Shown: piece after piece, positions 1-64,000 of the stretch
How the letters are laid out: every line of letters starts with the position of its first letter
How positions within the stretch are numbered: position 1 is the stretch's first letter
Assembly (NCBI GenBank): GCA_031375485.1
Contig: JANMHX010000328.1
Location: 8 to 64,007 of the forward strand
Length of the DNA stretch: 64,000 nucleotides
Origin: Gemmatimonadota bacterium
GTDB taxonomy: Bacteria > Gemmatimonadota > Gemmatimonadetes > Gemmatimonadales > GWC2-71-9
Direction: 5' to 3'
Position numbers and translations under genes: made by a program
Notes under the pieces: generated by a model
Databases searched by the model: none
Seen by the model: the letters and a program-made list of their open reading frames with translations, nothing else
Told to the model about the DNA's origin: nothing

Positions 1-129
1 AGCTTCCCCGGCTTCGAGCGGAACCTCCAGACCGGCGGGCGGAACTACGACGAGAAGGTCCCAGTGGTGGCGGTGAACCGGATCCACCCGGGTTCCTTCT
101 TCACCTTCCCTGTCATCGATCCGAAGTAG
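1..129 (+). CDS. 3' end of an unidentified CDS (truncated by window edge)
   Basis: Frame 1 is open from nt 1 (...[17 protein letters not shown]) to TAG 127-129, followed by a strong hairpin. No family recognised. Confidence 0.35.
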
Positions 130-139
130 GCCTGAAAAC

Positions 140-176
140 TCGAGCGCCAGTGGCCCCACGGGCCACTGGCGCTCGA
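140..176. terminator. Bidirectional hairpin terminator between convergent genes
   Basis: Perfect 17-bp inverted repeat TCGAGCGCCAGTGGCCC-cac-GGGCCACTGGCGCTCGA. It lies between the stop at 127-129 (+) and the stop at 200-202 (-). Confidence 0.6.
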
Positions 177-199
177 CTACCAATCGGCGGACCCGCGAT

Positions 200-2182
200 C
201 TACATCGCGGCCAGGTCCTTCACAGCGCCGGCCAGGAGCCGTACCTTGGCCGCATCGGACGAGCGGCTGGCGTCCGACCCCACCTGCGATGCCAATTGGC
301 TCAGCGCGGAGGAGCGGGCCGAGCCCGATGCCTTCTCCGCCGACGCCAAGGACTGGCGAATCGCCGAGATCCGGCTCCCCGACAATCCACCCGTCCGCTC
401 CAGCTGGTCGAGGTACGCCCGTGCCAACGGATAGCTCGCCGGCCACACGTGCTTGGGCTGACCTTGAGCGTTGAGGTACTCGAGCTTTACCGTCTTGGCG
501 GCGTCAATCTCATTCTGCGTCATTGCCGGGCTCGGCGTGAGCTCGAAGATGTCGAGTCCCCGGCCGATCTCGGAGCTCACCATGTACCCGTTGTACCAGT
601 ACACCGACCAGGAACCGGCGTTCCCCATCCGGGCCCCGTCGACCGGGCCGCGATCGAAGAACCCGATTTCCTTCGGATGCTTGGGATCGGACCAATCGAA
701 CACCGTGATCCCGCCTTGATAGAAGGCCTGGACCATCACATCCCGCCCGGGAATCGGGATCAGCGAACCATTGTGGGCAACACAGTTCTCGAGCGAGGTC
801 TGGGCCGCCGGCATCTTGTAGTAGCTCTGGAACACCATCCGGCCGTTCTCGATCGTGAAGATCGCGTCGGCACCCCATTCCTTCGGATCAGAGGCCCGGC
901 ACTTCGGCCCGCCGCCGCCGCCCCACTCGTCGCTGAACAGGATCTTGGTGCCGTCATTGTTGAACGTGGCCGAGTGCCAGTACGAGAAGTTGGTGTCGGA
1001 TACCGCGGCGATCCGCCGGGGGTTGGCCGGGTCTTTGATGTCGATCAACAGCCCGTAGCCCTCGCAGGCGCCGCCCGCGAATCCAAGGCTCGGTGCGAGC
1101 GTGATGTCGTGGCAGCTGGTGACGCCGGGGTGTTTGTGCCCGTCGTCCTCCCCACGGCCGATCATCTTGGCGATCATCGCGGGCAAGCCGGCCCGGAGTG
1201 CGGCGCTATCGGCCGAGTTGGCGGGGCCGGTGCCCTGGCGGGCCCGAACGACCGAATCGAGCAGCATCCTGGCGAAGCCCGCGGGAAGCACCTGCTCGCC
1301 CCCACCGAAGCTCACGATGAACTCGCCCCGGGCCCGCGCGGCCTGGACCGCGGCCAAGTCCTCCGGCGCGGCGCCGTGCGACTTGACGGCCTGGAGGTCG
1401 TTGAAGATCCGGGGCGAACTCACGACGGCCGCCGCTGAAGGATTCTTGAGCGGAACCTTGATGACCTCGATCCGGAACTCGGCCGTGTTCGGGTCATTCT
1501 TGTCGCGGACGCACCCGGGAAGTTCCAGGTCCGAGCGGCTGGGCGAGGAGCCCGAGATGTAGACGTAGACGTTTTCGGTGTCCTTGGGATCGACGAGCAC
1601 CGAGTGGGTGTGGGAGCCGCGGCAGGTCTGGACGTTGGCCACGTTCCGCGGGTTCCCGGGGTCGGTGATGTCGAAAATCCGGATCCCCTTGATCCGCTCT
1701 GTACTGACCGGGTCCTTGACGCCCTGGTCGCCGCAGTCGATCCGGCCGGTGTTGCCCTCGGCCGACACGAAGAGCAGGTTCTTGTAGGTCGACACGTCGC
1801 TCTGCGAGGCGGGACAGTATTTGCTGTACTTGAGGGAAACACTCGCCGGGTTGGAGATGTCCCATACCTGGTAGCCGTTGTAGTTGCCCTGGAACACCAG
1901 GTTGCCGCTGAAAGCCAGGTCCGAGTTGGTGCTGCCGACGAATTTGGCCGACGGCTTCGTGTTGGAGACCAGGCGCATGTTCCAGGCCGCCTCGCCCGCG
2001 TCATACTGACCGGCCTTGAGGCCGACCCGCGGATCGGGTGTCGGCGGCGTGATCGACAAGGCGGTCCTCGGCGTCGGCATCGAGCCGCCCGAGCTGCTGG
2101 TATTGGAGCACCCCGCCAGGGCCAGGAGGCCGAGGGCGAGCGGGGTAAGCGGACGGGCGAGACTCATGGAGCGGTTCCTCAT
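200..2182 (-). CDS. LVIVD-repeat beta-propeller lipoprotein
   Basis: Lipobox LLALAGCS in MSLARPLTPLALGLLALAGC. Repeated LVIVD-like strands are present (YQVWDISNP, IRIFDITDPGNP, LLIDIKDPANP, ITVFDWSDPKHP, LDIFEL). The upstream 270 aa of track ORF 200..3004 is Arg/Pro-rich junk overlapping the DUF305 gene. ATG 2182 overlaps the DUF305 stop as ATGA; ATG 2167 is an alternative start. Confidence 0.75.
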   Translation of the reverse strand: MRNRSMSLARPLTPLALGLLALAGCSNTSSSGGSMPTPRTALSITPPTPDPRVGLKAGQYDAGEAAWNMRLVSNTKPSAKFVGSTNSDLAFSGNLVFQGNYNGYQVWDISNPASVSLKYSKYCPASQSDVSTYKNLLFVSAEGNTGRIDCGDQGVKDPVSTERIKGIRIFDITDPGNPRNVANVQTCRGSHTHSVLVDPKDTENVYVYISGSSPSRSDLELPGCVRDKNDPNTAEFRIEVIKVPLKNPSAAAVVSSPRIFNDLQAVKSHGAAPEDLAAVQAARARGEFIVSFGGGEQVLPAGFARMLLDSVVRARQGTGPANSADSAALRAGLPAMIAKMIGRGEDDGHKHPGVTSCHDITLAPSLGFAGGACEGYGLLIDIKDPANPRRIAAVSDTNFSYWHSATFNNDGTKILFSDEWGGGGGPKCRASDPKEWGADAIFTIENGRMVFQSYYKMPAAQTSLENCVAHNGSLIPIPGRDVMVQAFYQGGITVFDWSDPKHPKEIGFFDRGPVDGARMGNAGSWSVYWYNGYMVSSEIGRGLDIFELTPSPAMTQNEIDAAKTVKLEYLNAQGQPKHVWPASYPLARAYLDQLERTGGLSGSRISAIRQSLASAEKASGSARSSALSQLASQVGSDASRSSDAAKVRLLAGAVKDLAAM

Positions 2183-2871
2183 TTGGAGTTTCGTTCTACG
2201 ATGATCGAGAACAGCAGCTTTTCCATCCGGGCAATTTCGGTCGTTTGGTCGATGTTGACGTCGGCGGCAAACTTGAACACCAACTGGTCCTGTCCGGCGC
2301 CGTAGGTGTCGAACAACTCCTTCACCATGGCGGTGGCGCCGTTGTGGTGCTGGATCATGAACTTCAGAAAGAGTTCGTCGAACCCGGGGCCCCGGGCGGC
2401 GGTGAGCTGGCTCATCTGCTCGGGGGTGAGCATTCCGGGCATCAACATGTCGTGTTCGACGCCGTTCATCATCATCCGCATGCCGGCCGGGTTGGGTTCC
2501 GGCACCGGCTGGCGCCGATCGCGGAGCCAGTTCTGCATCAGGGCGATTTCGTCCTGTTGGGCGTTGATGACCCGGCCGGCGAGCGTCACGACGGCGGGGC
2601 GGGCCCCGTTGGTCTTGGCCAAGCGAGCCATCGTAATGGCCTGGGCGTGGTGGCTGATCATGCCCGACATGAACCGGATGTCGGCTTCGGTATAGGCGTA
2701 GCGGGCGCTGTCGGCCTGGGCCTTGGCGATTCCGCGTTCGAGGCCGGCGGCCGCCTCGGCGCTCGAGATCGGCGCCGGGGTGGTGGTGGGGGCCGGTTGG
2801 CCGGTGCAGCCCGCGGCCGCGGCGCCGAGTACGGCCACCGCGGCCCACTGGCTGAAGATGCTCTGGGTCAC
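2179..2871 (-). CDS. DUF305 family (four-helix-bundle, metal-binding type) lipoprotein
   Basis: Duplicated MISHHAQAI / MIQHHNGA motifs typical of DUF305. GTG 2871 is preceded by AGGAG and gives a lipoprotein signal (VTQSIFSQWAAVAVLGAAAAGC). The track start 2937 is a TTG. Confidence 0.7.
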   Translation of the reverse strand: MTQSIFSQWAAVAVLGAAAAGCTGQPAPTTTPAPISSAEAAAGLERGIAKAQADSARYAYTEADIRFMSGMISHHAQAITMARLAKTNGARPAVVTLAGRVINAQQDEIALMQNWLRDRRQPVPEPNPAGMRMMMNGVEHDMLMPGMLTPEQMSQLTAARGPGFDELFLKFMIQHHNGATAMVKELFDTYGAGQDQLVFKFAADVNIDQTTEIARMEKLLFSIIVERNSK

Positions 2872-3052
2872 GCGACGATCTCCTTGAGCCTCCCTGGTCG
2901 GCAGGCTGTCTCTCAATAATACACGCTTGGGGGCCAATCGGATTCAAGACCACGAGCTGCCGCCCGGCGCGGGGACCTACGGCGGGCGACGGAAAAGGTT
3001 GCAACTCTTGGGGTCGGTCACGGAACCTCGACCGGTCTCGAAGGTCCCCCGG

Positions 3053-4216
3053 TCACCCCGAGGTGGACACCCGGGTCCATCGGGCATTTCTCGCGGATGA
3101 CTTGACGCAGGCCTCAATGAACGCCATGCCCGCCATCCCGTCGGCGATTCCCGGGAACTCGACTCCCGGATCCGGCTTCCGCCTGGCTCGCTTGGCCTGG
3201 ATCGCCCGAGCGACCTCTGCATAGAGGTTGGCGAATCCCTCGAGATAACCCTCCGGGTGTCCAGACGGCACCCGGGTGACTCGCCCCGCGGCCGGATTCG
3301 CGCCGGCCCCCCCGCGAGTGATGAGCCGCTTGGGTTGGCCGAACGCCGTGAACCACAGATAGTTCGGATCCTCTTGGGCCCACTCGAGCCCGCCCCGGGT
3401 GCCGTAGACCCGAATCGTGAGGCCGTTCTCGTTGCCGGGCGCGACTTGACTCGCCCAGATCATGCCGCGGGCCCCGCCTTTGAAACGCAGCATCGCATGG
3501 ACGTTGTCGTCGACGCGGCGGCCCGGCACGAAGCGGGTGAGGTCGGCCGCCAGTTCCTCGAGCGTGAGGCCCGAGATGTAGCAGGCCAGTTGATACGTGT
3601 GGGTCCCGATGTCGCCGACGCAGCCGCCGACGCCGGTCTTCGCGGGGTCGGTGCGCCAGGCGGCTTGTTTCTGGCCGGTCCGTTCCAGCGGCGGCGTCAG
3701 CCAGTCCTGAGGGTATTCGCCCTCGACCAGCCGGATGGTGCCCAACTCGCCGGCCTGGACCATGGCCCGGGCCTGCCGGACCATCGGATAACCCGAGTAG
3801 TTGTGGGTCAGCGCGAAGATCACGTCCCTCCGCTTGCCTAACAGGGTCGCGAGGGCCCGGGCCTCCTTCATGTCGAGCGTCATCGGCTTGTCGCAGATCA
3901 CGTGGATCCCCGCATCGATGAAGGCTTTCGCGGCCGGGAAATGGAGATGATTCGGGGTGACGATCGACACCGCCTCGATCCCATCCGGCCGGCCGGCCTC
4001 CGCGTTGGCCATCGCGCGGAAGTCAGTGTAAATCCGGTCGGAGGCAAGGCCCAACTCCCGGCCTGAGGCCCGGGCCCGCTTGGGGTCCGACGACAACGCG
4101 CCCGCCACGAACTCATAGTGATCGTCCATCCGCGCGGCGATCCGGTGGACGGCGCCGATGAACGCGCCCTGGCCGCCGCCCACCATGCCTAACCGGATCC
4201 GTCCTTGGGTTGCCAT
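3053..4216 (-). CDS. Gfo/Idh/MocA family NAD(P)-dependent oxidoreductase
   Basis: N-terminal Rossmann motif RLGMVGGGQGAFIGAVH, then ICDKPM and the family-typical C-terminal alpha/beta domain. ATG 4216 has a GGAG Shine-Dalgarno (SD) sequence; the track start 4231 is a GTG. Confidence 0.8.
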   Translation of the reverse strand: MATQGRIRLGMVGGGQGAFIGAVHRIAARMDDHYEFVAGALSSDPKRARASGRELGLASDRIYTDFRAMANAEAGRPDGIEAVSIVTPNHLHFPAAKAFIDAGIHVICDKPMTLDMKEARALATLLGKRRDVIFALTHNYSGYPMVRQARAMVQAGELGTIRLVEGEYPQDWLTPPLERTGQKQAAWRTDPAKTGVGGCVGDIGTHTYQLACYISGLTLEELAADLTRFVPGRRVDDNVHAMLRFKGGARGMIWASQVAPGNENGLTIRVYGTRGGLEWAQEDPNYLWFTAFGQPKRLITRGGAGANPAAGRVTRVPSGHPEGYLEGFANLYAEVARAIQAKRARRKPDPGVEFPGIADGMAGMAFIEACVKSSARNARWTRVSTSG

Positions 4217-4227
4217 GAAATTCTCCG

Positions 4228-5283
4228 TCACAGGCCGAGGAGCCGGTTGATCTGGGCCTGATCGGTCTTCCCGCCGGCAAAATCGTCGAAGGCCTTCTCA
4301 GTGACCCGGATGATGTGATTGGCGATGAACGGCGCGCCTTCCGCGGCGCCTTGCTCGGGATGTTTGAGGCAGCACTCCCATTCCAGCACCGCCCAGGAGG
4401 AGTAGTTGTGAGCGGCCAGCTTCGAGAAGACGGCGGCGAAATCCACTTGCCCGTCGCCGAGTGAGCGGAACCGGCCCGCCCGGTTGATCCACGGTTGGTA
4501 CCCCGAGTACACCCCTTGGCGGCCGGTCGGATTGAGCTCCGCATCCTTGACGTGGAAGGCGCAGATCCGCTCGTGATAGAGGTCGATGAAGTCGAGATAG
4601 TCGAGGTGCATCAGTACGAAGTGCGAGGGATCGTAGTTGATCCGGCAGCGGGTGTGGCCGCCGAGCGCCTCGAGGAACATCTCGAACGTGGCGCCGTCGA
4701 AGACGTCTTCGCCGGGGTGGATCTCATAGCCGAGATCGACCCCGACGTCGTCATAGGCGTCGAGAATCGGCCGCCACCGCCGGGCCAGTTCGGCGAACGC
4801 GGTTTCGATCAGCCCCGCGGGACGCTGCGGCCACGGATAGACGTAGGGCCAGGCCAGGGCGCCCGTAAAGCTGACGCTCGCGTTGAGGCCCAAGTTCCTC
4901 GAGGCCTTGGCGGCGAGCCGCATCTGGCGGACGGCCCAGGCCTGACGCTCCTTCGGCTTTCCGTGCACGGCGGCGGGCGCGAAGGCATCGAAGGCGGCAT
5001 CGTAGGCCGGATTGACCGCGACGAGCTGCCCTTGCAAGTGGGTCGACAACTCGGTGATCTCGACCCCATTGGCCTTCGCAACGCCCGCGAGTTCGTCGCA
5101 ATAGGTCTTCGAGGTCGCCGCCTGCTCGAGGTCGAAGAGCCGCGCGTCCCAGGTCGGGATCTGGACCCCTCGATACCCGAGCGACGCCGCCCACCGGGTG
5201 ATCGCGTCCCACGAATTGAAGGGCGCCAGATCGCCCGCGAATTGGGCCAAGAAGACGGCGGGTCCCTTGATGTTGGTTGGCAT
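4228..5283 (-). CDS. Sugar phosphate isomerase/epimerase (xylose isomerase-like TIM barrel) family protein
   Basis: 351 aa with a family-typical layout (…GYRGVQIP…, YEIHPGEDV, INYDPSHF). AGGAG SD before ATG 5283. Confidence 0.7.
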   Translation of the reverse strand: MPTNIKGPAVFLAQFAGDLAPFNSWDAITRWAASLGYRGVQIPTWDARLFDLEQAATSKTYCDELAGVAKANGVEITELSTHLQGQLVAVNPAYDAAFDAFAPAAVHGKPKERQAWAVRQMRLAAKASRNLGLNASVSFTGALAWPYVYPWPQRPAGLIETAFAELARRWRPILDAYDDVGVDLGYEIHPGEDVFDGATFEMFLEALGGHTRCRINYDPSHFVLMHLDYLDFIDLYHERICAFHVKDAELNPTGRQGVYSGYQPWINRAGRFRSLGDGQVDFAAVFSKLAAHNYSSWAVLEWECCLKHPEQGAAEGAPFIANHIIRVTEKAFDDFAGGKTDQAQINRLLGL

Positions 5284-5294
5284 GGGATGATCTC

Positions 5295-6602
5295 CTAGAG
5301 GTAGGTATTGAGCAGAGTCTCGAGATACTCCTGCCGTCCCGACCGCGGTTCGGGCTCGATTCCCGCCCGGTGAACCCGCTCCGCGATGGCGCCGAGACTT
5401 TCCTTGCCGGCGAGCATCGCCTGGTTCTCGGGTGCGTTCCAGGCCGCGTAACGGGCCTCGACCGCACCGGCCACCCGGCCGTCCTCGATCATCCGGGCCG
5501 CCATCAGGAGGCCCCGGGCGCAGGCGTCCATCGAGCCGACATGGGCGTGCAACAGGTCGTCGGGGTCGATCGACTGGCGCCGGATCTTGGCGTCGAAGTT
5601 CATGCCGCCGGTGGTGAAGCCGCCGGCTTTGAGGATCTGGTACTGGGCCAGCGCCATCTCGGGGATGTTCATGGCAAACTGATCGGTGTCCCAGCCGGAT
5701 TGATAATCACCCCGGTTGATGTCGATCGAGCCGAAGACGCCTAACGCCGAAGCCAGCGCGATCTCGTGCTCGAAGGTGTGCCCCGCCAAGATCGCGTGGT
5801 TCTGCTCGATGTTGATCTTGACCTCGCTCTCGAGACCCAACGATGCGATCGTGGCGGCAACGGTGGCCACGTCGTAGTCGTATTGGTGCTTGGCCGGCTC
5901 CCTTGGCTTGGGTTCGATCAGGATCGGGCCCTTGAAGCCGATCTTGTGTTTGTAGTCGACCACCAGGGAGAGGAACCGCCGGGCCTGCTCGAGTGCGCGG
6001 CGGAGGTCGGTATTGAGCAGCGTCTCGTAGCCTTCGCGGCCGCCCCACATCACATAGTTCTCCCCACCGAGGCGCTTGGTCACATCGAGGCAGTGCTTGA
6101 CCTGGGCTGCGCAGTAGGCGAACACCTCCGGATCGGGATTGGTGGCGGCCCCCGCCATGAAACGGCGATGGGTGAACAGGTTGGCCGTGCCCCAGAGGAG
6201 CTTGACGCCGGTCTCCGCCATCCTGGCTTCCAGGTGGTCGGCCATGGCCGACACATTGGCGTTGAATTCCTTGAGGGTCCGCCCCTCGGGGGCGATGTCG
6301 AGATCGTGGAAGGTGAAGTACGGGACGCCGAGGAGCTTGAGCGTCTCGAACATCAGATCGGCCTTGACGCGGGCTGCAGTCATCGGATCGCCCTGGTGCC
6401 AGGGGCGCAAGAACGTTTCCCCGCCGAAGGGATCAAGGCCCGGCCAGCAGAGGGTGTGCCAGTAGCACACGGCAAATCGGAGATGCTCCGCCATGGTTTT
6501 GCCGAGGACCACTTGGGTGGGATCATACCACCGGAACGCGAGTGGCTTGGTCGAGGTCGGGCCCTCGTACCGGATCGGGTCGTGGATCGAGTAGAAGGTC
6601 AT
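5295..6602 (-). CDS. xylA: Xylose isomerase
   Basis: 435 aa. Characteristic N-terminus ([19 protein letters not shown]) and the FHDxD, WGGREG, EPKPxEP and FDAK motifs. Confidence 0.93.
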
Positions 6603-8059
6603 GACCGGTGGATCTCCTTGATGGCCGGATACAGCTGGGTGTACCGCCGGTACTGCGCCTCGTACGCCTCGCGTACTCTCGCGTCGGGTTCGATCGTCCG
6701 GACGGTACGGGGCGGGGTACAGACGTCCCGGAAGGAAGCCCCGGTTGCCGCAATCAGGCCGAGCCGGGCCGCACCGAAGGCCCCGCCGAAATCCCCGGCG
6801 GCGGGGAGGTCGATTGGAACCCCGAGCACGGTGGCAATGATCGTGAGCCAGAGCGTCGAGCCCGACCCCCCGCCGACGGCGGTGACCCGCTCGACCACGG
6901 TGCCGGCGGCCTTGAGGGCCTCGAGACTGTCCCGAAGGGCAAAAGCCACCCCGTCGAGCACCGCGTGAGTGAGAGTCTTCCGGTCGGCTTCAAGGCCCAG
7001 GCCGGTGAACCCGCCGCGCACTTGGGCGTCCGCCACCGGAGTCCGCTCACCCGAGAGGTAGGGCAGGAACAGCGCCGGTGAGGGGCCGGCCAGGGTGCCG
7101 CCGAGCGCGGCGGCGAGCTTGGGCGCCGGGGTCTTGAGAATGCCGGCCAGCCATTCGAGGCTGGCCGCGGCCGACAAGATGACGCCCATTTGGTGCCAGG
7201 TGCCCGGCACCGCGTGACAAAAGGCATGAACCGCGCGCTCGGCGTTAGGCCGGAACCGGTCGTTCGACACGAACAAGACGCCGGACGTTCCGATCGAGAG
7301 GAAGGCCGACCCCGGACTGACCGCGCCAATCCCGCAGGCGGAGGCGGCATTGTCACCACCCCCGGCCGCGACCACCGGCCGAAGCGGCATCCCCCAGTGC
7401 CTCGCCACGGCGGCGGTGAGCCGGCCGGTGGGTTCGGTGCCTTCATACAGGCTCGGCATCTGGTCCAGCCGCATCTCCGAGGCCGCGAGGAGTTCATCGG
7501 ACCAGACCCGCCGGCCGACGTCGAGCCAGAAGGTCCCGGCCGAGTCCGACATATCGGAGGCGTAGTCGCCGGTCATCCGGAGGCGGACGTAATCCTTGGG
7601 GAGGAGGACTTTCGCGACCCGATCGAAGATCCCGCGCTCGTGCTTCCGGACCCAGATCAGCTTGGGGGCGGTAAATCCGGCGAGTGCCAGGTTCCCGGCG
7701 ATGGCTCGGGCTCTCGGTTCCCGCGCTTCGAGCTCGCGGCATTCGGCAAACGAGCGGGCGTCGTTCCAGAGGATGGCGGGTCGGAGGACTCGGCCGGCCC
7801 GGTCGAGGAGGGTGGCGCCGTGCTGCTGACCCGAGAGGCCGATGCCTGCCACCGCGGCCACCGCTTTCGGCTGTTTCCGCGCCAACTCTCTGACGACCTG
7901 GTTGGCGGCCTTCCACCAATGGTCCGGGGTCTGTTCCGACCAGCCGGGGGCCGGGCGCGCCACCCGGAGTGGCGCGGTCGCGGCCAGGAGGATTTTCTGG
8001 CTGGGGTCGATCAGCACGCCTTTGACCGACGAGGTGCCGATATCGAGACCGAGAAACAT
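6599..8059 (-). CDS. xylB: Xylulokinase (FGGY carbohydrate kinase)
   Basis: [19 protein letters not shown]-terminus, GLSGQQHG and the FGGY C-terminal domain. ATGA overlap with xylA. The start is ATG 8059, or 8074/8071 if the protein begins MMTVPM. Confidence 0.88.
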
Positions 8060-8197
8060 GGGGACCGTCATCATCGGGGTCGGGGAAGGTAAGATCGGCC
8101 GCCGAGCGGGGATATGCCAGGGTGGCTCGACAGCGCCGCTGTGAGCGAGACGTTGCCGCTGGCCCGAGTTGGGCAACTCTGGCGGGGGGCTTGGGTA

Positions 8198-8214
8198 GCG
8201 GGTACACTACCCGC
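8198..8214. promoter_or_regulatory. 17-bp inverted repeat (candidate operator) with embedded TACACT -10-like hexamer
   Basis: GCGGGTA-cac-TACCCGC lies in the divergent xylB / DUF1080 intergenic region. TACACT (8203-8208) sits 6 nt before ATG 8215. Confidence 0.4.
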
Positions 8215-8237
8215 ATGATCCTCCGCCGCGCGGCTCG

Positions 8238-10142
8238 ATGAGCCTCATCCTTCGGCCACTGACAGCTCCATTGGCCGCGTTCGTCGCGGCAACCGGTAGT
8301 GCGCAAGCACCCACCGCGAGCCGGGCGCTTCCGCCCCAGTCCGTGTCGCTCACCACCTTGAGCGCGTTCCGGCCGACCACCGCCAATTGGAAAATCGTCG
8401 GCGCCGCGACCGCCGACCGAAGCCTCCCTCTCACGATGGCCGAGACGCCAGGGGCCGGAGTCCTGGTGAACACGCCCGTCCCGGGAGCCAGGGGCAACCT
8501 CTTCACGACCTGGCAGCACGGGGACCTCGATCTCTCGCTCGACGTCATGATGCCCAAAGAATCGAACTCGGGCGTTTATCTCATGGGGCGCTACGAGGTC
8601 CAACTGCTCGACAGTTGGGGAGTGAAGGCGCCCACCTTCGCCGACCTGGGCGGGATCTATCAGCGCTGGGACGACGGGCGCGGAGTGGGCCGGGAAGGCT
8701 TCGAGGGAACCCCACCCCGTCAGAATGCGAGTCGGGCGCCGGGGCTCTGGCAACATCTGGAGATTTCATTCCGCGCCCCGACCTTTGCCGGGAACCGAAA
8801 GCTGACCAATGCCCGGTTTCTGGTCGTGAGGCTGAACGGCGTGGTGGTGCAGGAGAACGTCGACGTGACCGGCCCGACCCGCGCCGCGCCTTTCCTCGAT
8901 GAGGTCTCTGCCGGGCCCCTCATGATCCAGGGCGATCACGGTCCAGTGGCCGTGCGGAATATCCAGTACAAGTCGTATGCGGCGTCGGTCAGGCTCGCCG
9001 GGCTCACCTACCGGGCCTTTGAAGGGCAGTCGATGAACTTCGGGTTCGCCGCCACCCGCCGGCCCGTGAGTGAAGGCAATGCGATCGCGATTTCCTTGGA
9101 TCCCGCCCGTGGCATGGACACGTTCGCCGTCTCCTACGACGGCACCCTGCACGCGCCAACGGCGGGACGCTATCGCTTCGAGCTCGGTCTCGACTGGATC
9201 GGCGACGATCCGGAGACCCGAGGCCCGAATGTCGGCGGTGGCACGCTCACGATCGACGGCAAGCCGGTCTTGGTGCACGCCGGCACCGAACCCCATCGGG
9301 ACGGCGACGTGGAACTGGGTGCCGGGCCCCATCCCTTCCAGGTGACTTTCTACAAGAACCGGCCAGAGTTCAACGGGCGGACCGTTGAACTCTGGGTCGA
9401 GGGACCGGAAGTGGCGAGGCAAGCCCTTCACGCCGTGACCGTCTCGAACTCCATGAGACCCCCGCCCGGTCCGATCATTGTGGAGCCGGCGCTCGATCCG
9501 GTGGTGCTCCGAAGCTTCCTGTTTCATCGCGGCACCAAACGCGTCACCGCCGTTTCCGTAGCCGATCCCCTTGGCGTCCATTTCAGCTACGATCTCGCCC
9601 AAGGGGCGCTGCTGTTCGCGTGGCGGGGACCCTTCCTCGAGACGACCCAAATGTGGCATTCGCGCGGCGACGATCAGACCGCCGAGCCCCTCGGGAGCAC
9701 CCTGACCTTGCCGGGGACGCCGGCACTCGCGTTCCTCGCAGACGCCAATGCCGCGTGGCCGGATTCGGCCGATGAGAAATTGTTTCGGCGGGACGGATAC
9801 CAGGTCGACTCGACCGGGCGCCCGACCTTCCTCTATCACATCGGTGACGTGTCGGTGGAGGACGGCATTCGTCCGACCCCCGAGGGCCTCACCCTCCGGC
9901 GTGAGTTGCACCTGCGTGCGTCCACCGCACCCGCCGGGCTCTATCTCCAGATTGCCGAAGACGTCCGGATCAGTCGGCAGTCCGACGGGTCCTATGTCGT
10001 TGGCGACCGGGCGTTTTACGTCACGCTGCCCGCCGGCGGCGAACCGCCCGTGATCCGGCAGCACCGCGGTCGCGAAGAACTGCTCCTCCCGGTGCGCTTC
10101 GAGCGCGGCGAGGCCACGGTTGGGTACACCATTGTTTGGTAG
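8238..10142 (+). CDS. Secreted DUF1080 (3-keto-disaccharide hydrolase-like) + PA14-like domain protein with an uncharacterised C-terminal domain
   Basis: Signal peptide MSLILRPL…GSAQA. DUF1080-type jelly-roll motifs (SNSGVYLMGRYEVQLLDS, GPLMIQGDHGPVAVRNIQYK). PA14-like block (LTYRAFEG…GRYRFELG…HPFQVTFY). Confidence 0.7.
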   Translation: MSLILRPLTAPLAAFVAATGSAQAPTASRALPPQSVSLTTLSAFRPTTANWKIVGAATADRSLPLTMAETPGAGVLVNTPVPGARGNLFTTWQHGDLDLSLDVMMPKESNSGVYLMGRYEVQLLDSWGVKAPTFADLGGIYQRWDDGRGVGREGFEGTPPRQNASRAPGLWQHLEISFRAPTFAGNRKLTNARFLVVRLNGVVVQENVDVTGPTRAAPFLDEVSAGPLMIQGDHGPVAVRNIQYKSYAASVRLAGLTYRAFEGQSMNFGFAATRRPVSEGNAIAISLDPARGMDTFAVSYDGTLHAPTAGRYRFELGLDWIGDDPETRGPNVGGGTLTIDGKPVLVHAGTEPHRDGDVELGAGPHPFQVTFYKNRPEFNGRTVELWVEGPEVARQALHAVTVSNSMRPPPGPIIVEPALDPVVLRSFLFHRGTKRVTAVSVADPLGVHFSYDLAQGALLFAWRGPFLETTQMWHSRGDDQTAEPLGSTLTLPGTPALAFLADANAAWPDSADEKLFRRDGYQVDSTGRPTFLYHIGDVSVEDGIRPTPEGLTLRRELHLRASTAPAGLYLQIAEDVRISRQSDGSYVVGDRAFYVTLPAGGEPPVIRQHRGREELLLPVRFERGEATVGYTIVW

Positions 10143-10151
10143 CGGGATTCT

Positions 10152-12167
10152 ATGACCAATGCCTTTCGGGCGAGCTTCGGAACGGCGCTCCTTGCTGTGG
10201 TCACCGGCTCTCTGGCTGCGCAACGGCCCAAAGTCGATAGCACCCGCGCCCCGAGCGAGGCCGACTACTATCGGATGGTCACCCTTCCCATCCCGGAGAA
10301 AGTGGTGCTTGAAGTCGGGGGGCTCGAGACCCTTCCGGACGGCCGGCTCGCGGTGGCGACCCGCCGCGGAGAGGTGTGGCTGGTCGAAAACCCCGAGGGC
10401 TTGAATGGGAGCCGGCCCCATTTCACTCGCTTTGCCCAGGGCTTGCACGAGGCGCTCGGTCTCACCTGGCGCGACGGTGCCCTGTACACCGCCCAGCGGA
10501 GCGAGCTGACTCGCCTTCGCGACATCGACGGCGACGGGAAAGCCGACCGATACGAGACCGTCTATGCGTGGCCGCTCTCGGGCAACTATCACGAGTATTC
10601 CTTCGGCCCCGTCTTCTCGCCGAAAGGAGACCTGGTCGTCACCCTCAACCTGGCCTGGGTCGGATACGGCGACAGCTTCGTCAAATGGCGCGGGTGGATG
10701 CTGCGGATTACACCGGACGGGAAGATGACGCCCGTTGCCGCCGGATTCCGCTCACCGTCGAGCTTCGGCTACAATCTCGAGGGAGACCTGTTCTATTCCG
10801 AGAACCAGGGCGACTGGGTCGGTTCGGGGGGCATTACCCATGTCGAGACCGGCGACTTCGTCGGGAACCCGACGAGCCTCAGGTGGTCGGGCGAGCCGGG
10901 GTCGCCGGTGAAGCTCGCGAAATCCGACATCCCGGACGCCGGTGAGCCGAAGTTCGAAGTGGCCAAGCGGGTCCCGGGCCTCAAGACCCCCGCGGTCTGG
11001 TTCCCCCACACCATCCTCGGCACCTCCACCTCGGCCATCTTGGTCGACTCCACCCGGGGTGCGTTCGGTCCGTTCGCCGGCCAGCTCTTTGTCGGCGATC
11101 AGGGACAGAGCAAGATCATGCGGGTGTTTCTCGAGAAAGTGAATGGGGTGTATCAAGGGGTCGTCTTCCCGTTCCGCGAAGGCTTCGCGTCCGGGGTGTT
11201 TCGCGAGACCTGGGGGCGGGACGGCTCGATGTACGTGGGGCAGACGAGCCGAGGCTGGTCGGCGACGGGCACGGCACCCTACGGGCTCCAGCGGCTGGTG
11301 TGGACCGGGATGATGCCGTTCGAGGCGCACCGGGTCGAGGCGCGGCCTGACGGCTTTGAGATCACCTTCACGATGCCGGTAGACCGGAGCACCGCCGCCG
11401 ACCCCGCCAGCTACCACGTGAGCAGCTTCACCTACAAGTATCACCACTTCTACGGCTCGCCCGTGATCAATGAGACGGCCCACCGGATTCGCGCGGTGGT
11501 GGTATCGTCCGACGGACTGAGCGCTCGGCTCGTCCTCGACTCGCTGCGCCAGGGCTACATCCACGAGATCTTGATGTCGGGTGTGCGGTCGGAGGGCGGC
11601 GCCCCGTTGCTCCACGACTTCGGGTACTACACCGTCAATCAGATTCCATCGGGTGCGCCACTCGCGATCGCTCCGGTTTCCGTGCCTCGTGCGGCGGCGG
11701 TCCGGCGCTCGGCGAAGCCGCTCCCGGTGTCGATGTCGAACATCGCCGCCTTGGCCAAGCGACAAACCGACATGCCCGACGACTGGAACGGTAAGCTGGA
11801 CCAGTCGGTTCGGGTCGAGGGAGTCGATGGGCTCCGGTTCAGCATCACGAGTGTCGACGTGAAGGCAGGGGCGAGAGTCCGACTCGAGTTTGCGAACCAG
11901 AGCGACATGCTGCACAACTTGGTGATCGTCCGGCCGGGTGGTACGGCGCCGGTCGTCAATGCGGCGCTCAAGCTCGGACTCGACGGGATGCGGCTTGGCT
12001 TCGTGCCGCGGCTGAGCGAGGTGCTCTTCCACACCGGGCTGCTCGAACCGCGGAAATCCGAGTCGATATTCTTCCAGGCGCCGATGACTCCCGGGGACTA
12101 TGCCTTCATTTGCTCGTTCCCCGGGCATGCCGGTACAATGCAGGGCGTGATCCACGTGAAACGCTGA
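10152..12167 (+). CDS. Glucose/sorbosone-dehydrogenase-like beta-propeller fused to a C-terminal azurin-type cupredoxin domain
   Basis: Signal peptide, then a propeller region (LPDGRLAVATRRGEVWLV, DIDGDGKADRYE). The C-terminal ~120 aa resembles azurin: MLHNLVIV (compare MGHNWVL) and YAFICSFPGHAGTMQG (Cys-His-Met Cu ligands). Confidence 0.7.
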   Translation: MTNAFRASFGTALLAVVTGSLAAQRPKVDSTRAPSEADYYRMVTLPIPEKVVLEVGGLETLPDGRLAVATRRGEVWLVENPEGLNGSRPHFTRFAQGLHEALGLTWRDGALYTAQRSELTRLRDIDGDGKADRYETVYAWPLSGNYHEYSFGPVFSPKGDLVVTLNLAWVGYGDSFVKWRGWMLRITPDGKMTPVAAGFRSPSSFGYNLEGDLFYSENQGDWVGSGGITHVETGDFVGNPTSLRWSGEPGSPVKLAKSDIPDAGEPKFEVAKRVPGLKTPAVWFPHTILGTSTSAILVDSTRGAFGPFAGQLFVGDQGQSKIMRVFLEKVNGVYQGVVFPFREGFASGVFRETWGRDGSMYVGQTSRGWSATGTAPYGLQRLVWTGMMPFEAHRVEARPDGFEITFTMPVDRSTAADPASYHVSSFTYKYHHFYGSPVINETAHRIRAVVVSSDGLSARLVLDSLRQGYIHEILMSGVRSEGGAPLLHDFGYYTVNQIPSGAPLAIAPVSVPRAAAVRRSAKPLPVSMSNIAALAKRQTDMPDDWNGKLDQSVRVEGVDGLRFSITSVDVKAGARVRLEFANQSDMLHNLVIVRPGGTAPVVNAALKLGLDGMRLGFVPRLSEVLFHTGLLEPRKSESIFFQAPMTPGDYAFICSFPGHAGTMQGVIHVKR

Positions 12168-12179
12168 TCGGGTCCGCTC

Positions 12180-13163
12180 ATGCGAAAGACCTTCAAAGTC
12201 CTCGGCTGGGTTCTCGGCGCTGTCCTCGTCCTCGGGGCGGGTGCCTTTGGCTACATCCAGGCCACCTGGGACCGGGACTACAGTGCCGTCCCGCTTCCCT
12301 CAATTCACGCGTCCACGGACTCCGCCGTCGTTGCCCGGGGCGAGTATCTGGTCCGCGCCGTGGCTCATTGTTCCGAATGCCATGCCTTGGCGTCCGACTC
12401 CGCCGCCGGCATCATGGGCCCCCTCTCAGGCGGCTTCGCCCTGAACGCGGTGCCGTTTGGCGTCTTCGTGGCCGCGAACCTGACCGGAGACTCGGCAACC
12501 GGGCTCGGCGCGGTGAGCGACGGCGCGATTGCCCGGGTGCTGCGCCACGGTATCATGCGACAGGGCCGGCCGGCCCCCATCATGATGACGGCAGTGGGCC
12601 CGATGGCGGACGAGGATCTGACCGCGATCGTGTCGTACCTCCGCACCCAAGCGCCGGTGGCCAAGGTGGCTGCCGCCGACCGGTGGGGTATCGTGGCCAA
12701 GGCGATTTCGGGGATTCTGAAGCCCCGCTCCGATACGGCACCGCCGTTCGTCGCCGAAGGGGGAGCGAGCGTCGAACGCGGGCGGTATCTCGCGCTGGGT
12801 CCCGGCGCCTGCGGGACCTGCCACACCCCAACCGACCGGTTGTTCCGGACCAACGGGCCGGCCCTGTCAGGCAACACCATCCCTCAGCCGGACGAGCGAC
12901 GGTCGGGCTATGAGTTCGTTCCTCCGAACCTGACGCCCGACTCGGCGACCGGCCACATCGCGGCGTGGGGCGAAGAACAGTTCGTGTCCCGATTCCGCCA
13001 AGGGCGGATCTACCCCGGTTCCCGGATGCCGTGGGAGGCTTTTCAGCACCTCACGGAGAACGACGTCCGGAGTCTTTACCGGTACCTCCACTCGCTCTCG
13101 CCGGTCCGCCACCTCGTGGGATCGACCTATCGCAAGACCGGAGACGTGCCGACCGGCCCGTGA
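12180..13163 (+). CDS. Membrane-anchored diheme c-type cytochrome
   Basis: N-terminal TM helix and two CxxCH motifs (CSECH, CGTCH). Resembles cytochrome c subunits of membrane dehydrogenases. Confidence 0.8.
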   Translation: MRKTFKVLGWVLGAVLVLGAGAFGYIQATWDRDYSAVPLPSIHASTDSAVVARGEYLVRAVAHCSECHALASDSAAGIMGPLSGGFALNAVPFGVFVAANLTGDSATGLGAVSDGAIARVLRHGIMRQGRPAPIMMTAVGPMADEDLTAIVSYLRTQAPVAKVAAADRWGIVAKAISGILKPRSDTAPPFVAEGGASVERGRYLALGPGACGTCHTPTDRLFRTNGPALSGNTIPQPDERRSGYEFVPPNLTPDSATGHIAAWGEEQFVSRFRQGRIYPGSRMPWEAFQHLTENDVRSLYRYLHSLSPVRHLVGSTYRKTGDVPTGP

Positions 13164-13182
13164 CCCGCCCGGGCCCAATGTT

Positions 13183-13231
13183 GGTACCGAAACGAACCTG
13201 AGGCGTACCTTCGGTATCGCGCTTGGGTACC
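13183..13231. promoter_or_regulatory. Phased GGTACC/GTACC repeats upstream of the D-aminoacylase gene
   Basis: GGTACC at 13183, cGTACC at 13204 and GGTACC at 13226 (about 21-22 bp phasing), plus GGTATC at 13213. All lie in the 92-nt gap before ATG 13256. Confidence 0.3.
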
Positions 13232-13255
13232 TGACCGCCCCCTTGGAGATCTCGG

Positions 13256-14866
13256 ATGAAACTCCGCGTGTCGATGCTATTGCCCGGCCTGGTCGTTCTC
13301 CTGACGGGAGTGGCTTCCGGGCAGGCTGCTCCGGTCCCGATCCGAGCGGACCTCCTGCTGCTCGGGGGCCGGCTGCTGGACGGCGCCGGAGGCGACTGGG
13401 TGTACGCCGACATTGGGATCACGGGCGACAAAATCAGTTTCGTCGGGCATGCCGAGAGCGCCCGCGTCCGGGCGCGAGACACCGTGTCGGTGAAGGGGCT
13501 CTTGGTCACGCCCGGGCTCTGGGACGTTCACTCCCACGAGGAGGCCGGCCGCGAGCCGGGACGGTGGGGGCGGCCCTTCGTGACCCAGGGCGTCACGACG
13601 GTCATCCTCGGCATCGACGGTTTCGGCGACAACGAGATCGCGGCTACGTTCGCCAGGTACCGGAAGCAGGGCATGACCCTCAACGCGGCGCGGTTCGTCG
13701 GGCATAGCCCGGCCCGCACCCAGGTGATGGGGACCGATTTCGCCCGCCAAGCCACACCGGCCGAGATCGACCGCATGAAGGCCTACATTCGGAAAGGGAT
13801 GGACGAAGGGGCCTTGGGCTTCTCGACGGGGCTCGCCTACAACCCCGGATACTACTCCTCGACCGAAGAAGTCATCGCCCTCAACCGGGTGGCGGCGGAG
13901 TACGGCGGGATCTACGACACCCACGATCGGGACATGGGCGTTTCCTACAAGGGAATCGGTTTTCTGAATTCAGTGACCGAGGCCATCCGAATCGCCGAGG
14001 AGGGTGGGACGCCGTTGGTGTTCAGCCACTTCAACTCCCTTGGACTCAAGGCGCATCCGGACATGCCGGAGGCCATTCGCCGGATCGAGGCCGCTCGGGG
14101 GCGGGGGGTCAACATCATGGGGGCGCAGATCGTCTACACCGCCTCCGAGTCGAGCGTGGACGGCCACCTGATGCCGCGATGGGCGCCGGCCGGGGGGCCC
14201 GACTCGCTGCTGGCTCGGTTGAAGGACCCGGTGTCGTGGGCCCGCATGGAGGCCGAGATCGCCGAGATCCTGGCCAACCGTGGCGGGCCGACCAAGATCC
14301 TCATCACCGAAGGACCCAAGGAGTTCACCAAGCGCTCGCTCAGCGACATTGCCTCGACGTGGGGGGTGACACCGACCGAGGCAATTCGCCGGCTCCTGAT
14401 CCAGACCCACGGCACCCGGCTGATGGACATGAATCTCGACATCTACAGCATCGAGAACGTCCGGACCCTGGCCCGGAAGGACTGGATCATGACGACGACC
14501 GACGGCTACACCCCGGCCAGCGACAGCACCTATACTCACCCGCGGACCTATGGCGGCTTTACCCGGAAGTTCACCCAGCTCGTCCGCGACGAGAAGCTGA
14601 TCACGATGCCCTACGCCGTTCGTGGAATGACGTCGCTCCCCGCGTCGTTCTACGGGATTCCCAATCGCGGGCTGATCAAGCCGGGATTCTTTGCCGACAT
14701 TGCCGTCTTCGATGAGGCAAGGATCCAGGAAAGAGCCACCTACGATGAGCCCCGGCAGTACTCGGAGGGCACGGTGCATGTCCTCGTCAACGGCAAGTTT
14801 GCGCTCAAGAACGGGAAGGTGACGGGGGTACTGGCGGGCCAGCCGATCCGCCGCGGTGGCCGTTAG
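13256..14866 (+). CDS. Secreted N-acyl-D-amino-acid deacylase (D-aminoacylase) family amidohydrolase
   Basis: Signal peptide. N-terminal beta-sandwich then HxH (LVTPGLWDVHSHEE) and the family-typical C-terminus (…VLVNGKFALKNGKVTG). GGAG SD. Confidence 0.78.
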   Translation: MKLRVSMLLPGLVVLLTGVASGQAAPVPIRADLLLLGGRLLDGAGGDWVYADIGITGDKISFVGHAESARVRARDTVSVKGLLVTPGLWDVHSHEEAGREPGRWGRPFVTQGVTTVILGIDGFGDNEIAATFARYRKQGMTLNAARFVGHSPARTQVMGTDFARQATPAEIDRMKAYIRKGMDEGALGFSTGLAYNPGYYSSTEEVIALNRVAAEYGGIYDTHDRDMGVSYKGIGFLNSVTEAIRIAEEGGTPLVFSHFNSLGLKAHPDMPEAIRRIEAARGRGVNIMGAQIVYTASESSVDGHLMPRWAPAGGPDSLLARLKDPVSWARMEAEIAEILANRGGPTKILITEGPKEFTKRSLSDIASTWGVTPTEAIRRLLIQTHGTRLMDMNLDIYSIENVRTLARKDWIMTTTDGYTPASDSTYTHPRTYGGFTRKFTQLVRDEKLITMPYAVRGMTSLPASFYGIPNRGLIKPGFFADIAVFDEARIQERATYDEPRQYSEGTVHVLVNGKFALKNGKVTGVLAGQPIRRGGR

Positions 14867-15509
14867 GGTGACGCGGGTCGCGCTGATTCACGCGCTGCAG
14901 CAATCGATCGCGCCGGTCAACGAGGAAATGGCCCGGAGCTGGCCCGAGTGCGAGCGGATGAACCTGCTGGACGATTCGCTGTCGGCGGATCTGGCTCGGT
15001 CGGCGGGACTCGATGGTGCCATGACCGACCGCTTCCTCACACTGGCCGACTACGCCGTCCACGCCGGCGCGGACGGGCTTCTTTTCAGTTGCTCGGCGTT
15101 TGGTCCCTGCATCGAGGCGGTGGCCCGCCGGTTCGCGCCCCTTCCCGTGCTCAAGCCGAACGAAGCAATGATCGAGGAAGCCGTGAGGACCGGCGGCCGG
15201 GTTGGGTTGGTGGCCACGTTCGCCCCGACCCTGGCCTCAATGCAGCCGGAGTTTCCACCTGGGCTGGACGTCCGGGTGGCACTCGCCGACGGCGGGCTCG
15301 CGGCGCTCCAAGCCGGGGACGGCCCGCGTCACGACGCCCTGGTCTCGGCGGCGGCCCGGCGACTGGTGGAGCAGGAGGGCTGTACCACCATTGCGCTGGC
15401 CCAGTTCAGCATGGCCCGCGCGGCACCGATGGTGGCCGCCGCGATCGGGAGGCCGGTACTGACCCCGGTCGCGAGCGCCGTCCGGGCCATGCGGGGGCGC
15501 TGCGGCTAG
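14856..15509 (+). CDS. Asp/Glu/hydantoin racemase (arylmalonate decarboxylase-like) family protein
   Basis: About 215 aa with the family pattern (RVALIHA…, LFSCSAFG, IALAQFSMA). The start is GTG 14856 or GTG 14868, just after the upstream stop. Confidence 0.65.
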   Translation: MAVRVTRVALIHALQQSIAPVNEEMARSWPECERMNLLDDSLSADLARSAGLDGAMTDRFLTLADYAVHAGADGLLFSCSAFGPCIEAVARRFAPLPVLKPNEAMIEEAVRTGGRVGLVATFAPTLASMQPEFPPGLDVRVALADGGLAALQAGDGPRHDALVSAAARRLVEQEGCTTIALAQFSMARAAPMVAAAIGRPVLTPVASAVRAMRGRCG

Positions 15510-15543
15510 CTACATTCATGGGGACCGGAGCAGGAGACCCCTC

Positions 15544-16671
15544 ATGGCAAATCACCGAGCCCACCTGGCAACCATCCTTGTCGCGATCGGGGTGACCCCG
15601 CCCCCGTCGCCGGAGATTGCGTTCGTGGCCAACGGCGAATCCGGCACGGTCACCCTGGTAGACCTCGCGGCCCGCACCGTGGTCGGGACCATCGACGTCA
15701 ATCCCGCCCGCACCATCCGGCGGGGTCCCGGCCGCCCGAACTACGCCCAGGACACCGACGTCTCCCCCGACGGCCGCACCCTCTACGTCTCCCGCGGCTA
15801 TCTCGGCGACGTCGCGGCCTTCGACATCGCGAGCGGCCGGCCGCTCTGGACCCGATCCCTCGAAACGCTCCGCGCCGACCATCTGACGATTACCCCTGAC
15901 GGGACGAGCCTCTTCGTCTCCGCGATGCTCGACAACCGGGTCTACCGGCTCACCGCCGCCACCGGCGAGATCACCGGTCACCTGGTCGCCGGCGTCAATC
16001 CCCACGACAACAAGATCTCGAAGGACGGAAGGCTCCTCTACAACACCAGCATTGGCCCCCTGGCTTCCCTCGCGCGCCCCGCGGACGCGCCGGCGCTGAC
16101 GGAGCAGCCGGGGTATCCCAACCAGCTGACCATCGCCGATGTGAAGACCCTGGAGATTCGCGACCGGATCGATGTCGAGAAGCCGATTCGGCCGTGGCAT
16201 TTCGCCCCGGGTGAGCGGAGCATCTACGCCCAGCTGGCGAACGAGCATGCCGTGGTCGCCTTCGACCTCACCACCAACCGAGTGGTCAAGCGTCTCGAGC
16301 TGCCTGTGAAGGAGGGGATAACGACCGCGGACTCCGACTTCGAGGCGCCCCATCATGGGCTGGCCCTCACCCACGACGGCGCCACCCTTTGCCTGGCCGG
16401 CCGGGCGTCCGACTACGCCGCCCTCGTCCGCGCGCCGGAGCTCACCCTGATCGCCACCATCCCGGTGGGCGATGCGCCTGGTTGGGCGGAAGTCTCCGAA
16501 GACGGGCGCCTCTGCCTGATCGCCAACACCCGGAGCGACGATCTCTCGATCATCTCGATTGCGGATCGGCGCGAGGTCGTCCGGTTGCCGATGGGAGACG
16601 GGCCCAAGCACATCACCGTTGCCCGGCTACCGGCCGCGGTGATCGCGGCGGTCACGGCGCGCTCGAGGTGA
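15544..16671 (+). CDS. YncE/YVTN-type beta-propeller repeat protein
   Basis: Repeated 'SPDGRTLYV / TPDGTSLFV / SKDGRLLYN / THDGATLCL / SEDGRLCLI' blades. GGAG SD before ATG 15544. Confidence 0.6.
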   Translation: MANHRAHLATILVAIGVTPPPSPEIAFVANGESGTVTLVDLAARTVVGTIDVNPARTIRRGPGRPNYAQDTDVSPDGRTLYVSRGYLGDVAAFDIASGRPLWTRSLETLRADHLTITPDGTSLFVSAMLDNRVYRLTAATGEITGHLVAGVNPHDNKISKDGRLLYNTSIGPLASLARPADAPALTEQPGYPNQLTIADVKTLEIRDRIDVEKPIRPWHFAPGERSIYAQLANEHAVVAFDLTTNRVVKRLELPVKEGITTADSDFEAPHHGLALTHDGATLCLAGRASDYAALVRAPELTLIATIPVGDAPGWAEVSEDGRLCLIANTRSDDLSIISIADRREVVRLPMGDGPKHITVARLPAAVIAAVTARSR

Positions 16672-16681
16672 TCGCGGCCGA

Positions 16682-17464
16682 CTACGCGATCGGTTCCGGC
16701 TCGATCACCTTCTCCGAGACCGTCCCGCCGCTCGCGCTCACATAGTAGACCTTGGCGCCGGCCCGCGCCGACACCAACCGCTTGACGTCGTTGTCCTCGA
16801 AGTAGATCCCGGCGTCGTTGTCGCAGGCGTACCCGGGCTTCATCTCGCCCGACCCGATCAGCTTCTGATACAACGGCCGCCGCCCCGGCTCGGCGTCGTA
16901 GTGCGGCGAGTGGCTGCCCTTGAGGAAGCCCAGGCACTTCACGATCGAGAGCGCCTTAGGCCGCGAGTCGGTGGTGCCTTCCTCGAACCAGCAGAGCGAG
17001 CCGGCGCTCGCCCCGCCCAGGACGATGCCCTGGTCCCAGGCCCGGCGGAGCACGAGGTCGATGCCCTGCGCTTTCCAGATGGCCTGCTGATTCAAGGTGT
17101 TCCCGCCGGACACCACGATGGCGTCCATCGACAGGAAGACCTCGTCCCACCCCTCCCTCTGGCTCAGGCTCTCGATGAACGAATCCTGGACGTGCGGTTC
17201 GACGTCGAGCGGGGCGCAGTCCTTGAAGAAGGCGAGCTTGCCGGCGGCGCTGTCGGCGGAGGCGGTCGGCAGGTAGCAGATCCGCGGCCGTTTCTTGCCG
17301 GTGAGCGTGGCCATGTATCGGATGAAGGCAGTGCGGAACCCGCCCCCGGCGATCAGGATCTTCCGGCTGGAGTGGGACGCGACCAAGGAGTCCATGCGGA
17401 GGTGGGCGGTACCGGCACTGAACGAGCCGAGGGCCGAGGCGGCGACGAAATCCCTGCGATTCAT
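16682..17464 (-). CDS. Tat-signal peptidase S51 (dipeptidase E / cyanophycinase-like) family protein
   Basis: MNRRDFVAASAL twin-arginine signal. The S51 nucleophile region GGASAGSLCW and VVSGGNT are present. Confidence 0.72.
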   Translation of the reverse strand: MNRRDFVAASALGSFSAGTAHLRMDSLVASHSSRKILIAGGGFRTAFIRYMATLTGKKRPRICYLPTASADSAAGKLAFFKDCAPLDVEPHVQDSFIESLSQREGWDEVFLSMDAIVVSGGNTLNQQAIWKAQGIDLVLRRAWDQGIVLGGASAGSLCWFEEGTTDSRPKALSIVKCLGFLKGSHSPHYDAEPGRRPLYQKLIGSGEMKPGYACDNDAGIYFEDNDVKRLVSARAGAKVYYVSASGGTVSEKVIEPEPIA

Positions 17465-17529
17465 CTGGTTGGCTTTCGGTTGAACTTGGGGATGACGAAA
17501 TCCACTGGGGTGCGGTAAACTAAGCCTTG

Positions 17530-18303
17530 ATGAATGACCTCCGCCAGAACCTTTCCGAAGTTCTCGGCTCGGCCCACCGGATAGTTCGAGAGCTCTCCGG
17601 CGGAGGAATGTCGCGGGTCTTCCTCGCCGAAGAGGTCAGCCTCAATCGCGAGGTCGTGATCAAGGTCCTCTCACCCGACCTGGTCGGCGAGGAGTTTCTC
17701 GCCCGGTTCGAGCAGGAAATTCTCCAAACCGCCCGGCTCCAACACCCGAGCATCGTCCCACTGCTGTCGGTGGGAACCCTGACCTATCCGTCCGGCTCTC
17801 GGGGGCCCTACTACATCATGCCCTACATCCGGGGCGAGACCCTTCGGAGCCGGCTTCAGCGCGAAGGGGTGATGTCGGCTGGGGCCTGTCATCGGGTCCT
17901 CCGGGACGTCCTCGAGGGATTGCTCCACGCCCATCGCCACGGGATCGTTCATCGCGACATCAAGCCTGAGAACGTCTTCGTCTCGGGCGGGCATGCCGTG
18001 GTCACCGACTTCGGGATCGCGCGGGCGGTGGCGGGCCGGCGCGACGCCAGCCAGGTCACCCTGCCTGGGATGGTGCTGGGGACCCCGACCTACATGGCGC
18101 CCGAACAAGCGATCGGCGACGGTGACGTCGATCACCGGGCCGATCTCTACGCGATCGGGGTGGTCGCCTACGAGCTGCTGGCCGGGCACCCTCCGTTCGT
18201 CGGGATGAACACTCACCAGATCCTGGCTGCTCACGCCCGGTCGGCTCCGCCGCCCTTGGGCCCCTCCGCCCCGATGTCCCTCCGGAGATGGTGGATTTGG
18301 TGA
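17530..18303 (+). CDS. Ser/Thr protein kinase, N-terminal (catalytic) fragment; reading frame breaks near 18258-18268
   Basis: Hanks motifs are present: HRDIKPENV, VTDFGIAR, GTPTYMAPEQ. The frame ends in a nonsense tail (…GPSAPMSLRRWWIW*), while subdomain XI continues in another frame. Confidence 0.85.
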   Translation: MNDLRQNLSEVLGSAHRIVRELSGGGMSRVFLAEEVSLNREVVIKVLSPDLVGEEFLARFEQEILQTARLQHPSIVPLLSVGTLTYPSGSRGPYYIMPYIRGETLRSRLQREGVMSAGACHRVLRDVLEGLLHAHRHGIVHRDIKPENVFVSGGHAVVTDFGIARAVAGRRDASQVTLPGMVLGTPTYMAPEQAIGDGDVDHRADLYAIGVVAYELLAGHPPFVGMNTHQILAAHARSAPPPLGPSAPMSLRRWWIW

Positions 18304-19970
18304 TGCGGTGTCTCGCCAAGGATCCGGCGGACCGATGGCCGGGTGCGGACGAGATGCTCCGGATCCTGGAGGGCATCCGCCCGAGCGATCCGGCGGTCAC
18401 GCCCACGGCCGGCCGGAGGAGCGGCGCCGTCGTTCCGCCCGATGTCGGCCGGACCCGGCGGTGGGTTGCGGGGGCGAGCGTCGTCGGAGCGGTGATGGCG
18501 GTCGGGATCTGGGGGCTGCAGAACCGGCCGGCCCCGTCGATCGACACCCCGCCGACCGTGGTGGTGCTCCCGCTGGAGGCGCCGAAGGGCCTGGTGCCGA
18601 TGGCCGAGGATCTCCAACGATCGATGACCCATGAACTGCAACGAAGCGGCGCCCCGGTCCTCGACCGGCTGGCCGCGGCTGACTTCGCGGCCACGCCCGA
18701 CCGGGCCGTGGCGGCCCGCCGCCGGAACATTGGGTTTGTGCTGAGTGGTACCGTTAGGCAGCGGGAATCCAACCTTGACGTCGACCTGACCCTCACCAAC
18801 GCGGCCTCCGGGGTCGAGCTCCGCTCGCAGATGGTTACCGCCGCCGACACGACGCCGGCGGATGGTGTCGTGGCGCTGCTGGCTGACTCGCTTCGGGCTT
18901 GGCTCAAACTCCCGGCTTCCCGTCGGCCGAGCCCGGAGCGGGCGACTCGGTCGAAGCAGGTTGCCGCGCTCATTGACCAGGCGGAGCGTGCCAGCCGGAC
19001 CCGGACCCCCCGCGGCGTGTCCGAGGGGATCGCGCTGTATCAGCAGGCGCTCGCGCTGGCGCCCGATGATGCCGCGGCTCACGCTCGGCTCTCGACCGTC
19101 TATTCGCTCTTATTGGCCTACTTGTATCGGACCTCGATCAGCGTGAGCGTGGCCGCGGAGCGAGCGCTGGCCCATGCCGAGCGGAGCATCGAACTCGATC
19201 CCGGGTCGGACGAGGCCTACACCGCCCGCGCCTATCTCCTCAATCAGATCAACGCGCCGGTCAACCTGGTCCGGGCCGATTTCCAGCGGGCCCGGGACCT
19301 CAATCCTTCCGCGGAACCCGGTTGGTACTCGATGCTGCTGTTCCGGGAGGGCCGGAAAGACGAATCGCTTGCCGAGGGTCGCCGGGGCGTGGCGCTCGAT
19401 CCCCAGTCGCCGGGGCGGTGGTTGGCCTTGGCATTGAACGCATTCGGGTTCCACTCCTACGACCTGGCGCTGGCCGCCGCCGACTCCGCCTTGCTCCTCG
19501 ACCCGAGCCTGTCGCTGGCCCGGGGCGTTGTGGCCCGGTCTCGGCTCATGGCCGATCGGGCCGCTGACTGCGCCACCATGGAAACATGGCCTTATCTCGG
19601 GACCAAGGCGGCCTGCCTAACGGTCTTAGGGCGGACCGCCGAGGCGAACCTGCTCGTGGACTCGCTGCTCCATCTCTACACTGGGGGGCCGGCCATCGAT
19701 TCGACCTTCGTGCCGGCCCTCTTTGCCCAGGAACTGGCGACCTATTTCGCCTTGGTGGGTGAATCGAACGGGGCGCGGGCCTGGATTCGCGAGCTGTTTC
19801 ACTTGGTGCCGGCCGGGTTGCCGGATTGGTACCAGCAGTCGGGATTGTTCGCCAAGGTGATGGGCGACCGGAAGTTCGCCGCCGAGGTTGCCCAGCTCGA
19901 AGAGGCGGCGAATCGGCGGGTTCGAGAGGGTGGCCAGGCGTACCTCAGGGAGTTGCAGCCGGTTCGGTAG
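18288..19970 (+). CDS. C-terminal continuation of the Ser/Thr kinase: subdomain XI, TM helix, periplasmic TolB-N-like + TPR sensor region
   Basis: Frame 0 reads …PLRPDVPPEMVDLVMRCLAKDPADRW (kinase subdomain XI). This is followed by a TM helix (WVAGASVVGAVMAVGIWGL) and TPR-like repeats. Confidence 0.8.
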   Translation: MVDLVMRCLAKDPADRWPGADEMLRILEGIRPSDPAVTPTAGRRSGAVVPPDVGRTRRWVAGASVVGAVMAVGIWGLQNRPAPSIDTPPTVVVLPLEAPKGLVPMAEDLQRSMTHELQRSGAPVLDRLAAADFAATPDRAVAARRRNIGFVLSGTVRQRESNLDVDLTLTNAASGVELRSQMVTAADTTPADGVVALLADSLRAWLKLPASRRPSPERATRSKQVAALIDQAERASRTRTPRGVSEGIALYQQALALAPDDAAAHARLSTVYSLLLAYLYRTSISVSVAAERALAHAERSIELDPGSDEAYTARAYLLNQINAPVNLVRADFQRARDLNPSAEPGWYSMLLFREGRKDESLAEGRRGVALDPQSPGRWLALALNAFGFHSYDLALAAADSALLLDPSLSLARGVVARSRLMADRAADCATMETWPYLGTKAACLTVLGRTAEANLLVDSLLHLYTGGPAIDSTFVPALFAQELATYFALVGESNGARAWIRELFHLVPAGLPDWYQQSGLFAKVMGDRKFAAEVAQLEEAANRRVREGGQAYLRELQPVR

Positions 19971-19993
19971 TCTCACTACAAGGACTGTCAGAT

Positions 19994-21568
19994 ATGACCC
20001 CTGTTCTTCACCGTCCGTTCCTCGCCGCGGCCCTCCTGTCCCTCGGCATCGTCGTGCCTCGGCCGGCCGCCGCTCAGGAACGGCCCACGGCGAACGAGGC
20101 CCGCCTCATCGAGGTGCTCAAGGCCGACATTCCCCAGATCCTCCGATTGGTCGGGACCCCGGGTCTCAATCTGGCCATCGCCCGCCGGGGCCAGGTGATC
20201 TGGGAGGAAGGGTTCGGCTTCGCCGATCTCGAGCGGCGGATCCCGATGACGGCCGCGACGGTGACCCACTCCGGCTCGATGGGCAAGACCTACACCGCGA
20301 CCGCTGTGATGCAGCTGGTGGAGCAGGGTGTGCTCGAGCTCGACGGGCCGGTCAATCGATACCTGTCCGGCTGGCAGATCGCGAACCCGCTCGGCGGCCG
20401 CGACGTCACCATTCGGGATTTGTTGACCCACCGGAGCGGCCTCGCCGGGAACGGAGCTTGGAGTGTGCTCCGCGATCCGAAGCCGCTCGCCGAGCACGTC
20501 CCCGAAGCCTACGGCAAGAAGCAGAACGATTTCTACGGCGGTGTGGCACCGACCTGGGCCACCCGTGCCGGCGAGAAGTACGAATACTCGAATCTCGGCA
20601 TCGCGACGTTAGGGTATCTGGTCCAGGTCACCAACCCCGAGAAGCTCTCGTTTTCCGACTACGTTCAACGTCACATCATCGATCCGCTGGGGATGACCTC
20701 GACCCAATTCCCTCCGGTCCAAGACTCGGCCCACATCCGGCCCGATATCTGGGCCAAGATGTCCCGGGGATACGCCGGCTTCGGCCCGGTCCGGATTCCG
20801 ACGCCCGCGATCTATTTCGAGGACCACCCCGCCGGCACCGTGGTCACCAAGCCGAGCGACCACATCCGGGTCTTGCTGGCCATGCAACATGACGGGCGGT
20901 ACCATGGCTATCAACTCCTCAAACCCGAGACCGTCAAACTGATGTTGACGCCGTACCCAGGGACGGAGTCGCCCACCGTGGGTCTGGTGTGGAATCTTCG
21001 TGACTGGGACAAGCCCTATCGCCGCTTCGACCACGGCGGCGCCCACATGTGGGGGTGGACCAATAACTACGTCGCTTTCCCCGGACTCGATCTCGCCATC
21101 GCGGTCTTCATGAATCAGTGGACGCTGCCCAACGATGCCCAGGGCGCCCGGTACCAAGAGGCGCGGTTGATCACCGAGTTTGTCCGATCCTGGGTGGAGC
21201 GGGACCTGGCCGGTACGCTCCGGCCGGTCCCCACCCATTCCTGGGCGTGGAAGGTGTCCTATGTCCAAGGCCTGATGATGGTGGAGAGCATCAATGGAGC
21301 CTTGGGCATCAAGGAGCCGCTCTCGGCTGCGACGATCGACATGATGGTTCGGGGCGCCGCGCCCCGCGCGGAGCGGAATGGGGCCTCGGTCTGGGACCCC
21401 GAAGGGTTTCGCGCGGGTATCGCCGACATGGCCGGCGCCGAGTTGACGCCGACCGGGATCGCCGCGTTCTTCCAGTCCGACCGGCTCCGGGTACTGCCCG
21501 AGGAACTCCCCCTGATCTACCTCGAGCTCGGCGGCCGAGGCAATCTTCCTGATCCGAAACCGAGGTGA
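19994..21568 (+). CDS. Secreted serine hydrolase of the beta-lactamase/PBP (class C / family VIII esterase) fold
   Basis: Signal peptide MTPVLHRPFLAAALLSLG…AAAQ. SxxK motif (SGSMGKTY) and YxN motif (YEYSNLG). ATG 19994. Confidence 0.8.
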   Translation: MTPVLHRPFLAAALLSLGIVVPRPAAAQERPTANEARLIEVLKADIPQILRLVGTPGLNLAIARRGQVIWEEGFGFADLERRIPMTAATVTHSGSMGKTYTATAVMQLVEQGVLELDGPVNRYLSGWQIANPLGGRDVTIRDLLTHRSGLAGNGAWSVLRDPKPLAEHVPEAYGKKQNDFYGGVAPTWATRAGEKYEYSNLGIATLGYLVQVTNPEKLSFSDYVQRHIIDPLGMTSTQFPPVQDSAHIRPDIWAKMSRGYAGFGPVRIPTPAIYFEDHPAGTVVTKPSDHIRVLLAMQHDGRYHGYQLLKPETVKLMLTPYPGTESPTVGLVWNLRDWDKPYRRFDHGGAHMWGWTNNYVAFPGLDLAIAVFMNQWTLPNDAQGARYQEARLITEFVRSWVERDLAGTLRPVPTHSWAWKVSYVQGLMMVESINGALGIKEPLSAATIDMMVRGAAPRAERNGASVWDPEGFRAGIADMAGAELTPTGIAAFFQSDRLRVLPEELPLIYLELGGRGNLPDPKPR

Positions 21569-21572
21569 CGTC

Positions 21573-22649
21573 ATGAAACGCCGTGATCTGCTCCAAGGTG
21601 CGGTGGCGGCGGGGGCACTCCCGATGCTGCCGTTCGGTTCGGCTCCGGCGCGGGCCGCGCGGCAGGATCAGCCGATCGTGGTCGAAGGGCTCTTCGCGGG
21701 CACCATCCGGCTCTCGCATCTTCGCGGCATGCAACAGGGCGGTGTGCATTGTGGCGTAGCGGGCGGGCCGTCCGATATGGCGTCGTTTGCCGCGCTGCTC
21801 GGGTTCTTCGATCGATACAAGGACGAGGTCGTATTGGCGAAATCGGTGGCGGATATCCGCGAGGCCCGACGTGCCGGCAAGATCTCCAACGTGTTCTGCT
21901 GGCAGGCCGCGGACGCCTTGGGGCTGCAGTTCAATTCGGCACTGGGCAGCTCGGCGACCGCGCTTCGGGCTTTCCATGAAGTGGGCCTCCGGATCGTGGG
22001 CCTCTGCTACAACATCGTGAACTCGTTCGGCGGGGGTTGTCTCGAACCCACGGTCGGGCTGACCCGGGCCGGCCATCGCCTCGTCGAAGAGATCCACCGT
22101 CTCAAGATCGTGCTCGATGTCGGGGGCCACACCGGCGAGCAAACCTCGCTGGACGCGATCGCGATGACGCGGGGTGTTCCGGTGATTTGCAGTCACACCA
22201 ACGTCGCGGCGATCGCCAACAACAACCGCTGCATCAGCGACCGGGTCATCGACGCGATCGCGGCCACCGGCGGGGTGATCGGGATCACGGCGGTCAACGA
22301 TTTCCACGTCCGCGGCCGAGGCAACACCGGCCGGGTGCCGCACGTCGGGATCGATGCCCACATCGATCAATACGAGTACATCAAGAAACGGGTCGGGATC
22401 GATCACGTCGGGATGGGCACCGATTTCGTCGACGGGATGCCGATTCCCTACGACGGCGGGGTCAACAAAGACATCATCCCGCCGGACATGATCGACGAGC
22501 CGTGGAAGTTCATCGATGGATTCGGAAGCATCGGAGAGCTCCCGAACCTGATCGCCGGCTTCAAGCGGAGGGGCTGGAGCGATACCGACTTGGGGAAGGC
22601 GATGGGTGGCAACTGGCTCCGGGTCTACCGCCAGGTGTGGGGCGACTGA
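21573..22649 (+). CDS. Tat-signal membrane dipeptidase (peptidase M19, renal dipeptidase family)
   Basis: MKRRDLLQGAVAAG Tat signal. M19 blocks are present (VICSHTNVAAIANNNRCISDRVIDAIAATGGVIGIT; GTDF). GAGG SD. Confidence 0.8.
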   Translation: MKRRDLLQGAVAAGALPMLPFGSAPARAARQDQPIVVEGLFAGTIRLSHLRGMQQGGVHCGVAGGPSDMASFAALLGFFDRYKDEVVLAKSVADIREARRAGKISNVFCWQAADALGLQFNSALGSSATALRAFHEVGLRIVGLCYNIVNSFGGGCLEPTVGLTRAGHRLVEEIHRLKIVLDVGGHTGEQTSLDAIAMTRGVPVICSHTNVAAIANNNRCISDRVIDAIAATGGVIGITAVNDFHVRGRGNTGRVPHVGIDAHIDQYEYIKKRVGIDHVGMGTDFVDGMPIPYDGGVNKDIIPPDMIDEPWKFIDGFGSIGELPNLIAGFKRRGWSDTDLGKAMGGNWLRVYRQVWGD

Positions 22650-22716
22650 TGCTTGGTACCGAGGGTCGCTTCGGGCGTAACCCCTGGGGCAGGCGGGTAC
22701 TTTGTGGGAGGTTGTC

Positions 22717-23790
22717 GTGACGATTCGGAACCTCGGCGTGATGCTGGTGGCCGTGCTGGTAGCCCCGGTCGCCGCCCAGAAGCGGAGCGCCGACCGGCCG
22801 GTCGGCGCCCGGTACGAGGGCCGCGCGTTCGACTTTAAGAAGGTGGCCGAGGGCGTGTATCTGGCGGTCGGTACCGGGAACCTGAGCGCCGAGTCGAACG
22901 CCGTCATCGTCGTCAACGACACCGATGTCTTGGTCGTAGACGGCGAGACGAGCCCGGCGGCCGGCTGGGCCCTGATGAAGGAGCTTCGGTCGATCACCAC
23001 CAAGCCGGTCCGCTACCTGGTAGTGACCCACTTCCACTATGACCACGCCCACGGGACTCAGTCCTTCCCGCCCGGCATCGAGATCATCGGCACCGAGTTC
23101 ACCCGCCGGATGCTAGCCGAGGGCAAATCGCTGAGTCACCCCACGGCGGCCGGCAACCGGACGTTTGCGGCGGCCCAAATCACCAACCTCGCCAAGGCGC
23201 TCGACACGGCATCGACGCCGGCCAGCCGGAAGGACATCGAGAAACGGCGGATGGTCTGGCAGGAGTACGTCGCGTCGATTGCCACGATTACCCCGGTGCC
23301 GCCGAACGTGACGGTGACGGACCGGATGACGTTGACCCGGGGCGGCCGCGAGATCGTCATCTTCCATCCCGGACCCGCCCACACCGCCGGCGATCTCGTC
23401 GTCTGGCTCCCGAAAGAGCGGATCCTGGCCACCGGCGACATGCTGCAACCCAACCTCCCGTATCTGGGCGATGGGTTCATCCAACAGTGGGCCACGGCCT
23501 TGGATTCGCTCAAGGCGCTGGCTCCAGCGGTGATACTCCCGGGTCATGGGGACCCGATCACCGATCTGGCCGTGGTGGATCACTTGCGGGATTATTTGCG
23601 GGACTTGTGGACCCAGTCCGTGGCGCTCAAGCAGGAGGGGTTGGCCTTCGCCGAGGCGGCAAAGCGTCTCGATTTGACGAAGTACGACGCCTACTATCCT
23701 CGGTTTCCGGGTTGGACGGATGAAATGGTGGCCCGCCGGAGGGCCGGCGCCGTCAAGCGGATCTACGATTTGGTGGACGGCGTCAAGTAG
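22717..23790 (+). CDS. Secreted MBL-fold metallo-hydrolase
   Basis: HxHxDH motif (VVTHFHYDHAHG) and later HTAGD and PGHG ligands. GTG 22717 is preceded by GGGAGG and gives a signal peptide. Confidence 0.78.
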   Translation: MTIRNLGVMLVAVLVAPVAAQKRSADRPVGARYEGRAFDFKKVAEGVYLAVGTGNLSAESNAVIVVNDTDVLVVDGETSPAAGWALMKELRSITTKPVRYLVVTHFHYDHAHGTQSFPPGIEIIGTEFTRRMLAEGKSLSHPTAAGNRTFAAAQITNLAKALDTASTPASRKDIEKRRMVWQEYVASIATITPVPPNVTVTDRMTLTRGGREIVIFHPGPAHTAGDLVVWLPKERILATGDMLQPNLPYLGDGFIQQWATALDSLKALAPAVILPGHGDPITDLAVVDHLRDYLRDLWTQSVALKQEGLAFAEAAKRLDLTKYDAYYPRFPGWTDEMVARRRAGAVKRIYDLVDGVK

Positions 23791-24910
23791 GCGGGCCGCT
23801 GCCCCACACGGCCCCGAACAACCGGAGGAAATTCCCGCCGATGATCTTCTCGATCCGGGCATCGGAGTAGCCCCGAGCCGCGAGCCGCTCGGCAATCGAC
23901 TCCATCCGCCGCGGCGTGTTCAAGTCGGCCACGAACATGAAGTCCTCTTCCCGGGGCGCCGCGATCCCGAGCCGCTTCCGTCCCTCCACGAACTGTTGGT
24001 GCTTCCGGGTGTACTCCGGGGTGACCTGATGCGGCGTGATCGAGAGGTCGCTCCCAATGCCGACGTGATCCTCCCCGCAGACGTTGACGGCGTGGTCGAT
24101 TTGCCGGATCAGGTCGTCGGCCGTTGGCTGGCCCGCGGCGTTGATGAACGGCATCAGGTAGATCCCGATGACGCCCCCTTTGTCGGCCATCCGCTTGAGG
24201 GTTGCATCGGACTTGCTCCGGGGATGTTCGAACACCGCCTTGCAGCCGCTATGGGTGATCGCGACCGGGGCGGACGACGCCGCGATGCCGTCGTCCGTGG
24301 TGCGGGTGCCGCAATGACTCAGGTCGACGACCATGCCGAGTTGGTTCATCCGGGCCACCACCGCCCGGCCGTGGACGCTCAGGCCGGCGTCGGCTGGTTC
24401 GAGGCAGCCGTCGCCGAGCAGGTTCCGGACGTTGTACGTGAGCTGGACGATCTTGACGCCGTAGCGGTGGAAAAGGTCGAGACGCGCGGGATCCCCTTCG
24501 AGCATGACGGCGTCCTGGAATCCGTAGATCAGCCCGACTCGGCCGGTCCGCTTGGCGTCGGTCAGCTCGGCGATGGTCCGGACCCGGCAGAACACGTCGG
24601 GATGGGCCGCCAACTCGCGTTCCCAATAGCCGATCCTGGCGAACGTGTCGTCAAAGCTGGCGTGACCCCGACCGCCACCGCTCAGCGTCAGGTTGACGGC
24701 GGTCAGCCCTGACGCGCGGGCGTTGGCCACCATCTCGTCGGTCAACGGCCCCGTCCCGCTGTCGGGGCTGTTGAACGGACCGGGGCTCGCCAGGCAGTCG
24801 ATGACGGTGGCCCGGGCGTATCCGGGCCAGGACCGGCGGGCCAGCGGGCGGAACCGCCGAGCGAGCGGCAACGCGGCGGCAGACGAAACCACGAAGTCGC
24901 GGCGCTTCAT
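23783..24910 (-). CDS. Tat-signal membrane dipeptidase (peptidase M19), second paralog
   Basis: MKRRDFVVSSAAAL Tat signal. M19 blocks are present (VVDLSHCGTRTTDD, ITHSGCKAV, IGSDL). ATGA overlap with the upstream ACAD stop. Confidence 0.8.
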   Translation of the reverse strand: MKRRDFVVSSAAALPLARRFRPLARRSWPGYARATVIDCLASPGPFNSPDSGTGPLTDEMVANARASGLTAVNLTLSGGGRGHASFDDTFARIGYWERELAAHPDVFCRVRTIAELTDAKRTGRVGLIYGFQDAVMLEGDPARLDLFHRYGVKIVQLTYNVRNLLGDGCLEPADAGLSVHGRAVVARMNQLGMVVDLSHCGTRTTDDGIAASSAPVAITHSGCKAVFEHPRSKSDATLKRMADKGGVIGIYLMPFINAAGQPTADDLIRQIDHAVNVCGEDHVGIGSDLSITPHQVTPEYTRKHQQFVEGRKRLGIAAPREEDFMFVADLNTPRRMESIAERLAARGYSDARIEKIIGGNFLRLFGAVWGSGPPT

Positions 24911-26067
24911 GACTGGCGCTCCTTGATCATGGCCTTGGCGATGATCAGTTGCTGAATCTGCGTGGTGCCTTCATAGAGGCGGAACACCCGGACATCTCGG
25001 TACAGCCGTTCCGCGGCGCACTCGGAGATGTACCCGGCTCCGCCATGGATCTGGAGCACCCGGTCGGCCACCCGGCAGCACATTTCCGACGCGAACATCT
25101 TGCTGCAGGATGCTTCGACCGACACCCGCTCGCCCCGGTCGAGCCGGCGGGCCGTGTCGAGGACCATGCAGCGGGCCGCGTAGGCCTCCGCCTTGCTGTC
25201 CGCCAGCATGGCCTGGATCAGCTGATACTCCGCGATCGGTTTGCCGAATTGGGGCCGTTCCAACGCGTAGGTCAAACCCTCGTCGATCAGCCGCTCGGAA
25301 ATCCCGACGCACATGGCCGCAATGTGAACCCGTCCTCGGTCAAGGGCCCGCATCGCAACCTTGAAGCCCTGGCCCTCCTGGCCGATCAGCGCCGAAGCCG
25401 GAATCCGGCAGTCCTCGAAGATCACGTCGGCCAGGTGGGCGCCTTTCTGGCCCATTTTCCGGTCGGGCTTGGCCACCGAAAGGCCTGGACTGTCCCGTTC
25501 GACAACAAAGGCGGAAACCCCGGCGGCTCCGGCTTTTGTGGGATCGGTCCGGGCCATGACGATGAAGATCCCGGCCTGCGGGGCGTTGGTGATATACCGC
25601 TTGGTGCCGTTCACGACGTAGTGGTCGCCGTCGCGGCGTGCGGTGGTGGTGAGGGCCCCGGCGTCGGAACCGGAATCCGGCTCGGTCAAGCAGAACGCCG
25701 CGATCAACTCGCCGCTGGCCAGGCGCCGGACATACCGGTTCCGCTGTTCATCGTTGCCGTCATGAAGGATGCTCGACGAGCCGAGCCCGTTGTTGATCCC
25801 GGTGACCGAACGGAAGGCCGGCGCCGCCCGGCAGAGCTCGAAAAAGACCTGGACCGACTCCTCGGCATTGAGCCCAAGCCCGCCGTACTCGGCCGGGATC
25901 GTGATCCCATAGAGGCCCATCGTCTTCATGTCCTGGAGGATGTCCTCCGGCATCCGGTCTTCCCGGTCGACTTTTTCCTCGGCGGGAATCAGCCGCTCGG
26001 TGACGAACCGGCGGATCGTCTGGAGGAGTTCGGTCAGGGTGTCGGCGTCGAGCGCGGCGGCGGTCAT
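24907..26067 (-). CDS. Acyl-CoA dehydrogenase
   Basis: 386 aa from ATG 26067. ACAD motifs are present (CLTEPDSGSDAG, YITNA, YEGTTQIQ). The upstream 129 aa of the track ORF is junk overlapping the BKACE gene. Confidence 0.85.
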   Translation of the reverse strand: MTAAALDADTLTELLQTIRRFVTERLIPAEEKVDREDRMPEDILQDMKTMGLYGITIPAEYGGLGLNAEESVQVFFELCRAAPAFRSVTGINNGLGSSSILHDGNDEQRNRYVRRLASGELIAAFCLTEPDSGSDAGALTTTARRDGDHYVVNGTKRYITNAPQAGIFIVMARTDPTKAGAAGVSAFVVERDSPGLSVAKPDRKMGQKGAHLADVIFEDCRIPASALIGQEGQGFKVAMRALDRGRVHIAAMCVGISERLIDEGLTYALERPQFGKPIAEYQLIQAMLADSKAEAYAARCMVLDTARRLDRGERVSVEASCSKMFASEMCCRVADRVLQIHGGAGYISECAAERLYRDVRVFRLYEGTTQIQQLIIAKAMIKERQS

Positions 26068-26879
26068 GAGTTGGTGATCTTGAGCATGGCCCGGGCTTCG
26101 TCGGGGGTGGCGATCTCGCGCTGGAGTTCCTTGGCCAGCCGCACGGTGCGCTGAACCAACTGCTCGTTGGTGGCCAGCACTTTGTACGAGTAGAAGATGT
26201 TGTCTTCGAGGCCCACGCGCGAGTTGCCCCCCAGAATGATGCCAAGGGTGGAGGCGGGCAGCTGGGCCTTGGCGACCCCGATCACGCTCCAGAGGGCCCC
26301 CGGCGGCAGCGTGGCGATCATGTGGAGCAGGTGTTGGGGGGCGTAGGGCAGGGCGTTCTGGACGCCCATCACGAAGTCGAAGTACGGCGGATCCTTGATG
26401 AGCCCCCTCCTCATCAGATTGATGCCGGCGTGGATATGGCTCACGTCGAAGCACTCGATCTCGGGTTTGACGCCATATTCGATCATCTTCCCGGCATAGT
26501 ACTCGACATCGACGGGGTCGTTGATATATGGTCCCCGGGCCAGGTTGACCGAGCCGACGTTCAGGCTCATCATGTCGGGGCGGAGGTCAACGGCCCTGAT
26601 CCGGTCGTCCCGGTGGGTTGGGAACCGGAATCCGGTCGAAATCTGGATGATCAGTTTGGTATGCTTCCGCAGGCCCTCGAGGACCGTGGCGAAGAAGTCA
26701 TAGTCGAGACAGGGCTTCTGGTCCTTGTCTCGGGCATGGTAGTGGAGAATGCTGGCCCCGGCCTCCCAGCACTTGATCCCGTCTTCGATCAGTTCGGTCG
26801 GGGTCACCGGAAGGTGAGGCGTGTCCGACTTGAACGAGAACGAGCCGATGGGGGCGACCGTGATGATCAGTTTATTCAT
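26064..26879 (-). CDS. BKACE family enzyme (3-keto-5-aminohexanoate cleavage enzyme-like, DUF849)
   Basis: MNKLIITVAPIGS…VTPTELIEDGIKCWEAGASILHYHARD is the canonical BKACE N-terminus. AGAGGA SD. ATGA overlap with the ACAD start. Confidence 0.82.
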   Translation of the reverse strand: MNKLIITVAPIGSFSFKSDTPHLPVTPTELIEDGIKCWEAGASILHYHARDKDQKPCLDYDFFATVLEGLRKHTKLIIQISTGFRFPTHRDDRIRAVDLRPDMMSLNVGSVNLARGPYINDPVDVEYYAGKMIEYGVKPEIECFDVSHIHAGINLMRRGLIKDPPYFDFVMGVQNALPYAPQHLLHMIATLPPGALWSVIGVAKAQLPASTLGIILGGNSRVGLEDNIFYSYKVLATNEQLVQRTVRLAKELQREIATPDEARAMLKITNS

Positions 26880-26967
26880 AGTTCCTCTTTTGTTCTTGAA
26901 CGTACCACCCGGGCTTTAGTACCAAACGGCGCACCCTTCGTATCCCGTGACCGACCTGGAGGTCCCG

Positions 26968-28503
26968 ATGGCCCGGTTTCGTTTTCTTGCTCTGCTCGCC
27001 CTGCTTCCGCTGTCACTCTCGGCCCAGGTCGTTCAGGAACGGATCGACCTCGATGCGCTCAAACGAATCAAGGACGAAGGGTTGAATCGGTCCGAGGTCC
27101 TGGCCACCGCCGGATACCTCGCCGACGTCATCGGGCCCCGGCCCCAGGGATCGACCGCCGTCAAACAGGCCAACCTCTGGACCGCCGATCGGCTCCGGGC
27201 CTGGGGGCTCGCCAATGTCGTCGTGGAACCCTGGGGCACTTGGGGCCGAGGCTGGGAGCGGGTCCGCTACGCCGCCAACCTCACCAAGCCTTACCCCCAG
27301 CCCTTGGTGGCGCAACCGATGGGCTGGAGCGGCAGCACCAAGGGCACCATCAAGGCGCCGGTCGTCCTCCTCGACGCCACCGATTCGGCGTCTTTCCAAA
27401 AATACCGCGGGACCCTGAAAGGCAAGTTCGTCCTCTTCGGCGAACCGCCCAAGGTCCAGCAAAATTTCTACATCGAGCCGTGGCCTTTCCTCGCGATGGA
27501 GGACCCGCCGCGTCGTCGTCGGCTCTCGCAGGAAGACCTCGACAATCCGAATCTCAAGCCCGACTTCGCCTGGTCGCCCCTCGCGACCCGCTTGGAGCGC
27601 CGGAAAGCCGGTGATCGCTACGCCGATGTCATCCGCCAACTCAAGGGCGAGGAAATTGCCGCGCTGATCATCTGTTCGCCGCTACCGTACAATATCATCC
27701 GGGTCATGGCCGTTCCCGGCTGGCAGGACGTCCGCCAAGCCAAAGAGGGCGCCCCAATCGCTGCGCTCGTCGCCTCGTTCGAACAATTTGGCCAAATGTA
27801 CCGGAACATCAAGCGAGGGATTCCGGTCGAGCTCGAGGCAGCAATTGAGAATCGGTTCGTGACCGACGATTCCCTGGGCTACAACACGATTGCCGAGCTT
27901 CCGGGTACCGATCTGGCGGCCGAGTCGGTGATGTTCGGCGGTCATCTCGACAGCTGGCACGCGGGGACCGGGGCCACCGACAATGCGGCCGGCGTCGCGA
28001 TCACGATGGAGGCGATTCGGATCCTCAAGGCCACCGGGCTCAAGCCCCGCCGGACCATTCGCCTCGGCGTCTGGACCTCGGAAGAAGGCCGCCACCTCGG
28101 CGTCGCCGGTTGGATCGCCAAGCATCGGGACCAATGGCCCACGATCTCCGCCTACTTCAACGTCGACAACGGGGCGGGCCGGCTTCGCGGTCTGTGGGAC
28201 CAGTCGAATCCGTTCATCGCGCCGATCTTCCAGCAGATCTTCACCCCGGTTCGCGACCTGGGGGTGATGGTCGTCAAGCCAGGCAACGTGGGCGGGAACG
28301 AACACCAGGACTTCGACGACGTCGGGATTCCCGGGTTCACCTACCTCCAGGACCCCCTCGAGTACGTCCTCCGGAGTCACCACACCAACGCCGACACCTT
28401 CGAGCGCCTGATCGAGGACGATCTCAAGCAGGCCGCGATCGTGCTGGCCTGGACCGCCTACACCGTCGCCAACCGTGACGAGCTAATCCCGCGCAAGCGG
28501 TGA
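26968..28503 (+). CDS. Secreted M28 family metallopeptidase (PA-domain aminopeptidase type)
   Basis: ATG 26968 has a GGAGG SD and gives a signal peptide (MARFRFLALLALLPLSLSAQ). M28 Zn motif GGHLDSWHAGTGATDNAAGV. Confidence 0.8.
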   Translation: MARFRFLALLALLPLSLSAQVVQERIDLDALKRIKDEGLNRSEVLATAGYLADVIGPRPQGSTAVKQANLWTADRLRAWGLANVVVEPWGTWGRGWERVRYAANLTKPYPQPLVAQPMGWSGSTKGTIKAPVVLLDATDSASFQKYRGTLKGKFVLFGEPPKVQQNFYIEPWPFLAMEDPPRRRRLSQEDLDNPNLKPDFAWSPLATRLERRKAGDRYADVIRQLKGEEIAALIICSPLPYNIIRVMAVPGWQDVRQAKEGAPIAALVASFEQFGQMYRNIKRGIPVELEAAIENRFVTDDSLGYNTIAELPGTDLAAESVMFGGHLDSWHAGTGATDNAAGVAITMEAIRILKATGLKPRRTIRLGVWTSEEGRHLGVAGWIAKHRDQWPTISAYFNVDNGAGRLRGLWDQSNPFIAPIFQQIFTPVRDLGVMVVKPGNVGGNEHQDFDDVGIPGFTYLQDPLEYVLRSHHTNADTFERLIEDDLKQAAIVLAWTAYTVANRDELIPRKR

Positions 28504-29775
28504 CGGACCTGGCGCTCCGGCCGCCTGGCGGCCGTGCTCCCGGCCGAGCCAAAGCCCGCAGCCAAGCCAGACCAGCGCCAAGGGCATCGCCGCGAACGCG
28601 ATCCCGGTCGAGCCGAGTCCGATCGCAACCAAGCCCGCGTAGGACCACGCCCCGAGCTGGTCGCCGCCGCGATAGACGAAGGTTTCGATGAAGCTCTTGG
28701 CCTTGTACTTGTCCTCCCGCGGCACCACCGTGAACAGGATTTCCATGGCGGGATTGGTGAGCGCAAAGTTGGCGCTCCGCCGGATCACCATGAAGACCGC
28801 GAGGGTGGCGAAGGCCGGCGCCATCCCGAGGGCGCCGAATCCGACGATCGTCAAGGCGGGGAGCAACGCGAGAGCGACGGCCAGGCCGACCCAACGGATG
28901 ACCCGTCCGGTCAGCAACACTTGGACGATCACCGTGAGCACTTGCACCGCGAGCTCGATCCGCGCCAGGACGGCGGTTCGGGCGTCCCGGGTCTCGTACG
29001 ACCGGCCCACGATATCGGCTTGCTGGAAGTAGAGGAACGTCGATCCAACCGTGTAGAGAATCAGGAACAGGCAGATCGCCAGCAGATAGGGCGACCGGAC
29101 CAAGTGGGAGAACCCGGCCCAGACCGAACCCCCGATTGGTGCCGATTGCCGGGCCGATGGCGGCTCGCCGGGTGAAGCCGGAAACCTCATGACCACGAAC
29201 GCGGCTGCTCCGAGGAGGACGGCCGAGACGAGCAGCAAGTTGACGGTCCCGATTCGGCTGGCGAGCGTTGCTGTCAGTGCCGAGCCGGCAATCGAGCCGA
29301 AGGTGCCGCCCACGCCGATGAAGCCGAAGAGCCGCTTCGCCTGATCGCTCCGGAACACATCGGCCATGAACGACCAGAAAATCGACACCACGAAGAGATT
29401 GAAGACGCTGGTCCAGACGAAGAACGCCCGCCCGGTCCAGATCGCGACGACCGAGCCCGGGACCTGGTTCCCGAACCGCATCAGCAGATAGAAGCCGACG
29501 AGATTGAGGACGAAGAAGTAGTAGGCGACCGGAATGAAGCGACGGGGGGCATAGCGGACGACCAGGGCTGCAAACAATGGGTTGAGCAGCAGGGTCGCCG
29601 CGAGGGTGCCGGCGAACAGCCAAGGGAGGTTCTGAACCCCCGAGGCGGCTGCCACCTCATCCCGAATCGGCCGCAGGATGAAATAGCTCGAGAGCACGAA
29701 GAAGAAGTAGGCGAAGCTCGTTCCAACGACGCGGTGCTCATCGTCGCGGATGTCGACCAGGTGCTTCAGGAGCAT
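28483..29775 (-). CDS. MFS-type transporter related to ATP/ADP translocase (NTT/TLC, Npt1/Npt2-like)
   Basis: About 12 TM helices. The N-terminus FAYFFFVLSSYFILRPIRDE is typical of the TLC-like family. GGAGG SD. Confidence 0.6.
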   Translation of the reverse strand: MLLKHLVDIRDDEHRVVGTSFAYFFFVLSSYFILRPIRDEVAAASGVQNLPWLFAGTLAATLLLNPLFAALVVRYAPRRFIPVAYYFFVLNLVGFYLLMRFGNQVPGSVVAIWTGRAFFVWTSVFNLFVVSIFWSFMADVFRSDQAKRLFGFIGVGGTFGSIAGSALTATLASRIGTVNLLLVSAVLLGAAAFVVMRFPASPGEPPSARQSAPIGGSVWAGFSHLVRSPYLLAICLFLILYTVGSTFLYFQQADIVGRSYETRDARTAVLARIELAVQVLTVIVQVLLTGRVIRWVGLAVALALLPALTIVGFGALGMAPAFATLAVFMVIRRSANFALTNPAMEILFTVVPREDKYKAKSFIETFVYRGGDQLGAWSYAGLVAIGLGSTGIAFAAMPLALVWLGCGLWLGREHGRQAAGAPGPSPLARD

Positions 29776-29850
29776 GCCATCCTACCTCCAGGTCCGTAAC
29801 AAATCCAGCCATTCCACGTCTCTAAGGTAAGCCAATTGTCGAGGTGTGAT

Positions 29851-30285
29851 GTGAACAGGGTCGTGACGGTTCTGCTCGCGGTGACGCTGGTCGTGCCCCG
29901 GAACCCCGGCGCCCCGCCGGCTCAAGGATACGATCCGTTCGTGATCGACCCCCGGGCTTCCATCGACCCGGTGGATCTCACCGTGGTCGACCCCGGGCGA
30001 GCCCGAAAACTCCCGCTGTTGGTCTACCTTCCCAGCGGAGGTGCGCCGGCGCCGGTCGTGCTCTTCAGCCACGGATTGGGCGGGGCCCGCACCGGTTGGT
30101 CTTTTCTTGGCCGCCATGGGCGGCCCGGGGCTACCTCGCGGTGTTCCTCCAGCATCCCGGAAGCGACGAGTCCGTCTGGAAAGATCTGCCGCCGGCGCGC
30201 CGAATGGCGGCGATGCGCGGGGCGGCCAGCACCGAGAACTTCCTCCTGCGGGCGGAAGACGTCTCGGTGGTGCTCGACCAATTAA
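29851..30285 (+). CDS. Alpha/beta hydrolase (PAF-acetylhydrolase/dienelactone-hydrolase-like), N-terminal fragment; frame breaks near 30105-30125
   Basis: Signal peptide, then LPLLVYLP…[22 protein letters not shown] followed by a nonsense tail. GTG 29851 has a GAGG SD. Confidence 0.7.
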
Positions 30286-30836
30286 CTCGATGGAACCGGA
30301 CCGCCGGACATCCTTTGTTCGGGCGGCTCGACCTGACCCGGGTGGGGATGTCGGGCCACTCCTTCGGGGCGGTGACCACCCAGGCGGTGAGCGGCCAGAC
30401 AATGGCCGGTGGTCGCTCGTTCGTCGACCCGCGGATCGACGCAGCGATTGCGTTCAGCCCAAGTAGCCCGCGGCGAGGCGATCCGAAGGAGGCCTTCGGC
30501 CGGGTGAAGATCCCTTGGCTCCTGATGACCGGGACCAAGGACGTCGCCCCGATCGGGGGAGCCGATGTGGCATCCCGGCTCGAAGTATTTCCCGCGCTTC
30601 CGCCAGGCTTCAAATACGAACTGGTGCTCGAGAATGCGGAGCATTCGGCGTTCACGGACCGCGCCTTACCGGGTGATCGCGAACCGCGAAACCCCAATCA
30701 CCACCGGGCGATTCTGGCCATCAGTACGGCCTTTTGGGATGCCGCGCTTAGGCAGGACCAGGCGGCTCGGGCTTGGCTCGACGGCCAGGGGCCGCGCTCG
30801 GTCCTCGAGCCGGGCGATCGTTGGCAACACCAATAG
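30096..30836 (+). CDS. C-terminal continuation of the same alpha/beta hydrolase (carries the nucleophile elbow)
   Basis: Frame 0 continues …[17 protein letters not shown] and contains GMSGHSFGA (GxSxG). The track start 30096 is a TTG inside the overlap region. Confidence 0.7.
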
Positions 30837-32508
30837 CCGGGTTTGAGAGAGCGGCTTCAGCGGGGCGGCAATACCGATAAGCCGCTGATCCCTCATCGAC
30901 CAGAGCACCCGCCAGGCGCAATCCGGCCTGCCGGAGCCCCACCAGGAGCCGGTCCTGCTCCCAGGATCTGAAGTGGGACATGAACACAGCGGCGCACGGC
31001 GTGGCCGATGCTGCGACTCGCGCCGCCTCGTTCTCGGCCCAGCCTGAGTCGATGCCTGAGATCGAGCCTCGGATGGTTCGCTCGTCCCCGGTTGGCGAGC
31101 CGATCAGGATCGGTCGGCCTCGATCCTTCATGATTCGGTCCCAGCCGTCGCCCGGCGCGCGGGGGCCTCGTGCCGGGGCATTGCCGGAGTTCGGTCCGAT
31201 CGACTCCGCGGCGGCGATGTAATCACGAACCCGGTCCCGATCCGCGGCGCTGGTCCAGTTCGTTGTGTAGTAGGTCCAGGCCGGAATCGCCCGGGCAAAG
31301 ATGTAGACTGGCTCTCCTCGGTCCAGGCGATCCAGCAACCAGGGAACGACCCGGTCGGTGTTTTCGCCCAACACCGGTCCGCGATCCACCCGGAGACCCT
31401 CCACCAGGCTGCCTCCTCCGATGGCCAGTACGGCCAAGGCCGTGATCAGGGCTCGTCGCGTGACGTTGGTCTTTTCGGTCAAGGCGGTTATGCCGGCCCA
31501 GAACATCAGCAACAGCGAGGGCACCGCAAAGAGGGTCACTCGGACACTTCGAAGGGGATAGACGTGGAGGAGCGCCGCCGCGCTCACCGCTACCGCCGGC
31601 CCAAGCAGCAGGAGGGGCTCCGCGAGCCCCCGGCGACGTCCCAAGACCAGGAGCCCCCCGGCCGATGTTAGAGCGAGGAGGCCAAAAGCCAGCGACGGCC
31701 GTTCCACTCCATCGGGCCAAAAAACGGCCAGGACCGGCGGCATCCAACTTCGCACCAGTGACGCAGGATGTCCGTCAGGGAATGCCCCAGCCCAGAACCG
31801 ATCCAGGGCAGGCGTTTCGGCTGGTTTGAGAATGGTGAGATAGATCGTGATGAAGACCGCCACCCAGGCAACTCCGAGAACGGCCAGCCGGATTTGACCA
31901 GCCCGAGACCCCCGGATCGCCGGCGTTGCGATCAACGCGGCGCCGATGGCCGCAGCGGCGAAAATGGCCGGCGACGAGGCCAGCATCGAAACGGCTCCGC
32001 CCAGTCCGAGCAGCCACCATCGACGGTCATTCGTCGGCTGCGCGGTCAGCCGGATGGCGAGCAGCGGCAGGACCACCGCGATCAACACGTCCATGGAGTA
32101 GGGCCGCGCCTCGTTGGCGTACCGGAGCGCGGAGGGAGCGAAGGTCAGCATGGCGAGCGGGACGAGGGCCATTGGCCCCGGCACCACATACCTGGCTAGG
32201 GCAAGAAATGCGGGCAAGGTCGCGAGGGATGCCGCCAATGGAATCACTCGGAGCGCCCACTCGCTCATCCCGAAAACAGCTACCACGCCATGGGTGGCGA
32301 GCAGGAAGAGTGGGGGAGCGGTTTGTCCAAAATCGAGTTGGCCGAGGAGTTCGCCGGCGCTTCGCGTCCCGATATTGAGCCCGAACATCAACTCGTCGAT
32401 CCACAGGGCGGGCCCCTCCGCGAACCGCGCCAGCCGGAGCCACGCCCCAGCGGCGATGATGAGCACGGCGACCGCCGACCAGGCCTTCGACCACTTCTGG
32501 TGCTCCAT
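30748..32508 (-). CDS. Glycosyltransferase family 39 / ArnT-like polytopic membrane protein
   Basis: ATG 32508 ([18 protein letters not shown]…). Multiple TM helices, a WIDELMF loop and a soluble C-terminal domain. The 3' end overlaps the convergent hydrolase gene by 89 nt. Confidence 0.55.
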
Positions 32509-32682
32509 GTCCGAACCCCCTGCGAAGGGACGCTCCGGCCGTGCCAGTCGCGATGGGCTGGACCAGGTTGGGGCGGTATTCGTGAAACCGGGCTGTCGAC
32601 TAGACGACCAGCCCGCGGTCCCCATGCACACCAAATGGGGCGATGCTCGAGCTTCGTGACATCACTGATGCGCGGCCGTCGA

Positions 32683-34275
32683 TCACCGGGCTTGCCAGGT
32701 CACCAGCAAGCCGACCAGCGAGGCCAACGCGATGCTGTGGAAGAAGACGTAGCGGAGGATTTCCCCCTCCTTGCCTTCATATTTCGTGACCACCCCGGCC
32801 ACCACGATGCTCTGCGCGTCGATCATCTTGCCCATGACACCGCCCGAGGAGTTCGCCGCCGCCATCAGCGTCGGGTTTAAGCCAAGCTGCTCGGCGGTGA
32901 TCCGCTGGAGACTGCCGAATAAGACGTTGGACGACGTATCCGACCCGGTGAGCGCCACGCCGAGCCATCCGAGCAGGGTGCCAAAGAACGGATAGAAAGC
33001 GCCGGTCCGGGCGAACGCCAGTCCGAGAATCGCGTCGAGCCCGCTATACCGGGTGAGGTAGCCCAGCGCCATCATCACGGCGATCGTCACCAGCGACATC
33101 CGAACCGCCAGGAAGGTCTTCCCGTAGGCCCGAACGACCTCGCCCGGCCGATAGCGAAGAATCACCGCGGTCACGAGCGCCGCGATCAGGATGGCCGTCC
33201 CGGTGGCCGAGAGCCAATTCAAGGTGAAGACCGCCCCCTCGGCGGCCGGGGTGGCCACCACCGGGGCGGTTCGCTGGACCAAGTTGTGGAGGCCCGGTAC
33301 CGGGATCTTCGGGGCCGAGATCCCGTTGAGCAGACTCTTCACCGCCGGAACGCCCCAGGCAAAGACCAGCACACTGAGCACGGCCCAGGGGAGCCAGGCT
33401 TCCGCGGTGGTCGGTCCGCTTGGCTTTGCCGCGGCGGCCGGCCGGGGCAGGGCAGTTTTCGGACGCCAGACCTTGAGGAACAACGTGAGCCCAGCCATCG
33501 ATGACACCGCGGCGACGATGTCCACCAGCCACGGGCCGTGGTACGTCGCCATCAGGTACTGTGGCACCGCAAAGGTGACGCCCGCGACCAAGACGGCAGG
33601 CCAGACTTCCTTGAGGCCTTTGAATCCGGCGTAGGCGGCCACCAGCCAGAAGGGCACGATGACCGAAAACCAGGGCAGCTGCCGGCCCACCTGGGCCGAT
33701 AACTCATGGAGGTCGAGTCCGGTGACGCCCTGTAGGGCGATGATCGGAGTGCCTAACGCTCCGAACGCGACCGGCGCCGTGTTGGCGATTAGGGACAGCG
33801 CTGAGGCCTGGAGCGGCGAAAAACCTAACGCGATGAGCAACCCCCCGGTCACCGCCACGGGGGTTCCGAAACCGGCTGCTCCCTCGACGAACGCCCCGAA
33901 ACTGAATGCGATCAGCAGCAACTGGAGCCGCGGGTCGTCGGTCAACCCGGCGATACTCCTCCGGAGCACGTCGAACAACCCCCGGCCCTCGGCCAACCGA
34001 TAGAGAAACAGGACGTTCAGCACGATCCAGCCGATCGGGAACAGGCCGTAGGCCGCCCCGAATCCGGTGCTGGCCAACGCCATCGCCGGTGGCATGCCGA
34101 GCATGGCCACCGCCAGGACCAGGGCGGAGCCGAGCCCGATGGCCGCCGCCACCGGGGCCTTGAGGCGAAACCAAGCCAACGACGCCAGCAGCGCTACGAC
34201 CGGAATGGCGGCCAACAACGCGGACAGCAGCGGGTGTCCGAGCGGATCGTAGACCTGAGGCCATGGGCTCGTCAC
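32683..34275 (-). CDS. L-lactate/glycolate permease (LctP family)
   Basis: 530 aa polytopic protein. The N-terminus …YDPLGHPLLSALLAAIPVV is typical of LctP. GTG start 3 nt after the epimerase stop. Confidence 0.8.
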   Translation of the reverse strand: MTSPWPQVYDPLGHPLLSALLAAIPVVALLASLAWFRLKAPVAAAIGLGSALVLAVAMLGMPPAMALASTGFGAAYGLFPIGWIVLNVLFLYRLAEGRGLFDVLRRSIAGLTDDPRLQLLLIAFSFGAFVEGAAGFGTPVAVTGGLLIALGFSPLQASALSLIANTAPVAFGALGTPIIALQGVTGLDLHELSAQVGRQLPWFSVIVPFWLVAAYAGFKGLKEVWPAVLVAGVTFAVPQYLMATYHGPWLVDIVAAVSSMAGLTLFLKVWRPKTALPRPAAAAKPSGPTTAEAWLPWAVLSVLVFAWGVPAVKSLLNGISAPKIPVPGLHNLVQRTAPVVATPAAEGAVFTLNWLSATGTAILIAALVTAVILRYRPGEVVRAYGKTFLAVRMSLVTIAVMMALGYLTRYSGLDAILGLAFARTGAFYPFFGTLLGWLGVALTGSDTSSNVLFGSLQRITAEQLGLNPTLMAAANSSGGVMGKMIDAQSIVVAGVVTKYEGKEGEILRYVFFHSIALASLVGLLVTWQAR

Positions 34276-34278
34276 CGC

Positions 34279-35277
34279 TCAGCCCCACAACGCCGGGGTT
34301 GGGAACGACATGACGCCGCGCTCGTACCGGAGACCATGGGGCCGGTCGGAGGAATGAAGCAGCGGGCCGTCGAGATCGATGAACTGGGCCTGCTGCGCGA
34401 TCACGGCGCCGGGTGCCATGGCGAGCGAGGTGCCCGCCATGCAGCCGATCATGATGCCTAAGCCCCGGGCCCGGGCGTCGGCGGCCAAGGCCAGCGCCTC
34501 GGTCAGCCCGCCGGTCTTGTCGAGTTTGATGTTGACCACATGGTAGAGCCCCACCAGTCCCGGGAGTGACGACCGATCGACACAGGATTCATCGGCCGCG
34601 AGGGGGATGGTGCCGGTATAGCCGGCCAATTGCCGGTCGGTGCCCTTCTTCACGGGCTGCTCGATCAGCGCGACGTTCAGCGCCGCCAGTTCCGGCCCGA
34701 GTTGGTTGAGCAGGTCCACCGTCCAACTCTGATTGGCATCCACGATGAATCGGGCCGCCGGGCACTCCTCGTGGGCGATTCGCACCGGGCCAAGATGAGA
34801 CACGGCGTCGGCCTTCATCTTGATGAGCGGCCAATCCCGGATGGCCCGGGCCTTGACGCGGACCTCCTCGTCCGAACCGATGCCGATGGTCATGGCCGTC
34901 GTCACCGGCCCGACCCGATCGAGCCCAGCGGTGCGCCAAGCCGGGACGCCGGTGGTCTTGGCTTCGAGATCCCACAGGGCACAGTCGACGGCGTTCCGGG
35001 CCCCGCCCGCCGGAAGCAGGCCTTGGAGCGCGGACCGCGTGAGGCCTTCCGTCAACTCACGGCGGACGTGATCGATTTGAGCGATCATCGAGGCGAGGGA
35101 TTCGCCCTCGTAGTCGACGCCTGAGGCCTCTCCCCACCCGGTCTGACCCTGGGCGTCGGTCAGGCGGACGACGATGACCCCGAGTTCGGTTTCCACTCCG
35201 CGGGCGATCCTAAACGGCGTGTGGTAGGGCCACCGTTCAGTGGTGACCGCGCATTGCAGCGGTTGTTTGTCTTTCAT
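34279..35277 (-). CDS. Enolase-superfamily racemase/epimerase (dipeptide epimerase / N-acetyl-D-Glu racemase DgcA-like)
   Basis: 332 aa. Capping domain (PFRIARG…GWGEA) and barrel with KMK, DANQSW, EQP and ADES metal/catalytic motifs. Confidence 0.75.
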   Translation of the reverse strand: MKDKQPLQCAVTTERWPYHTPFRIARGVETELGVIVVRLTDAQGQTGWGEASGVDYEGESLASMIAQIDHVRRELTEGLTRSALQGLLPAGGARNAVDCALWDLEAKTTGVPAWRTAGLDRVGPVTTAMTIGIGSDEEVRVKARAIRDWPLIKMKADAVSHLGPVRIAHEECPAARFIVDANQSWTVDLLNQLGPELAALNVALIEQPVKKGTDRQLAGYTGTIPLAADESCVDRSSLPGLVGLYHVVNIKLDKTGGLTEALALAADARARGLGIMIGCMAGTSLAMAPGAVIAQQAQFIDLDGPLLHSSDRPHGLRYERGVMSFPTPALWG

Positions 35278-35283
35278 CGAACG

Positions 35284-35312
35284 AATCTACGCTTCACGCC
35301 GGAGTTCGCCAA
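35284..35312 (-). promoter_or_regulatory. Sigma70-type promoter giving a leaderless epimerase-lctP mRNA
   Basis: On the minus strand: TTGGCG-N17-TAGATT-N6-ATG(35277). There is no SD. Confidence 0.5.
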
Positions 35313-35333
35313 CGGTGCGATCAGCCGAGTCGG

Positions 35334-35342
35334 TGCTAGATT
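35334..35342 (+). promoter_or_regulatory. Extended -10 element (TGcTAGATT) for the M1 peptidase gene
   Basis: TGnTAGATT lies in the divergent intergenic region, upstream of the candidate TTG start at 35372. Confidence 0.35.
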
Positions 35343-35371
35343 CACCCCCTACCTTTCGCCACCGGTGCCCT

Positions 35372-37000
35372 TTGAGCCCCAGCCGTCAACTGCTCGTCTG
35401 GTCGGGCGCGGTCCTCGTTCTTGGATCCGCCCCGGCCGACCCGTATCCCCGGAACGCCGATCTCGACGTCACTGACTATCAGTACCAGCTCGCGCTCTCC
35501 GACAGTTCCGATCAGATCCGGATGGAGGCGACGATCGCCTTCCAGTTCCTCGCGGCCGGGCGAACCCGGTTGACCCTCGACCTCGTGGGCCGCGGCGACT
35601 CCGGGCGCGGCATGGTGGTCGATCGGGTGGCCGACTCAGCCGGACCGCTGACGTTCACCCATCGAGCCAATCGGCTCGAGATCACACTTCGGAGGCCGGG
35701 CCGCTCCGGCGAACGGAGCCGAGTCTCGATCGGGTACCATGGCGTCCCGGCGGCCGCATTGAAGATCGGCCCCAACAAGTCCGGCGACCGGACGTTCTCC
35801 AGTGACAACTGGCCCGACCTGGCCCGCCATTGGCTGGTCGGCGTCGACCACCCCTACGACAAAGCCAGCTCCGAATTCATCGTCACGGCGCCGGCGCACT
35901 ACCAGGTCGTGTCGAACGGCCTCCTGGTCGAGCAAACCGATCTCGCGAGCGGCTTCCGCCGGACCCATTGGCGCCAGTCGGTGCCGATCGCCACCTGGCT
36001 CCAGACGTTAGGCGTGGCCCGGTACGCCGTCGAGCACTCGGGTACCGTCGATGGCACGCCAATCCAGGCCTGGGCCTATCCCGCGGACCGGGAGCGGGCG
36101 TTCGCGGATTTTGGCGGGCCGACCAAGGCGGCTCTCCGGTTCTACAACGAGTGGGTCGGCCCCTACGCCTATGAAAAGCTCGCCAACGTCGAATCGGTCG
36201 CGGCGGGTGGCGGCATGGAGGCCGCATCGGCAATCGGCTATACCGAACGGCTGATCGGCACCGCCCGGGCCCGCGAGGTGGTCGTGCACGAGATCGCCCA
36301 TCAATGGTTCGGCAACGCGGTGACCGAATCCGATTGGAACGATGTCTGGCTCAGCGAGGGGTTCGCGACCTACTTCACGCTGCTGTTCACCGAACACGAC
36401 GCCGGGCGGGATGCCTTCGTCGAGGGGCTCCTGAAAAGCCGAGTCACCGTGCTCGACTACGATGCCAAGCATCTCGGATACCAAGTGGTGCATGCGAATC
36501 TGACCGACATGTCCAAGGTCACGAGCTCGCAGACGTACCAGAAGGGGGCCTGGACGCTCCACATGCTCCGCGGCGTGGTCGGGACGGACACCTTCTGGCG
36601 GGGGATTCGAGAATATTACCGCGAGTACCGGAACGCCAATGCCACGACCGAGGACTTTCAGCGGGTCATGGAGGCTGCGTCAGGCAAGGAGCTGGATTGG
36701 TTCTTTCGGCAGTGGTTGACCCGGTCCGGGTCACCGAAGCTCGAGGGGGGATGGCGCTATGATGCCGGCGCCAAGCGCATCGAGATCAATCTGAACCAGA
36801 CCCAGGATGGTGCGCCGTTCCGGGTGCCGCTCGAGATCGGGATCCGGTTCCCAGGGGAATCCGGGATCCGAACCGAGCGGGTCGAAATCACCGGCGGCCA
36901 AGCCCGGTTCGCGTTCGACTCGCCCCGGGAGCCGGCCTCCGTGGCGCTCGACCCGAACCTCTGGGTCCTGATGGAGGCCAAGTTCGACCGGCGGCCGTAA
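35372..37000 (+). CDS. Secreted M1 family metallopeptidase (aminopeptidase N-like)
   Basis: GGGMEA (GxMEN variant) and HEIAHQWFGN-x18-E (WLSEGFATY). The start is uncertain: the track start 35240 (GTG) overlaps the divergent epimerase gene. TTG 35372 gives a signal peptide (MSPSRQLLVWSGAVLVLGSAPA); GTG 35333 is an alternative. Confidence 0.8.
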   Translation: MSPSRQLLVWSGAVLVLGSAPADPYPRNADLDVTDYQYQLALSDSSDQIRMEATIAFQFLAAGRTRLTLDLVGRGDSGRGMVVDRVADSAGPLTFTHRANRLEITLRRPGRSGERSRVSIGYHGVPAAALKIGPNKSGDRTFSSDNWPDLARHWLVGVDHPYDKASSEFIVTAPAHYQVVSNGLLVEQTDLASGFRRTHWRQSVPIATWLQTLGVARYAVEHSGTVDGTPIQAWAYPADRERAFADFGGPTKAALRFYNEWVGPYAYEKLANVESVAAGGGMEAASAIGYTERLIGTARAREVVVHEIAHQWFGNAVTESDWNDVWLSEGFATYFTLLFTEHDAGRDAFVEGLLKSRVTVLDYDAKHLGYQVVHANLTDMSKVTSSQTYQKGAWTLHMLRGVVGTDTFWRGIREYYREYRNANATTEDFQRVMEAASGKELDWFFRQWLTRSGSPKLEGGWRYDAGAKRIEINLNQTQDGAPFRVPLEIGIRFPGESGIRTERVEITGGQARFAFDSPREPASVALDPNLWVLMEAKFDRRP

Positions 37001-37007
37001 CCGGGAA

Positions 37008-37775
37008 TCAGTCCGGGTCGCCGTTCCGATCCTCATCTTCGAAAGCGTGGAACGATCGCCGGATGTTCTGTTCAATCTGCGAGCGGACCTGTTGCGAGGG
37101 CGCCGTAGGGTTGAGGATCGCGCCGGCCGCCCCGGCGAACCACGTTCCGAGATCGATCTGCAGGGTCATGGCCGCGGGCTTGCCGGCCGTCACTTCGACC
37201 GGCGTGTCCAACTCGATCTCCACCTCGGCGGTGACGGCGGTGGTAAACGTGAACGGGGCGCCATTGAAGGTACCGGTCACCTTGATGCTGATGCCGGCGA
37301 ATTCGGGATGGGCCTCCAAAAACCCGCCTCCCTCAGTGCCCCCAACCGGGGTATGCACCTGCATCTTCAGTTCTTTGTAGATCCCCTCGGGGAGGTCCAC
37401 GGTGAACGCGGTTTGCGCGTTTGGGCCAACGGGGGGATTCAAGATCCTCGGCTCGAGCCATAGGTCCGCGCACTCCGAGTTGCCCCCGCCGCTCTTGCCG
37501 TTGCCGTCGCTCCCGCTTGGACCGGAGGCGGCGGGCGCGTCGGCTTGTTCCACCGGACAGGTCTTGTTGGCTCGTTCCAGGCGGATCTTCCGGGCCACGA
37601 CTTCGACACTGGAGAGGGTCAGGACGTCGGCGCCGGCGGCGAACGACGGGGCCGTGGCGGCGGACCCGCGCCCCGCCAGCTGGAAGGTCAGGCGACCGGT
37701 GCCGGCCGGTCCGCTGTTGCATCCCGCGAGGGACACCGTCAATAGGCCGAGTCCTAACAACGGGCTGATCCGCAT
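37008..37775 (-). CDS. Lipoprotein of unknown function (DUF4382-like)
   Basis: ATG 37775 has a GAGG SD. Lipobox LTVSLAGC. Beta-rich sequence with an acidic C-terminus. The upstream part of the track ORF is junk. Confidence 0.55.
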   Translation of the reverse strand: MRISPLLGLGLLTVSLAGCNSGPAGTGRLTFQLAGRGSAATAPSFAAGADVLTLSSVEVVARKIRLERANKTCPVEQADAPAASGPSGSDGNGKSGGGNSECADLWLEPRILNPPVGPNAQTAFTVDLPEGIYKELKMQVHTPVGGTEGGGFLEAHPEFAGISIKVTGTFNGAPFTFTTAVTAEVEIELDTPVEVTAGKPAAMTLQIDLGTWFAGAAGAILNPTAPSQQVRSQIEQNIRRSFHAFEDEDRNGDPD

Positions 37776-37888
37776 TTGGGCTACCTCATTCAATGTTCGC
37801 GACATTTCGGGAGTGTTCGGCTTGCCATTAACTGACGAGCCGCGCGGCCATGCTTGCACAGACCCGGTTGGTGGAGCGTCTTCGGTCC

Positions 37889-38458
37889 TCAAGGAACCTC
37901 GAACAGTAAGTCGACGTGGACCACGATGTCCTCGGACATCTTGAGAATGCCGAGCATCTTGGAGAGCCCGCCGATGGAGTAGTCCTTGAGATTGAGGGGT
38001 GTCGTTGCCCAGAGACGGTAGCGGCGCTCGCCAAGCACCAGCCGGGCCGGAATCGTCGCGGATCGGGTGACGCCGTGCAGCGTGAACGTCCCCTCCAATT
38101 GCACCACCGTGGTATCGGCAATCCGCTCGCCGACCGCCAGCCGAGCCAGGTCGAAACGGATCGTCGGGAACTCGCTCGCCGCCATCGATTTCCTGAGATC
38201 CCGGTCCCGCCGGTCGTTGCCGGTCACCAGGGTTCCGACCGGGGCCTCCACCCAACCATGGACCTGGCTCAGATCGGTCCCACCGGTGAGCCGCCCCGTT
38301 ACCGTCGTCGTCGTCCCGGTGAAATCACCCAGGGTGGCTCGTCCGTCGAACCAGAGCTTGCCCTCGAGCACCGTGGCGGTCATGACCGGCTGTTGAGCGT
38401 TGACCACCGCGGCCCAGAACATCAGGGCCAGGGTCGAAGGCAACCTCACGATCCCCAT
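37889..38458 (-). CDS. YceI family periplasmic (polyisoprenoid/quinone-binding type) protein
   Basis: Signal peptide, then YceI motifs (…WFDGRATLGDFTG…, TGNDRRDRDLR, FPTIRF, LTLHGVT). The start is ATG 38458, which overlaps the SOD stop by 13 nt, or ATG 38422. Confidence 0.75.
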   Translation of the reverse strand: MGIVRLPSTLALMFWAAVVNAQQPVMTATVLEGKLWFDGRATLGDFTGTTTTVTGRLTGGTDLSQVHGWVEAPVGTLVTGNDRRDRDLRKSMAASEFPTIRFDLARLAVGERIADTTVVQLEGTFTLHGVTRSATIPARLVLGERRYRLWATTPLNLKDYSIGGLSKMLGILKMSEDIVVHVDLLFEVP

Positions 38459-39120
38459 CGCCGCTCGGCCTCGGTCCAATCGACGAAACTCAGGAATTTC
38501 TCGACGTACTCGGCCTTCCGATTCTGGTAGTCGATGTAAAACGCATGCTCGTAGGTGTCGATGACCACGAGCGGGACGGCGAGCCAAAGCGCGCCTTGGG
38601 CGTGCTCGTCACTGACGACATTATAGAGCCGGCCGTTGACCGGGTGGCGAACCAGCATCGCCCAGCCGGCGGCGGCTTTGGCGCTGGCGACGAAATCGAC
38701 CGCCCAACGGTCGACCGACCCGAACCGTTTGGCAATGGCGTCGCGAAGCCCGGTGCCGGGGTTGGTCTCCTTGAGCCCCAGGCCGTCGAAATAGAGCTCG
38801 TGCAAGATTACGCTGTTGCCGCGGCTCGATTGCAGCGCCTTCATTCGTTCGAACGCCAATGGGTCCACGGCTGGTCCGCCCGCGAAGCTCCGCTCCAGCG
38901 TTTGCTCCACAGAGACGAAGGCCTTGAGCGCTCCGCCGTAGTGGGCCGTGTGGTGGGGGGCGATCTGGGCGGCGCTCAGGAACCCGGGCACCTCCCGGTG
39001 CCGGAGCGGCTTGGGCTGGCCGGTCGAAAGCCCGCTCTCGTCCGCTTCGGGGAGCCCTGGCACGATCAGCGAACCAACCGCCGCGCCGGACGAAGCGAAC
39101 ACGAACGTGCGACGGTCCAT
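38446..39120 (-). CDS. Tat-exported Fe/Mn superoxide dismutase family protein
   Basis: MDRRTFVFASSGAAVG Tat signal. SOD ligand regions are present: PHHTAHYGG (compare HHTKHH) and VIDTYEHAFYIDYQNRK (compare DVWEHAYY). Confidence 0.75.
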   Translation of the reverse strand: MDRRTFVFASSGAAVGSLIVPGLPEADESGLSTGQPKPLRHREVPGFLSAAQIAPHHTAHYGGALKAFVSVEQTLERSFAGGPAVDPLAFERMKALQSSRGNSVILHELYFDGLGLKETNPGTGLRDAIAKRFGSVDRWAVDFVASAKAAAGWAMLVRHPVNGRLYNVVSDEHAQGALWLAVPLVVIDTYEHAFYIDYQNRKAEYVEKFLSFVDWTEAERRWGS

Positions 39121-39137
39121 AGGTCCCCCGTGGGTTG

Positions 39138-41255
39138 TCAGCGCCGAAAGGTATACTGGAACTTGGTCAGGAAGCGGTTGGACTCGAACGACCACCGATC
39201 GAGCCGGTTTCGCAGGTTGTGGTTATGAATCACGAACAGTTCCGCCGTCGGTGCAATGGTCCACCGGAGGCGGCTGTTGGCGCCGATGGTTTCCGATTCG
39301 GTGTCGTACTGCACCAGGCTGTTGATGGAGACGTTGGGCGAGAGATTGTACCGGATCCGAGTGCCGAACACGGTCGTGTCGAAGTTGCCCTCGGGCAGGC
39401 GGCCCCGGTTGTGCTCCGCGTTCACCTCGAACGCAAACGTGGCCGATGGACGCCAGCTCGCTTCGACCTCGAACTGATCGAGGCGCCCGCCGTAAAAATC
39501 CCCGAACCACCACGTCAGTTGACCACCGACCCGGCGGCGGGCCGCGAACTCCGCCTCGACCCGGTACCTGGTGTACCGATAGGCGCCCGGCTGCACGACG
39601 ACGCCGTCTGCCACCTCGAACGGTTCGACCAATCGTTCGCCCTGCGGGACGACGTTCGCTTCGATCCGGTCGCCACTTTCGAACCGCCAGTTGATCGGCG
39701 CCAGGAATAGCCGGTAGGACTCCCACCGTCCGTCAAGGTCCAGAGCCATCGTGAGCCGGTTCTCAAAGAACATCTGTCGAATGCCGAAGCGCCCGGGGCG
39801 GGGCGAGACATCGGCGCCAAGGGTCAGCAGGTGAACCCCGCGCCGGGGCACGAAACCAAGGGGCGGGTCGAAGGCATCACCGATCCGCTTCCAGGTCAGC
39901 GCGGCGTCGATCAAGTCGTTCGGATAGTCGATCTTGAGGCCGGCGGCCGTGTGATCGCCGTCGGCCGCTCCGGGCCGGTCGGCGGTCAAATACCACGCTC
40001 CAATCAAGAGATTCTTGTTCGTCAAGAATCGTGAGGTTCGAAAGGTGGCGTCGGCGCCGGCGAGCCATCCGGTACCACCGTTCGGATCGCCGACCGTGGC
40101 GATGGCCCCGATCGAGGACTCCCGGAGGATGTTCTGCCGGGCTCGAAACACCGCCAACTCGGTGGCCTCGGTCACCGAATCGACCGTGCCGGTCCGCGCC
40201 GCGATCAAACCCAGCCGGGTTGATCCGAATTGGCCATTCAGCTTGCCGCCGGCCTGGATCGGGACTTCCCGGCCGTTGACCAAGCCGATTCGGCGGCTGA
40301 AGAACGGAAGGATCTCGCTCCCAAGCCCGAGCCCAAACTCGAAGACATCGCTGCCTTCGAGAAAGAACGTTCGTTTTTCTGGAAAAAAGAGCGGGAACCG
40401 GGTCAGATTGGATCGGCGGGTGTCGACCTCGGTCTCGGCAAAGTCGGTATTGAGGCTCAAGGTGCCGAGAAAATTGGCGCCGAGACGTTGCTCGATCTCC
40501 GCGCTCGCGCTGAGTTCGCCGTCGAACGGGGCGGTGGGGTTTGGCTTGCCGCCGCCGGCCACGATGGCCGGCCGGATGCTCTGGCCCCGGCCGAGGTCGA
40601 ACCGGGGTAGCCCGGTGAGCAGGCCGGCGTCGGTCGTCTGACCGAACTTCCGGTCCCGCCGGGCGGCGGCCCATCGGTCAGTGGCCTGCGCCGCCTGAAC
40701 CCGGCGTTGGACGTTGAACGCCCACTGATCGGCGCCGGCCGGGAACGACAGACTCTTGACCGGAATCCGGATCTCCACCGACCACCCTGAGTCGCTCTGC
40801 GTCGTCGCGGCTTCCCAGACCGCGTCCCAATTGCTGTTTTCACCCTCGCCTTGGTTGGTGATCAGCGCATCATATCGGGCGCCCGAAGGATTCACGGCGA
40901 AGAGATACCCCGAGCGGCCATCACCGAAGGGATCGAAGACTAGCCGGACATGGTCCTCTTCGCGGAGATTCGCGTCCCGGGTCTTGGAGAAACTCGTCAC
41001 CGGGGCCCCGCCGTCGTCGATGGTGATCCCGACGACCAGGTAGCGGGGGTGGGTGAGAACCCGGACCACCGTGGCACCCGCCGCCCGCCCGCCCTCCAAC
41101 GGTTCGATCTGGGTCAACCCGCCGATCGAGTCCGCCGTGCCCCAGACCTTCTCGGTAAGCCGGCCGTCGAGGGTGACTTCCTCGGCCCCGGGCTTCGTCT
41201 TGAGAGTCGGGACTTGGAGGGCGAGGGCCGCCAGGAGATTGAGGAGTGAAACCAC
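39138..41255 (-). CDS. CBM9-like + DUF5916 outer-membrane beta-barrel-type protein
   Basis: N-terminal …VTLDGRLTEKVWGTADSIGGLTQIEP… is typical of the CBM9-like/DUF5916 family. The long beta-rich C-terminus ends in an aromatic residue-rich strand (…LTKFQYTFRR). GTG start. Confidence 0.65.
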   Translation of the reverse strand: MVSLLNLLAALALQVPTLKTKPGAEEVTLDGRLTEKVWGTADSIGGLTQIEPLEGGRAAGATVVRVLTHPRYLVVGITIDDGGAPVTSFSKTRDANLREEDHVRLVFDPFGDGRSGYLFAVNPSGARYDALITNQGEGENSNWDAVWEAATTQSDSGWSVEIRIPVKSLSFPAGADQWAFNVQRRVQAAQATDRWAAARRDRKFGQTTDAGLLTGLPRFDLGRGQSIRPAIVAGGGKPNPTAPFDGELSASAEIEQRLGANFLGTLSLNTDFAETEVDTRRSNLTRFPLFFPEKRTFFLEGSDVFEFGLGLGSEILPFFSRRIGLVNGREVPIQAGGKLNGQFGSTRLGLIAARTGTVDSVTEATELAVFRARQNILRESSIGAIATVGDPNGGTGWLAGADATFRTSRFLTNKNLLIGAWYLTADRPGAADGDHTAAGLKIDYPNDLIDAALTWKRIGDAFDPPLGFVPRRGVHLLTLGADVSPRPGRFGIRQMFFENRLTMALDLDGRWESYRLFLAPINWRFESGDRIEANVVPQGERLVEPFEVADGVVVQPGAYRYTRYRVEAEFAARRRVGGQLTWWFGDFYGGRLDQFEVEASWRPSATFAFEVNAEHNRGRLPEGNFDTTVFGTRIRYNLSPNVSINSLVQYDTESETIGANSRLRWTIAPTAELFVIHNHNLRNRLDRWSFESNRFLTKFQYTFRR

Positions 41256-41263
41256 CGCCCGGC

Positions 41264-42559
41264 CTAGTGGTCGGTGCTCGGCCCGGCCGAGCGGCCGAGC
41301 CGGTGCAGGAAGATGGCGGCCCGTTTGATCAGGGCGGGGAATGCCGAGAGATCGGCGGTTTCATTTGGAGTGTGATCGTTGGCACCGGCGGCCCCGATGC
41401 CGTCGATCGCCGCGGAGATGATCCCCGACGTGAACGACACGTCCGCCGCGCCGGCCCGCATCGGATCGGTGCCCGTCACCGGCCCGAACCCGATGTCACG
41501 GCTGATCCGGTCGGTCAGCGCGAGGAGTCGCTCATTGCCTGGACTTGGTGGTAACGGCGGGTACCCGTCTTCGAACCGGATCGCGGCCCGGGTATTGGGG
41601 CGGGAGGCGGCGACGATGCTCTCCATGGTGCGCTTGGTCTCGGCCAGCTGGCGGGGCGAGAGGATCCGCAAATCGCCGGTGACGGTCATCCGCGCGGCCA
41701 CCACATTGCTCTTGCCGAACGCCGAGCCCCGCACCCCGGTCGAGTCGAGCGACACGTCAGTCCCACCTAACGCCACGCCGGGATTGAAGGTCAGAAACTC
41801 CTGGCCCGCCAGACGTTGGTGGAAGGTCTCGAGAATGCGGGCGGTTTCGAAGATCGCGCCCGAGCCGACCTCCGGCCGGAATACTTGCGACGAGTGGGCC
41901 GCTTTTCCGGTGACGTCCAAGGTCCACGACGTAAAGCCGCGGCGGGCCACGACGGCCTTGTGGGGATCGCCGGAGCCGTTCTCGAACCCGATGGCGATGT
42001 CGTGGCGCCGGGCCAAGGCGATCAACTCGGCCCGGGCCAGCGAGACTGGATCACCCGGATCCTCTTCATCGCCGGTCATGATTACGGTCACGGCCAGGTC
42101 CTTGAGCAGGCCGCCCGCCGCCAGGGCCTTCAACGCCTGGACGATGATGACGGTGCCACCCTTCATGTCGATGATCCCGGGGCCTCGCGCCGTCACCGAG
42201 TCGATCCACTCGAGTTTCTGAAACGGGCTGTCGGGTTCGAACACGGTATCGAGGTGGCCAATCAACAGCATCCGCGGCCCCCGGCCGGGATGCTCCGCCA
42301 CGAGATGGCCGGCCCGCTTGAAGGGGGCGCCGTCGATCCACTGAGTCGTGAATCCGAGCGCCTCGAACTCTGGGCGGAGCACGTCACCGACTTGGCGGAC
42401 GCCTCGGAGGTTCAACGTGCCGCTGTTGAGGTTCACGATTCGCTCGAGCAACGCGATCGCCTCCCGGCGGTGGGCATCGACGTGAGACACCACCGAACGT
42501 TCCGCCGCCGTGAGCGTGTCGGAGGCAGCCGTCAAAGCCAGCAGTAGCGGAGTCAGCAT
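41264..42559 (-). CDS. Secreted M20 family metallopeptidase (carboxypeptidase G2-like)
   Basis: ATG 42559 gives a signal peptide (MLTPLLLALTAAS). Motifs include HLDTVF, DMKGG, GDEE and the dimerisation domain. Confidence 0.8.
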   Translation of the reverse strand: MLTPLLLALTAASDTLTAAERSVVSHVDAHRREAIALLERIVNLNSGTLNLRGVRQVGDVLRPEFEALGFTTQWIDGAPFKRAGHLVAEHPGRGPRMLLIGHLDTVFEPDSPFQKLEWIDSVTARGPGIIDMKGGTVIIVQALKALAAGGLLKDLAVTVIMTGDEEDPGDPVSLARAELIALARRHDIAIGFENGSGDPHKAVVARRGFTSWTLDVTGKAAHSSQVFRPEVGSGAIFETARILETFHQRLAGQEFLTFNPGVALGGTDVSLDSTGVRGSAFGKSNVVAARMTVTGDLRILSPRQLAETKRTMESIVAASRPNTRAAIRFEDGYPPLPPSPGNERLLALTDRISRDIGFGPVTGTDPMRAGAADVSFTSGIISAAIDGIGAAGANDHTPNETADLSAFPALIKRAAIFLHRLGRSAGPSTDH

Positions 42560-42569
42560 GGCCGGTAGG

Positions 42570-44024
42570 CTACCGCCGGGCGGCGGCCGCGGCAATGCCT
42601 CGGAGCATCCCCCCGAAGATGACCAAGTGGAGCGGGTAGAGCGCGTACCAATAGAGCAGGCCCGCGAGTCCGCGCGGGTCGAAGATGGCGGTCTGCCGGA
42701 TTTCAGATGAGGGCCCCGTTCCCGTGACCTCGAATTGGAGCCAGGCTCGGCCCGGGAGCTTCATCTCCGCCGAGAGCCGGAGCAGGTGATTCGGCTCGAC
42801 CGACTCGACCCGCCAGCAATCGACCGTGTCACCCGCGGCCAAGGCGGTCGGATCGCGCCGGCCGCGGCGGAGTCCGGGCCCTCCCGCCGCGAGATCGATC
42901 AGACCGCGGAGCCACCACCACCCGTTGCCGTAGTACCAGCCGGTCCGGCCTCCAATTCGGGCAATTGGCCCGAACGCCTGGTCCGGTCCGGCCGCCACTC
43001 GGATGACCCGGGAGTCGACCAATCGGGTTCCGAACCGAGCCCCAGCCCACGATCCGCCGCTCGGCGTCATCGAGAGCGCGTCCGACCAGCGGGTTTGCGC
43101 GAACTCCCGGTCCTCATTGCTCAACGCCCGGGCCAAGGCGGCGCTCACCCCCATGGGTCTGATCGCGAACAGGGCGCCGGCGCTGTCGTCCCGGACCACC
43201 GTTTCATTGCGAAGACCGTCGATCAGCTTCCGTCCCACCCGGGCATACAGCGGCGTGACCAAGCGGAGCCACAGACTCGACAAATGCGGCGTGAGGATCG
43301 GGACCGGGATCATCAGGCGGCGAAGTCCCCGGAGGCGCGCGTACTCCTGCATCAAATCGCCGTACGACACCCGATCGGGACCGCCGATCTCCACGATCCG
43401 GCTTTGGTCGAGTGGCAGATCCAGGGCGGCCGTCAAGTACGCCAGCACGTCCTCGACCCCGATCGGTTGGGCCAAGGTGCGGACCCACCGAGGGGTGATC
43501 ATCACGGGGAGCCGTTCGACGAGGGCCCGGATCATTTCGAACGACAGGCTGCCCGACCCCAGGATGATCGAGGCCCGAAACTCGAGCGTGGGAATGTCCG
43601 ACCCGCTGAGGATCGCGCCGACCGCCTGCCGGCTTCGGAGGTGGGCCGATAAGTCGTTGCCGCCGCCCAACCCGCCCAAGTAGATGATTCGCCTGACTCC
43701 GGCCTCGCGTGCCGCGGCCACGAACGCCTCGGCACCCGCTCGCTCCTCGTCCTCGAAGGTGCCGGTGGTGCCCATGGCGTGGGCCAGGAAGTACACGGTG
43801 TCGACGCCGACCAGAGCAGCCTGAACGGTCGGCGGATCGGCAAGATCTCCGGGCACCACCTCGGTACCCGGGCGAACCTTGGCGGCGAGGAATTCGGGGC
43901 GCCGGGCCATGCAACGGAGCGGCGCCCCCCGCGCTTCAAGCAATGGGAGCAGACGGCCACCGATGTATCCGGTGGCGCCAATGATCAGTGTAAGTCTTTG
44001 CTTTGCTTGGCTTTGCTGCTCCAT
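42570..44024 (-). CDS. NAD(P)-binding SDR-like domain fused to a DUF2867 domain
   Basis: Rossmann motif LIIGATGYIGGRLL at the N-terminus. The C-terminal ~170 aa resembles DUF2867 (…FRVESVEPNHLLRLSAEMKLPGRAWLQFEV…). Confidence 0.7.
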   Translation of the reverse strand: MEQQSQAKQRLTLIIGATGYIGGRLLPLLEARGAPLRCMARRPEFLAAKVRPGTEVVPGDLADPPTVQAALVGVDTVYFLAHAMGTTGTFEDEERAGAEAFVAAAREAGVRRIIYLGGLGGGNDLSAHLRSRQAVGAILSGSDIPTLEFRASIILGSGSLSFEMIRALVERLPVMITPRWVRTLAQPIGVEDVLAYLTAALDLPLDQSRIVEIGGPDRVSYGDLMQEYARLRGLRRLMIPVPILTPHLSSLWLRLVTPLYARVGRKLIDGLRNETVVRDDSAGALFAIRPMGVSAALARALSNEDREFAQTRWSDALSMTPSGGSWAGARFGTRLVDSRVIRVAAGPDQAFGPIARIGGRTGWYYGNGWWWLRGLIDLAAGGPGLRRGRRDPTALAAGDTVDCWRVESVEPNHLLRLSAEMKLPGRAWLQFEVTGTGPSSEIRQTAIFDPRGLAGLLYWYALYPLHLVIFGGMLRGIAAAAARR

Positions 44025-44032
44025 TTAGGGAA

Positions 44033-44060
44033 GTTATACGGCCTGTACTTGTTTTGTCAA
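44033..44060 (-). promoter_or_regulatory. Near-consensus sigma70 promoter for the SDR/DUF2867-led operon (very short or no leader)
   Basis: On the minus strand: TTGACA-N16-TATAAC-N8-ATG(44024). Confidence 0.5.
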
Positions 44061-44123
44061 CGTTTTGTATGGCTCGATGAGCCCCCCCTTCCTTCCGCGC
44101 CCCGCTGGCCCTTCAATTCGAAC

Positions 44124-44792
44124 GTGGAGATTCCGATCGTCATCGAAACGCCGGCTCGACCGGTGTCAGCCCTTTTGCGTGAGGCCTCGGGCCCCGTGGC
44201 TGGCTATGTCCTGGCCCACGGAGCGGGGGCCGGCATGCGCCATCCGTTCATGGCGGACGTCGCGGCCGCGCTCGCCGCCGCCGGCGTCACCACGCTCCGG
44301 TATCAGTTTCCATTTATGGAAGCCGGAGGCCACCGTCCGGATTCCCCGGCGGTGGCCGTGGCGACGGTGCGGGCCGCAGTCGATCGGGCCCGACACCTCC
44401 TCCCTGGTCTGCCCCTCGTTGCCGGGGGCAAGTCCTTCGGGGGCCGGATGACCTCGACCGCGGCGGCCGAGTCGGCGCTCGAGGGGGTTCGCGGCCTGGT
44501 GTTCCTCGGCTTCCCGCTCCATCCGCCGAAGCGTCCCGCCACGACCCGGGGCGACCATCTCGATCGGGTTACGGTGCCGATGTTGTTCCTCCAGGGGACT
44601 CGGGATGATCTGGCCGAGGTCGGCTTGATCCGTTCGGTGGGCGCCCGGTTAGGCGGCCGGGCCACCCTCCACGAAATCGCCGAGGCTAATCACGCCTTCG
44701 CGGTGCCGAAACGCACCGGCCGGACCGCCGCCGACGTCATCGCCGAACTCGCGGCCACTACCGCCGAGTGGATCGGGACGCTCCCGCGGTGA
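44124..44792 (+). CDS. Alpha/beta hydrolase of the COG3571 / KANL3-TEX30-like family
   Basis: YVLAHGAGAGMRHPFM, nucleophile elbow GGKSFGGRM and LFLQGTRD. The start is uncertain: GTG 44124, or ATG 44077 if the C7 run at 44082-44088 is one base short. Confidence 0.7.
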   Translation: MEIPIVIETPARPVSALLREASGPVAGYVLAHGAGAGMRHPFMADVAAALAAAGVTTLRYQFPFMEAGGHRPDSPAVAVATVRAAVDRARHLLPGLPLVAGGKSFGGRMTSTAAAESALEGVRGLVFLGFPLHPPKRPATTRGDHLDRVTVPMLFLQGTRDDLAEVGLIRSVGARLGGRATLHEIAEANHAFAVPKRTGRTAADVIAELAATTAEWIGTLPR

Positions 44793-47692
44793 AGCCGTCA
44801 TCGAATCCCACTCCGTCCCCGGCCCAAGCCCAAGCCATCGGTGCCGGCGCCGGGCCGGTCCTGGTGCTGGCGGGTCCTGGCGCCGGGAAGACGTTCTGTC
44901 TGATCGAGAGGATCCGGTTCCTGGTCGACCAGCGCGGTGTCGATCCCGAGCGGATCTGTGCGTTGACCTTCACCAACAAGGCCGCCGAGGAAGTGGCCGC
45001 CCGGCTCCGCCGCGAGCTCGGGCCCCGGGCCGATGCCGTCACCCGGTCCACCATCCACTCCCTCTGCGTCAAGATCCTCCGGGCCCACGGCGAGGCGTTA
45101 GGCTTGGAGAAAGGCTTTGGGATCGCCGACGAAGACTATCAGAAGGAGCTGCTTGGCTGGCTCAAAGTGCCGCCCAAGTGGCGGAGTTCGCTCCTCGGCC
45201 GGTTTGGCCTGGCCCGGCTCGGCGCGAAACCGCTGCACGAGGACGACGCCCGGACCTTTGAGCGCTACCGGGCCTATCTCACCAAACGCGGGATGATCGA
45301 CTTCGACGATATCGTCCATCTCACCAAGGAGTTGTTTGACCGGTTTCCCGGTATCGCCGCGGAGGTGGCCGGCCGGTGGGATCATCTCTTGGTCGACGAG
45401 GTCCAGGATCTCAATCCGGTCCAGTTTTCGATCGTGACCACGTTGGGTCGCGCCCATGGCAACGTCTTCGTCGTCGGCGACGACGAACAGTCGATTTTCT
45501 CGTGGACCGGAGCCGACCCCCGGCTGATTGCGACGTTCGCCAACGAATTCCGCGCGGTGGACCGGATCGTCCTCGACGAGAACCGGCGCACCGCGGGGCA
45601 GATCTTTGCCCTGGCCCGCCGCTTGATCGCGAGCAACGCCCCGTTGTTCGGCCCGAAGCAGATCACGGCCACCCATGAGTCGGAGTACCCCGTGGTGGCC
45701 CGTTCGTTTCCCGATGAACACGCCGAGGCGGTCTGGCTACTCGAGGACGTCCAAGCCGACCGGGCTGCCTCCGGGCTCCCGTGGGGCGAATACGCCGTCC
45801 TCTACCGCAAACACGCCGATGGGCATCTGCTCGAAGGCGCCCTGATGCAGGCCGGCTTGCCGTGCCGCTTGGCCCACGGCCGGGCGCTGGCCGACGACTC
45901 GGCGGTCCGGTATCTCATCGCGGCGCTCAAGGTGATCTCGTATCCCGGCGACCCGGTCATCAACGAAGGCTTTGCACGGGTGGTGCTGCCGGGCGCGCTC
46001 TGCGACACGCTCCGGAAGGCCGCCTTGAAGGACGGGATCGGCTTTCTCGGAACCCTCCATCGCCAGGCCCGGGCCCGGCCCCGCACCGACGAGGAAGGGC
46101 GGAAGATTCGCCGGGCCCTGGCGGCCATGCAGAACCTGACGGCGTTAGGCCAGCGGCACCGGCATTTGGCGCGCCTGGTCGACGAGATTCTATCCCAACG
46201 AGTGGGCGCCTACCATACCATCCTCGAGCAACGGGCCGAGGAACTTTCCGATCCGGCAGGATATCCGGAAGTACTCCGGCTGGCCCGGGAACTGGAACGG
46301 GTCCGCGATGCTCGGGTTCCGGTGCTGATCCAAGCGATGGGGGGGCTCGAGTTCGGCCTGGCCGGGATGTTGGCCGGCGCGGGGATCCGGCTTTTCGGCA
46401 TCACCACGGCGCCCCCGCCCGGTCGGTTCGTCCTCGGCCCGGCGTGGTCGTGCCCCGATCTCGGGCTCGCGCTCACGGTGTTCAAAGCGCTCCAGTTCAT
46501 GACCGCGACCACCGAGGGTGCCTCCGGCAATTTCGTCGCCGTCGACCTCGAGACCACCGGCCGGGACGTGGCCACGGCCGAGGTCGTCGAGCTCGGCGCG
46601 GTCCGGGTCCGAGACTGGGAAATCGTGGCGGAGTTCCACCAGCTGGTGAAGCCGGCCGTCCCGATCGAGCCGGGCGCGAGCGCCACCCACCACTACAGCG
46701 ACGCGGATGTGGCCAACCAGCCCTCGTTTGACGAGGTGTGGCCCCGGTTCAAAGCCTTTGCCGCGACCGACGAGCTGGTCGCCCACAACGGCTACGATTT
46801 CGATTTCCCGATTCTCCGCCGGATGTCGGGCGACCGGGACTTCGTGACCTACGACACGCTGCCCTTGGCTCGTTCACTCCGCCTCGGCAGCGCCAAACTC
46901 CAGCACTTGGCGGCCCGGTTCGGGATCGATCCCGGCACCGCCCACACCGCGCTCTCGGACGTCCGGACGTTGGCCCAAGTGTACCGGAAGCTGGAGGAGG
47001 AGAAAGTGGCCCGGGCCCGGCGCGTGGCCCTGTCCAACGTACTCGACTATCTCGGCGTGGCCTTGGCCCTTTCCGACCCCGAGACGTTAGGGCCGGAAGC
47101 CCATCTGCTCCGGGATCTCACCTCCATCTATGCCCTCGGCCGGTTCAGTGACTGCCTCGAGTTCTACCGGGCCGAACGCGACCGCTCGAACCAGGGTGCC
47201 GTCGCCGTCGACGAACTGATCGAACGTCTCGGCGGCCAGTCGCTCATGCTCAAAGTCCGCGCCGAAAAACGCTCCGACCAGCGCTACCCAGCCGCCATGG
47301 CCCGGGTCCGCCGCCTCCTCGACGATCTCGCGGAGGAAACCCTCGAAGCCGAAATCCAGGAATTCCTAAGCCGCGTCGCCCTCTCGAGGAGCGACGGCAT
47401 CGAAACCGACCAGGACCGCGTCAACCTCCTGACCCTCCACTCCACCAAAGGCCTAGAATTCTCCCGAGTCTACATCGTCGGCGTCGAAGACGCCGAGATG
47501 CCCGGCCTCCAATCCCTGCCGAGTGCCGAGCGCCGAGCGCCGAGTGCCGAGCTCGAAGAATCCCGCCGGCTCTTGTACGTCGGAATGACCCGGGCCAAGG
47601 AGCGTCTGGTCATGACCCGGGTGGAAGCCAGATCCGGCAAGTTGACCGGCGGCCACCGCTTCCTCGATGAGATGGGTCTCTCGCCTACTTGA
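44789..47692 (+). CDS. UvrD/PcrA-family SF1 helicase with an inserted DEDDh (DnaQ-like) 3'-5' exonuclease domain
   Basis: Helicase motifs: GPGAGKT, LLVDEVQD, VVGDDEQSIF, ENRRT, TLHSTKGLEF, YVGMTRAKERL. Exonuclease motifs at nt ~46523-47003: VDLETTG, AHNGYDFDFPIL, HTALSDVRTL. GTG 44789 overlaps the upstream stop as GTGA; the track start is GTG 44768. Confidence 0.85.
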   Translation: MKPSSNPTPSPAQAQAIGAGAGPVLVLAGPGAGKTFCLIERIRFLVDQRGVDPERICALTFTNKAAEEVAARLRRELGPRADAVTRSTIHSLCVKILRAHGEALGLEKGFGIADEDYQKELLGWLKVPPKWRSSLLGRFGLARLGAKPLHEDDARTFERYRAYLTKRGMIDFDDIVHLTKELFDRFPGIAAEVAGRWDHLLVDEVQDLNPVQFSIVTTLGRAHGNVFVVGDDEQSIFSWTGADPRLIATFANEFRAVDRIVLDENRRTAGQIFALARRLIASNAPLFGPKQITATHESEYPVVARSFPDEHAEAVWLLEDVQADRAASGLPWGEYAVLYRKHADGHLLEGALMQAGLPCRLAHGRALADDSAVRYLIAALKVISYPGDPVINEGFARVVLPGALCDTLRKAALKDGIGFLGTLHRQARARPRTDEEGRKIRRALAAMQNLTALGQRHRHLARLVDEILSQRVGAYHTILEQRAEELSDPAGYPEVLRLARELERVRDARVPVLIQAMGGLEFGLAGMLAGAGIRLFGITTAPPPGRFVLGPAWSCPDLGLALTVFKALQFMTATTEGASGNFVAVDLETTGRDVATAEVVELGAVRVRDWEIVAEFHQLVKPAVPIEPGASATHHYSDADVANQPSFDEVWPRFKAFAATDELVAHNGYDFDFPILRRMSGDRDFVTYDTLPLARSLRLGSAKLQHLAARFGIDPGTAHTALSDVRTLAQVYRKLEEEKVARARRVALSNVLDYLGVALALSDPETLGPEAHLLRDLTSIYALGRFSDCLEFYRAERDRSNQGAVAVDELIERLGGQSLMLKVRAEKRSDQRYPAAMARVRRLLDDLAEETLEAEIQEFLSRVALSRSDGIETDQDRVNLLTLHSTKGLEFSRVYIVGVEDAEMPGLQSLPSAERRAPSAELEESRRLLYVGMTRAKERLVMTRVEARSGKLTGGHRFLDEMGLSPT
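47518..47552 (+). repeat. Five tandem GCCGAGY heptanucleotide units inside the helicase CDS
   Basis: GCCGAGT GCCGAGC GCCGAGC GCCGAGT GCCGAGC encodes …PSAERRAPSAE… between helicase motifs V and VI. Confidence 0.85.
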
Positions 47693-48500
47693 TGAGCTGC
47701 CATTTCGTACGGGTGTAGGCGACCCGGAACCCGTGTCGCTCGGAATTCCGTTGCGAGGCGCTGCCCGGCAAAGTCGTGATCATGGCCACGTCGCAGCCCC
47801 GCTCGACCGCAAACCGAAGCCGGGCGCTGAGCAGGGCGAGTTGGGCGCCGTGACGGCGCTCCTCGGGGATCGTGCTCGCGCCCGCAAGGAGTGCCACTCC
47901 GCCGGTGATCGAGAGCGCGCCCGCCGCGATCGGCCGGCCCTGGCGTTCGGCCACGAAGGTCAGGGCGCCGGGCCGGCGGGCCCCGATCTCCGACAACTCG
48001 GCCATGGTCGAGGCGTACTCCGGGAACTCACTCCAGCCTCTCGTCGCGGTATCGGCCCAGACCCGCCACTCGTCCGGACCCGTTTGCCGAACCGATACCT
48101 CCGGGGAGGCTCCTCGGATATCGATGGTCGCATCAATCGGCCGATAGAGAACATTCGACCACTCCATCGGCCGGTACCCGCGGACAGGTAGCCGCGCCAT
48201 GGTCGCAAGGTCCGCGAGCGGGCTGACCTCGTGGAAGGTCGGGGCGCCCCGCTCGGCGAAGAATCCTTCGATCCGGTCGAATACCTCGGGCGTCCCTGGT
48301 TCGAAGACTCCGAGGCCGAACGTCTGGGTGACCGGCGAGTCGACCCCGTCGAACACCGCGTAGGCGCCGGCCGCCTCGATCCACTCCGCGCCGCTCCCGG
48401 GCCGAAGGATCCGGCGGCCTTCGGCGAACTGGGCGCACCCGGTTGCCTCGGTGCGTTCGAGCCGGCGGGCCAGCTCGAGATCGGCAAACGGGACGCTCAC
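47685..48500 (-). CDS. Two-domain GNAT family N-acetyltransferase
   Basis: 271 aa. The C-terminal GNAT core has an acetyl-CoA loop (…EERRHGAQLALLSARL…) and ERHGF. The GTG start overlaps the DUF72 stop as GTGA. Confidence 0.7.
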   Translation of the reverse strand: MSVPFADLELARRLERTEATGCAQFAEGRRILRPGSGAEWIEAAGAYAVFDGVDSPVTQTFGLGVFEPGTPEVFDRIEGFFAERGAPTFHEVSPLADLATMARLPVRGYRPMEWSNVLYRPIDATIDIRGASPEVSVRQTGPDEWRVWADTATRGWSEFPEYASTMAELSEIGARRPGALTFVAERQGRPIAAGALSITGGVALLAGASTIPEERRHGAQLALLSARLRFAVERGCDVAMITTLPGSASQRNSERHGFRVAYTRTKWQLIK

Positions 48501-49195
48501 AGCTTGGCCTTGAGACTCATGGCCACGGGCGGGCCGGAACCGGGCGAGTGGTCATGCTTGAAATAAATGAAGGCATCAGTCCACCCGAAGCCAGCGATTC
48601 GCGCGGCCCACGCGGCCAGGCCCGCTTCGTCGTAATCGAGCTTGTGGAGCCGGACGTAGCCCCAGTCCGCCGTGGCCACCAACGGCGTCGGCACGCCGTC
48701 TTGGTCCGAAATGCAGAGGGGAACGTCCCGGGCTTTGAGCACCTCGAACACTTGGTCGTCCTCAAACCAGGTCTGATTTCGAAACTCGATCGTGATCCGC
48801 CACCGCTTCGGGACGATATCGAGAAAGGCCTCGAGTCGAGGAATGTCCTTCTTCAAGTGGGGCGGGAGCTGAAAGAGTGTGGGGCCGAGTTTGCTGCCTA
48901 ACACCGCAACGGTCTGGGCCAGATACCTGACCAGTTCCCCCGCGTCCCGGAGTTGGGCGTGATGGGTAATCCGCTGACTGGCCTTGATGGCGAACTGGAA
49001 GCCTTCCGGGACCTCGGCGGCCCAATCGAGCAGGTTCTTCTCGCGGGGCATCCGGTAGAACGTGTTGTTGATCTCGACCGTCGGGAATTGGCTCGCGTAA
49101 TACGCCAGCATGCCCTTGTCGGGAAGTTTGGCCGGATAGAACGGCCCTTTCCATTCCTTGAAGGCAAATCCGCTGGTCCCGACGTACGACGCCAT
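48497..49195 (-). CDS. DUF72 (YecE/TM1631) family protein
   Basis: MASYVGTSGFAFKEWKGPFYP…FPTVEINNTFY is the canonical DUF72 N-terminus. Its start overlaps the Ku stop as TGATG. Confidence 0.82.
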   Translation of the reverse strand: MASYVGTSGFAFKEWKGPFYPAKLPDKGMLAYYASQFPTVEINNTFYRMPREKNLLDWAAEVPEGFQFAIKASQRITHHAQLRDAGELVRYLAQTVAVLGSKLGPTLFQLPPHLKKDIPRLEAFLDIVPKRWRITIEFRNQTWFEDDQVFEVLKARDVPLCISDQDGVPTPLVATADWGYVRLHKLDYDEAGLAAWAARIAGFGWTDAFIYFKHDHSPGSGPPVAMSLKAKL

Positions 49196-49971
49196 CAGGA
49201 GGCCCGGGCCAGGCTCGCCTTCAAGGCCTCCATCAGGTCGATGATCTTGCCGCCGCCATCCTGGGCCGGCTCCGCCGTGATTTCGTGACCCTCGACCTTC
49301 TTCTGGATGGCCTCGAGCACCCGGGCCCGAACCAGGTCGCGGTATTTCTCAGGCTGGAAGTCGTCGGTAGCGGCCTGCTCGATCAGCTGCTTGGCGAGCG
49401 TCAGCTCCATGGGCTTCAGTTCGGCGTCGCCGAGGGGCACTTCGTTGGCCGGTTTGAGCTCGTCTTGGTAGTGGAGCTGTTCCATCACGAGGAGCCCGTT
49501 CATGGGCCGGAGCAAGACGAGATGTTGTTGGCCGCGGGCGGCATATTGCCCAAGCGCCGCCCGACCGGTATCGCCGAGGGCCTGCGCCAGGAGTTTGTAG
49601 GCCCGGTCGCCGCCCTTGTCGGGGCCGAGGAAGTAGACCTTCTCGAGATAAATCCGGTCGACCTTGGCGAGCGGCACGAACTCCGCGATGTCGATGGTAT
49701 TGGTGGCCTTCTCTTCCAGCGCCTTGAGCTCGTCGGCTGAAAAGACGACGTACTGATCCTTGGCAAACTCGTAGCCCTTGGCCATCTCGTCCCGGGGGAC
49801 GATCTCGCTGTCCTTGGGGCAGGTGTACTGCTGCTTGACCCGCGTCCCACACTTCTTGTGGAGCAGGTTGAACGAGACGGCGCTGGTCGACTCGGCCGAC
49901 GAATAGACATGAACGGGCACCGAGACCAGGCCGAAGGAAATGGTGGCGGTTCCGATCGAACGAGCGGGCAT
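49195..49971 (-). CDS. ku: NHEJ DNA-end-binding protein Ku
   Basis: ATG 49971 has an AGGAGG SD. MPARSIGTATISFGLVSVPVHVYSA… is the canonical bacterial Ku N-terminus. 258 aa. The upstream part of the track ORF is junk. Confidence 0.92.
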   Translation of the reverse strand: MPARSIGTATISFGLVSVPVHVYSSAESTSAVSFNLLHKKCGTRVKQQYTCPKDSEIVPRDEMAKGYEFAKDQYVVFSADELKALEEKATNTIDIAEFVPLAKVDRIYLEKVYFLGPDKGGDRAYKLLAQALGDTGRAALGQYAARGQQHLVLLRPMNGLLVMEQLHYQDELKPANEVPLGDAELKPMELTLAKQLIEQAATDDFQPEKYRDLVRARVLEAIQKKVEGHEITAEPAQDGGGKIIDLMEALKASLARAS

Positions 49972-50018
49972 GAGAGGCCTCCTGGCGTTGGCTTCTAAGG
50001 TACTGGCGACCGCCCCGG

Positions 50019-50046
50019 TTGAGAATGTCCGGATCGGGCCTAGAAT
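50019..50046 (+). promoter_or_regulatory. Sigma70-type promoter giving a leaderless PQQ-dehydrogenase mRNA
   Basis: TTGAGA-N16-TAGAAT-N6-ATG(50053). There is no SD. Confidence 0.5.
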
Positions 50047-50052
50047 TCCCGG

Positions 50053-51954
50053 ATGCGAATCGTCCTCCTTGCCCTGCTGGCCCCCGCCGTCCTGTCGGCC
50101 CAGACCGACTGGCCGGCCTGGGGCGGCGACCCCGGCGCCATGAAGTACTCGGCCCTCACCGACCTCCACCCCGGCAACGTCGGCCGGCTGACGAAGCTCT
50201 GGGAATGGAGCACCGGCGAGGTGCCGCTGGCCCAGTGGAAGACCCGGCCCGGGCTGTTTCAGGCCACGCCTCTGATGATCGGCGATACCCTGTTCCTGCC
50301 GACCTCGTATAACCAAGTGGCGGCTCTCGACGCCGCCACTGGCCGCGAGTACTGGCGGTTCGATCCCCGGGCCTATGAGGCCGGCCAAGCGCCTAACGGT
50401 ACCGGATTCGTTCACCGGGGGGTTGCCAGTTGGAGCGATGGGAAAACTCGCCGGATCTTCCTCAATACCCGCTGGCGCCTGATCGCCCTCGATGCCGCCA
50501 CTGGTAAGCCGATCCCTTCTTTTGGGGTTCAAGGCGAGGTCGACCTGGCTGGAGACCTGGTGTGGCAGGTCAATCGCCGGCGGTACACCAATACCTCGCC
50601 TCCGGTGGTGTGGGGTGACCTGGTCATCGTGGGCAACGGGGTGGCCGACAAGTTCACCTACAAGGGCGATCCGCCCGGTGATGTCCAGGCCTTCGACGTC
50701 CGAACCGGCCGGCGGATCTGGAAATGGAGTCCGATTCCCCAGGGTGGCGAGGGATCGGAAACGTGGGAGGGTGAGTCATGGCGGTTCACCGGTCACACGA
50801 ACGTGTGGGCGCCCTTCAGCGTCGACGTGGCGCGGGGACTCGTGTACCTCCCGGTCAGCACCCCGAGTAACGACTGGTACGGCGGCGCTCGCAAGGGCGA
50901 CAATCTCTTTGCCGAGTCCCTGGTGTGCCTCGATGCCCGAACCGGCAAGAAACAGTGGCACTTCCAGATCGTCCACCACGGACTCTGGGACTACGACCTC
51001 CCAACGGCGCCGGTGCTCGGCCGGGTCACCCAAACCGGCGGACCGGTCGATTTCGTCGCGATGCCGACCAAAATGGGGATGCTGTTCGTGTTCGATCGGG
51101 TGACGGGCAAGCCGCTCTGGCCGATCGAGGAACGCCCGGTGCCGGCAAGCGATGTCCCCGGCGAGCGCGCCGCCCCGACCCAGCCGTTTCCCACCAAACC
51201 GGCGCCCTACGCCCGCCAGGGCTTCAGTGCCGCGGATGTGGTCGACTTCACCCCGGCCCTGAAAGCGTTGGCGACGAGGACCGTGGCCGGCTACCGAACC
51301 GGCCCGTTGTTCACGCCCCCCTCGCTCCAGGGGACGGTGGCGTCACCGGGACTGATCGGCGGCTCGGGGTGGGGCGGCGGTGCCTATGATCCGGAAACCG
51401 GGATCATCTACGTGAAGGCCACCAACCAACCGGCCCTGCTCAAGTTGGTCAAGCCGCCGTCGTCCGACTCACTCGACGCCGCTTACGCCCTCGATTTTGC
51501 GGCGGGCCTCGACCTCAATGCCAAGTTGTTGTCGAGTTCCGACGATCCGCAGAGGGCGGCGGCGTCTTTGCCGATCAGCAGGCCACCGTACGGAACGCTG
51601 ACGGCCATCGATCTCGCGACCGGCGATCACCGGTGGCAAGTGCCGTTGGGCGACTCCCCGGAGATCCGGAATCATCCGCTCTTGAAGGGTGTGAACCTGC
51701 CTCCGCTCGGCGTGGCCGGCGCTCCCGGGGCCATCGTGACCAAAGGAGGGCTGCTCTTTGCGACCGGTGGCGGTTCGGCCCTCTATGCGCTGGACAAGGC
51801 CACCGGGAAGGTGCTCTGGCAGACGGCGCTCGGCGCGCTCGGTTACGCCAATCCGATGACGTACCGCACCCGGGCGGGGCAGCAGGTAGTGGTGATTGCG
51901 ACCGGCGGCGGGGCGGCGCCGGCCAAACTCCAGGCCTTTGCGTTACCGCGGTGA
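50053..51954 (+). CDS. Secreted PQQ-dependent (quinoprotein glucose/quinate dehydrogenase-type) dehydrogenase
   Basis: Signal peptide, then DWPAWGGDPGAMKYSAL…NVGRLTKLWEW and repeated W-motif propeller blades across 633 aa. Confidence 0.8.
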   Translation: MRIVLLALLAPAVLSAQTDWPAWGGDPGAMKYSALTDLHPGNVGRLTKLWEWSTGEVPLAQWKTRPGLFQATPLMIGDTLFLPTSYNQVAALDAATGREYWRFDPRAYEAGQAPNGTGFVHRGVASWSDGKTRRIFLNTRWRLIALDAATGKPIPSFGVQGEVDLAGDLVWQVNRRRYTNTSPPVVWGDLVIVGNGVADKFTYKGDPPGDVQAFDVRTGRRIWKWSPIPQGGEGSETWEGESWRFTGHTNVWAPFSVDVARGLVYLPVSTPSNDWYGGARKGDNLFAESLVCLDARTGKKQWHFQIVHHGLWDYDLPTAPVLGRVTQTGGPVDFVAMPTKMGMLFVFDRVTGKPLWPIEERPVPASDVPGERAAPTQPFPTKPAPYARQGFSAADVVDFTPALKALATRTVAGYRTGPLFTPPSLQGTVASPGLIGGSGWGGGAYDPETGIIYVKATNQPALLKLVKPPSSDSLDAAYALDFAAGLDLNAKLLSSSDDPQRAAASLPISRPPYGTLTAIDLATGDHRWQVPLGDSPEIRNHPLLKGVNLPPLGVAGAPGAIVTKGGLLFATGGGSALYALDKATGKVLWQTALGALGYANPMTYRTRAGQQVVVIATGGGAAPAKLQAFALPR

Positions 51955-52368
51955 GGCTCGAAACGGGTTGACCACCTCGAGGCCGTCGAGCCGCCAGCCG
52001 TGCTGGAGGTCTTCGGAGTAGAGCCGAGTGCAGCCGGAGGCCAGGGCGGCCCGGATGATGAGGCCGTCCCAGAACGACAGCTGATGAAGCCGGTGGAGGT
52101 CGATGGCGCCGAGAATGTCGTCGAGTCCGATCGGCACCAATTCAAACCGGCCGAACAGTTCCGCTTTGCGGCGTGCGACGGGCGCCGTCACGCCGAGTTT
52201 CTTGGTCGCGGCGACGAAGTACTCCTGGACGACTTGCGTCGAGATGACCCCCGACCGATCGAGCCGGTGTTTGGCGATCAACTCCAAAGCCCTGGTCTGT
52301 TTCGCCGGCGCGTCGGCGTCGTCGGTGTAGACCAGGACGTTGGTGTCGAAGAAACTACGACCGCTCAT
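51943..52368 (-). CDS. vapC: PIN-domain toxin (VapC family)
   Basis: MSGRSFFDTNVLVY… contains the first PIN Asp. Later acidic residues are also present (…VQEYF…, …WDGLII…, …YSEDLQ). The start overlaps the upstream antitoxin gene by 14 nt. Confidence 0.8.
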   Translation of the reverse strand: MSGRSFFDTNVLVYTDDADAPAKQTRALELIAKHRLDRSGVISTQVVQEYFVAATKKLGVTAPVARRKAELFGRFELVPIGLDDILGAIDLHRLHQLSFWDGLIIRAALASGCTRLYSEDLQHGWRLDGLEVVNPFRASPR

Positions 52369-52582
52369 GGAGGCTGCCGCGGTCGAACGTCCAGCCCTTG
52401 GAACGCCCACCCGATTCGAGGGACAGCTGTTTCAGCTCCTTCAACTCGGCATCCATTGCGCCCTCCCCGGCCAAATAGGCCAAATGATCCCTGATGACTT
52501 GGTTGAGACTCTTCCCCATGGCCTCGGCGACCTTCCGGGCCCGCTCCACCAACTGTCGGTCGACGGACAGGGTGATATTCAT
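52355..52582 (-). CDS. vapB: Ribbon-helix-helix type antitoxin (VapB-like)
   Basis: MNITLSVDRQLVERARKVAEAMGKSLNQVIRDHL is an RHH-like N-terminus. 75 aa from ATG 52582. The track start 52618 is the TTG of a TTGACA -35 box. Confidence 0.7.
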   Translation of the reverse strand: MNITLSVDRQLVERARKVAEAMGKSLNQVIRDHLAYLAGEGAMDAELKELKQLSLESGGRSKGWTFDRGSLHERS

Positions 52583-52588
52583 GTCCAC

Positions 52589-52618
52589 ATAATACGTGTG
52601 CACATATAGAGGTGTCAA
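52589..52618 (-). promoter_or_regulatory. vapBC promoter with operator-like palindrome; leaderless layout
   Basis: On the minus strand: TTGACA-N18-TATTAT-N6-ATG(52582). An 8-bp palindrome TGTGCACA (52597-52604) lies in the spacer. Confidence 0.55.
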
Positions 52619-52722
52619 TGGCAGCTCCCGAGGTTGGGGTTGGCCATCAAGCTCGCATTTCCGGGCCGGTGGGTGGTAACCAATTGAACACCAAAGACAT
52701 CAATCCAACGCAGCCGTCGAGG

Positions 52723-52728
52723 TATTAT
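52723..52728 (+). promoter_or_regulatory. -10 hexamer for ligD (leaderless layout)
   Basis: TATTAT-N7-ATG(52736). No SD, and no convincing -35. Confidence 0.4.
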
Positions 52729-52735
52729 TGGAACT

Positions 52736-55324
52736 ATGGCGGACCAAGAGCCATCTCCAGCGGAGCAACTGGCCGCGTACCGGGCCAAACGGTCCGCTGA
52801 TCGGACCCCAGAGCCATTCGGGGGCGAGGCCGTGCCGTCCCAAACCGGCGGCCTCTTCGTCGTCCACAAACACGCCGCCCGCCATCTCCACTTCGACTTT
52901 CGGTTCGAGATGGACGGGGTTCTCAAGTCATGGGCCGTGCCGCGAGGACCTTCGTACGACAATACCGAGAAGAAACTGGCCGTCCGGGTCGAAGACCATC
53001 CGCTCGAATACGGTGATTTTGAGGGCCTGATTCCCGAGGGCAATTACGGTGCGGGCGCGGTGGTGGTGTGGGACCGGGGTGAGTGGATTCCACTGGAGGA
53101 TCCGAAGGCTGGACTGGAAAAGGGCAAACTTTTGTTTGAGCTCAAGGGCTACAAGCTCCGGGGCCGTTGGACGCTGGTGAAGATCAAAAAGAGCGAAAAA
53201 GACTGGCTCTTGATCAAAGAGCGGGATGCCTGGGTCAAGCAGCCCGGGGACGACTTTGCCCAGGAATCGGTCCTGTCGGGCCTCACGGTCGAAGATCTCA
53301 AGGCCGGCCGGACGCCGGCCGATCTGCTCCGCGACGAGCTGGTCCGCCTCGAGGCCCCGCGCCGGGTGGTGGAGGCCGGTTCGACCGACGTGATGTTGGC
53401 CGAGACGTCGGAGGAGGGATTTTCCAAAGACGGGTGGATCTTCGAGCTCAAGCTCGACGGCTACCGGCTCATGGTGAACCACCGCTCAGGCGAGGCCCGA
53501 CTCTTCACCCGAAGCGGCGCCGACTACACCGCGGTGTTCCCGGAGATTGCCCGCGCCATCAAGGCGCTGCCGCTCGAGAACGTGATCCTCGACGGCGAAG
53601 TGGTGGTGCTCGATCCGACGGGCGTGCCGAACTTCGCGCTGCTGCAGCGGCGGGGGCGGTTGGGCAAGGGCATCGAGATCCGGCGGGCGGCCATCGAGCT
53701 CCCCGCGACGTTCTTTGCCTTCGACCTATTGGCGTTCGAGGATTTTGATCTCCGGCCGCTGCCACTCCTGGAACGGAAGCGGCTGCTGAAGAGGATCCTC
53801 CCGCCGCTCGGCCCGATCCGGTACCTCGATCATATCGAGCGCGACGGGGCACCGTTCCTCGCGCAGGTGACCCAGATGGGGCTCGAGGGCATCATCGCGA
53901 AGAAAGCCGACGCGCCATACCGGGCCGGCCGGACCCAATCGTGGCTCAAGATCAAAGCCGACAAGACCGCCGACTTCGTCATCGTCGGGTTCACCGCTCC
54001 GCGGGGGGGCCGGGGCGGCTTCGGCGCCCTCCACCTGGCCGATTACGTCGGCGGGCGGCTCGTCTATGCGGGCCGGGTTGGCACCGGCTTCACCGACCAG
54101 CAGCTGGCCGAGTACCACGATCTGCTGGTGCCGCTCGTCCGGCCGCTGGCGCCGTGCGACGGCCCGCTCGCCGATCCCAAGGCCGAACCGATGCCGATCG
54201 ATCAGGTCCCGGAGATGAAGACGACGAGCTGGGTTGAGCCCCGTTTTGTCTGCGAGGTCCGCTCGCGGGAGTGGACGCCCGACGGGGTTCTTCGCCATCC
54301 CGCGTTCATCCGGCTCCGGGACGACAAACGGCCCGACCAGTGCGAACGGCAAGGGTGGACCGAGCCATCGGTTCCGAACCGGCCGGACCCTCCGGCCGAC
54401 CGGCCGCCGGCCCAACGCAAGACCACGTTCTCGAACCTGAACAAGGTGTTCTGGCCGGACGAGAAGTACACCAAGGGCGACTTGATCGACTACTACCGGA
54501 CCATCGCACCCTGGCTGCTCCCGTATCTCCGGAACCGGCCCGTGGTCCTGACCCGTTTTCCCGACGGCATCAACGGCAAATCGTTCTATCAGAAGGATGC
54601 CCCGGAGTTCGCGCCCGATTGGATCCGGACCGTCCCGATCTGGAGTGAGGACACCCAGCGAGACATCCGGTACTTCGTGTGCGACGACGAGGAAACCCTG
54701 GTGTACTTGGCCAATTCCGGCACCATTCCGCTCCACATCTGGCAGAGCCGGATCGGTTCGCTGGAACTGCCCGACTGGTGCGTCATCGATCTCGATCCGA
54801 AGGAAGCACCGTTTCGCGATGTCCTGACGGTGGCCCGGACCCTCCATCGGATTTGTGAGGAGTTGTCGCTCCCGAACTACGTCAAGACGACCGGGAAGAC
54901 CGGTCTCCATGTCCTGATTCCGCTGGGCCGCCAGTGCACCTACGAACAGTGCCGAACGTTAGGCGAGCTGTTGTCCCGGCTGGTCATCGCTGAGCACCGG
55001 GATATCGCCACCATTACCCGGAGTATCACCAAGCGGGGCGACAAGGTCTATCTGGACTATCTCCAGAACCGGCACGGCCAGTTGATCGTCTCGCCGTATA
55101 GCGTCCGGCCGCTGCCGGGGGCGACGGTGTCGATGCCGCTGGTGTGGGAGGACGTCACCGACGACCTCGAGCACCGCCGCTTTACCTTCACCATCAAGAC
55201 CGCGGTGGCCCGGATGGAAGGGCTCGGGGCCGATCCCTTGGCCCCGGTGCTCGAAGAGAAGCCGGATCTCGTCGCGGTCTTGGCGCGGCTGGCCGCCAGA
55301 TGGGCCGCCTCGAAAGACGGCTGA
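52736..55324 (+). CDS. ligD: Multidomain NHEJ DNA ligase D (phosphoesterase-ligase-polymerase order)
   Basis: PE domain (FVVHKHAARHLHFDFRFE…WAVPRGPS), ligase domain with the adenylation Lys (FELKLDGYR), and primase-polymerase domain (…FWPDEKYTKGDLIDYY…VYLDYLQN). Confidence 0.93.
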   Translation: MADQEPSPAEQLAAYRAKRSADRTPEPFGGEAVPSQTGGLFVVHKHAARHLHFDFRFEMDGVLKSWAVPRGPSYDNTEKKLAVRVEDHPLEYGDFEGLIPEGNYGAGAVVVWDRGEWIPLEDPKAGLEKGKLLFELKGYKLRGRWTLVKIKKSEKDWLLIKERDAWVKQPGDDFAQESVLSGLTVEDLKAGRTPADLLRDELVRLEAPRRVVEAGSTDVMLAETSEEGFSKDGWIFELKLDGYRLMVNHRSGEARLFTRSGADYTAVFPEIARAIKALPLENVILDGEVVVLDPTGVPNFALLQRRGRLGKGIEIRRAAIELPATFFAFDLLAFEDFDLRPLPLLERKRLLKRILPPLGPIRYLDHIERDGAPFLAQVTQMGLEGIIAKKADAPYRAGRTQSWLKIKADKTADFVIVGFTAPRGGRGGFGALHLADYVGGRLVYAGRVGTGFTDQQLAEYHDLLVPLVRPLAPCDGPLADPKAEPMPIDQVPEMKTTSWVEPRFVCEVRSREWTPDGVLRHPAFIRLRDDKRPDQCERQGWTEPSVPNRPDPPADRPPAQRKTTFSNLNKVFWPDEKYTKGDLIDYYRTIAPWLLPYLRNRPVVLTRFPDGINGKSFYQKDAPEFAPDWIRTVPIWSEDTQRDIRYFVCDDEETLVYLANSGTIPLHIWQSRIGSLELPDWCVIDLDPKEAPFRDVLTVARTLHRICEELSLPNYVKTTGKTGLHVLIPLGRQCTYEQCRTLGELLSRLVIAEHRDIATITRSITKRGDKVYLDYLQNRHGQLIVSPYSVRPLPGATVSMPLVWEDVTDDLEHRRFTFTIKTAVARMEGLGADPLAPVLEEKPDLVAVLARLAARWAASKDG

Positions 55325-55330
55325 CCGACA

Positions 55331-56749
55331 TCAGGGCTTGGCGGTCGGCTTCCGCGGCTTCAGAAAATCGGACAAGAAGTCGCCGGCCCGGGAGAGTTTG
55401 GCCGCGGCGCGGCCCAGGAGATAGCCCACCGCGGTGGGCCAGTCGAGTTGCTGCATGGCCTTGGTGTCCGCCAGCGAGGCAAAGAGATCCCGCCGCATCC
55501 GCCACAGCGACGGGCCCGCCGACATGATCGGGTTATACTCGGGATCGTATCGCACCCCGACGCCTTCGATCAGCGCCGAGGTCCGGGCAAAGTACACCAG
55601 ATCACTGGGCAACCGGATCGGCCAATTGTAGAGCTCCTTCATGATCTCGCGAGTCAGCATGTCGACCCGTTCCCGCGTGGTGGTACGCTGGGCCGCCAGA
55701 TCGAGCAGCATGTTGACGAGGCGTTCGATGACCGCACGATCGGCTCCGGCATCGACCAGGCCGAGCGCGTAGAACCCGTCGACCACGCCCGCGGTCTGGT
55801 TCTGAATGGCCGCGAACACGGTATCGACCAGGATCTTCCGGCGTTCCCGCGGGACTTGAATCACCACCCCGAAATCGAGGAGCACGATCCGGCCCGCGGC
55901 ATCGACCAGGACATTGCCGGGATGGGGATCGGCGTGGAAGAACCCGTCGATCAGCATCATCTGGATGTAGAGTTCCTGGAGCCGCTCGACGAGGTCGGGA
56001 ATCCGGAGCCCGCCATACCGGGCGGCCGGGTCCAGGCCATCGATCCGGATCCCCGCGATGTACTCCATGACCAGCACATCCCGTCCCGACAACTCATCGA
56101 CTACCTCGGGAATCCGGATCCGCGGGTTCTTGGCGAAGTTGGCCCGGACCGCCCGGATATTGGCTGCCTCGATCACGAAGTCCATCTCATCGTCGATTCG
56201 CCGCTCGAATTCCTCGACGATCGCGGTCAGGGCGCGGGTATGGATGTTGGGCATCCACCGGGCGACCCGTTCCGAGAGCATCCGCGCCACCTTGATGTCG
56301 GTGGCCACCAGCGGCCGGACGCCCGGGCGGAGCACCTTCACCGCCACCTCTCGTCCCCGGTACGAGGCCCGGTGTACTTGGCCTAACGACCCGGCCGCGA
56401 GCGGGGCCGCATCGAACCGTTCAAAGATCTCGGCCAAGGGGCGCCCCCGCTCGGCCACGATGATCCGCTCGATGTCAGCGTAGGGTACCGGCGGCACTTG
56501 GTCGGTGAGGGTGCCAAGCGATCCGGCATACTCGTCCGGTAAGAGGTCGGTCCGCCCCGCGAAGATCTGCCCCAGCTTGACGAAACTCGGCCCAAGCGTG
56601 GTGATCGATCGGAGCAGCCGCCGGGCCCGCGCCTCGTGGAACTCCCGGCTCCGCGGAATCGGCCCCCCGAAGAACAGCCACCGCCGCCGGTCCCGGATCA
56701 CCGAGACCAGCAACGGCCCCGCATGCCGCAAAATGATGAAGAGGCGCAT
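55331..56749 (-). CDS. ubiB: ABC1/UbiB (AarF) family atypical kinase
   Basis: FVKLGQIFAGRTDLLPDEY, AAGSLGQVHRA, VAVKVLRPG, HADPHPGN and LDFG motifs. Confidence 0.85.
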   Translation of the reverse strand: MRLFIILRHAGPLLVSVIRDRRRWLFFGGPIPRSREFHEARARRLLRSITTLGPSFVKLGQIFAGRTDLLPDEYAGSLGTLTDQVPPVPYADIERIIVAERGRPLAEIFERFDAAPLAAGSLGQVHRASYRGREVAVKVLRPGVRPLVATDIKVARMLSERVARWMPNIHTRALTAIVEEFERRIDDEMDFVIEAANIRAVRANFAKNPRIRIPEVVDELSGRDVLVMEYIAGIRIDGLDPAARYGGLRIPDLVERLQELYIQMMLIDGFFHADPHPGNVLVDAAGRIVLLDFGVVIQVPRERRKILVDTVFAAIQNQTAGVVDGFYALGLVDAGADRAVIERLVNMLLDLAAQRTTTRERVDMLTREIMKELYNWPIRLPSDLVYFARTSALIEGVGVRYDPEYNPIMSAGPSLWRMRRDLFASLADTKAMQQLDWPTAVGYLLGRAAAKLSRAGDFLSDFLKPRKPTAKP

Positions 56750-56820
56750 GGCTCGGCGCTCGGCGCTCGGCGCTCGGCGCTCGGCCGAGTGCCGAGTGCC
56801 GAGTTGCCGAGTGCCGAGCC
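56750..56820. repeat. Palindromic heptanucleotide array filling the whole intergenic gap
   Basis: (GCTCGGC)x5 is followed by (GAGTGCC)x4 with one extra T. The arms are imperfect reverse complements, giving G:U pairs in + sense RNA and A:C mismatches in - sense RNA. The array spans from the upstream stop codon to the ubiB ATG. Confidence 0.85.
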
Positions 56821-59800
56821 TACGACACCTTCGGAGGGGCGGTCTTCGCCACGATGCCGCCGAGGCCCTTGCCCTGCAGCATCGTGTTGAAGGCGTCGAG
56901 GTCGCGGTTGATCAGGCGGTCGAGTTCGTTCCGGGCGCTCCGGGCGCGATCCTTCAAGACGCCGCCTACTTCCCGCTGGGGTGTGGTGGGGCCGTTGTCG
57001 GTGCTGACCACGTCGCCGAGGAGGTAGACCATCTTCTCGCCGACCTTGGCGGCATAGCGGATCAAGTCCTGGCCTCGGCCGGTGATCCGGAGTTGGGTGA
57101 GCTGCTCTTCGACGGCGATGAACTTCTGCTCCAGCGAGTCGGCGGCCGCCCCGACGGCCTTCTCATCCTTGGTCACGGCCTTGAGGGTCGCGAGTTGGGT
57201 TCGGATGACTTCGATCGTGTTGACCATGTCGACGACCCCGTCGAGCTCACTCCGCATCTGAGTGGCCAACGTGGCTTGGGCCCGGAGGTCGGCGTCGGTG
57301 CCGGCCGTGTTGGGATCTTTGCGCACATCGAGCGGCTGGGTTTCGGTCCGGCCGCCGACGGTGAGCCGGATCGTATATCGCCCCGGCGGCACCAGCATCG
57401 AATGTTGCCGGAGGCTCGGACTCCGGCGGCCGGCGAGTTCGGCCAGGACGTACGGGGCGTAAAGCGGTTCGGTTCGCAACAGTACCGGTTTGGTCGGCTC
57501 GGTTTGGAGATCCCAGGTCACCCGGTTGATTCCGGCGGCCTTCGGCGGGTTGGCGAGTTTCCGGACTTCCTTCCCATCACCGTCGAGGACAGTGACCGAG
57601 ACGGAGTCGGTGGCCCCCTTGAGCCAGTAGTTGATCGAGGCACCGTACGGGGGATTGTGCCCGTTCACCGGATCGTAACTGACCGTCATCGGCGCCTCGA
57701 CGCCACGGAACCGATAGGCGGGACGGGGTTGGAACAGGTGAACGTCTTTGGCCGTGACGTCGGCGGTCAATTGCTGGAGCGGGGTGATATCGTCCATGAT
57801 CCAGAAACCCCGGCCGTAGGTCGCGAGCACCAGATCGTTGAAGTGCTCCTGGACCGTGATGTCATGGACCGGTGCATAGGGCAGGTTGCTCTGGAGCGGC
57901 TGCCACAATTCGCCGTCGGTGAACGAAATCCAGATCGAGTTCTCGAGGCCCAAATAGAGGAGGCCGCGGCGGACCGGGTCTTCCTTAATCCAATGGGCGT
58001 AGGAGAGCGGCGTCTTCCCAATGCCACCGACGATCAGCTTCCAGGTTTTCCCGAAGTCAGTGGTCTTGTAGACCCAGGGATCGCGGTTGTCGACCTGATG
58101 GCCGTCGACGGTGATGTAGGCGGTGCCGGCGTCGTACCGCGAGGCAGCGATGTTGCTGATCGTGCCCCAGTCGAGGAGCCCGGGGATGTTTCGGGTGACG
58201 TTCGTCCAGGTTCGACCGCCGTCCTGGGTCAGTTGAAGCAGCCCGTCATTGCTGCCGGCCCAGATCAACCCCGCTTGGAGCTTCGATTCGGCAATGGCGA
58301 ACACCACGCCGGCGTACTCGACGCCGATGTTGTCCGGGGTGAGGCCGCCGGACATGCCCTGCCGGCTCTTGTCGTTGCGGGTCAGGTCGGGACTGATCAC
58401 CTGCCAGGTTTTCCCGCCATCGGTCGTGGCGTGGACGTGCTGGCTCCCGACGTACACCTTGTTCCGGTCGTGGGGCGAGATCACCAGGGGGAAGGTCCAC
58501 TGGAAGCGGTACTTCACGTCGGCCGCTGAATGTCCGGCCGTCATCTCAGGCCAAATCTCAACGTTTTCGGCGATGCCGGTGCGGTGATCGTAACGCGACA
58601 CGATGCCGCCCACGCTTCCGAATCCGGACGCGCTCGACCAGATGATGTTGGGGTCTTCGGGATCCGGCGTGGCCCAGCCGCTCTCGCCACCGCCGACCGA
58701 GTGCCAGAGTCCGCGGGGGATGCCGGCGTCCCCGCCGAAGCCGGCCATCCGGCTGTTACTCGGTCCCCGGGCCGAGGGACCATCTTGGCGGTTGCCGTAG
58801 ACGTAGTAGGGGATCCGGTTATCGACCGTGACGTGGTACATCTGGGCCACCGGGAGCTGGACTTGATTCCAGGTCTTGCCGCGGTTGGTCGTGATCGAGA
58901 TGCCGCCGTCGTGTCCGACCGCCATCCGGTTGGCGTTGGTGCCGTCGATCCAAATGTCGTGGTGGTCGCCACCCGGCACTTCGGCGTTGGGCGGATCGAT
59001 CGAGGTCTTGCCGCCGTCGAGCGTTTTGGTCCAGCTCGCGGCCAGGAAATAGGCTTCGTTCTCGTTGTCGGGCATGACGGCCATGCGGGTGTAGTACTGG
59101 GTCCGCCCGGCGAGGTTTCGGTCGTTGCTCACCAGTTGCCAGGTGGCGCCCGCGTCGTCCGAGCGCCAGAGCTCACCGGCCTCGGCCTCGACCCCCGGGA
59201 GCGGAACGCCGTCGCTGGTTTCGATCAGGGCGTAGACCCGGTTCGAGTTGGACTGGGCCACCGCGAGGTCGGCCTTGCCGAACGGCTTGGTGGGCAGGCC
59301 GTTCCCGGTGAGGCGTTTCCACGTCGTGCCCCCGTCGGTGCTCTTCCAGATCCCGCTCCCCGTGCCGCCGCTGGTCCGGCCCCAGGTGTGGACGACGAAC
59401 TGCCAGGTCGAGGCGTAGAGAATCCGGGGGTTGTTAGGGTCCATGACGAGCGCATAGGCGCCGGTGTTGTTGTCGACGAACAGGACCCGCTCCCAGGACT
59501 TCCCGCCATCCATCGTTCGGTAGACGCCGCGTTCCGGCTGGGGCCCGTAGCCGCGGCCCACGGCCGTTACGTACACGACATCGGGGTTGGTCGGGTGGAT
59601 CTGGATCCGGCCGATCCGGCCGGTGTTCTCGAGGCCGGCTCGAGCCCAGGTCTTTCCCGCGTCGGTCGACTTGAACATGCCCCACCCGACGGAAATGGTG
59701 CTTCGGATGTAGGGCTCGCCGGTGCCGGCCCAGACGACGTTCGGGTCGGAGGGCGCGACCGCCAAGGCGCCGACTGATGAGACCGGCTGGCCGTCGAAGA

Positions 59801-60071
59801 TCGGCTCCCAGTGAATGCCGCCATCGGTGGTCTTGAAGATTCCTCCCGAGGCCGCCCCCGCGTAGTAGACGTTCGGATCCCGCGCCACACCGGCAACGCT
59901 CGAGACCCGATTGCCCTCGGGCCCGATATACCGGTACTTGAGTTGTCCCAGCAGCTCGGAGCTGACCAGCGGCTGCAGCGGGGCGGGCGCGGGGTCGCGT
60001 TGGCGTTGGGCGGCGGCCGGAGCCAGAAGGAGGGCCGCGGCGGTCAGGGCGAGCGGGAGCGTGCGTCGCAT
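56820..60071 (-). CDS. Secreted VPS10/sortilin-like BNR (Asp-box) repeat beta-propeller protein
   Basis: ATG 60071 gives a signal peptide (MRRTLPLALTAAALLLAPAAAQ). Many Asp-box motifs are present (STDGGIHW, STDAGKTW, TMDGGKSW, STDGGTTW, SDDAGATW, TTDGGKTW, TQDGGRTW, TTDFGKTW). Confidence 0.82.
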   Translation of the reverse strand: MRRTLPLALTAAALLLAPAAAQRQRDPAPAPLQPLVSSELLGQLKYRYIGPEGNRVSSVAGVARDPNVYYAGAASGGIFKTTDGGIHWEPIFDGQPVSSVGALAVAPSDPNVVWAGTGEPYIRSTISVGWGMFKSTDAGKTWARAGLENTGRIGRIQIHPTNPDVVYVTAVGRGYGPQPERGVYRTMDGGKSWERVLFVDNNTGAYALVMDPNNPRILYASTWQFVVHTWGRTSGGTGSGIWKSTDGGTTWKRLTGNGLPTKPFGKADLAVAQSNSNRVYALIETSDGVPLPGVEAEAGELWRSDDAGATWQLVSNDRNLAGRTQYYTRMAVMPDNENEAYFLAASWTKTLDGGKTSIDPPNAEVPGGDHHDIWIDGTNANRMAVGHDGGISITTNRGKTWNQVQLPVAQMYHVTVDNRIPYYVYGNRQDGPSARGPSNSRMAGFGGDAGIPRGLWHSVGGGESGWATPDPEDPNIIWSSASGFGSVGGIVSRYDHRTGIAENVEIWPEMTAGHSAADVKYRFQWTFPLVISPHDRNKVYVGSQHVHATTDGGKTWQVISPDLTRNDKSRQGMSGGLTPDNIGVEYAGVVFAIAESKLQAGLIWAGSNDGLLQLTQDGGRTWTNVTRNIPGLLDWGTISNIAASRYDAGTAYITVDGHQVDNRDPWVYKTTDFGKTWKLIVGGIGKTPLSYAHWIKEDPVRRGLLYLGLENSIWISFTDGELWQPLQSNLPYAPVHDITVQEHFNDLVLATYGRGFWIMDDITPLQQLTADVTAKDVHLFQPRPAYRFRGVEAPMTVSYDPVNGHNPPYGASINYWLKGATDSVSVTVLDGDGKEVRKLANPPKAAGINRVTWDLQTEPTKPVLLRTEPLYAPYVLAELAGRRSPSLRQHSMLVPPGRYTIRLTVGGRTETQPLDVRKDPNTAGTDADLRAQATLATQMRSELDGVVDMVNTIEVIRTQLATLKAVTKDEKAVGAAADSLEQKFIAVEEQLTQLRITGRGQDLIRYAAKVGEKMVYLLGDVVSTDNGPTTPQREVGGVLKDRARSARNELDRLINRDLDAFNTMLQGKGLGGIVAKTAPPKVS

Positions 60072-60115
60072 GAAGAGATCCTGTGGGATGGCGATGTCAG
60101 GACGGAATATAACGA

Positions 60116-60144
60116 TTGACGCGGGGCCCCGGGTCGCGTACCCT
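60116..60144 (+). promoter_or_regulatory. Sigma70-type promoter giving a leaderless xthA mRNA
   Basis: TTGACG-N17-TACCCT-N6-GTG(60151). Confidence 0.45.
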
Positions 60145-60150
60145 CCCAGG

Positions 60151-60933
60151 GTGAAACTCGCCACGTGGAACGTCAATTCGATTCGGGCCCGGCTGCCCCG
60201 GCTGCTCGACTGGCTCGCCCGCGCCAATCCCGATGTCGTCTGTTTGCAGGAACTCAAGGTTCCTGACGCCGACTTTCCGGTTGCTGAACTCGAAGCCGCC
60301 GGATACCGCGCGGCCATTTTCGGTCAGCGAACCTACAACGGGGTTGCGATCCTGGCCCGGGAATCCATTGCCGATGTCGCCCTGGGGATGGCCGACGAGA
60401 GCCCGGACGACCAGGCTCGGCTGATCGCGGCCACGGTCGGGGGGATTCGAATCATCTCCGCGTATTTCCCGAACGGGCAAGAGGTCGGGAGTGACAAATG
60501 GGCCTACAAACTCGAGTGGATGGCCCGGCTCGAACGACACCTCAACCGGACCTACCGACCCGAGCAGCCTCTCGTGCTGGCCGGCGACTTCAACGTGGCG
60601 CCGGATGATCGCGACGTGGCGCGTCCCGAGGAATGGCGGGAGAGCGTGCTCTGCCATCCGGATGCCCGGACGGCGTTAGGCCGGATCGGGGCGTGGGGTC
60701 TGGTTGACGGGGTTCGGCTGACCGAACCCGGTCCGGGACCGTACTCGTGGTGGGATTACCGGATGCTGGCGTTTCCCAAAGGCAATGGGCTCCGGATCGA
60801 CCATGTCTTCGTGACGGCGCCGCTCGCGGGGCGGTGCGTCAAGGCGTGGGTCGAGCGCAATGAACGGAAAGGCAAGCTGCCGTCCGATCATGCCCCGGTC
60901 ATGGTGGATCTCGTGGAGGGCTCTCATGCGTAA
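60151..60933 (+). CDS. xthA: Exodeoxyribonuclease III (AP endonuclease)
   Basis: VKLATWNVNSIRARL…VCLQELK…YNGVAIL…SDHAPV. GTG 60151; the upstream part of the track ORF overlaps the divergent gene. Confidence 0.88.
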   Translation: MKLATWNVNSIRARLPRLLDWLARANPDVVCLQELKVPDADFPVAELEAAGYRAAIFGQRTYNGVAILARESIADVALGMADESPDDQARLIAATVGGIRIISAYFPNGQEVGSDKWAYKLEWMARLERHLNRTYRPEQPLVLAGDFNVAPDDRDVARPEEWRESVLCHPDARTALGRIGAWGLVDGVRLTEPGPGPYSWWDYRMLAFPKGNGLRIDHVFVTAPLAGRCVKAWVERNERKGKLPSDHAPVMVDLVEGSHA

Positions 60934-62923
60934 CGCTGCCCTGTTGGTGCTGGCCGTGACCGGCCCGACCCTGGCTGCCCAAACCCGGCGGCCCTGGCGG
61001 GAAGCCGACCTCGAACGCTTGGTCTCGGTCTCGGACCCGGCCCTTCGACCGGACGGCGCTCAACTCGCGTATGTCCGGGGCCGAGTGGATCTGGCCGCGA
61101 ACCAGAACCGGAACCAGATCGTGTTGGTGGCGGTGGAAACCGGGCGGGTGATCACTGAATGGGAGGGAAGCTCCCCCCGGTGGTCGCCGACTGGACGGGA
61201 AATCGCCTATGCCGGGAGCCGCGACGGCCGGAGCGGCATTTGGGTCCGGCAGGTCGAGTCGGGCGTTGACCGGTTTCTGGTGGAGACCCCGCAGTCCAAT
61301 GCTTGGCTCGGTCGCGGAGCGGCCAAGAACTTCGAGTGGTCGCCGGATGGCCAGTGGATTGCGTTCGTGGCCGCCGAGCCGGCCGGACCACCCCCGGCCA
61401 GCGATGTCAGAGTGTTTTCGCGGATCATGCTGAAGACCAGGACCGGGTTCACCGACAACCGCCGGACCCATCTTTGGGTGGTGGCGAGCCAGGGGGGAAC
61501 CGCTCGTCTCCTGACGCCGGGGTCCTTCGACGAACACTCGATCACCTGGGCGCCGGATTCGAAACGGATCGGGTTCATCAGCGACCGCTCGGCCGATCCG
61601 GACAACACGTTCTCCAACGACATCTTCGTCGTCGATGTCGGCACCGGAGTATTGAGCCGGATTACCGATACGCCGAGCGCCGAGTTCAGTCCGGTATGGT
61701 CGCCCGATGGGCGATGGATCGCGTTCGAAGGCTGGGTTCGCACCAACAACACCAAGGACAGTCCGGCCGAGGACAGCAAGGCGTACCTGGTAGCGGCGTC
61801 GGGCGGACCGGTCCGGCGTTTGGTGCCGGCGTTCGATCGCCGGATGGGCGAAATCAGCTGGTTGCCAGGGAGTGACGGGATTCTCTTCACCGCCGGCGAC
61901 CGAGGGGCCAGTCACATCTTCAAAGCCGGTCTCGCGGATTCGCTGCCGACGATCCTGGTTGGCGGGCTGGCCCAGTCGCGGGCTCCGTCCCTGGACGCCA
62001 AGCAGTCGAAACTGGCCTTCGTGAGGTCGGAGACCGCCAAGCCGCCGGAGGTTTTTCTGGAGGATCTCGGGTCCGGTCGCGAGCGGAGCCTCACGGTCCT
62101 GAACGAACCCCTCCGGCGGGATGTCGCGCTGCAAGACGCCGAGATGTTTTGGTTCCAGAGCTTCGACGGGACCGCGGTGCAGGGGTGGTTGATGAAGCCG
62201 GTCGGATTCGTTCCGGGGGCGAAGTACCCGGTGATTCTCAACATTCACGGCGGGCCCCATGGCGCGTTCGGCTATTCATTTTCCGACCGGATCCAGCAAC
62301 AGGCTTCGGCCGGCTACGGTGTCGTCTATATCAATCCCCGCGGATCGAGCGGTTACGGCCAGGCGTTTTCAGACGGCTCGTTGCTCAACTGGGGCGGGGG
62401 AGACTACCAGGATCTGATGAAGGGGCTCGATGACGCCATTGCCCGAAACGCCTGGATCGATACGACCCGGTTAGGCGTGACTGGTGGCAGCTACGGCGGA
62501 TTCATGACCAACTGGGTCATCACCCAGACCCACCGGTTCAAGGCGGCGGTCTCGAGTGCGAGCCTGAGCAACCTGATTTCGTTCTACGGAACTTCGCTCT
62601 ACACCGACTTGGTCGAGGCCGAGTTCCGGGGTCTGCCCTGGAAGAACTATGGGATGCTCTGGCAGTGGTCTCCCTTGGCGCACGTCGAGGGGGTCACGAC
62701 GCCGACGCTCTTTCTCCATGGCGAGAACGACCATGACGTGCCGATAACCCAGGCGGAAGAGATGTACGTGGCCCTTCGGAAACAGGGTGTTGAGGCGACC
62801 CTGGCCCGATACCCGAACGAGGGCCACGGGTTCCGGCAGCCGCAGCATGTGGCGGACTCGAACCAGCGATTACTCGCCTGGTTCGGGAAGTACCTCAAGC
62901 CGAGTCAGCCCGCCACGCCCTAG
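60926..62923 (+). CDS. Secreted S9 family serine peptidase (TolB-like propeller + prolyl oligopeptidase/acylaminoacyl-peptidase catalytic domain)
   Basis: ATG 60926 gives a signal peptide (MRNAALLVLAVTGPTLAAQ). Repeated WSPDG blades. Catalytic GGSYGGFMT, DHDVP and GHGF motifs. Confidence 0.85.
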   Translation: MRNAALLVLAVTGPTLAAQTRRPWREADLERLVSVSDPALRPDGAQLAYVRGRVDLAANQNRNQIVLVAVETGRVITEWEGSSPRWSPTGREIAYAGSRDGRSGIWVRQVESGVDRFLVETPQSNAWLGRGAAKNFEWSPDGQWIAFVAAEPAGPPPASDVRVFSRIMLKTRTGFTDNRRTHLWVVASQGGTARLLTPGSFDEHSITWAPDSKRIGFISDRSADPDNTFSNDIFVVDVGTGVLSRITDTPSAEFSPVWSPDGRWIAFEGWVRTNNTKDSPAEDSKAYLVAASGGPVRRLVPAFDRRMGEISWLPGSDGILFTAGDRGASHIFKAGLADSLPTILVGGLAQSRAPSLDAKQSKLAFVRSETAKPPEVFLEDLGSGRERSLTVLNEPLRRDVALQDAEMFWFQSFDGTAVQGWLMKPVGFVPGAKYPVILNIHGGPHGAFGYSFSDRIQQQASAGYGVVYINPRGSSGYGQAFSDGSLLNWGGGDYQDLMKGLDDAIARNAWIDTTRLGVTGGSYGGFMTNWVITQTHRFKAAVSSASLSNLISFYGTSLYTDLVEAEFRGLPWKNYGMLWQWSPLAHVEGVTTPTLFLHGENDHDVPITQAEEMYVALRKQGVEATLARYPNEGHGFRQPQHVADSNQRLLAWFGKYLKPSQPATP

Positions 62924-62963
62924 CCCGCTCAGGAATTCGTCGGCCGGGCCGATACCAACAGGC

Positions 62964-64000
62964 ATGTCGACTCCATACGATTTCGATCTGCTCTGTATCG
63001 GCTCCGGCCCCGCCGGCCAGCGGGCCGCCGTTCAGGCCGCCAAGCTCGGCCGCCGGGTGGCCTTGGTCGAGCGTCGGCTGTCGCTCGGCGGCTCCTGTCT
63101 GAGCACGGGCACCATCCCGAGCAAGACCTTTCGCGAGGCCGTGCTCCATTTCGCCTCCCTGCGGGACCATCCGGAGCGGCGCCGGTTCGCCAAGCTCGAG
63201 TATCGTCCGACGGCGGCCCAACTGCTGGCCCGGGTCGACCGCGTCATGCAGGACGAAAATTCGGTCATTGAAGATCAATTACGCCGGAACGACGTCACGG
63301 TGCTGTGCGGCAAGGCCACGTTCGTCGACCCCCATCGGGTGATGGTGGAGGGTCCGGACGGCCGCCGGGAAGTGACCGCGGCCAGCATCTTGGTGGCCGT
63401 CGGGACCCAACCGGCCGACCCCCCGGGGGGCGCCATCGACAGCGACGTCGTGATGACCAGCGACGACGTCGCGGCGTTGAAGCGGTTGCCGCGAAGTATC
63501 GTGGTGGTCGGGGCCGGAGTCATCGGGATCGAGTATGCCTCGATGTTCGCGGCGGTCGGGGTCGAGGTGACGGTGATCGACCGCCGGGAGCGCCCGCTCG
63601 AGTTCCTCGACCATGAGATCGTGGATGAACTGATTCATCAAATGCGGCGCCGGAAGGTCACCTTCCGGCCGTCCGAAGGGGTCGACCGGATCGAAGTACT
63701 CGCCGGCCCGGTCAAGCGGGTGGCGGTACACCTCGAGTCCGGCAAGCGGATCGTGGCCGATATGGTACTGTTCTCGGTGGGCCGGGTGGGGGCCACGGCC
63801 GAGCTGGCCCTCGAGCGGGCCGGGCTCGCGGCCGACGACCGGGGCCGGCTCACGGTCGACGAATCGTTCCGGACCGAGGTGCCGCACATCTTCGCGGCGG
63901 GTGATGTGATCGGGTATCCGAGTCTGGCCGCCACCTCGAGCGAGCAGGGGCGGCTGGCGGCCTGCCACGCGTTAGGCGCTCCCGCCCATCCGATGGCCCC
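62964..64000 (+). CDS. sthA: Soluble pyridine nucleotide transhydrogenase / dihydrolipoamide-dehydrogenase family flavoprotein (5' part, runs off the window)
   Basis: I translated this by hand from ATG 62964; it is not in the ORF track because no stop lies in the window. MSTPYDFDLLCIGSGPAGQRAAVQAAKLGRRVALVE, NAD site VVVGAGVIGIEYAS, and AAGDVIGYPSLAATS. Confidence 0.75.
   Translation, partial: MSTPYDFDLLCIGSGPAGQRAAVQAAKLGRRVALVERRLSLGGSCLSTGTIPSKTFREAVLHFASLRDHPERRRFAKLEYRPTAAQLLARVDRVMQDENSVIEDQLRRNDVTVLCGKATFVDPHRVMVEGPDGRREVTAASILVAVGTQPADPPGGAIDSDVVMTSDDVAALKRLPRSIVVVGAGVIGIEYASMFAAVGVEVTVIDRRERPLEFLDHEIVDELIHQMRRRKVTFRPSEGVDRIEVLAGPVKRVAVHLESGKRIVADMVLFSVGRVGATAELALERAGLAADDRGRLTVDESFRTEVPHIFAAGDVIGYPSLAATSSEQGRLAACHALGAPAHPMA

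Follow-up and report, generated by a model that had tools for sequence, protein, structure and literature searches.

Most descriptions reduce bacterial end joining to Ku and LigD, a minimal pathway in which the unwinding and trimming of ends before ligation are poorly understood. In UvrD-family enzymes, the 2B domain switches the protein between translocase and helicase modes, and in E. coli mismatch repair UvrD works with the DEDDh exonucleases ExoI and ExoX. Helicases of the canonical DinG/XPD family have 5'-3' polarity and an FeS domain. In mycobacteria, Ku activates the helicase UvrD1, whose Tudor domain is required for Ku binding and activation (bioRxiv 10.1101/2023.09.29.560180). Similarly, Ku stimulates the exonuclease of WRN, which acts in NHEJ (PMC13377182, PMC4831024, PMC5150655). 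In DinG of Firmicutes, a DEDD(h) 3'-5' exonuclease is joined to the N-terminus of a helicase scaffold (PMC3270479, PMC12525004), and DinG of S. aureus was described as a helicase turned nuclease (PMC3270479).

The locus described here is part of a 64,000-nucleotide stretch of a Gemmatimonadota contig, referred to below as the window.

Gene organization of the locus

On the plus strand of the window, the gene of an alpha/beta hydrolase (44124–44792) is followed by that of an SF1A UvrD/PcrA-like helicase of 967 amino acid residues (44789–47692). Direct reading of the sequence confirmed that the hydrolase frame is open from a GTG at 44124 to a TGA stop at 44790–44792, that the helicase frame is open from a GTG at 44789 to 47692 and that, as stated in the initial annotation, the helicase GTG lies on the hydrolase TGA in a GTGA overlap (44789–44792). 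This overlap suggests translational coupling of the two genes. Roughly the same junction was found in the closest locus, L001 (94% identity), where the tblastn matches of the two genes are 6 nt apart. The helicase start at 44789 is supported by the closest homologue, P0001, which also has 967 residues; an alternative in-frame GTG at 44768 would overlap the hydrolase gene, too. For the hydrolase, the choice between 44124 and a GTG at 44196 is uncertain, because gene calls of the homologues ranged from 198 to 236 residues.

The helicase gene was also correctly said to converge on a Ku operon; it overlaps this minus-strand GNAT-DUF72-Ku operon by 8 nt. The last gene of this operon encodes a GNAT acetyltransferase (47685–48500, Pfam match), whose stop overlaps the stop region of the helicase gene; among 80 loci, it was kept only in the closest relative, L001. 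It is preceded on the same strand by a DUF72 gene (PF01904, 48497–49195, E = 1e-60), which is directly downstream of ku (49195–49971, Pfam Ku E = 5.5e-46). The predicted Ku has 258 residues and, with the start taken from the translation, the N-terminus MPARSIG. A complete LigD with Pfam matches to phosphoesterase, ligase and primase-polymerase domains is encoded on the plus strand at 52736–55324. The neighbors of the helicase gene in the window encode the hydrolase, an NAD-binding protein and the GNAT protein.

The hydrolase, with 222 residues, belongs to PF20408 (Abhydrolase_11, COG3571-type; E = 5e-48, 163.8 bits against a cut-off of 27). Its Ser-Asp-His triad, S104 (in GKSFG), D161 and H190, and its HGAG oxyanion motif were invariant in 27–36 homologues, and the Pfam score together with this triad places it among the PF20408 (COG3571, KANSL3/TEX30-type) hydrolases, in agreement with the COG3571/KANL3-type assignment made previously. 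The AF2 model (pLDDT 96.1) is a lid-less alpha/beta fold, and its only Foldseek matches, with TM scores of up to 0.80, were minimal esterases without a lid and hydrolases of the DLH-like kind.

The helicase motor and its exonuclease insertion

Pfam identified a UvrD-helicase domain at residues 11–254 of the helicase and a split UvrD_C domain, whose last stretch covers residues 836–944. In the PDB, phmmer matched the protein to PcrA, UvrD, Rep and UvrD1 with E values of 1e-58 to 1e-67. The AF2 model was confident (pLDDT 89.9, pTM 0.85), its best Foldseek matches were PcrA/UvrD/Rep (E of about 1e-29, target-normalized TM of about 0.65), and model and matches together revealed the four-subdomain 1A/1B/2A/2B fold. 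In agreement with the earlier claim of a complete SF1A motif set, motifs Q (Q13), I (GxGKT, 31–35), Ia (T60–A66), II (DExQD, 203–207), III (GDxxQS, 230–235), IV (YR, 339–340), V (TxHxxKGLEF, 882–891) and VI (YVGMTR, 930–935) were all found, and almost all of their residues were either invariant or conserved to at least 90% among 57 homologues whose identities to the query ranged from 52 to 93%. Similar to UvrD, PcrA and Rep, with which it shares these motifs and this fold, the helicase is expected to translocate in the 3'-5' direction. Different from them, however, it carries about 300 additional residues, including a DEDDh domain, in 2B. The GIG duplex-binding motif of 2B is replaced by V399, L400 and P401, no Pfam match to a C-terminal Tudor domain was found in the protein, and the chain stops about 18 residues past 2A. 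It also scored at only about one third of the NCBIfam equivalog cut-offs (pcrA, 329 versus 911 bits; uvrD, 278 versus 1144 bits; rep, 313 versus 951 bits).

PcrA (1pjr) aligns to residues 12–507 and 802–949 of the query, which accounts for the estimate of about 300 extra residues in 2B. Based on this alignment gap and the secondary structure of the model, the insertion covers residues ~509–875 (46313–47413) and consists of a small alpha/beta part (509–575), the DEDDh domain and a helical segment (~745–875). The alignment also agrees with the initial placement of the exonuclease between motif IV (Y339 R340) and motif V. The DEDDh domain itself, a predicted 3'-5' exonuclease of the DnaQ/epsilon/PolC type, spans residues ~580–745 (46526–47023), of which 583–732 matched the RNase_T (DEDDh) profile with 85.8 bits against a cut-off of 24. 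Among solved structures, it is closest to the exonuclease domain of PolC (2p1j, E = 2e-22) and to epsilon (4e-12), both of which act on DNA, and it is also near the PRK07883 DEDD repair exonucleases.

The three DnaQ-like motifs, DLETTG (residues 586–591, 46544–46561), HNGYDFDFPIL (666–676, 46784–46816) and HTALSD (719–724, 46943–46960), all lie within the range of ~46523–47003 that was first given for them. The five catalytic residues, D586 and E588 of the Exo I D-x-E (46544–46552), D672 of Exo II (46802–46804) and H719 and D724 of the Exo III H-x4-D (46943–46945 and 46958–46960), were invariant in the 57 homologues. In a more distant set with identities down to 25%, D586, D672 and D724 were still invariant, and E588 and H719 were at least 90% conserved. 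This conservation of the DEDDh residues speaks against a catalytically dead domain. As judged from the conserved residues, both catalytic modules, motor and nuclease, are intact and under selection.

No solved structure with the same helicase-exonuclease architecture was found in the PDB, and the literature search returned no paper on a UvrD-type helicase with an inserted DEDDh domain, so that the description of this protein as not being a characterized machine held for the PDB and the literature searched. Similar to WRN, the query unites a 3'-5' helicase with a DnaQ-fold 3'-5' exonuclease in a single polypeptide, both activities being predicted for the query. The motor of WRN, however, is an SF2 RecQ helicase and its exonuclease is DEDDy and N-terminal, whereas the query has an SF1 motor, an internal DEDDh domain and no known Ku-binding motif. 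DinG likewise has a DEDD(h) exonuclease fused to a helicase scaffold, but this scaffold is SF2 (DinG/XPD) and carries the exonuclease at its N-terminus, not as an insertion. AddA, RecB and AdnAB share with the query a UvrD-type motor and a nuclease for DNA-end processing; their nuclease, however, is a C-terminal PD-(D/E)XK endonuclease, and they are heteromeric (with AddB, RecC/RecD or AdnA) and serve recombination, not end joining. Mycobacterial UvrD1 is also a UvrD-family helicase tied to bacterial Ku, a tie that for the query consists in a conserved gene neighborhood, but UvrD1 lacks a nuclease domain and the query lacks a Tudor domain. The query belongs to neither the WRN nor the UvrD1 family, and its resemblance to WRN is one of analogy, not of whole-protein homology.

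Distribution and conserved neighborhood

In Gemmatimonadota, the helicase-exonuclease family is encoded on the chromosome and occurs throughout the phylum (at least 583 species-level matches). Its genes recur in a five-gene neighborhood with those of the PF20408 hydrolase, DUF72, Ku and LigD. The hydrolase gene was on the same strand within 2 kb in 26 of the 46 loci with adequate flanks. Within 10 kb of the helicase gene, ku and DUF72 were each found in 14 of 27 loci and ligD in 13 of 27, and the control neighbors (GNAT, M20, NAD/DUF2867 and PQQ) in 0–2 of 27, which places the linkage to ku and ligD beyond general synteny; these counts come from a single phylum and are inflated by relatedness. 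About half of the well-flanked Gemmatimonadota loci had no ku within 10 kb. Of 28 loci with ku, 26 had DUF72 no more than ~110 nt away from it, and so did L089. DUF72 is therefore a conserved Ku partner in Gemmatimonadota.

At least six distinct gene orders retain this grouping. With HEL, Hyd and D72 for helicase-exonuclease, hydrolase and DUF72, and with arrowheads for gene direction, they are Hyd>HEL><D72<Ku LigD>, HEL>Hyd><D72<Ku LigD>, <D72 Hyd>HEL><Ku LigD>, <D72<Ku LigD>HEL>, HEL...<D72<Ku LigD>Hyd> and, for a homologue with 43% identity, HEL><PolB<D72<Ku LigD>. Moreover, the hydrolase gene also adjoins ligD without the helicase (L088 and L062). In L088, it directly follows ligD beside ku and DUF72, and the flanks read contain no helicase-exonuclease gene, which provides a link of the hydrolase to end joining that is independent of the helicase. 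In at least one Gemmatimonadaceae genome (L055), a PcrA/UvrD-like helicase of canonical length coexists with the exonuclease-bearing enzyme, suggesting that the latter is an additional, specialized paralogue there.

The same architecture was also found in other lineages at identities of 25–38%. The genomic settings of six distant homologues are of a housekeeping kind or otherwise unrelated: behind the dcw cluster, ahead of gatCAB, beside PBP1a, beside polysaccharide genes, beside a tandem paralogue (L086) and beside DinB-family and redox genes. Neither ku nor the hydrolase gene was found near any of the six. Given these contexts, the ancestral role of the architecture was probably broader than end joining. 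The expectation that the pairing with the hydrolase and the proximity to ku would extend beyond one genome was thus borne out within Gemmatimonadota, but not in homologues of other lineages with 25–36% identity.

Possible functions in DNA end processing

We consider the chances about even that the helicase-exonuclease is an ATP-driven 3'-end processing enzyme that cooperates with Ku and LigD in Gemmatimonadota. It would be a single polypeptide with two activities for the processing of DNA ends. With polarities taken from the respective families, the SF1A motor would move 3'-5' along single-stranded DNA, opening duplex ends, nicks or flaps, and the epsilon/PolC-like DEDDh domain in the regulatory 2B would shorten the strand exposed by the motor from its 3' end, trimming 3' overhangs, mismatched 3' termini or 3' flaps. 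The break would then be ready for filling by the polymerase and sealing by the ligase of LigD. The lid-less serine hydrolase, which is presumably co-transcribed with the helicase, and the DUF72 protein linked to Ku may be further parts of the pathway. The physical coupling of motor and nuclease and the cooperation with Ku are likewise what we infer, as is any role of the hydrolase, whose assignment as a helicase subunit would follow from gene adjacency. The proposed job would be functionally analogous to the one performed by the WRN helicase-exonuclease with eukaryotic Ku and, presumably, by UvrD1 with the Ku of mycobacteria.

This end-joining role is favored by the intact catalytic modules, the confident fold model, the relatedness of the exonuclease to DNA-acting enzymes, the five-gene neighborhood that is kept across gene orders while general synteny is not, the separate adjacency of the hydrolase family to LigD, the coexistence of a canonical PcrA/UvrD in L055 and the precedents of UvrD1 and WRN. 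It is weakened by the linkage in one phylum, the half of the loci and the distant homologues without Ku and the lack of the Tudor domain without which Ku does not activate UvrD1. It is also weakened by geometry, because the 3' end of the track strand trails behind an SF1A motor, and 2B, which holds the exonuclease, faces the duplex ahead. The initial proposal of a single-polypeptide enzyme for unwinding and 3'-resection at double-strand breaks is partly supported by architecture, catalytic residues and Ku linkage, but that linkage is limited to the phylum.

A general excision helicase-exonuclease, in which a UvrD/PcrA-type motor with a built-in ExoI/ExoX-like 3'-5' exonuclease removes the nicked strand in mismatch or excision repair or processes stalled forks, is an unlikely yet serious alternative, under which the nearness of Ku and LigD would reflect loose clustering of repair genes. 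The partnership of ExoI/ExoX with UvrD in E. coli, the half of the Gemmatimonadota loci without ku within 10 kb and the housekeeping contexts elsewhere, with one copy directly upstream of gatCAB (a setting that presumably resembles the pcrA-ligA...gatCAB region of Firmicutes) and another after the dcw/ftsZ cluster, are in its favor. However, the scores far under the pcrA, uvrD and rep cut-offs, the missing Tudor domain, the replaced GIG motif and the canonical-type paralogue in L055 speak against it, and the five-gene linkage outlasts many rearrangements that other neighbors do not. Resection for homologous recombination similar to that of AddA/RecB/AdnAB, with extensive end degradation to load RecA, appears improbable. 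The motor of the protein resembles those of AddA, RecB and AdnB, and the tandem paralogues of L086 recall the heterodimeric AdnAB and AddAB, but the protein has no PD-(D/E)XK domain, no AddB/RecC-like partner gene is adjacent to it in the window, the conserved neighbors are end-joining rather than recombination genes, and the 3' tail required by RecA would be lost to an exonuclease of 3'-5' polarity.

The initial annotation had also offered an anti-phage or anti-plasmid defence module, i.e., a nucleic-acid-degrading helicase-nuclease with an accessory hydrolase, which we now regard as very improbable. Although UvrD-like helicases and DEDDh domains are known in defence systems, and PADLOC matched the protein to models of GajB, of a DRT-associated helicase and of a Cas-associated DEDDh protein, these are generic matches to UvrD and DEDDh domains. 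The gene is vertically conserved in at least 583 species-level genomes of a single phylum, and its surroundings are chromosomal and metabolic. No GajA OLD-type nuclease, reverse transcriptase or other defence partner gene was found within ±10 kb, collections of plasmids and phages and predicted viral structures yielded no full-length relative, and no support for a mobile-element reading emerged from these searches.

A wider form of the end-joining role, which we put forward only tentatively, is an expanded end-joining machine of Gemmatimonadota and possibly their relatives, in which Ku and LigD would be joined by a WRN-like helicase-exonuclease on a UvrD scaffold and by two accessory enzymes, the hydrolase and the DUF72 TIM-barrel protein. 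In such a machine the nuclease would control, or be controlled by, the regulatory 2B domain, and the accessory enzymes might clean chemically blocked or protein-adducted ends or modify repair proteins. With its nuclease inside 2B, the protein could show how conformational control by this domain is coupled to a second catalytic activity. The conserved neighborhood also provides a testable pathway assignment for PF20408/COG3571 and DUF72, both of which are large families of unknown function. If tied to Ku and LigD, the helicase-exonuclease would be a concrete candidate for the missing end-unwinding and trimming step of bacterial end joining and a convergent counterpart of the eukaryotic WRN-Ku.

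Domain organization of the helicase-exonuclease and the adjacent hydrolase

The helicase-exonuclease, a UvrD-type helicase with an internal DEDDh exonuclease, was encoded on the plus strand by a 967-codon open reading frame (44789–47692) opened by GTG at 44789. This start is supported by the nearest homolog, P0001 (93% identity), which is also 967 amino acid residues long. The upstream gene for a 222-residue alpha/beta hydrolase (44124–44792, plus strand) was in frame from GTG at 44124 to TGA at 44790–44792. The open reading frames bore out the initial annotation in that the hydrolase stop and the helicase start share GTGA at 44789–44792, and the two genes are co-oriented and overlapping. Given that the gene calls of hydrolase homologs range from 198 to 236 residues, the hydrolase start is uncertain and could instead be GTG at 44196. 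A promoter and terminator scan of 43900–50200 gave no signal exceeding shuffled expectation near these genes. The G+C content was ~66% across the whole window.

Pfam placed a UvrD-helicase domain at residues 11–254 of the helicase-exonuclease, an RNase_T (DEDDh) domain at residues 583–732 (85.8 bits; cut-off, 24) and a split UvrD_C domain whose final stretch covered residues 836–944. The alignment to PcrA (1pjr) covered only residues 12–507 and 802–949; thus, the 2B domain contains ~300 extra residues, located between motifs IV and V, which is where the exonuclease had been proposed to be inserted. The exonuclease motifs were also found as annotated, with DLETTG at residues 586–591, HNGYDFDFPIL at residues 666–676 and HTALSD at residues 719–724. 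Among 57 aligned members, nearly all SF1 motifs were invariant or conserved to at least 90%, and all five DEDDh residues (D586, E588, D672, H719, and D724) were invariant. The AlphaFold2 model was confident (pLDDT 89.9, pTM 0.85), and its best PDB neighbors were PcrA, UvrD, and Rep (E ~1e-29), which covered the motor only. The exonuclease domain was nearest to DNA-acting epsilon/PolC-type domains (2p1j, 2e-22), and PRK07883 DEDD repair exonucleases were also among its closest relatives. Judged from its sequence, the protein is a single chain in which both catalytic modules are intact and the nuclease sits within the regulatory 2B domain.

The helicase-exonuclease belongs to the SF1A UvrD-like and the DEDDh superfamilies. 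Different from canonical UvrD/PcrA, which possess a GIG duplex-binding motif in 2B, it has a conserved VLP at this place, and its scores come to only roughly a third of the equivalog cut-offs for UvrD, PcrA, and Rep, of which it is not an equivalog. The missing Tudor domain after 2A rules out a UvrD1-type enzyme, and the missing PD-(D/E)XK domain rules out an AddA/RecB-type one. The DinG type was rejected because DinG is an SF2 protein, and Gabija and DRT helicases were rejected because their partner genes are absent. A canonical-length PcrA/UvrD-like helicase is encoded in a Gemmatimonadaceae MAG (L055, 872–3121, minus strand), adjoining the helicase-exonuclease gene. Its gene is oriented divergently to the helicase-exonuclease gene, and the protein matched TIGR01073 contiguously with 430 bits. 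Thus, at least in that genome, the helicase-exonuclease is an additional paralog. The names of the nearest canonical helicases gave no information on further UvrD copies in the phylum.

The hydrolase domain was assigned to PF20408 (Abhydrolase_11, E 5e-48), and its triad Ser104-Asp161-His190 was invariant in the family alignments. Besides the triad, the basic residues R59, R108, R142, K196, H133, and H145 were invariant in both hydrolase alignments (A4 and A5), and for R71 this held in A4, with conservation of at least 90% in A5. The model was very highly confident (pLDDT 96.1) and showed a minimal, lid-less alpha/beta fold. The matches from the PDB profile search and Foldseek were limited to lid-less esterases and DLH-like enzymes of a generic kind and gave no hint of function, and nothing was found in the literature on bacterial COG3571/PF20408 proteins. 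The basic residues together with the open, lid-less active site could accommodate a substrate that is anionic or macromolecular. Two candidate hydrolase-helicase fusions (P0308 and P0276) had N-terminal extensions without similarity to the hydrolase.

Distribution of the architecture

More than 120 protein clusters, almost all named Gemmatimonadota, matched the helicase-exonuclease over its full length with identities of 51–93%. A scan with one genome per species identified at least 583 relatives, of which the best 80 were from Gemmatimonadota MAGs except for three labeled "bacterium", Acidimicrobiia and Steroidobacteraceae, respectively; the latter two are probably misbinned. When 1.84 billion representatives were searched in full with HMMER, they revealed a second tier of homologs with identities of 25–38% and lengths of roughly 960–1090 residues, in which the DEDDh residues were kept. 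All nine second-tier members scanned with Pfam, including one from Latescibacterota, had a UvrD-helicase domain and RNase_T inside UvrD_C. Database names of the family went no further than "UvrD-helicase domain-containing protein" or "DNA polymerase III epsilon family exonuclease". Neither the literature on UvrD fused to DEDDh, DnaQ or exonuclease or with 2B insertions nor, by sequence and structure comparison, the solved structures of the PDB yielded a helicase on a UvrD scaffold that carries a DEDDh exonuclease internally.

Six second-tier contexts consisted of housekeeping genes or of other genes without a connection to end joining. The genes adjoined those for PBP1a and polysaccharide export (L081–L083), lay 3′ of the dcw/ftsZ cluster (L084) or directly 5′ of gatCAB (L085), formed a tandem pair of paralogs (L086), stood alongside DinB-family and redox genes (L090) or amid polysaccharide genes (L091). 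Neither Ku nor the PF20408 hydrolase was found near any of them. Both genes of the L086 tandem (6359–9403 and 10001–13018; 1014 and 1005 residues) encode UvrD with internal RNase_T, and may form a heterodimeric helicase-exonuclease, by analogy with AdnAB or AddAB. A uracil-DNA glycosylase gene also occurs near this pair, which is from another lineage.

Gene neighborhood in Gemmatimonadota

Downstream of the helicase-exonuclease gene, a convergent operon on the minus strand contains genes for Ku (49195–49971), DUF72 (48497–49195) and, as its last gene, a GNAT acetyltransferase (47685–48500), whose stop region overlaps the helicase gene end by 8 nt. A complete LigD gene follows at 52736–55324. 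The neighboring proteins of the window were searched by tblastn against 80 loci. With at least 2 kb of flank on both sides, the hydrolase was found on the same strand within 2 kb in 26 of 46 loci. With at least 9.5 kb of flank on both sides, Ku and DUF72 were each within 10 kb in 14 of 27 loci and LigD in 13 of 27, whereas the controls (GNAT, M20 peptidase, NAD/DUF2867, and PQQ dehydrogenase) were each found in 0–2 of 27. Thus, general synteny has eroded, whereas the linkage of the helicase-exonuclease to the hydrolase, Ku, DUF72, and LigD is conserved.

The gene order varied (>, plus strand; <, minus strand; Hyd, hydrolase; HEL, helicase-exonuclease). In the branch close to the window, the hydrolase was upstream of the helicase and 57–89% identical; in the branch with 48–53% identity, a 31–39% identical paralog, also PF20408, was directly downstream. 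The arrangements included Hyd>HEL><DUF72<Ku LigD> (L003), HEL>Hyd><DUF72<Ku LigD> (L019, L035, and L055, all gaps below ~420 nt), <DUF72 Hyd>HEL><Ku LigD> (L010 and L023), <DUF72<Ku LigD>HEL> (L007) and HEL...<DUF72<Ku LigD>Hyd> with the hydrolase directly after LigD (L062). A deeper homolog with 43% identity showed HEL><PolB<DUF72<Ku LigD> (L089). There, a family-B DNA polymerase gene (DNA_pol_B_exo1 and DNA_pol_B; 7977–10352, minus strand) is part of the Ku-DUF72 operon and convergent with the helicase-exonuclease gene; LigD comes after the operon. Moreover, a locus found through the hydrolase alone, <Ku LigD>Hyd><DUF72 (L088, 3103–7955), had no helicase-exonuclease gene in the flanks read; its 735-residue upstream open reading frame is not the helicase. 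The hydrolase family is therefore tied to end-joining genes independently of the helicase. The case for a shared pathway rests mainly on the five genes staying together through so many rearrangements, and their neighborhood is apparently undescribed, as far as the literature shows.

DUF72 (PF01904, YecE-like) was directly 3′ of Ku on the same strand in the window. Among the Gemmatimonadota loci (L001–L078), 28 contained Ku, and in 26 of these the Ku-DUF72 gap was at most ~110 nt, likewise in L089. DUF72 seems to be a conserved partner in the Ku operon. No literature was found on DUF72, including on its linkage to Ku. Outside the window, GNAT was kept only in L001, the closest relative. Given that a Sir2 deacetylase was reported to participate in mycobacterial NHEJ (PMC3102665), it is conceivable by analogy that Ku is under acetylation control. 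Genes at 38446–39195 and 55331–56749, both on the minus strand, encode an Fe/Mn superoxide dismutase and an ABC1/UbiB-type atypical kinase. Otherwise, the region codes for ordinary metabolic functions (peptidases, lactate permease, PQQ dehydrogenase, and a BNR/sortilin-repeat protein), and no mobile-element genes were found in the surroundings.

Candidate roles of the helicase-exonuclease

SF1A motors translocate 3′–5′, DEDDh enzymes remove nucleotides 3′–5′ from a free 3′ end, and the 2B domain controls the switch from translocase to helicase. We put the chance of an end-joining role at about even. In such a role, the helicase-exonuclease would open nicks, flaps, or ends that are frayed or bound by Ku, and would trim the 3′-terminated strand, so that LigD could fill and seal the ends. 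Given that the 3′ end of the track strand is left behind the motor, it might reach the 2B-mounted nuclease by looping; alternatively, the nuclease of one dimer subunit could act in trans, or the target could be the opposing strand's 3′ end at a synapsed break. Such opening and trimming would be analogous to the stimulation of the WRN exonuclease-helicase by Ku (PMC13377182, PMC5150655) and the activation of UvrD1 by Ku (bioRxiv 10.1101/2023.09.29.560180). WRN with Ku is the closest functional resemblance, by analogy only.

A more general role in excision or fork processing is a tentative possibility, and, because of the housekeeping contexts in other phyla, such a role is probably the ancestral function. 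Recombinational resection appears unlikely. That the protein belongs to a defense module, which the initial annotation had offered as an alternative, was not borne out and is highly improbable: PADLOC gave only generic GajB, DRT-helicase and DEDDh matches without partner genes, a tblastn search with the insertion region as query hit only stand-alone DEDDh exonucleases in 72,556 plasmids and 50,697 phages, none with full coverage, and the viral structure library held no equivalent architecture.

The functional proposal of end joining draws on gene neighborhood within a single phylum. The conserved five-gene neighborhood suggests an expanded bacterial end-joining apparatus, in which the helicase-exonuclease would be a kind of helicase-nuclease end-processing enzyme surprising enough to merit experiments.

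Follow-up and report, generated by a model that had tools for sequence, protein, structure and literature searches.

The 64,000-nucleotide window, that is, the whole stretch of DNA analysed here, comes from a Gemmatimonadales bacterium and carries its ku operon. The second gene of this operon encodes a DUF72 protein whose genomic associations make it a probable, so far undescribed, helper in bacterial end joining (NHEJ): it is coupled to ku in this locus, and in about ten phyla its gene adjoins those for Ku or ligase D. With a probability of roughly 60%, in our estimate, Ku and DUF72 form a coupled pair in which DUF72 acts as an NHEJ accessory enzyme cleaning the ends or nearby lesions, and the tandem GNAT protein encoded by the third gene is a passenger. 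No paper linking DUF72 to NHEJ was found in the literature searched.

Table 1. Features of the ku operon and of its surroundings; positions are counted from the first nucleotide of the window.
Feature	Position	Strand	Basis
ku, 258 aa; end-binding protein of bacterial NHEJ	49195..49971	-	PF02735, TIGR02772
DUF72, a 232-aa TIM-barrel protein of the YecE/TM1631 family; candidate accessory enzyme of NHEJ	48497..49195	-	PF01904
Tandem (two-domain) GNAT acyltransferase, 271 aa; apparent lineage-specific operon addition	47685..48500	-	PF00583
TGATG, 1-nt overlap of ku stop and DUF72 start	49193..49197	-	read from sequence
GTGA, 4-nt overlap of DUF72 stop and GNAT start	48497..48500	-	read from sequence
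AGGAGG Shine-Dalgarno, 6 nt 5' of the ku ATG	49978..49983	-	read from sequence
ligD, three-domain PE-Lig-Pol ligase D	52736..55324	+	PF13298, PF01068, PF04679, PF21686
Insertion separating ligD from ku	50053..52618		Pfam
 PQQ dehydrogenase	50053-51954	+	Pfam
 PIN toxin	51943-52410	-	Pfam
 RHH antitoxin	52355-52618	-	Pfam
UvrD-family helicase with inserted DEDD (RNase_T) exonuclease domain	44768..47692	+	PF00580, PF00929, PF13361
Abhydrolase_11 alpha/beta hydrolase, 222 aa	44124..44792	+	PF20408, E=6e-48
Exodeoxyribonuclease III (XthA)	about 60160-60933		TIGR00195, 256 bits

The ku gene opens with an ATG (49971-49969, minus strand), a start supported by the alignment of relatives from residue 1, as is the GNAT start by its own homologues. 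The last A of the ku TGA (49197-49195) is at the same time the first A of the DUF72 ATG (49195-49193), the DUF72 TGA (48499-48497) overlaps the GTG of the GNAT gene (48500-48498), and the latter gene terminates with a TAG ending at 47685. Re-reading of the sequence returned the coordinates of the three genes, the AGGAGG and both overlaps as they had been given in the sequence-only reading of this DNA, and the same is true for the 8-nt convergent overlap with the UvrD-exonuclease gene (its ORF ends at 47692, the GNAT gene at 47685), for the distance of ~2.8 kb between LigD and ku (2765 nt measured from start to start) and for XthA lying ~10 kb off. The three genes share one strand and overlapping stop/start codons with no internal terminator; terminator-like matches in the operon show no excess over the shuffled expectation. 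The identity of both canonical NHEJ proteins is clear: Ku matches PF02735 (E=1e-46) and, over its full length, TIGR02772 (273 bits, cutoff 150), and LigD, a single protein combining PE, ligase and primase-polymerase domains, scores 523 bits on TIGR02776 against a cutoff of 373.

Gene overlaps of 1 or 4 nt are common in operons and are unremarkable alone. The conservation of the Ku-DUF72 overlap, however, is not a matter of chance: it recurs in 44 of 45 Ku-DUF72 pairs from species-representative genomes, measuring 4 nt in 39 of them and 1 nt in 5. It had also been argued that the downstream genes, having no Shine-Dalgarno sequence of their own, depend on Ku translation. This argument is weakened by the relatives, where GGAG-type motifs are rare (4/41 ku starts and 4/45 DUF72 starts) and the AGGAGG before ku is itself atypical for the clade, with 37 of 41 ku starts devoid of such a motif; a missing Shine-Dalgarno is thus uninformative in this group, and the evidence for coupling is the stop/start overlap. 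Ku and DUF72 would then represent a conserved pair, co-transcribed and translationally coupled via the overlapping codons, so that DUF72 would be made together with Ku.

The linkage was followed across 80 GTDB species-representative loci gathered with a DUF72 profile (50-94% identity), 60 of them from Gemmatimonadota. Ku or LigD lies within 6 kb of DUF72 in 60 of the 80 loci, and 45 have ku as the gene directly preceding DUF72 in the same orientation; as the search was seeded with the Ku-linked DUF72, these proportions describe the sampled subfamilies and not all PF01904. From genome size, fewer than about 1% of random 12.7-kb segments are estimated to contain ku or ligD. Linkage beyond near relatives, a check set beforehand, was borne out: outside Gemmatimonadota, 9 of 17 named DUF72 loci have one of these two genes no more than 6 kb away, in several gene orders. 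In the reverse direction, DUF72 occurs within 4 kb in 32 of 60 informative Ku loci and is absent nearby in 28. DUF72 remains no further than about 1.6 kb from Ku or LigD in at least eight arrangements, namely <LigD Ku>DUF72>; DUF72> <LigD Ku>; DUF72>Ku>; <Ku LigD>DUF72>; LigD>Abh11>DUF72>; <DUF72 LigD>Ku>; Ku>HTH-TPR>DUF72>; and Ku>Ku>Pol>PE-Lig>DUF72>. The lineages concerned make up about ten phyla and include Gemmatimonadota, Acidobacteriota, Planctomycetota, Verrucomicrobiota, Bacteroidota and Eisenbacteria, as well as Acidiferrobacterales, Margulisiibacteriota, Spirochaetota and a probable Chitinivibrionales contig. In Margulisiibacteriota and Spirochaetota it is a second DUF72 clade, only 43% identical, that ends a Ku-Ku-Pol-PE/Lig operon, and at one locus (L182) the DUF72 gene shares a stop/start overlap with the ligase gene. 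The arrangement <LigD Ku>DUF72> is also present in a cultured organism, on plasmid 2 of Gemmatirosa kalamazoonensis KBS708. A search of 1.8 billion cluster representatives yielded no protein in which Ku and DUF72 are fused. Distant DUF72 genes (35-45% identity) on plasmids of Bradyrhizobium, Nitrobacter and Streptomyces, and another in Desulfomonilaceae, have no NHEJ neighbours. Moreover, E. coli YecE and Thermotoga TM1631 are members of the family from organisms not known to have Ku, so the basic activity of DUF72 presumably cannot depend on Ku.

The DUF72 protein is a full-length member of PF01904 (E=1e-60; 206 bits, cutoff 25.3). Its AlphaFold model (pLDDT 90) is a TIM barrel whose closest structures in Foldseek are 1vpq, 1vpy and 1ztv, the match to 1vpq (E=3e-15, TMq 0.85) indicating a TM1631-like fold; a profile comparison gives E=2e-26. 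It scores only 67 bits on the E. coli YecE equivalog NF007637 (cutoff 412), and by these profile scores it belongs to the family of YecE, in another subfamily. The polar residues E41, N43, Y47, R48, K71, H78, Q109, Y180 and R182 are invariant, E137 and R139 nearly so, and in the model they are situated at strand ends, in a position matching the sulfate/phosphate site described in TM1631 (PMC3828134). The invariant Glu, Asn, Arg, Lys, His, Gln and Tyr at the C-terminal ends of the beta-strands may line a phosphate-binding catalytic pocket. The idea of an endonuclease IV-like DUF72, taken up by the sequence-only reading, goes back to that single computational paper, and the present protein does not belong to either the endonuclease IV or the UVDE family: a comparison of 12 diverse DUF72 proteins with PF01261 (AP_endonuc_2/endonuclease IV) gave no match at E<=10, the top 50 Foldseek neighbours of the model include neither enzyme, and the invariant set, with two acidic residues and one histidine, holds no His/Asp/Glu-rich multi-metal site. 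The other structural neighbours are generic and xylose-isomerase-like TIM barrels with TM of about 0.55-0.6.

Several further genes recur around this pair. In most relatives ligD is directly divergent from ku with a gap of 50-300 nt; the PQQ dehydrogenase/PIN/RHH insertion that separates them here is shared with loci L090 and L091 and absent from most relatives. The UvrD-DEDD exonuclease helicase, whose true start may be an in-frame GTG at 44789, is present in 25 of the 60 Gemmatimonadota DUF72 loci and is co-directional with LigD in eight loci (L103, L105-L109, L124 and L125). The stop codon of the Abhydrolase_11 gene forms a GTGA with this GTG, and Abhydrolase_11 recurs beside UvrD-exo, LigD or DUF72 in several phyla. 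The convergent operon, made up of Abhydrolase_11 and the UvrD-DEDD exonuclease, is part of this conserved neighbourhood too, a point missed previously. A MerR-TPR protein gene recurs in Ku/DUF72 neighbourhoods of other genomes, in many lineages just after ku. One relative has the order PPK2>DUF72>Abhydrolase_11, and the distant plasmid copies of DUF72 adjoin isochorismatase-family hydrolase genes.

The status of the third gene is different. Its product matches PF00583 in the C-terminal half (residues 161-258, 26.7 bits against a cutoff of 20.7), and the AlphaFold model (pLDDT 94) has a tandem-GNAT fold, with VipF, MAB_4324, MshD and 4ius as the top structural matches (E about 1e-12). The sequence-only reading had proposed a three-component system in which this protein acetylates Ku, LigD or DNA termini and so regulates end joining alongside DUF72. 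The GTGA overlap speaks for such a system, together with the preservation of the three-gene order down to 73% GNAT identity (L008, L090, L091 and L097) and with PMC3102665, by which acylation touches mycobacterial NHEJ through a Sir2-like deacetylase. Against this, GNAT follows DUF72 in those near relatives only and is missing from 79 of the 80 species loci with DUF72; its orthologues at 66% and 61% identity lie in unrelated contexts with no Ku, LigD or DUF72; the slot after DUF72 is variable, being occupied in relatives by a FEN-like 5'-3' exonuclease, by DUF2779 or by nothing; and the GNAT family is highly conserved in Acidobacteriota (about 60% identity) independently of NHEJ. DUF72 thus stays linked to ku or ligD in distant lineages and through rearrangements, and GNAT does not. 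The three-component system is very unlikely on these grounds, and the tandem GNAT appears to be a local add-on and not a conserved part of NHEJ, probably a recent lineage-specific insertion at the variable position that separates DUF72 from the convergent Abhydrolase_11/UvrD-DEDD operon, co-expressed here while standing outside the conserved apparatus.

As for DUF72 itself, it could be a general DNA-lesion enzyme, for example a UVDE-like excision or incision nuclease, co-regulated within a stationary-phase or desiccation repair island and acting neither at ends nor with Ku. The family occurs in many genomes without Ku, YecE and TM1631 being examples, and other repair genes are close by (the UvrD-DEDD exonuclease, the FEN-like exonuclease, XthA 10 kb off). 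DUF72 is, besides, enriched near polB2/SRAP, a translesion and abasic-site context (PMC11791011). The overlap, however, specifically involves ku (44 loci) or the ligase gene (L182), and the coupling to ku/ligD persists as other neighbours change, which is tighter than co-regulation alone would give; we consider this alternative unlikely. It is still less probable that the substrate of DUF72 is not DNA but a nucleotide or a small molecule containing phosphate, such as a metabolite for the ribonucleotide use of LigD, and that DUF72 is tied to NHEJ only by co-expression. The resemblance of the pocket to nucleotide/phosphate sites of non-nuclease enzymes (PMC3828134), the sugar isomerases and epimerases among the structural neighbours, the PPK2 gene in one relative and the isochorismatase-family hydrolases near plasmid copies would all suit this proposal, but no metabolic pathway gene consistently adjoins DUF72, whose constant partners are DNA-end enzymes. 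Finally, an inherited gene order in Gemmatimonadota combined with block transfer of the island to other phyla, with no functional link at all, would explain the taxonomic weight of the sample and its uniform commonest arrangement, and the loci were chosen because they resemble a Ku-linked DUF72. A neutral gene order would not outlast the rearrangement seen across about ten phyla, though, nor does it account for the different NHEJ architecture (two Ku genes, split LigD) joined by a DUF72 only 43% identical, and we consider it scarcely credible.

Under the preferred reading, that of an accessory enzyme coupled to Ku, DUF72 would hydrolyse damaged or blocked DNA termini, or lesions beside the break, which the phosphoesterase and polymerase domains of LigD and the AP lyase of Ku cannot clear, such as a 3'-unsaturated aldehyde, 3'-phosphoglycolate, near-end abasic sites, flaps or adducts, and a ligatable end would be handed to LigD. 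Gene identities, overlaps and the linkage conserved across arrangements and phyla are observed; the DNA substrate, the end-cleaning chemistry and the recruitment of DUF72 by Ku are what we infer from them. A more far-reaching version is less likely than not: DUF72 may be a new class of DNA-end-processing hydrolase, a dedicated end-cleaning nuclease in a multi-component apparatus with Abhydrolase_11, UvrD-DEDD and MerR-HTH/TPR proteins. If true, the end-joining apparatus would be much more elaborate than the textbook Ku and LigD, and would contain the 'long-sought' end-cleaning nuclease of bacterial NHEJ.

With endonuclease IV (Nfo) and UVDE, DUF72 shares the TIM-barrel fold and an active site at the C-terminal face, and a related function was proposed earlier for TM1631/DUF72 (PMC3828134, PMC11791011); a comparable role, with AP sites or 3'-blocked ends as its targets, would be in keeping with NHEJ, whereas family match, structural ranking and metal cluster all set DUF72 apart from these enzymes. 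TM1631 (1vpq), EF0366 (1vpy, 1ztv) and YecE have the Pfam family and fold in common with the NHEJ-linked DUF72 proteins, which are shorter (about 232-246 aa versus 270-290) and only about 20-23% identical to the solved structures. In mycobacteria the UvrD1 helicase is reportedly stimulated by Ku (Sinha et al. 2007). A UvrD-family helicase gene is likewise part of the conserved neighbourhood here, but unlike UvrD1 it has a DEDD exonuclease domain inserted into it and an Abhydrolase_11 gene as its partner. The participation of a Sir2-like deacetylase in mycobacterial NHEJ (PMC3102665) indicates that accessory factors exist, and none of the mycobacterial helpers described corresponds to DUF72. 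The enrichment of DUF72 near polB2/SRAP damage-response genes (Comput Struct Biotechnol J 2025, PMC11791011) is an independent genomic tie to DNA-damage tolerance, with the difference that the partners there are a translesion polymerase module and not Ku/LigD, and NHEJ is unmentioned in that paper. The canonical two-component NHEJ of Mycobacterium, Bacillus subtilis and Pseudomonas aeruginosa, whose loci are described in abstracts as Ku and LigD only, is matched here by Ku (TIGR02772) and the three-domain PE-Lig-Pol LigD, and by the mostly divergent ku and ligD of the relatives, as in many known loci. In contrast to it, the present group has DUF72 as a third conserved gene, either coupled to ku or else appended to the ligase gene, together with recurrent Abhydrolase_11, UvrD-DEDD exonuclease and MerR-TPR neighbours.

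Between 49971 and 47685 the minus strand carries three successive ORFs, and reading the sequence again confirmed this arrangement. Profile searches identify the first product as Ku (PF02735, E=1e-46; TIGR02772, 273 bits against a cutoff of 150) and the second as a DUF72 protein (PF01904, E=1e-60), while the third matches PF00583 weakly yet above threshold and over its C-terminal half only, its model (pLDDT 94) being a tandem GNAT fold that resembles VipF, MAB_4324 and MshD. The nearest named homologues are from Gemmatimonadales. The neighbours that the sequence-only reading had named also held in the profile searches: a LigD of PE-Lig-Pol architecture, a convergent UvrD helicase carrying a DEDD exonuclease insert (UvrDexo), and an exodeoxyribonuclease III (TIGR00195, 256 bits) about 10 kb from ku, the last showing no conserved linkage to NHEJ genes in relatives within the flanks examined. 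The insert separating ligD from ku is confined to the clade of the window (it recurs in two related loci, L090 and L091), and in most relatives the two genes stand back to back, 50–300 nt apart. Defence-system models matched neither Ku nor DUF72, nor GNAT nor the hydrolase, and UvrDexo matched generic UvrD-type models only.

Coordinates of features in the window and in related loci (L-numbers)
Feature	Location	Strand	Remarks
ku	start ATG 49971	minus	AGGAGG upstream at 49983-49978
Ku stop/DUF72 start overlap	49197-49193	minus	TGATG, one base in common
DUF72 stop/GNAT GTG start overlap	48500-48497	minus	GTGA, four bases
GNAT end	47685	minus	8 nt within 3' end of convergent plus-strand ORF 44768-47692
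ligD	52736-55324		PE-Lig-Pol
PQQ-dependent dehydrogenase + PIN/RHH toxin-antitoxin pair	50053-52618		insert between ligD and ku
Exodeoxyribonuclease III	about 60160-60933	plus
Abhydrolase_11	44124-44792	plus	PF20408, E=6e-48
UvrDexo	44768/44789-47692	plus	in-frame GTG at 44789 inside GTGA ending Abhydrolase_11
Five-gene operon	L180/L181 1845-6741; L182 2995-7723; L183 2738-7708		two Ku paralogues, stand-alone LigD polymerase, PE-ligase, DUF72
FEN-like 5'-3' exonuclease	L024 6721-7554; L018 2527-3351		PF02739 + PF01367; just 3' of DUF72, the window's GNAT slot
PPK2 (polyphosphate kinase 2)>DUF72>Abhydrolase_11	L178 1563-3828	one strand	2-3 nt spacers; DUF72 45% identical to window's
MerR-HTH/TPR	L095 6917-7726; L133 1558-2385; L139 2410-3237		examples
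Isochorismatase-family hydrolase	L092 2544-3179; L094 1492-2049		Bradyrhizobium and Streptomyces plasmids

Scanning the DUF72 profile against one genome per GTDB species yielded 80 loci (50–94% identity), the six-frame ORFs of which were searched with the proteins of the window. The association of DUF72 with NHEJ genes proved to extend well beyond near relatives, with Ku or LigD lying within 6 kb in 60 of the 80 species loci; counting also the second clade described below, the linkage occurs in several gene orders and about ten phyla. By our estimate, derived from genome size, the chance of finding ku or ligD in a random 12.7-kb window is well below 1%. Ku is immediately 5' of DUF72 on the same strand in 45 loci, and its stop overlaps the inferred DUF72 start in 44 of these pairs (by 4 nt in 39 and by 1 nt in 5). 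Gemmatimonadota make up 60 of the 80 loci, and the linkage is also present in half of the Acidobacteriota loci (4/8) and in Planctomycetota (L071), Verrucomicrobiota (L086), Bacteroidota (L077), Eisenbacteria (L076) and Acidiferrobacterales (L084). The orders encountered, with arrowheads giving the direction of transcription, include <LigD Ku>DUF72>; DUF72> <LigD Ku>; DUF72>Ku>; <Ku LigD>DUF72>; LigD>Abh11>DUF72>; <DUF72 LigD>Ku> and Ku>HTH-TPR>DUF72>, where Abh11 is Abhydrolase_11. A second DUF72 clade, 43% identical to the window protein, closes a same-strand operon Ku>Ku>LigD-Pol>LigD(PE-Lig)>DUF72 in Margulisiibacteriota, where DUF72 overlaps the ligase gene by 4 nt, in Spirochaetota and on a contig with Chitinivibrionales as its nearest named relatives; the one Desulfomonilaceae locus of this clade shows no NHEJ linkage. 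With LigD split and two Ku paralogues present, Ku is possibly heterodimeric in these operons.

The sequence-only reading had taken the missing Shine–Dalgarno sequences of the two downstream genes as a sign that they depend on Ku translation. This argument turned out to be uninformative: in relatives, a GGAG-type sequence precedes the start of Ku in just 4 of 41 cases and that of DUF72 in 4 of 45, so that its absence says little in Gemmatimonadota, and it is rather the AGGAGG of the window's ku that is exceptional, being shared with the nearest relatives (GGGAGG in L009 and L010). The real evidence for coupled expression comes, at the level of sequence, from the conserved overlap (ATGA, GTGA or TGATG). 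Scanning the operon strand inside the operon for promoters and terminators gave no signal above shuffled expectation.

The AlphaFold model of DUF72 is a confident TIM barrel (pLDDT 90). Its closest structures are three DUF72 entries (1vpq, TMq 0.85), followed, with TM of about 0.55–0.6, by generic barrels and others resembling xylose isomerase, and neither endonuclease IV nor UVDE is among the top 50 structural neighbours. As a lenient Pfam scan of 12 diverse DUF72 proteins also gave not even a weak AP_endonuc_2 or UvdE signal, DUF72 lies outside these two families, and the description 'endonuclease IV-like' has to be rejected as a claim of membership. Nine polar residues are invariant across 12 diverse members of the family (E41, N43, Y47, R48, K71, H78, Q109, Y180 and R182) and two nearly so (E137 and R139), whereas H184 and a KHD motif are invariant in the Gemmatimonadota set and not family-wide. 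The conserved polar residues map in the model to the C-terminal ends of the strands, the usual active site of TIM barrels, and the set fits the Tyr/His/Arg/Glu/Arg sulfate/phosphate site of TM1631 (PMC3828134). It is plausible that DUF72 acts on a phosphodiester or phosphate.

Neutral synteny is one rival explanation for the adjacency of Ku and DUF72. In the reverse search, among 80 metagenome contigs with close Ku relatives (55–94% identity), 60 had sufficient flank, and DUF72 lies within 4 kb of Ku in 32 of these (12 directly downstream, 14 with 0.85–2.5 kb between, 6 upstream) and is absent from that interval in 28, which makes its presence near Ku frequent, not obligatory. The plasmids cross-checked show Ku adjoining DUF72 in Gemmatirosa only, a Cupriavidus plasmid Ku (51% identity) being followed by a TPR protein in place of DUF72, and the DUF72 genes on Bradyrhizobium, Nitrobacter and Streptomyces plasmids (n=3, 35–45% identity) having no NHEJ neighbours. 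Linkage that outlasts so much rearrangement is a classical signature of functional association, and we put the probability of a functional link between DUF72 and NHEJ at about 0.8. The proposal of the sequence-only reading that GNAT is a component of the system, modifying Ku, LigD, DNA termini or a small-molecule signal, fared worse. GNAT homologues are numerous and well conserved (about 60% identity in Acidobacteriota), and GNAT follows DUF72 only in L008, L090, L091 and L097, where it is at least 73% identical; at 66% identity it is preceded by an unrelated 169-aa gene (L088), and at 61% it is flanked by rlmN on one side and a PIN gene on the other (L005–L007). The slot that separates DUF72 from the convergent helicase varies among relatives, being empty or filled by Abhydrolase_11, a FEN-like exonuclease or DUF2779. 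We therefore regard GNAT as quite probably a passenger, recently inserted into this slot and co-expressed here, and not a conserved partner.

What DUF72 would do in end joining is a matter of weaker probability. LigD provides the ligase, the polymerase and the 3'-phosphoesterase, and an AP/dRP lyase activity is reported for bacterial Ku (PMC4245934). The gap left by the two proteins would comprise other blocking groups, such as the lyase-derived 3'-unsaturated aldehyde, phosphoglycolate, adducts, flaps and end-adjacent lesions, and DUF72, as a phosphate-directed hydrolase produced in step with Ku, could fill it. This end-cleaning chemistry is tentative, its odds being somewhat below even. DUF72 could instead be a general lesion-repair enzyme merely co-regulated with NHEJ, or its substrate could be a small molecule. 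The family is also present in the Ku-less E. coli and Thermotoga, the family at large being independent of NHEJ. Isochorismatase-family hydrolase genes occur 3–4 kb from the distant plasmid-borne DUF72 genes of Bradyrhizobium and Streptomyces, recalling the adjacent yecD-yecE pair of E. coli, and these neighbours may hint at an ancestral, Ku-independent role. A concatenated Ku+DUF72 query against 1.8 billion cluster representatives found no genuine fusion, and the sole protein matching both parts (P0349) was rejected as a frameshift-garbled product. Two proteins join Ku to other domains: in one of 532 aa (P0279) an AAA+ ATPase of CbbX/SpoVK type comes after Ku, and in one of 457 aa (P0295) a uracil-DNA-glycosylase-like segment does, the tail of which appears frameshifted.

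The wider neighbourhood offers further candidates. Near DUF72, Abhydrolase_11 is found in 27 species loci and UvrDexo in 25; the pair is co-directional with LigD in eight loci (<UvrDexo<Abh11<LigD | Ku>; L103, L105–L109, L124 and L125), and Abhydrolase_11 adjoins DUF72 in Eisenbacteria (L076), Verrucomicrobiota (L086), L082, L085 and L178. Another is a protein of about 275 residues that combines a MerR-type HTH at its N terminus with TPR repeats at its C terminus. Its gene is not present in the window but stands directly 3' of ku in 45 of the 80 Ku contigs (L097–L176), in 11 GTDB loci of Acidobacteriota, Acidiferrobacterales, Gemmataceae and Gemmatimonadota, as well as on a plasmid of Cupriavidus basilensis, some loci being ordered Ku>HTH-TPR>DUF72. 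This protein, commoner than DUF72 in the Ku clade studied here, may act as a second partner or regulator of Ku that has not yet been described.

To our knowledge, the widespread DUF72 family is still without a known function, although its crystal structures (1vpq, 1vpy) date back to 2004. In the literature searched, with subscription journals and database-only knowledge such as STRING outside its scope, DUF72 is named in 12 papers; two of them are computational predictions on TM1631, one notes DUF72 near polB2 and SRAP, and a tie to Ku, LigD or NHEJ is made in none. The overlapping codons, and a linkage to ku or ligD that persists through rearrangement in about ten phyla, suggest for the family a concrete function that can be tested. 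The arrangement is also available in a cultured strain, Gemmatirosa kalamazoonensis KBS708, which carries <LigD Ku>DUF72> on plasmid 2, with DUF72 at about 529.6-530.3 kb. The question bears on how 'dirty' ends get cleaned and on the nuclease behind repair-junction deletions, and the other candidate partners pointed to, Abhydrolase_11, UvrDexo and the MerR-TPR protein, could matter for stationary-phase mutagenesis, desiccation and radiation survival, and NHEJ-based genome-editing tools. Textbook bacterial end joining is a two-protein system; the new element here is a conserved uncharacterised third enzyme, together with further candidate partners, added to the known Ku/LigD pair.
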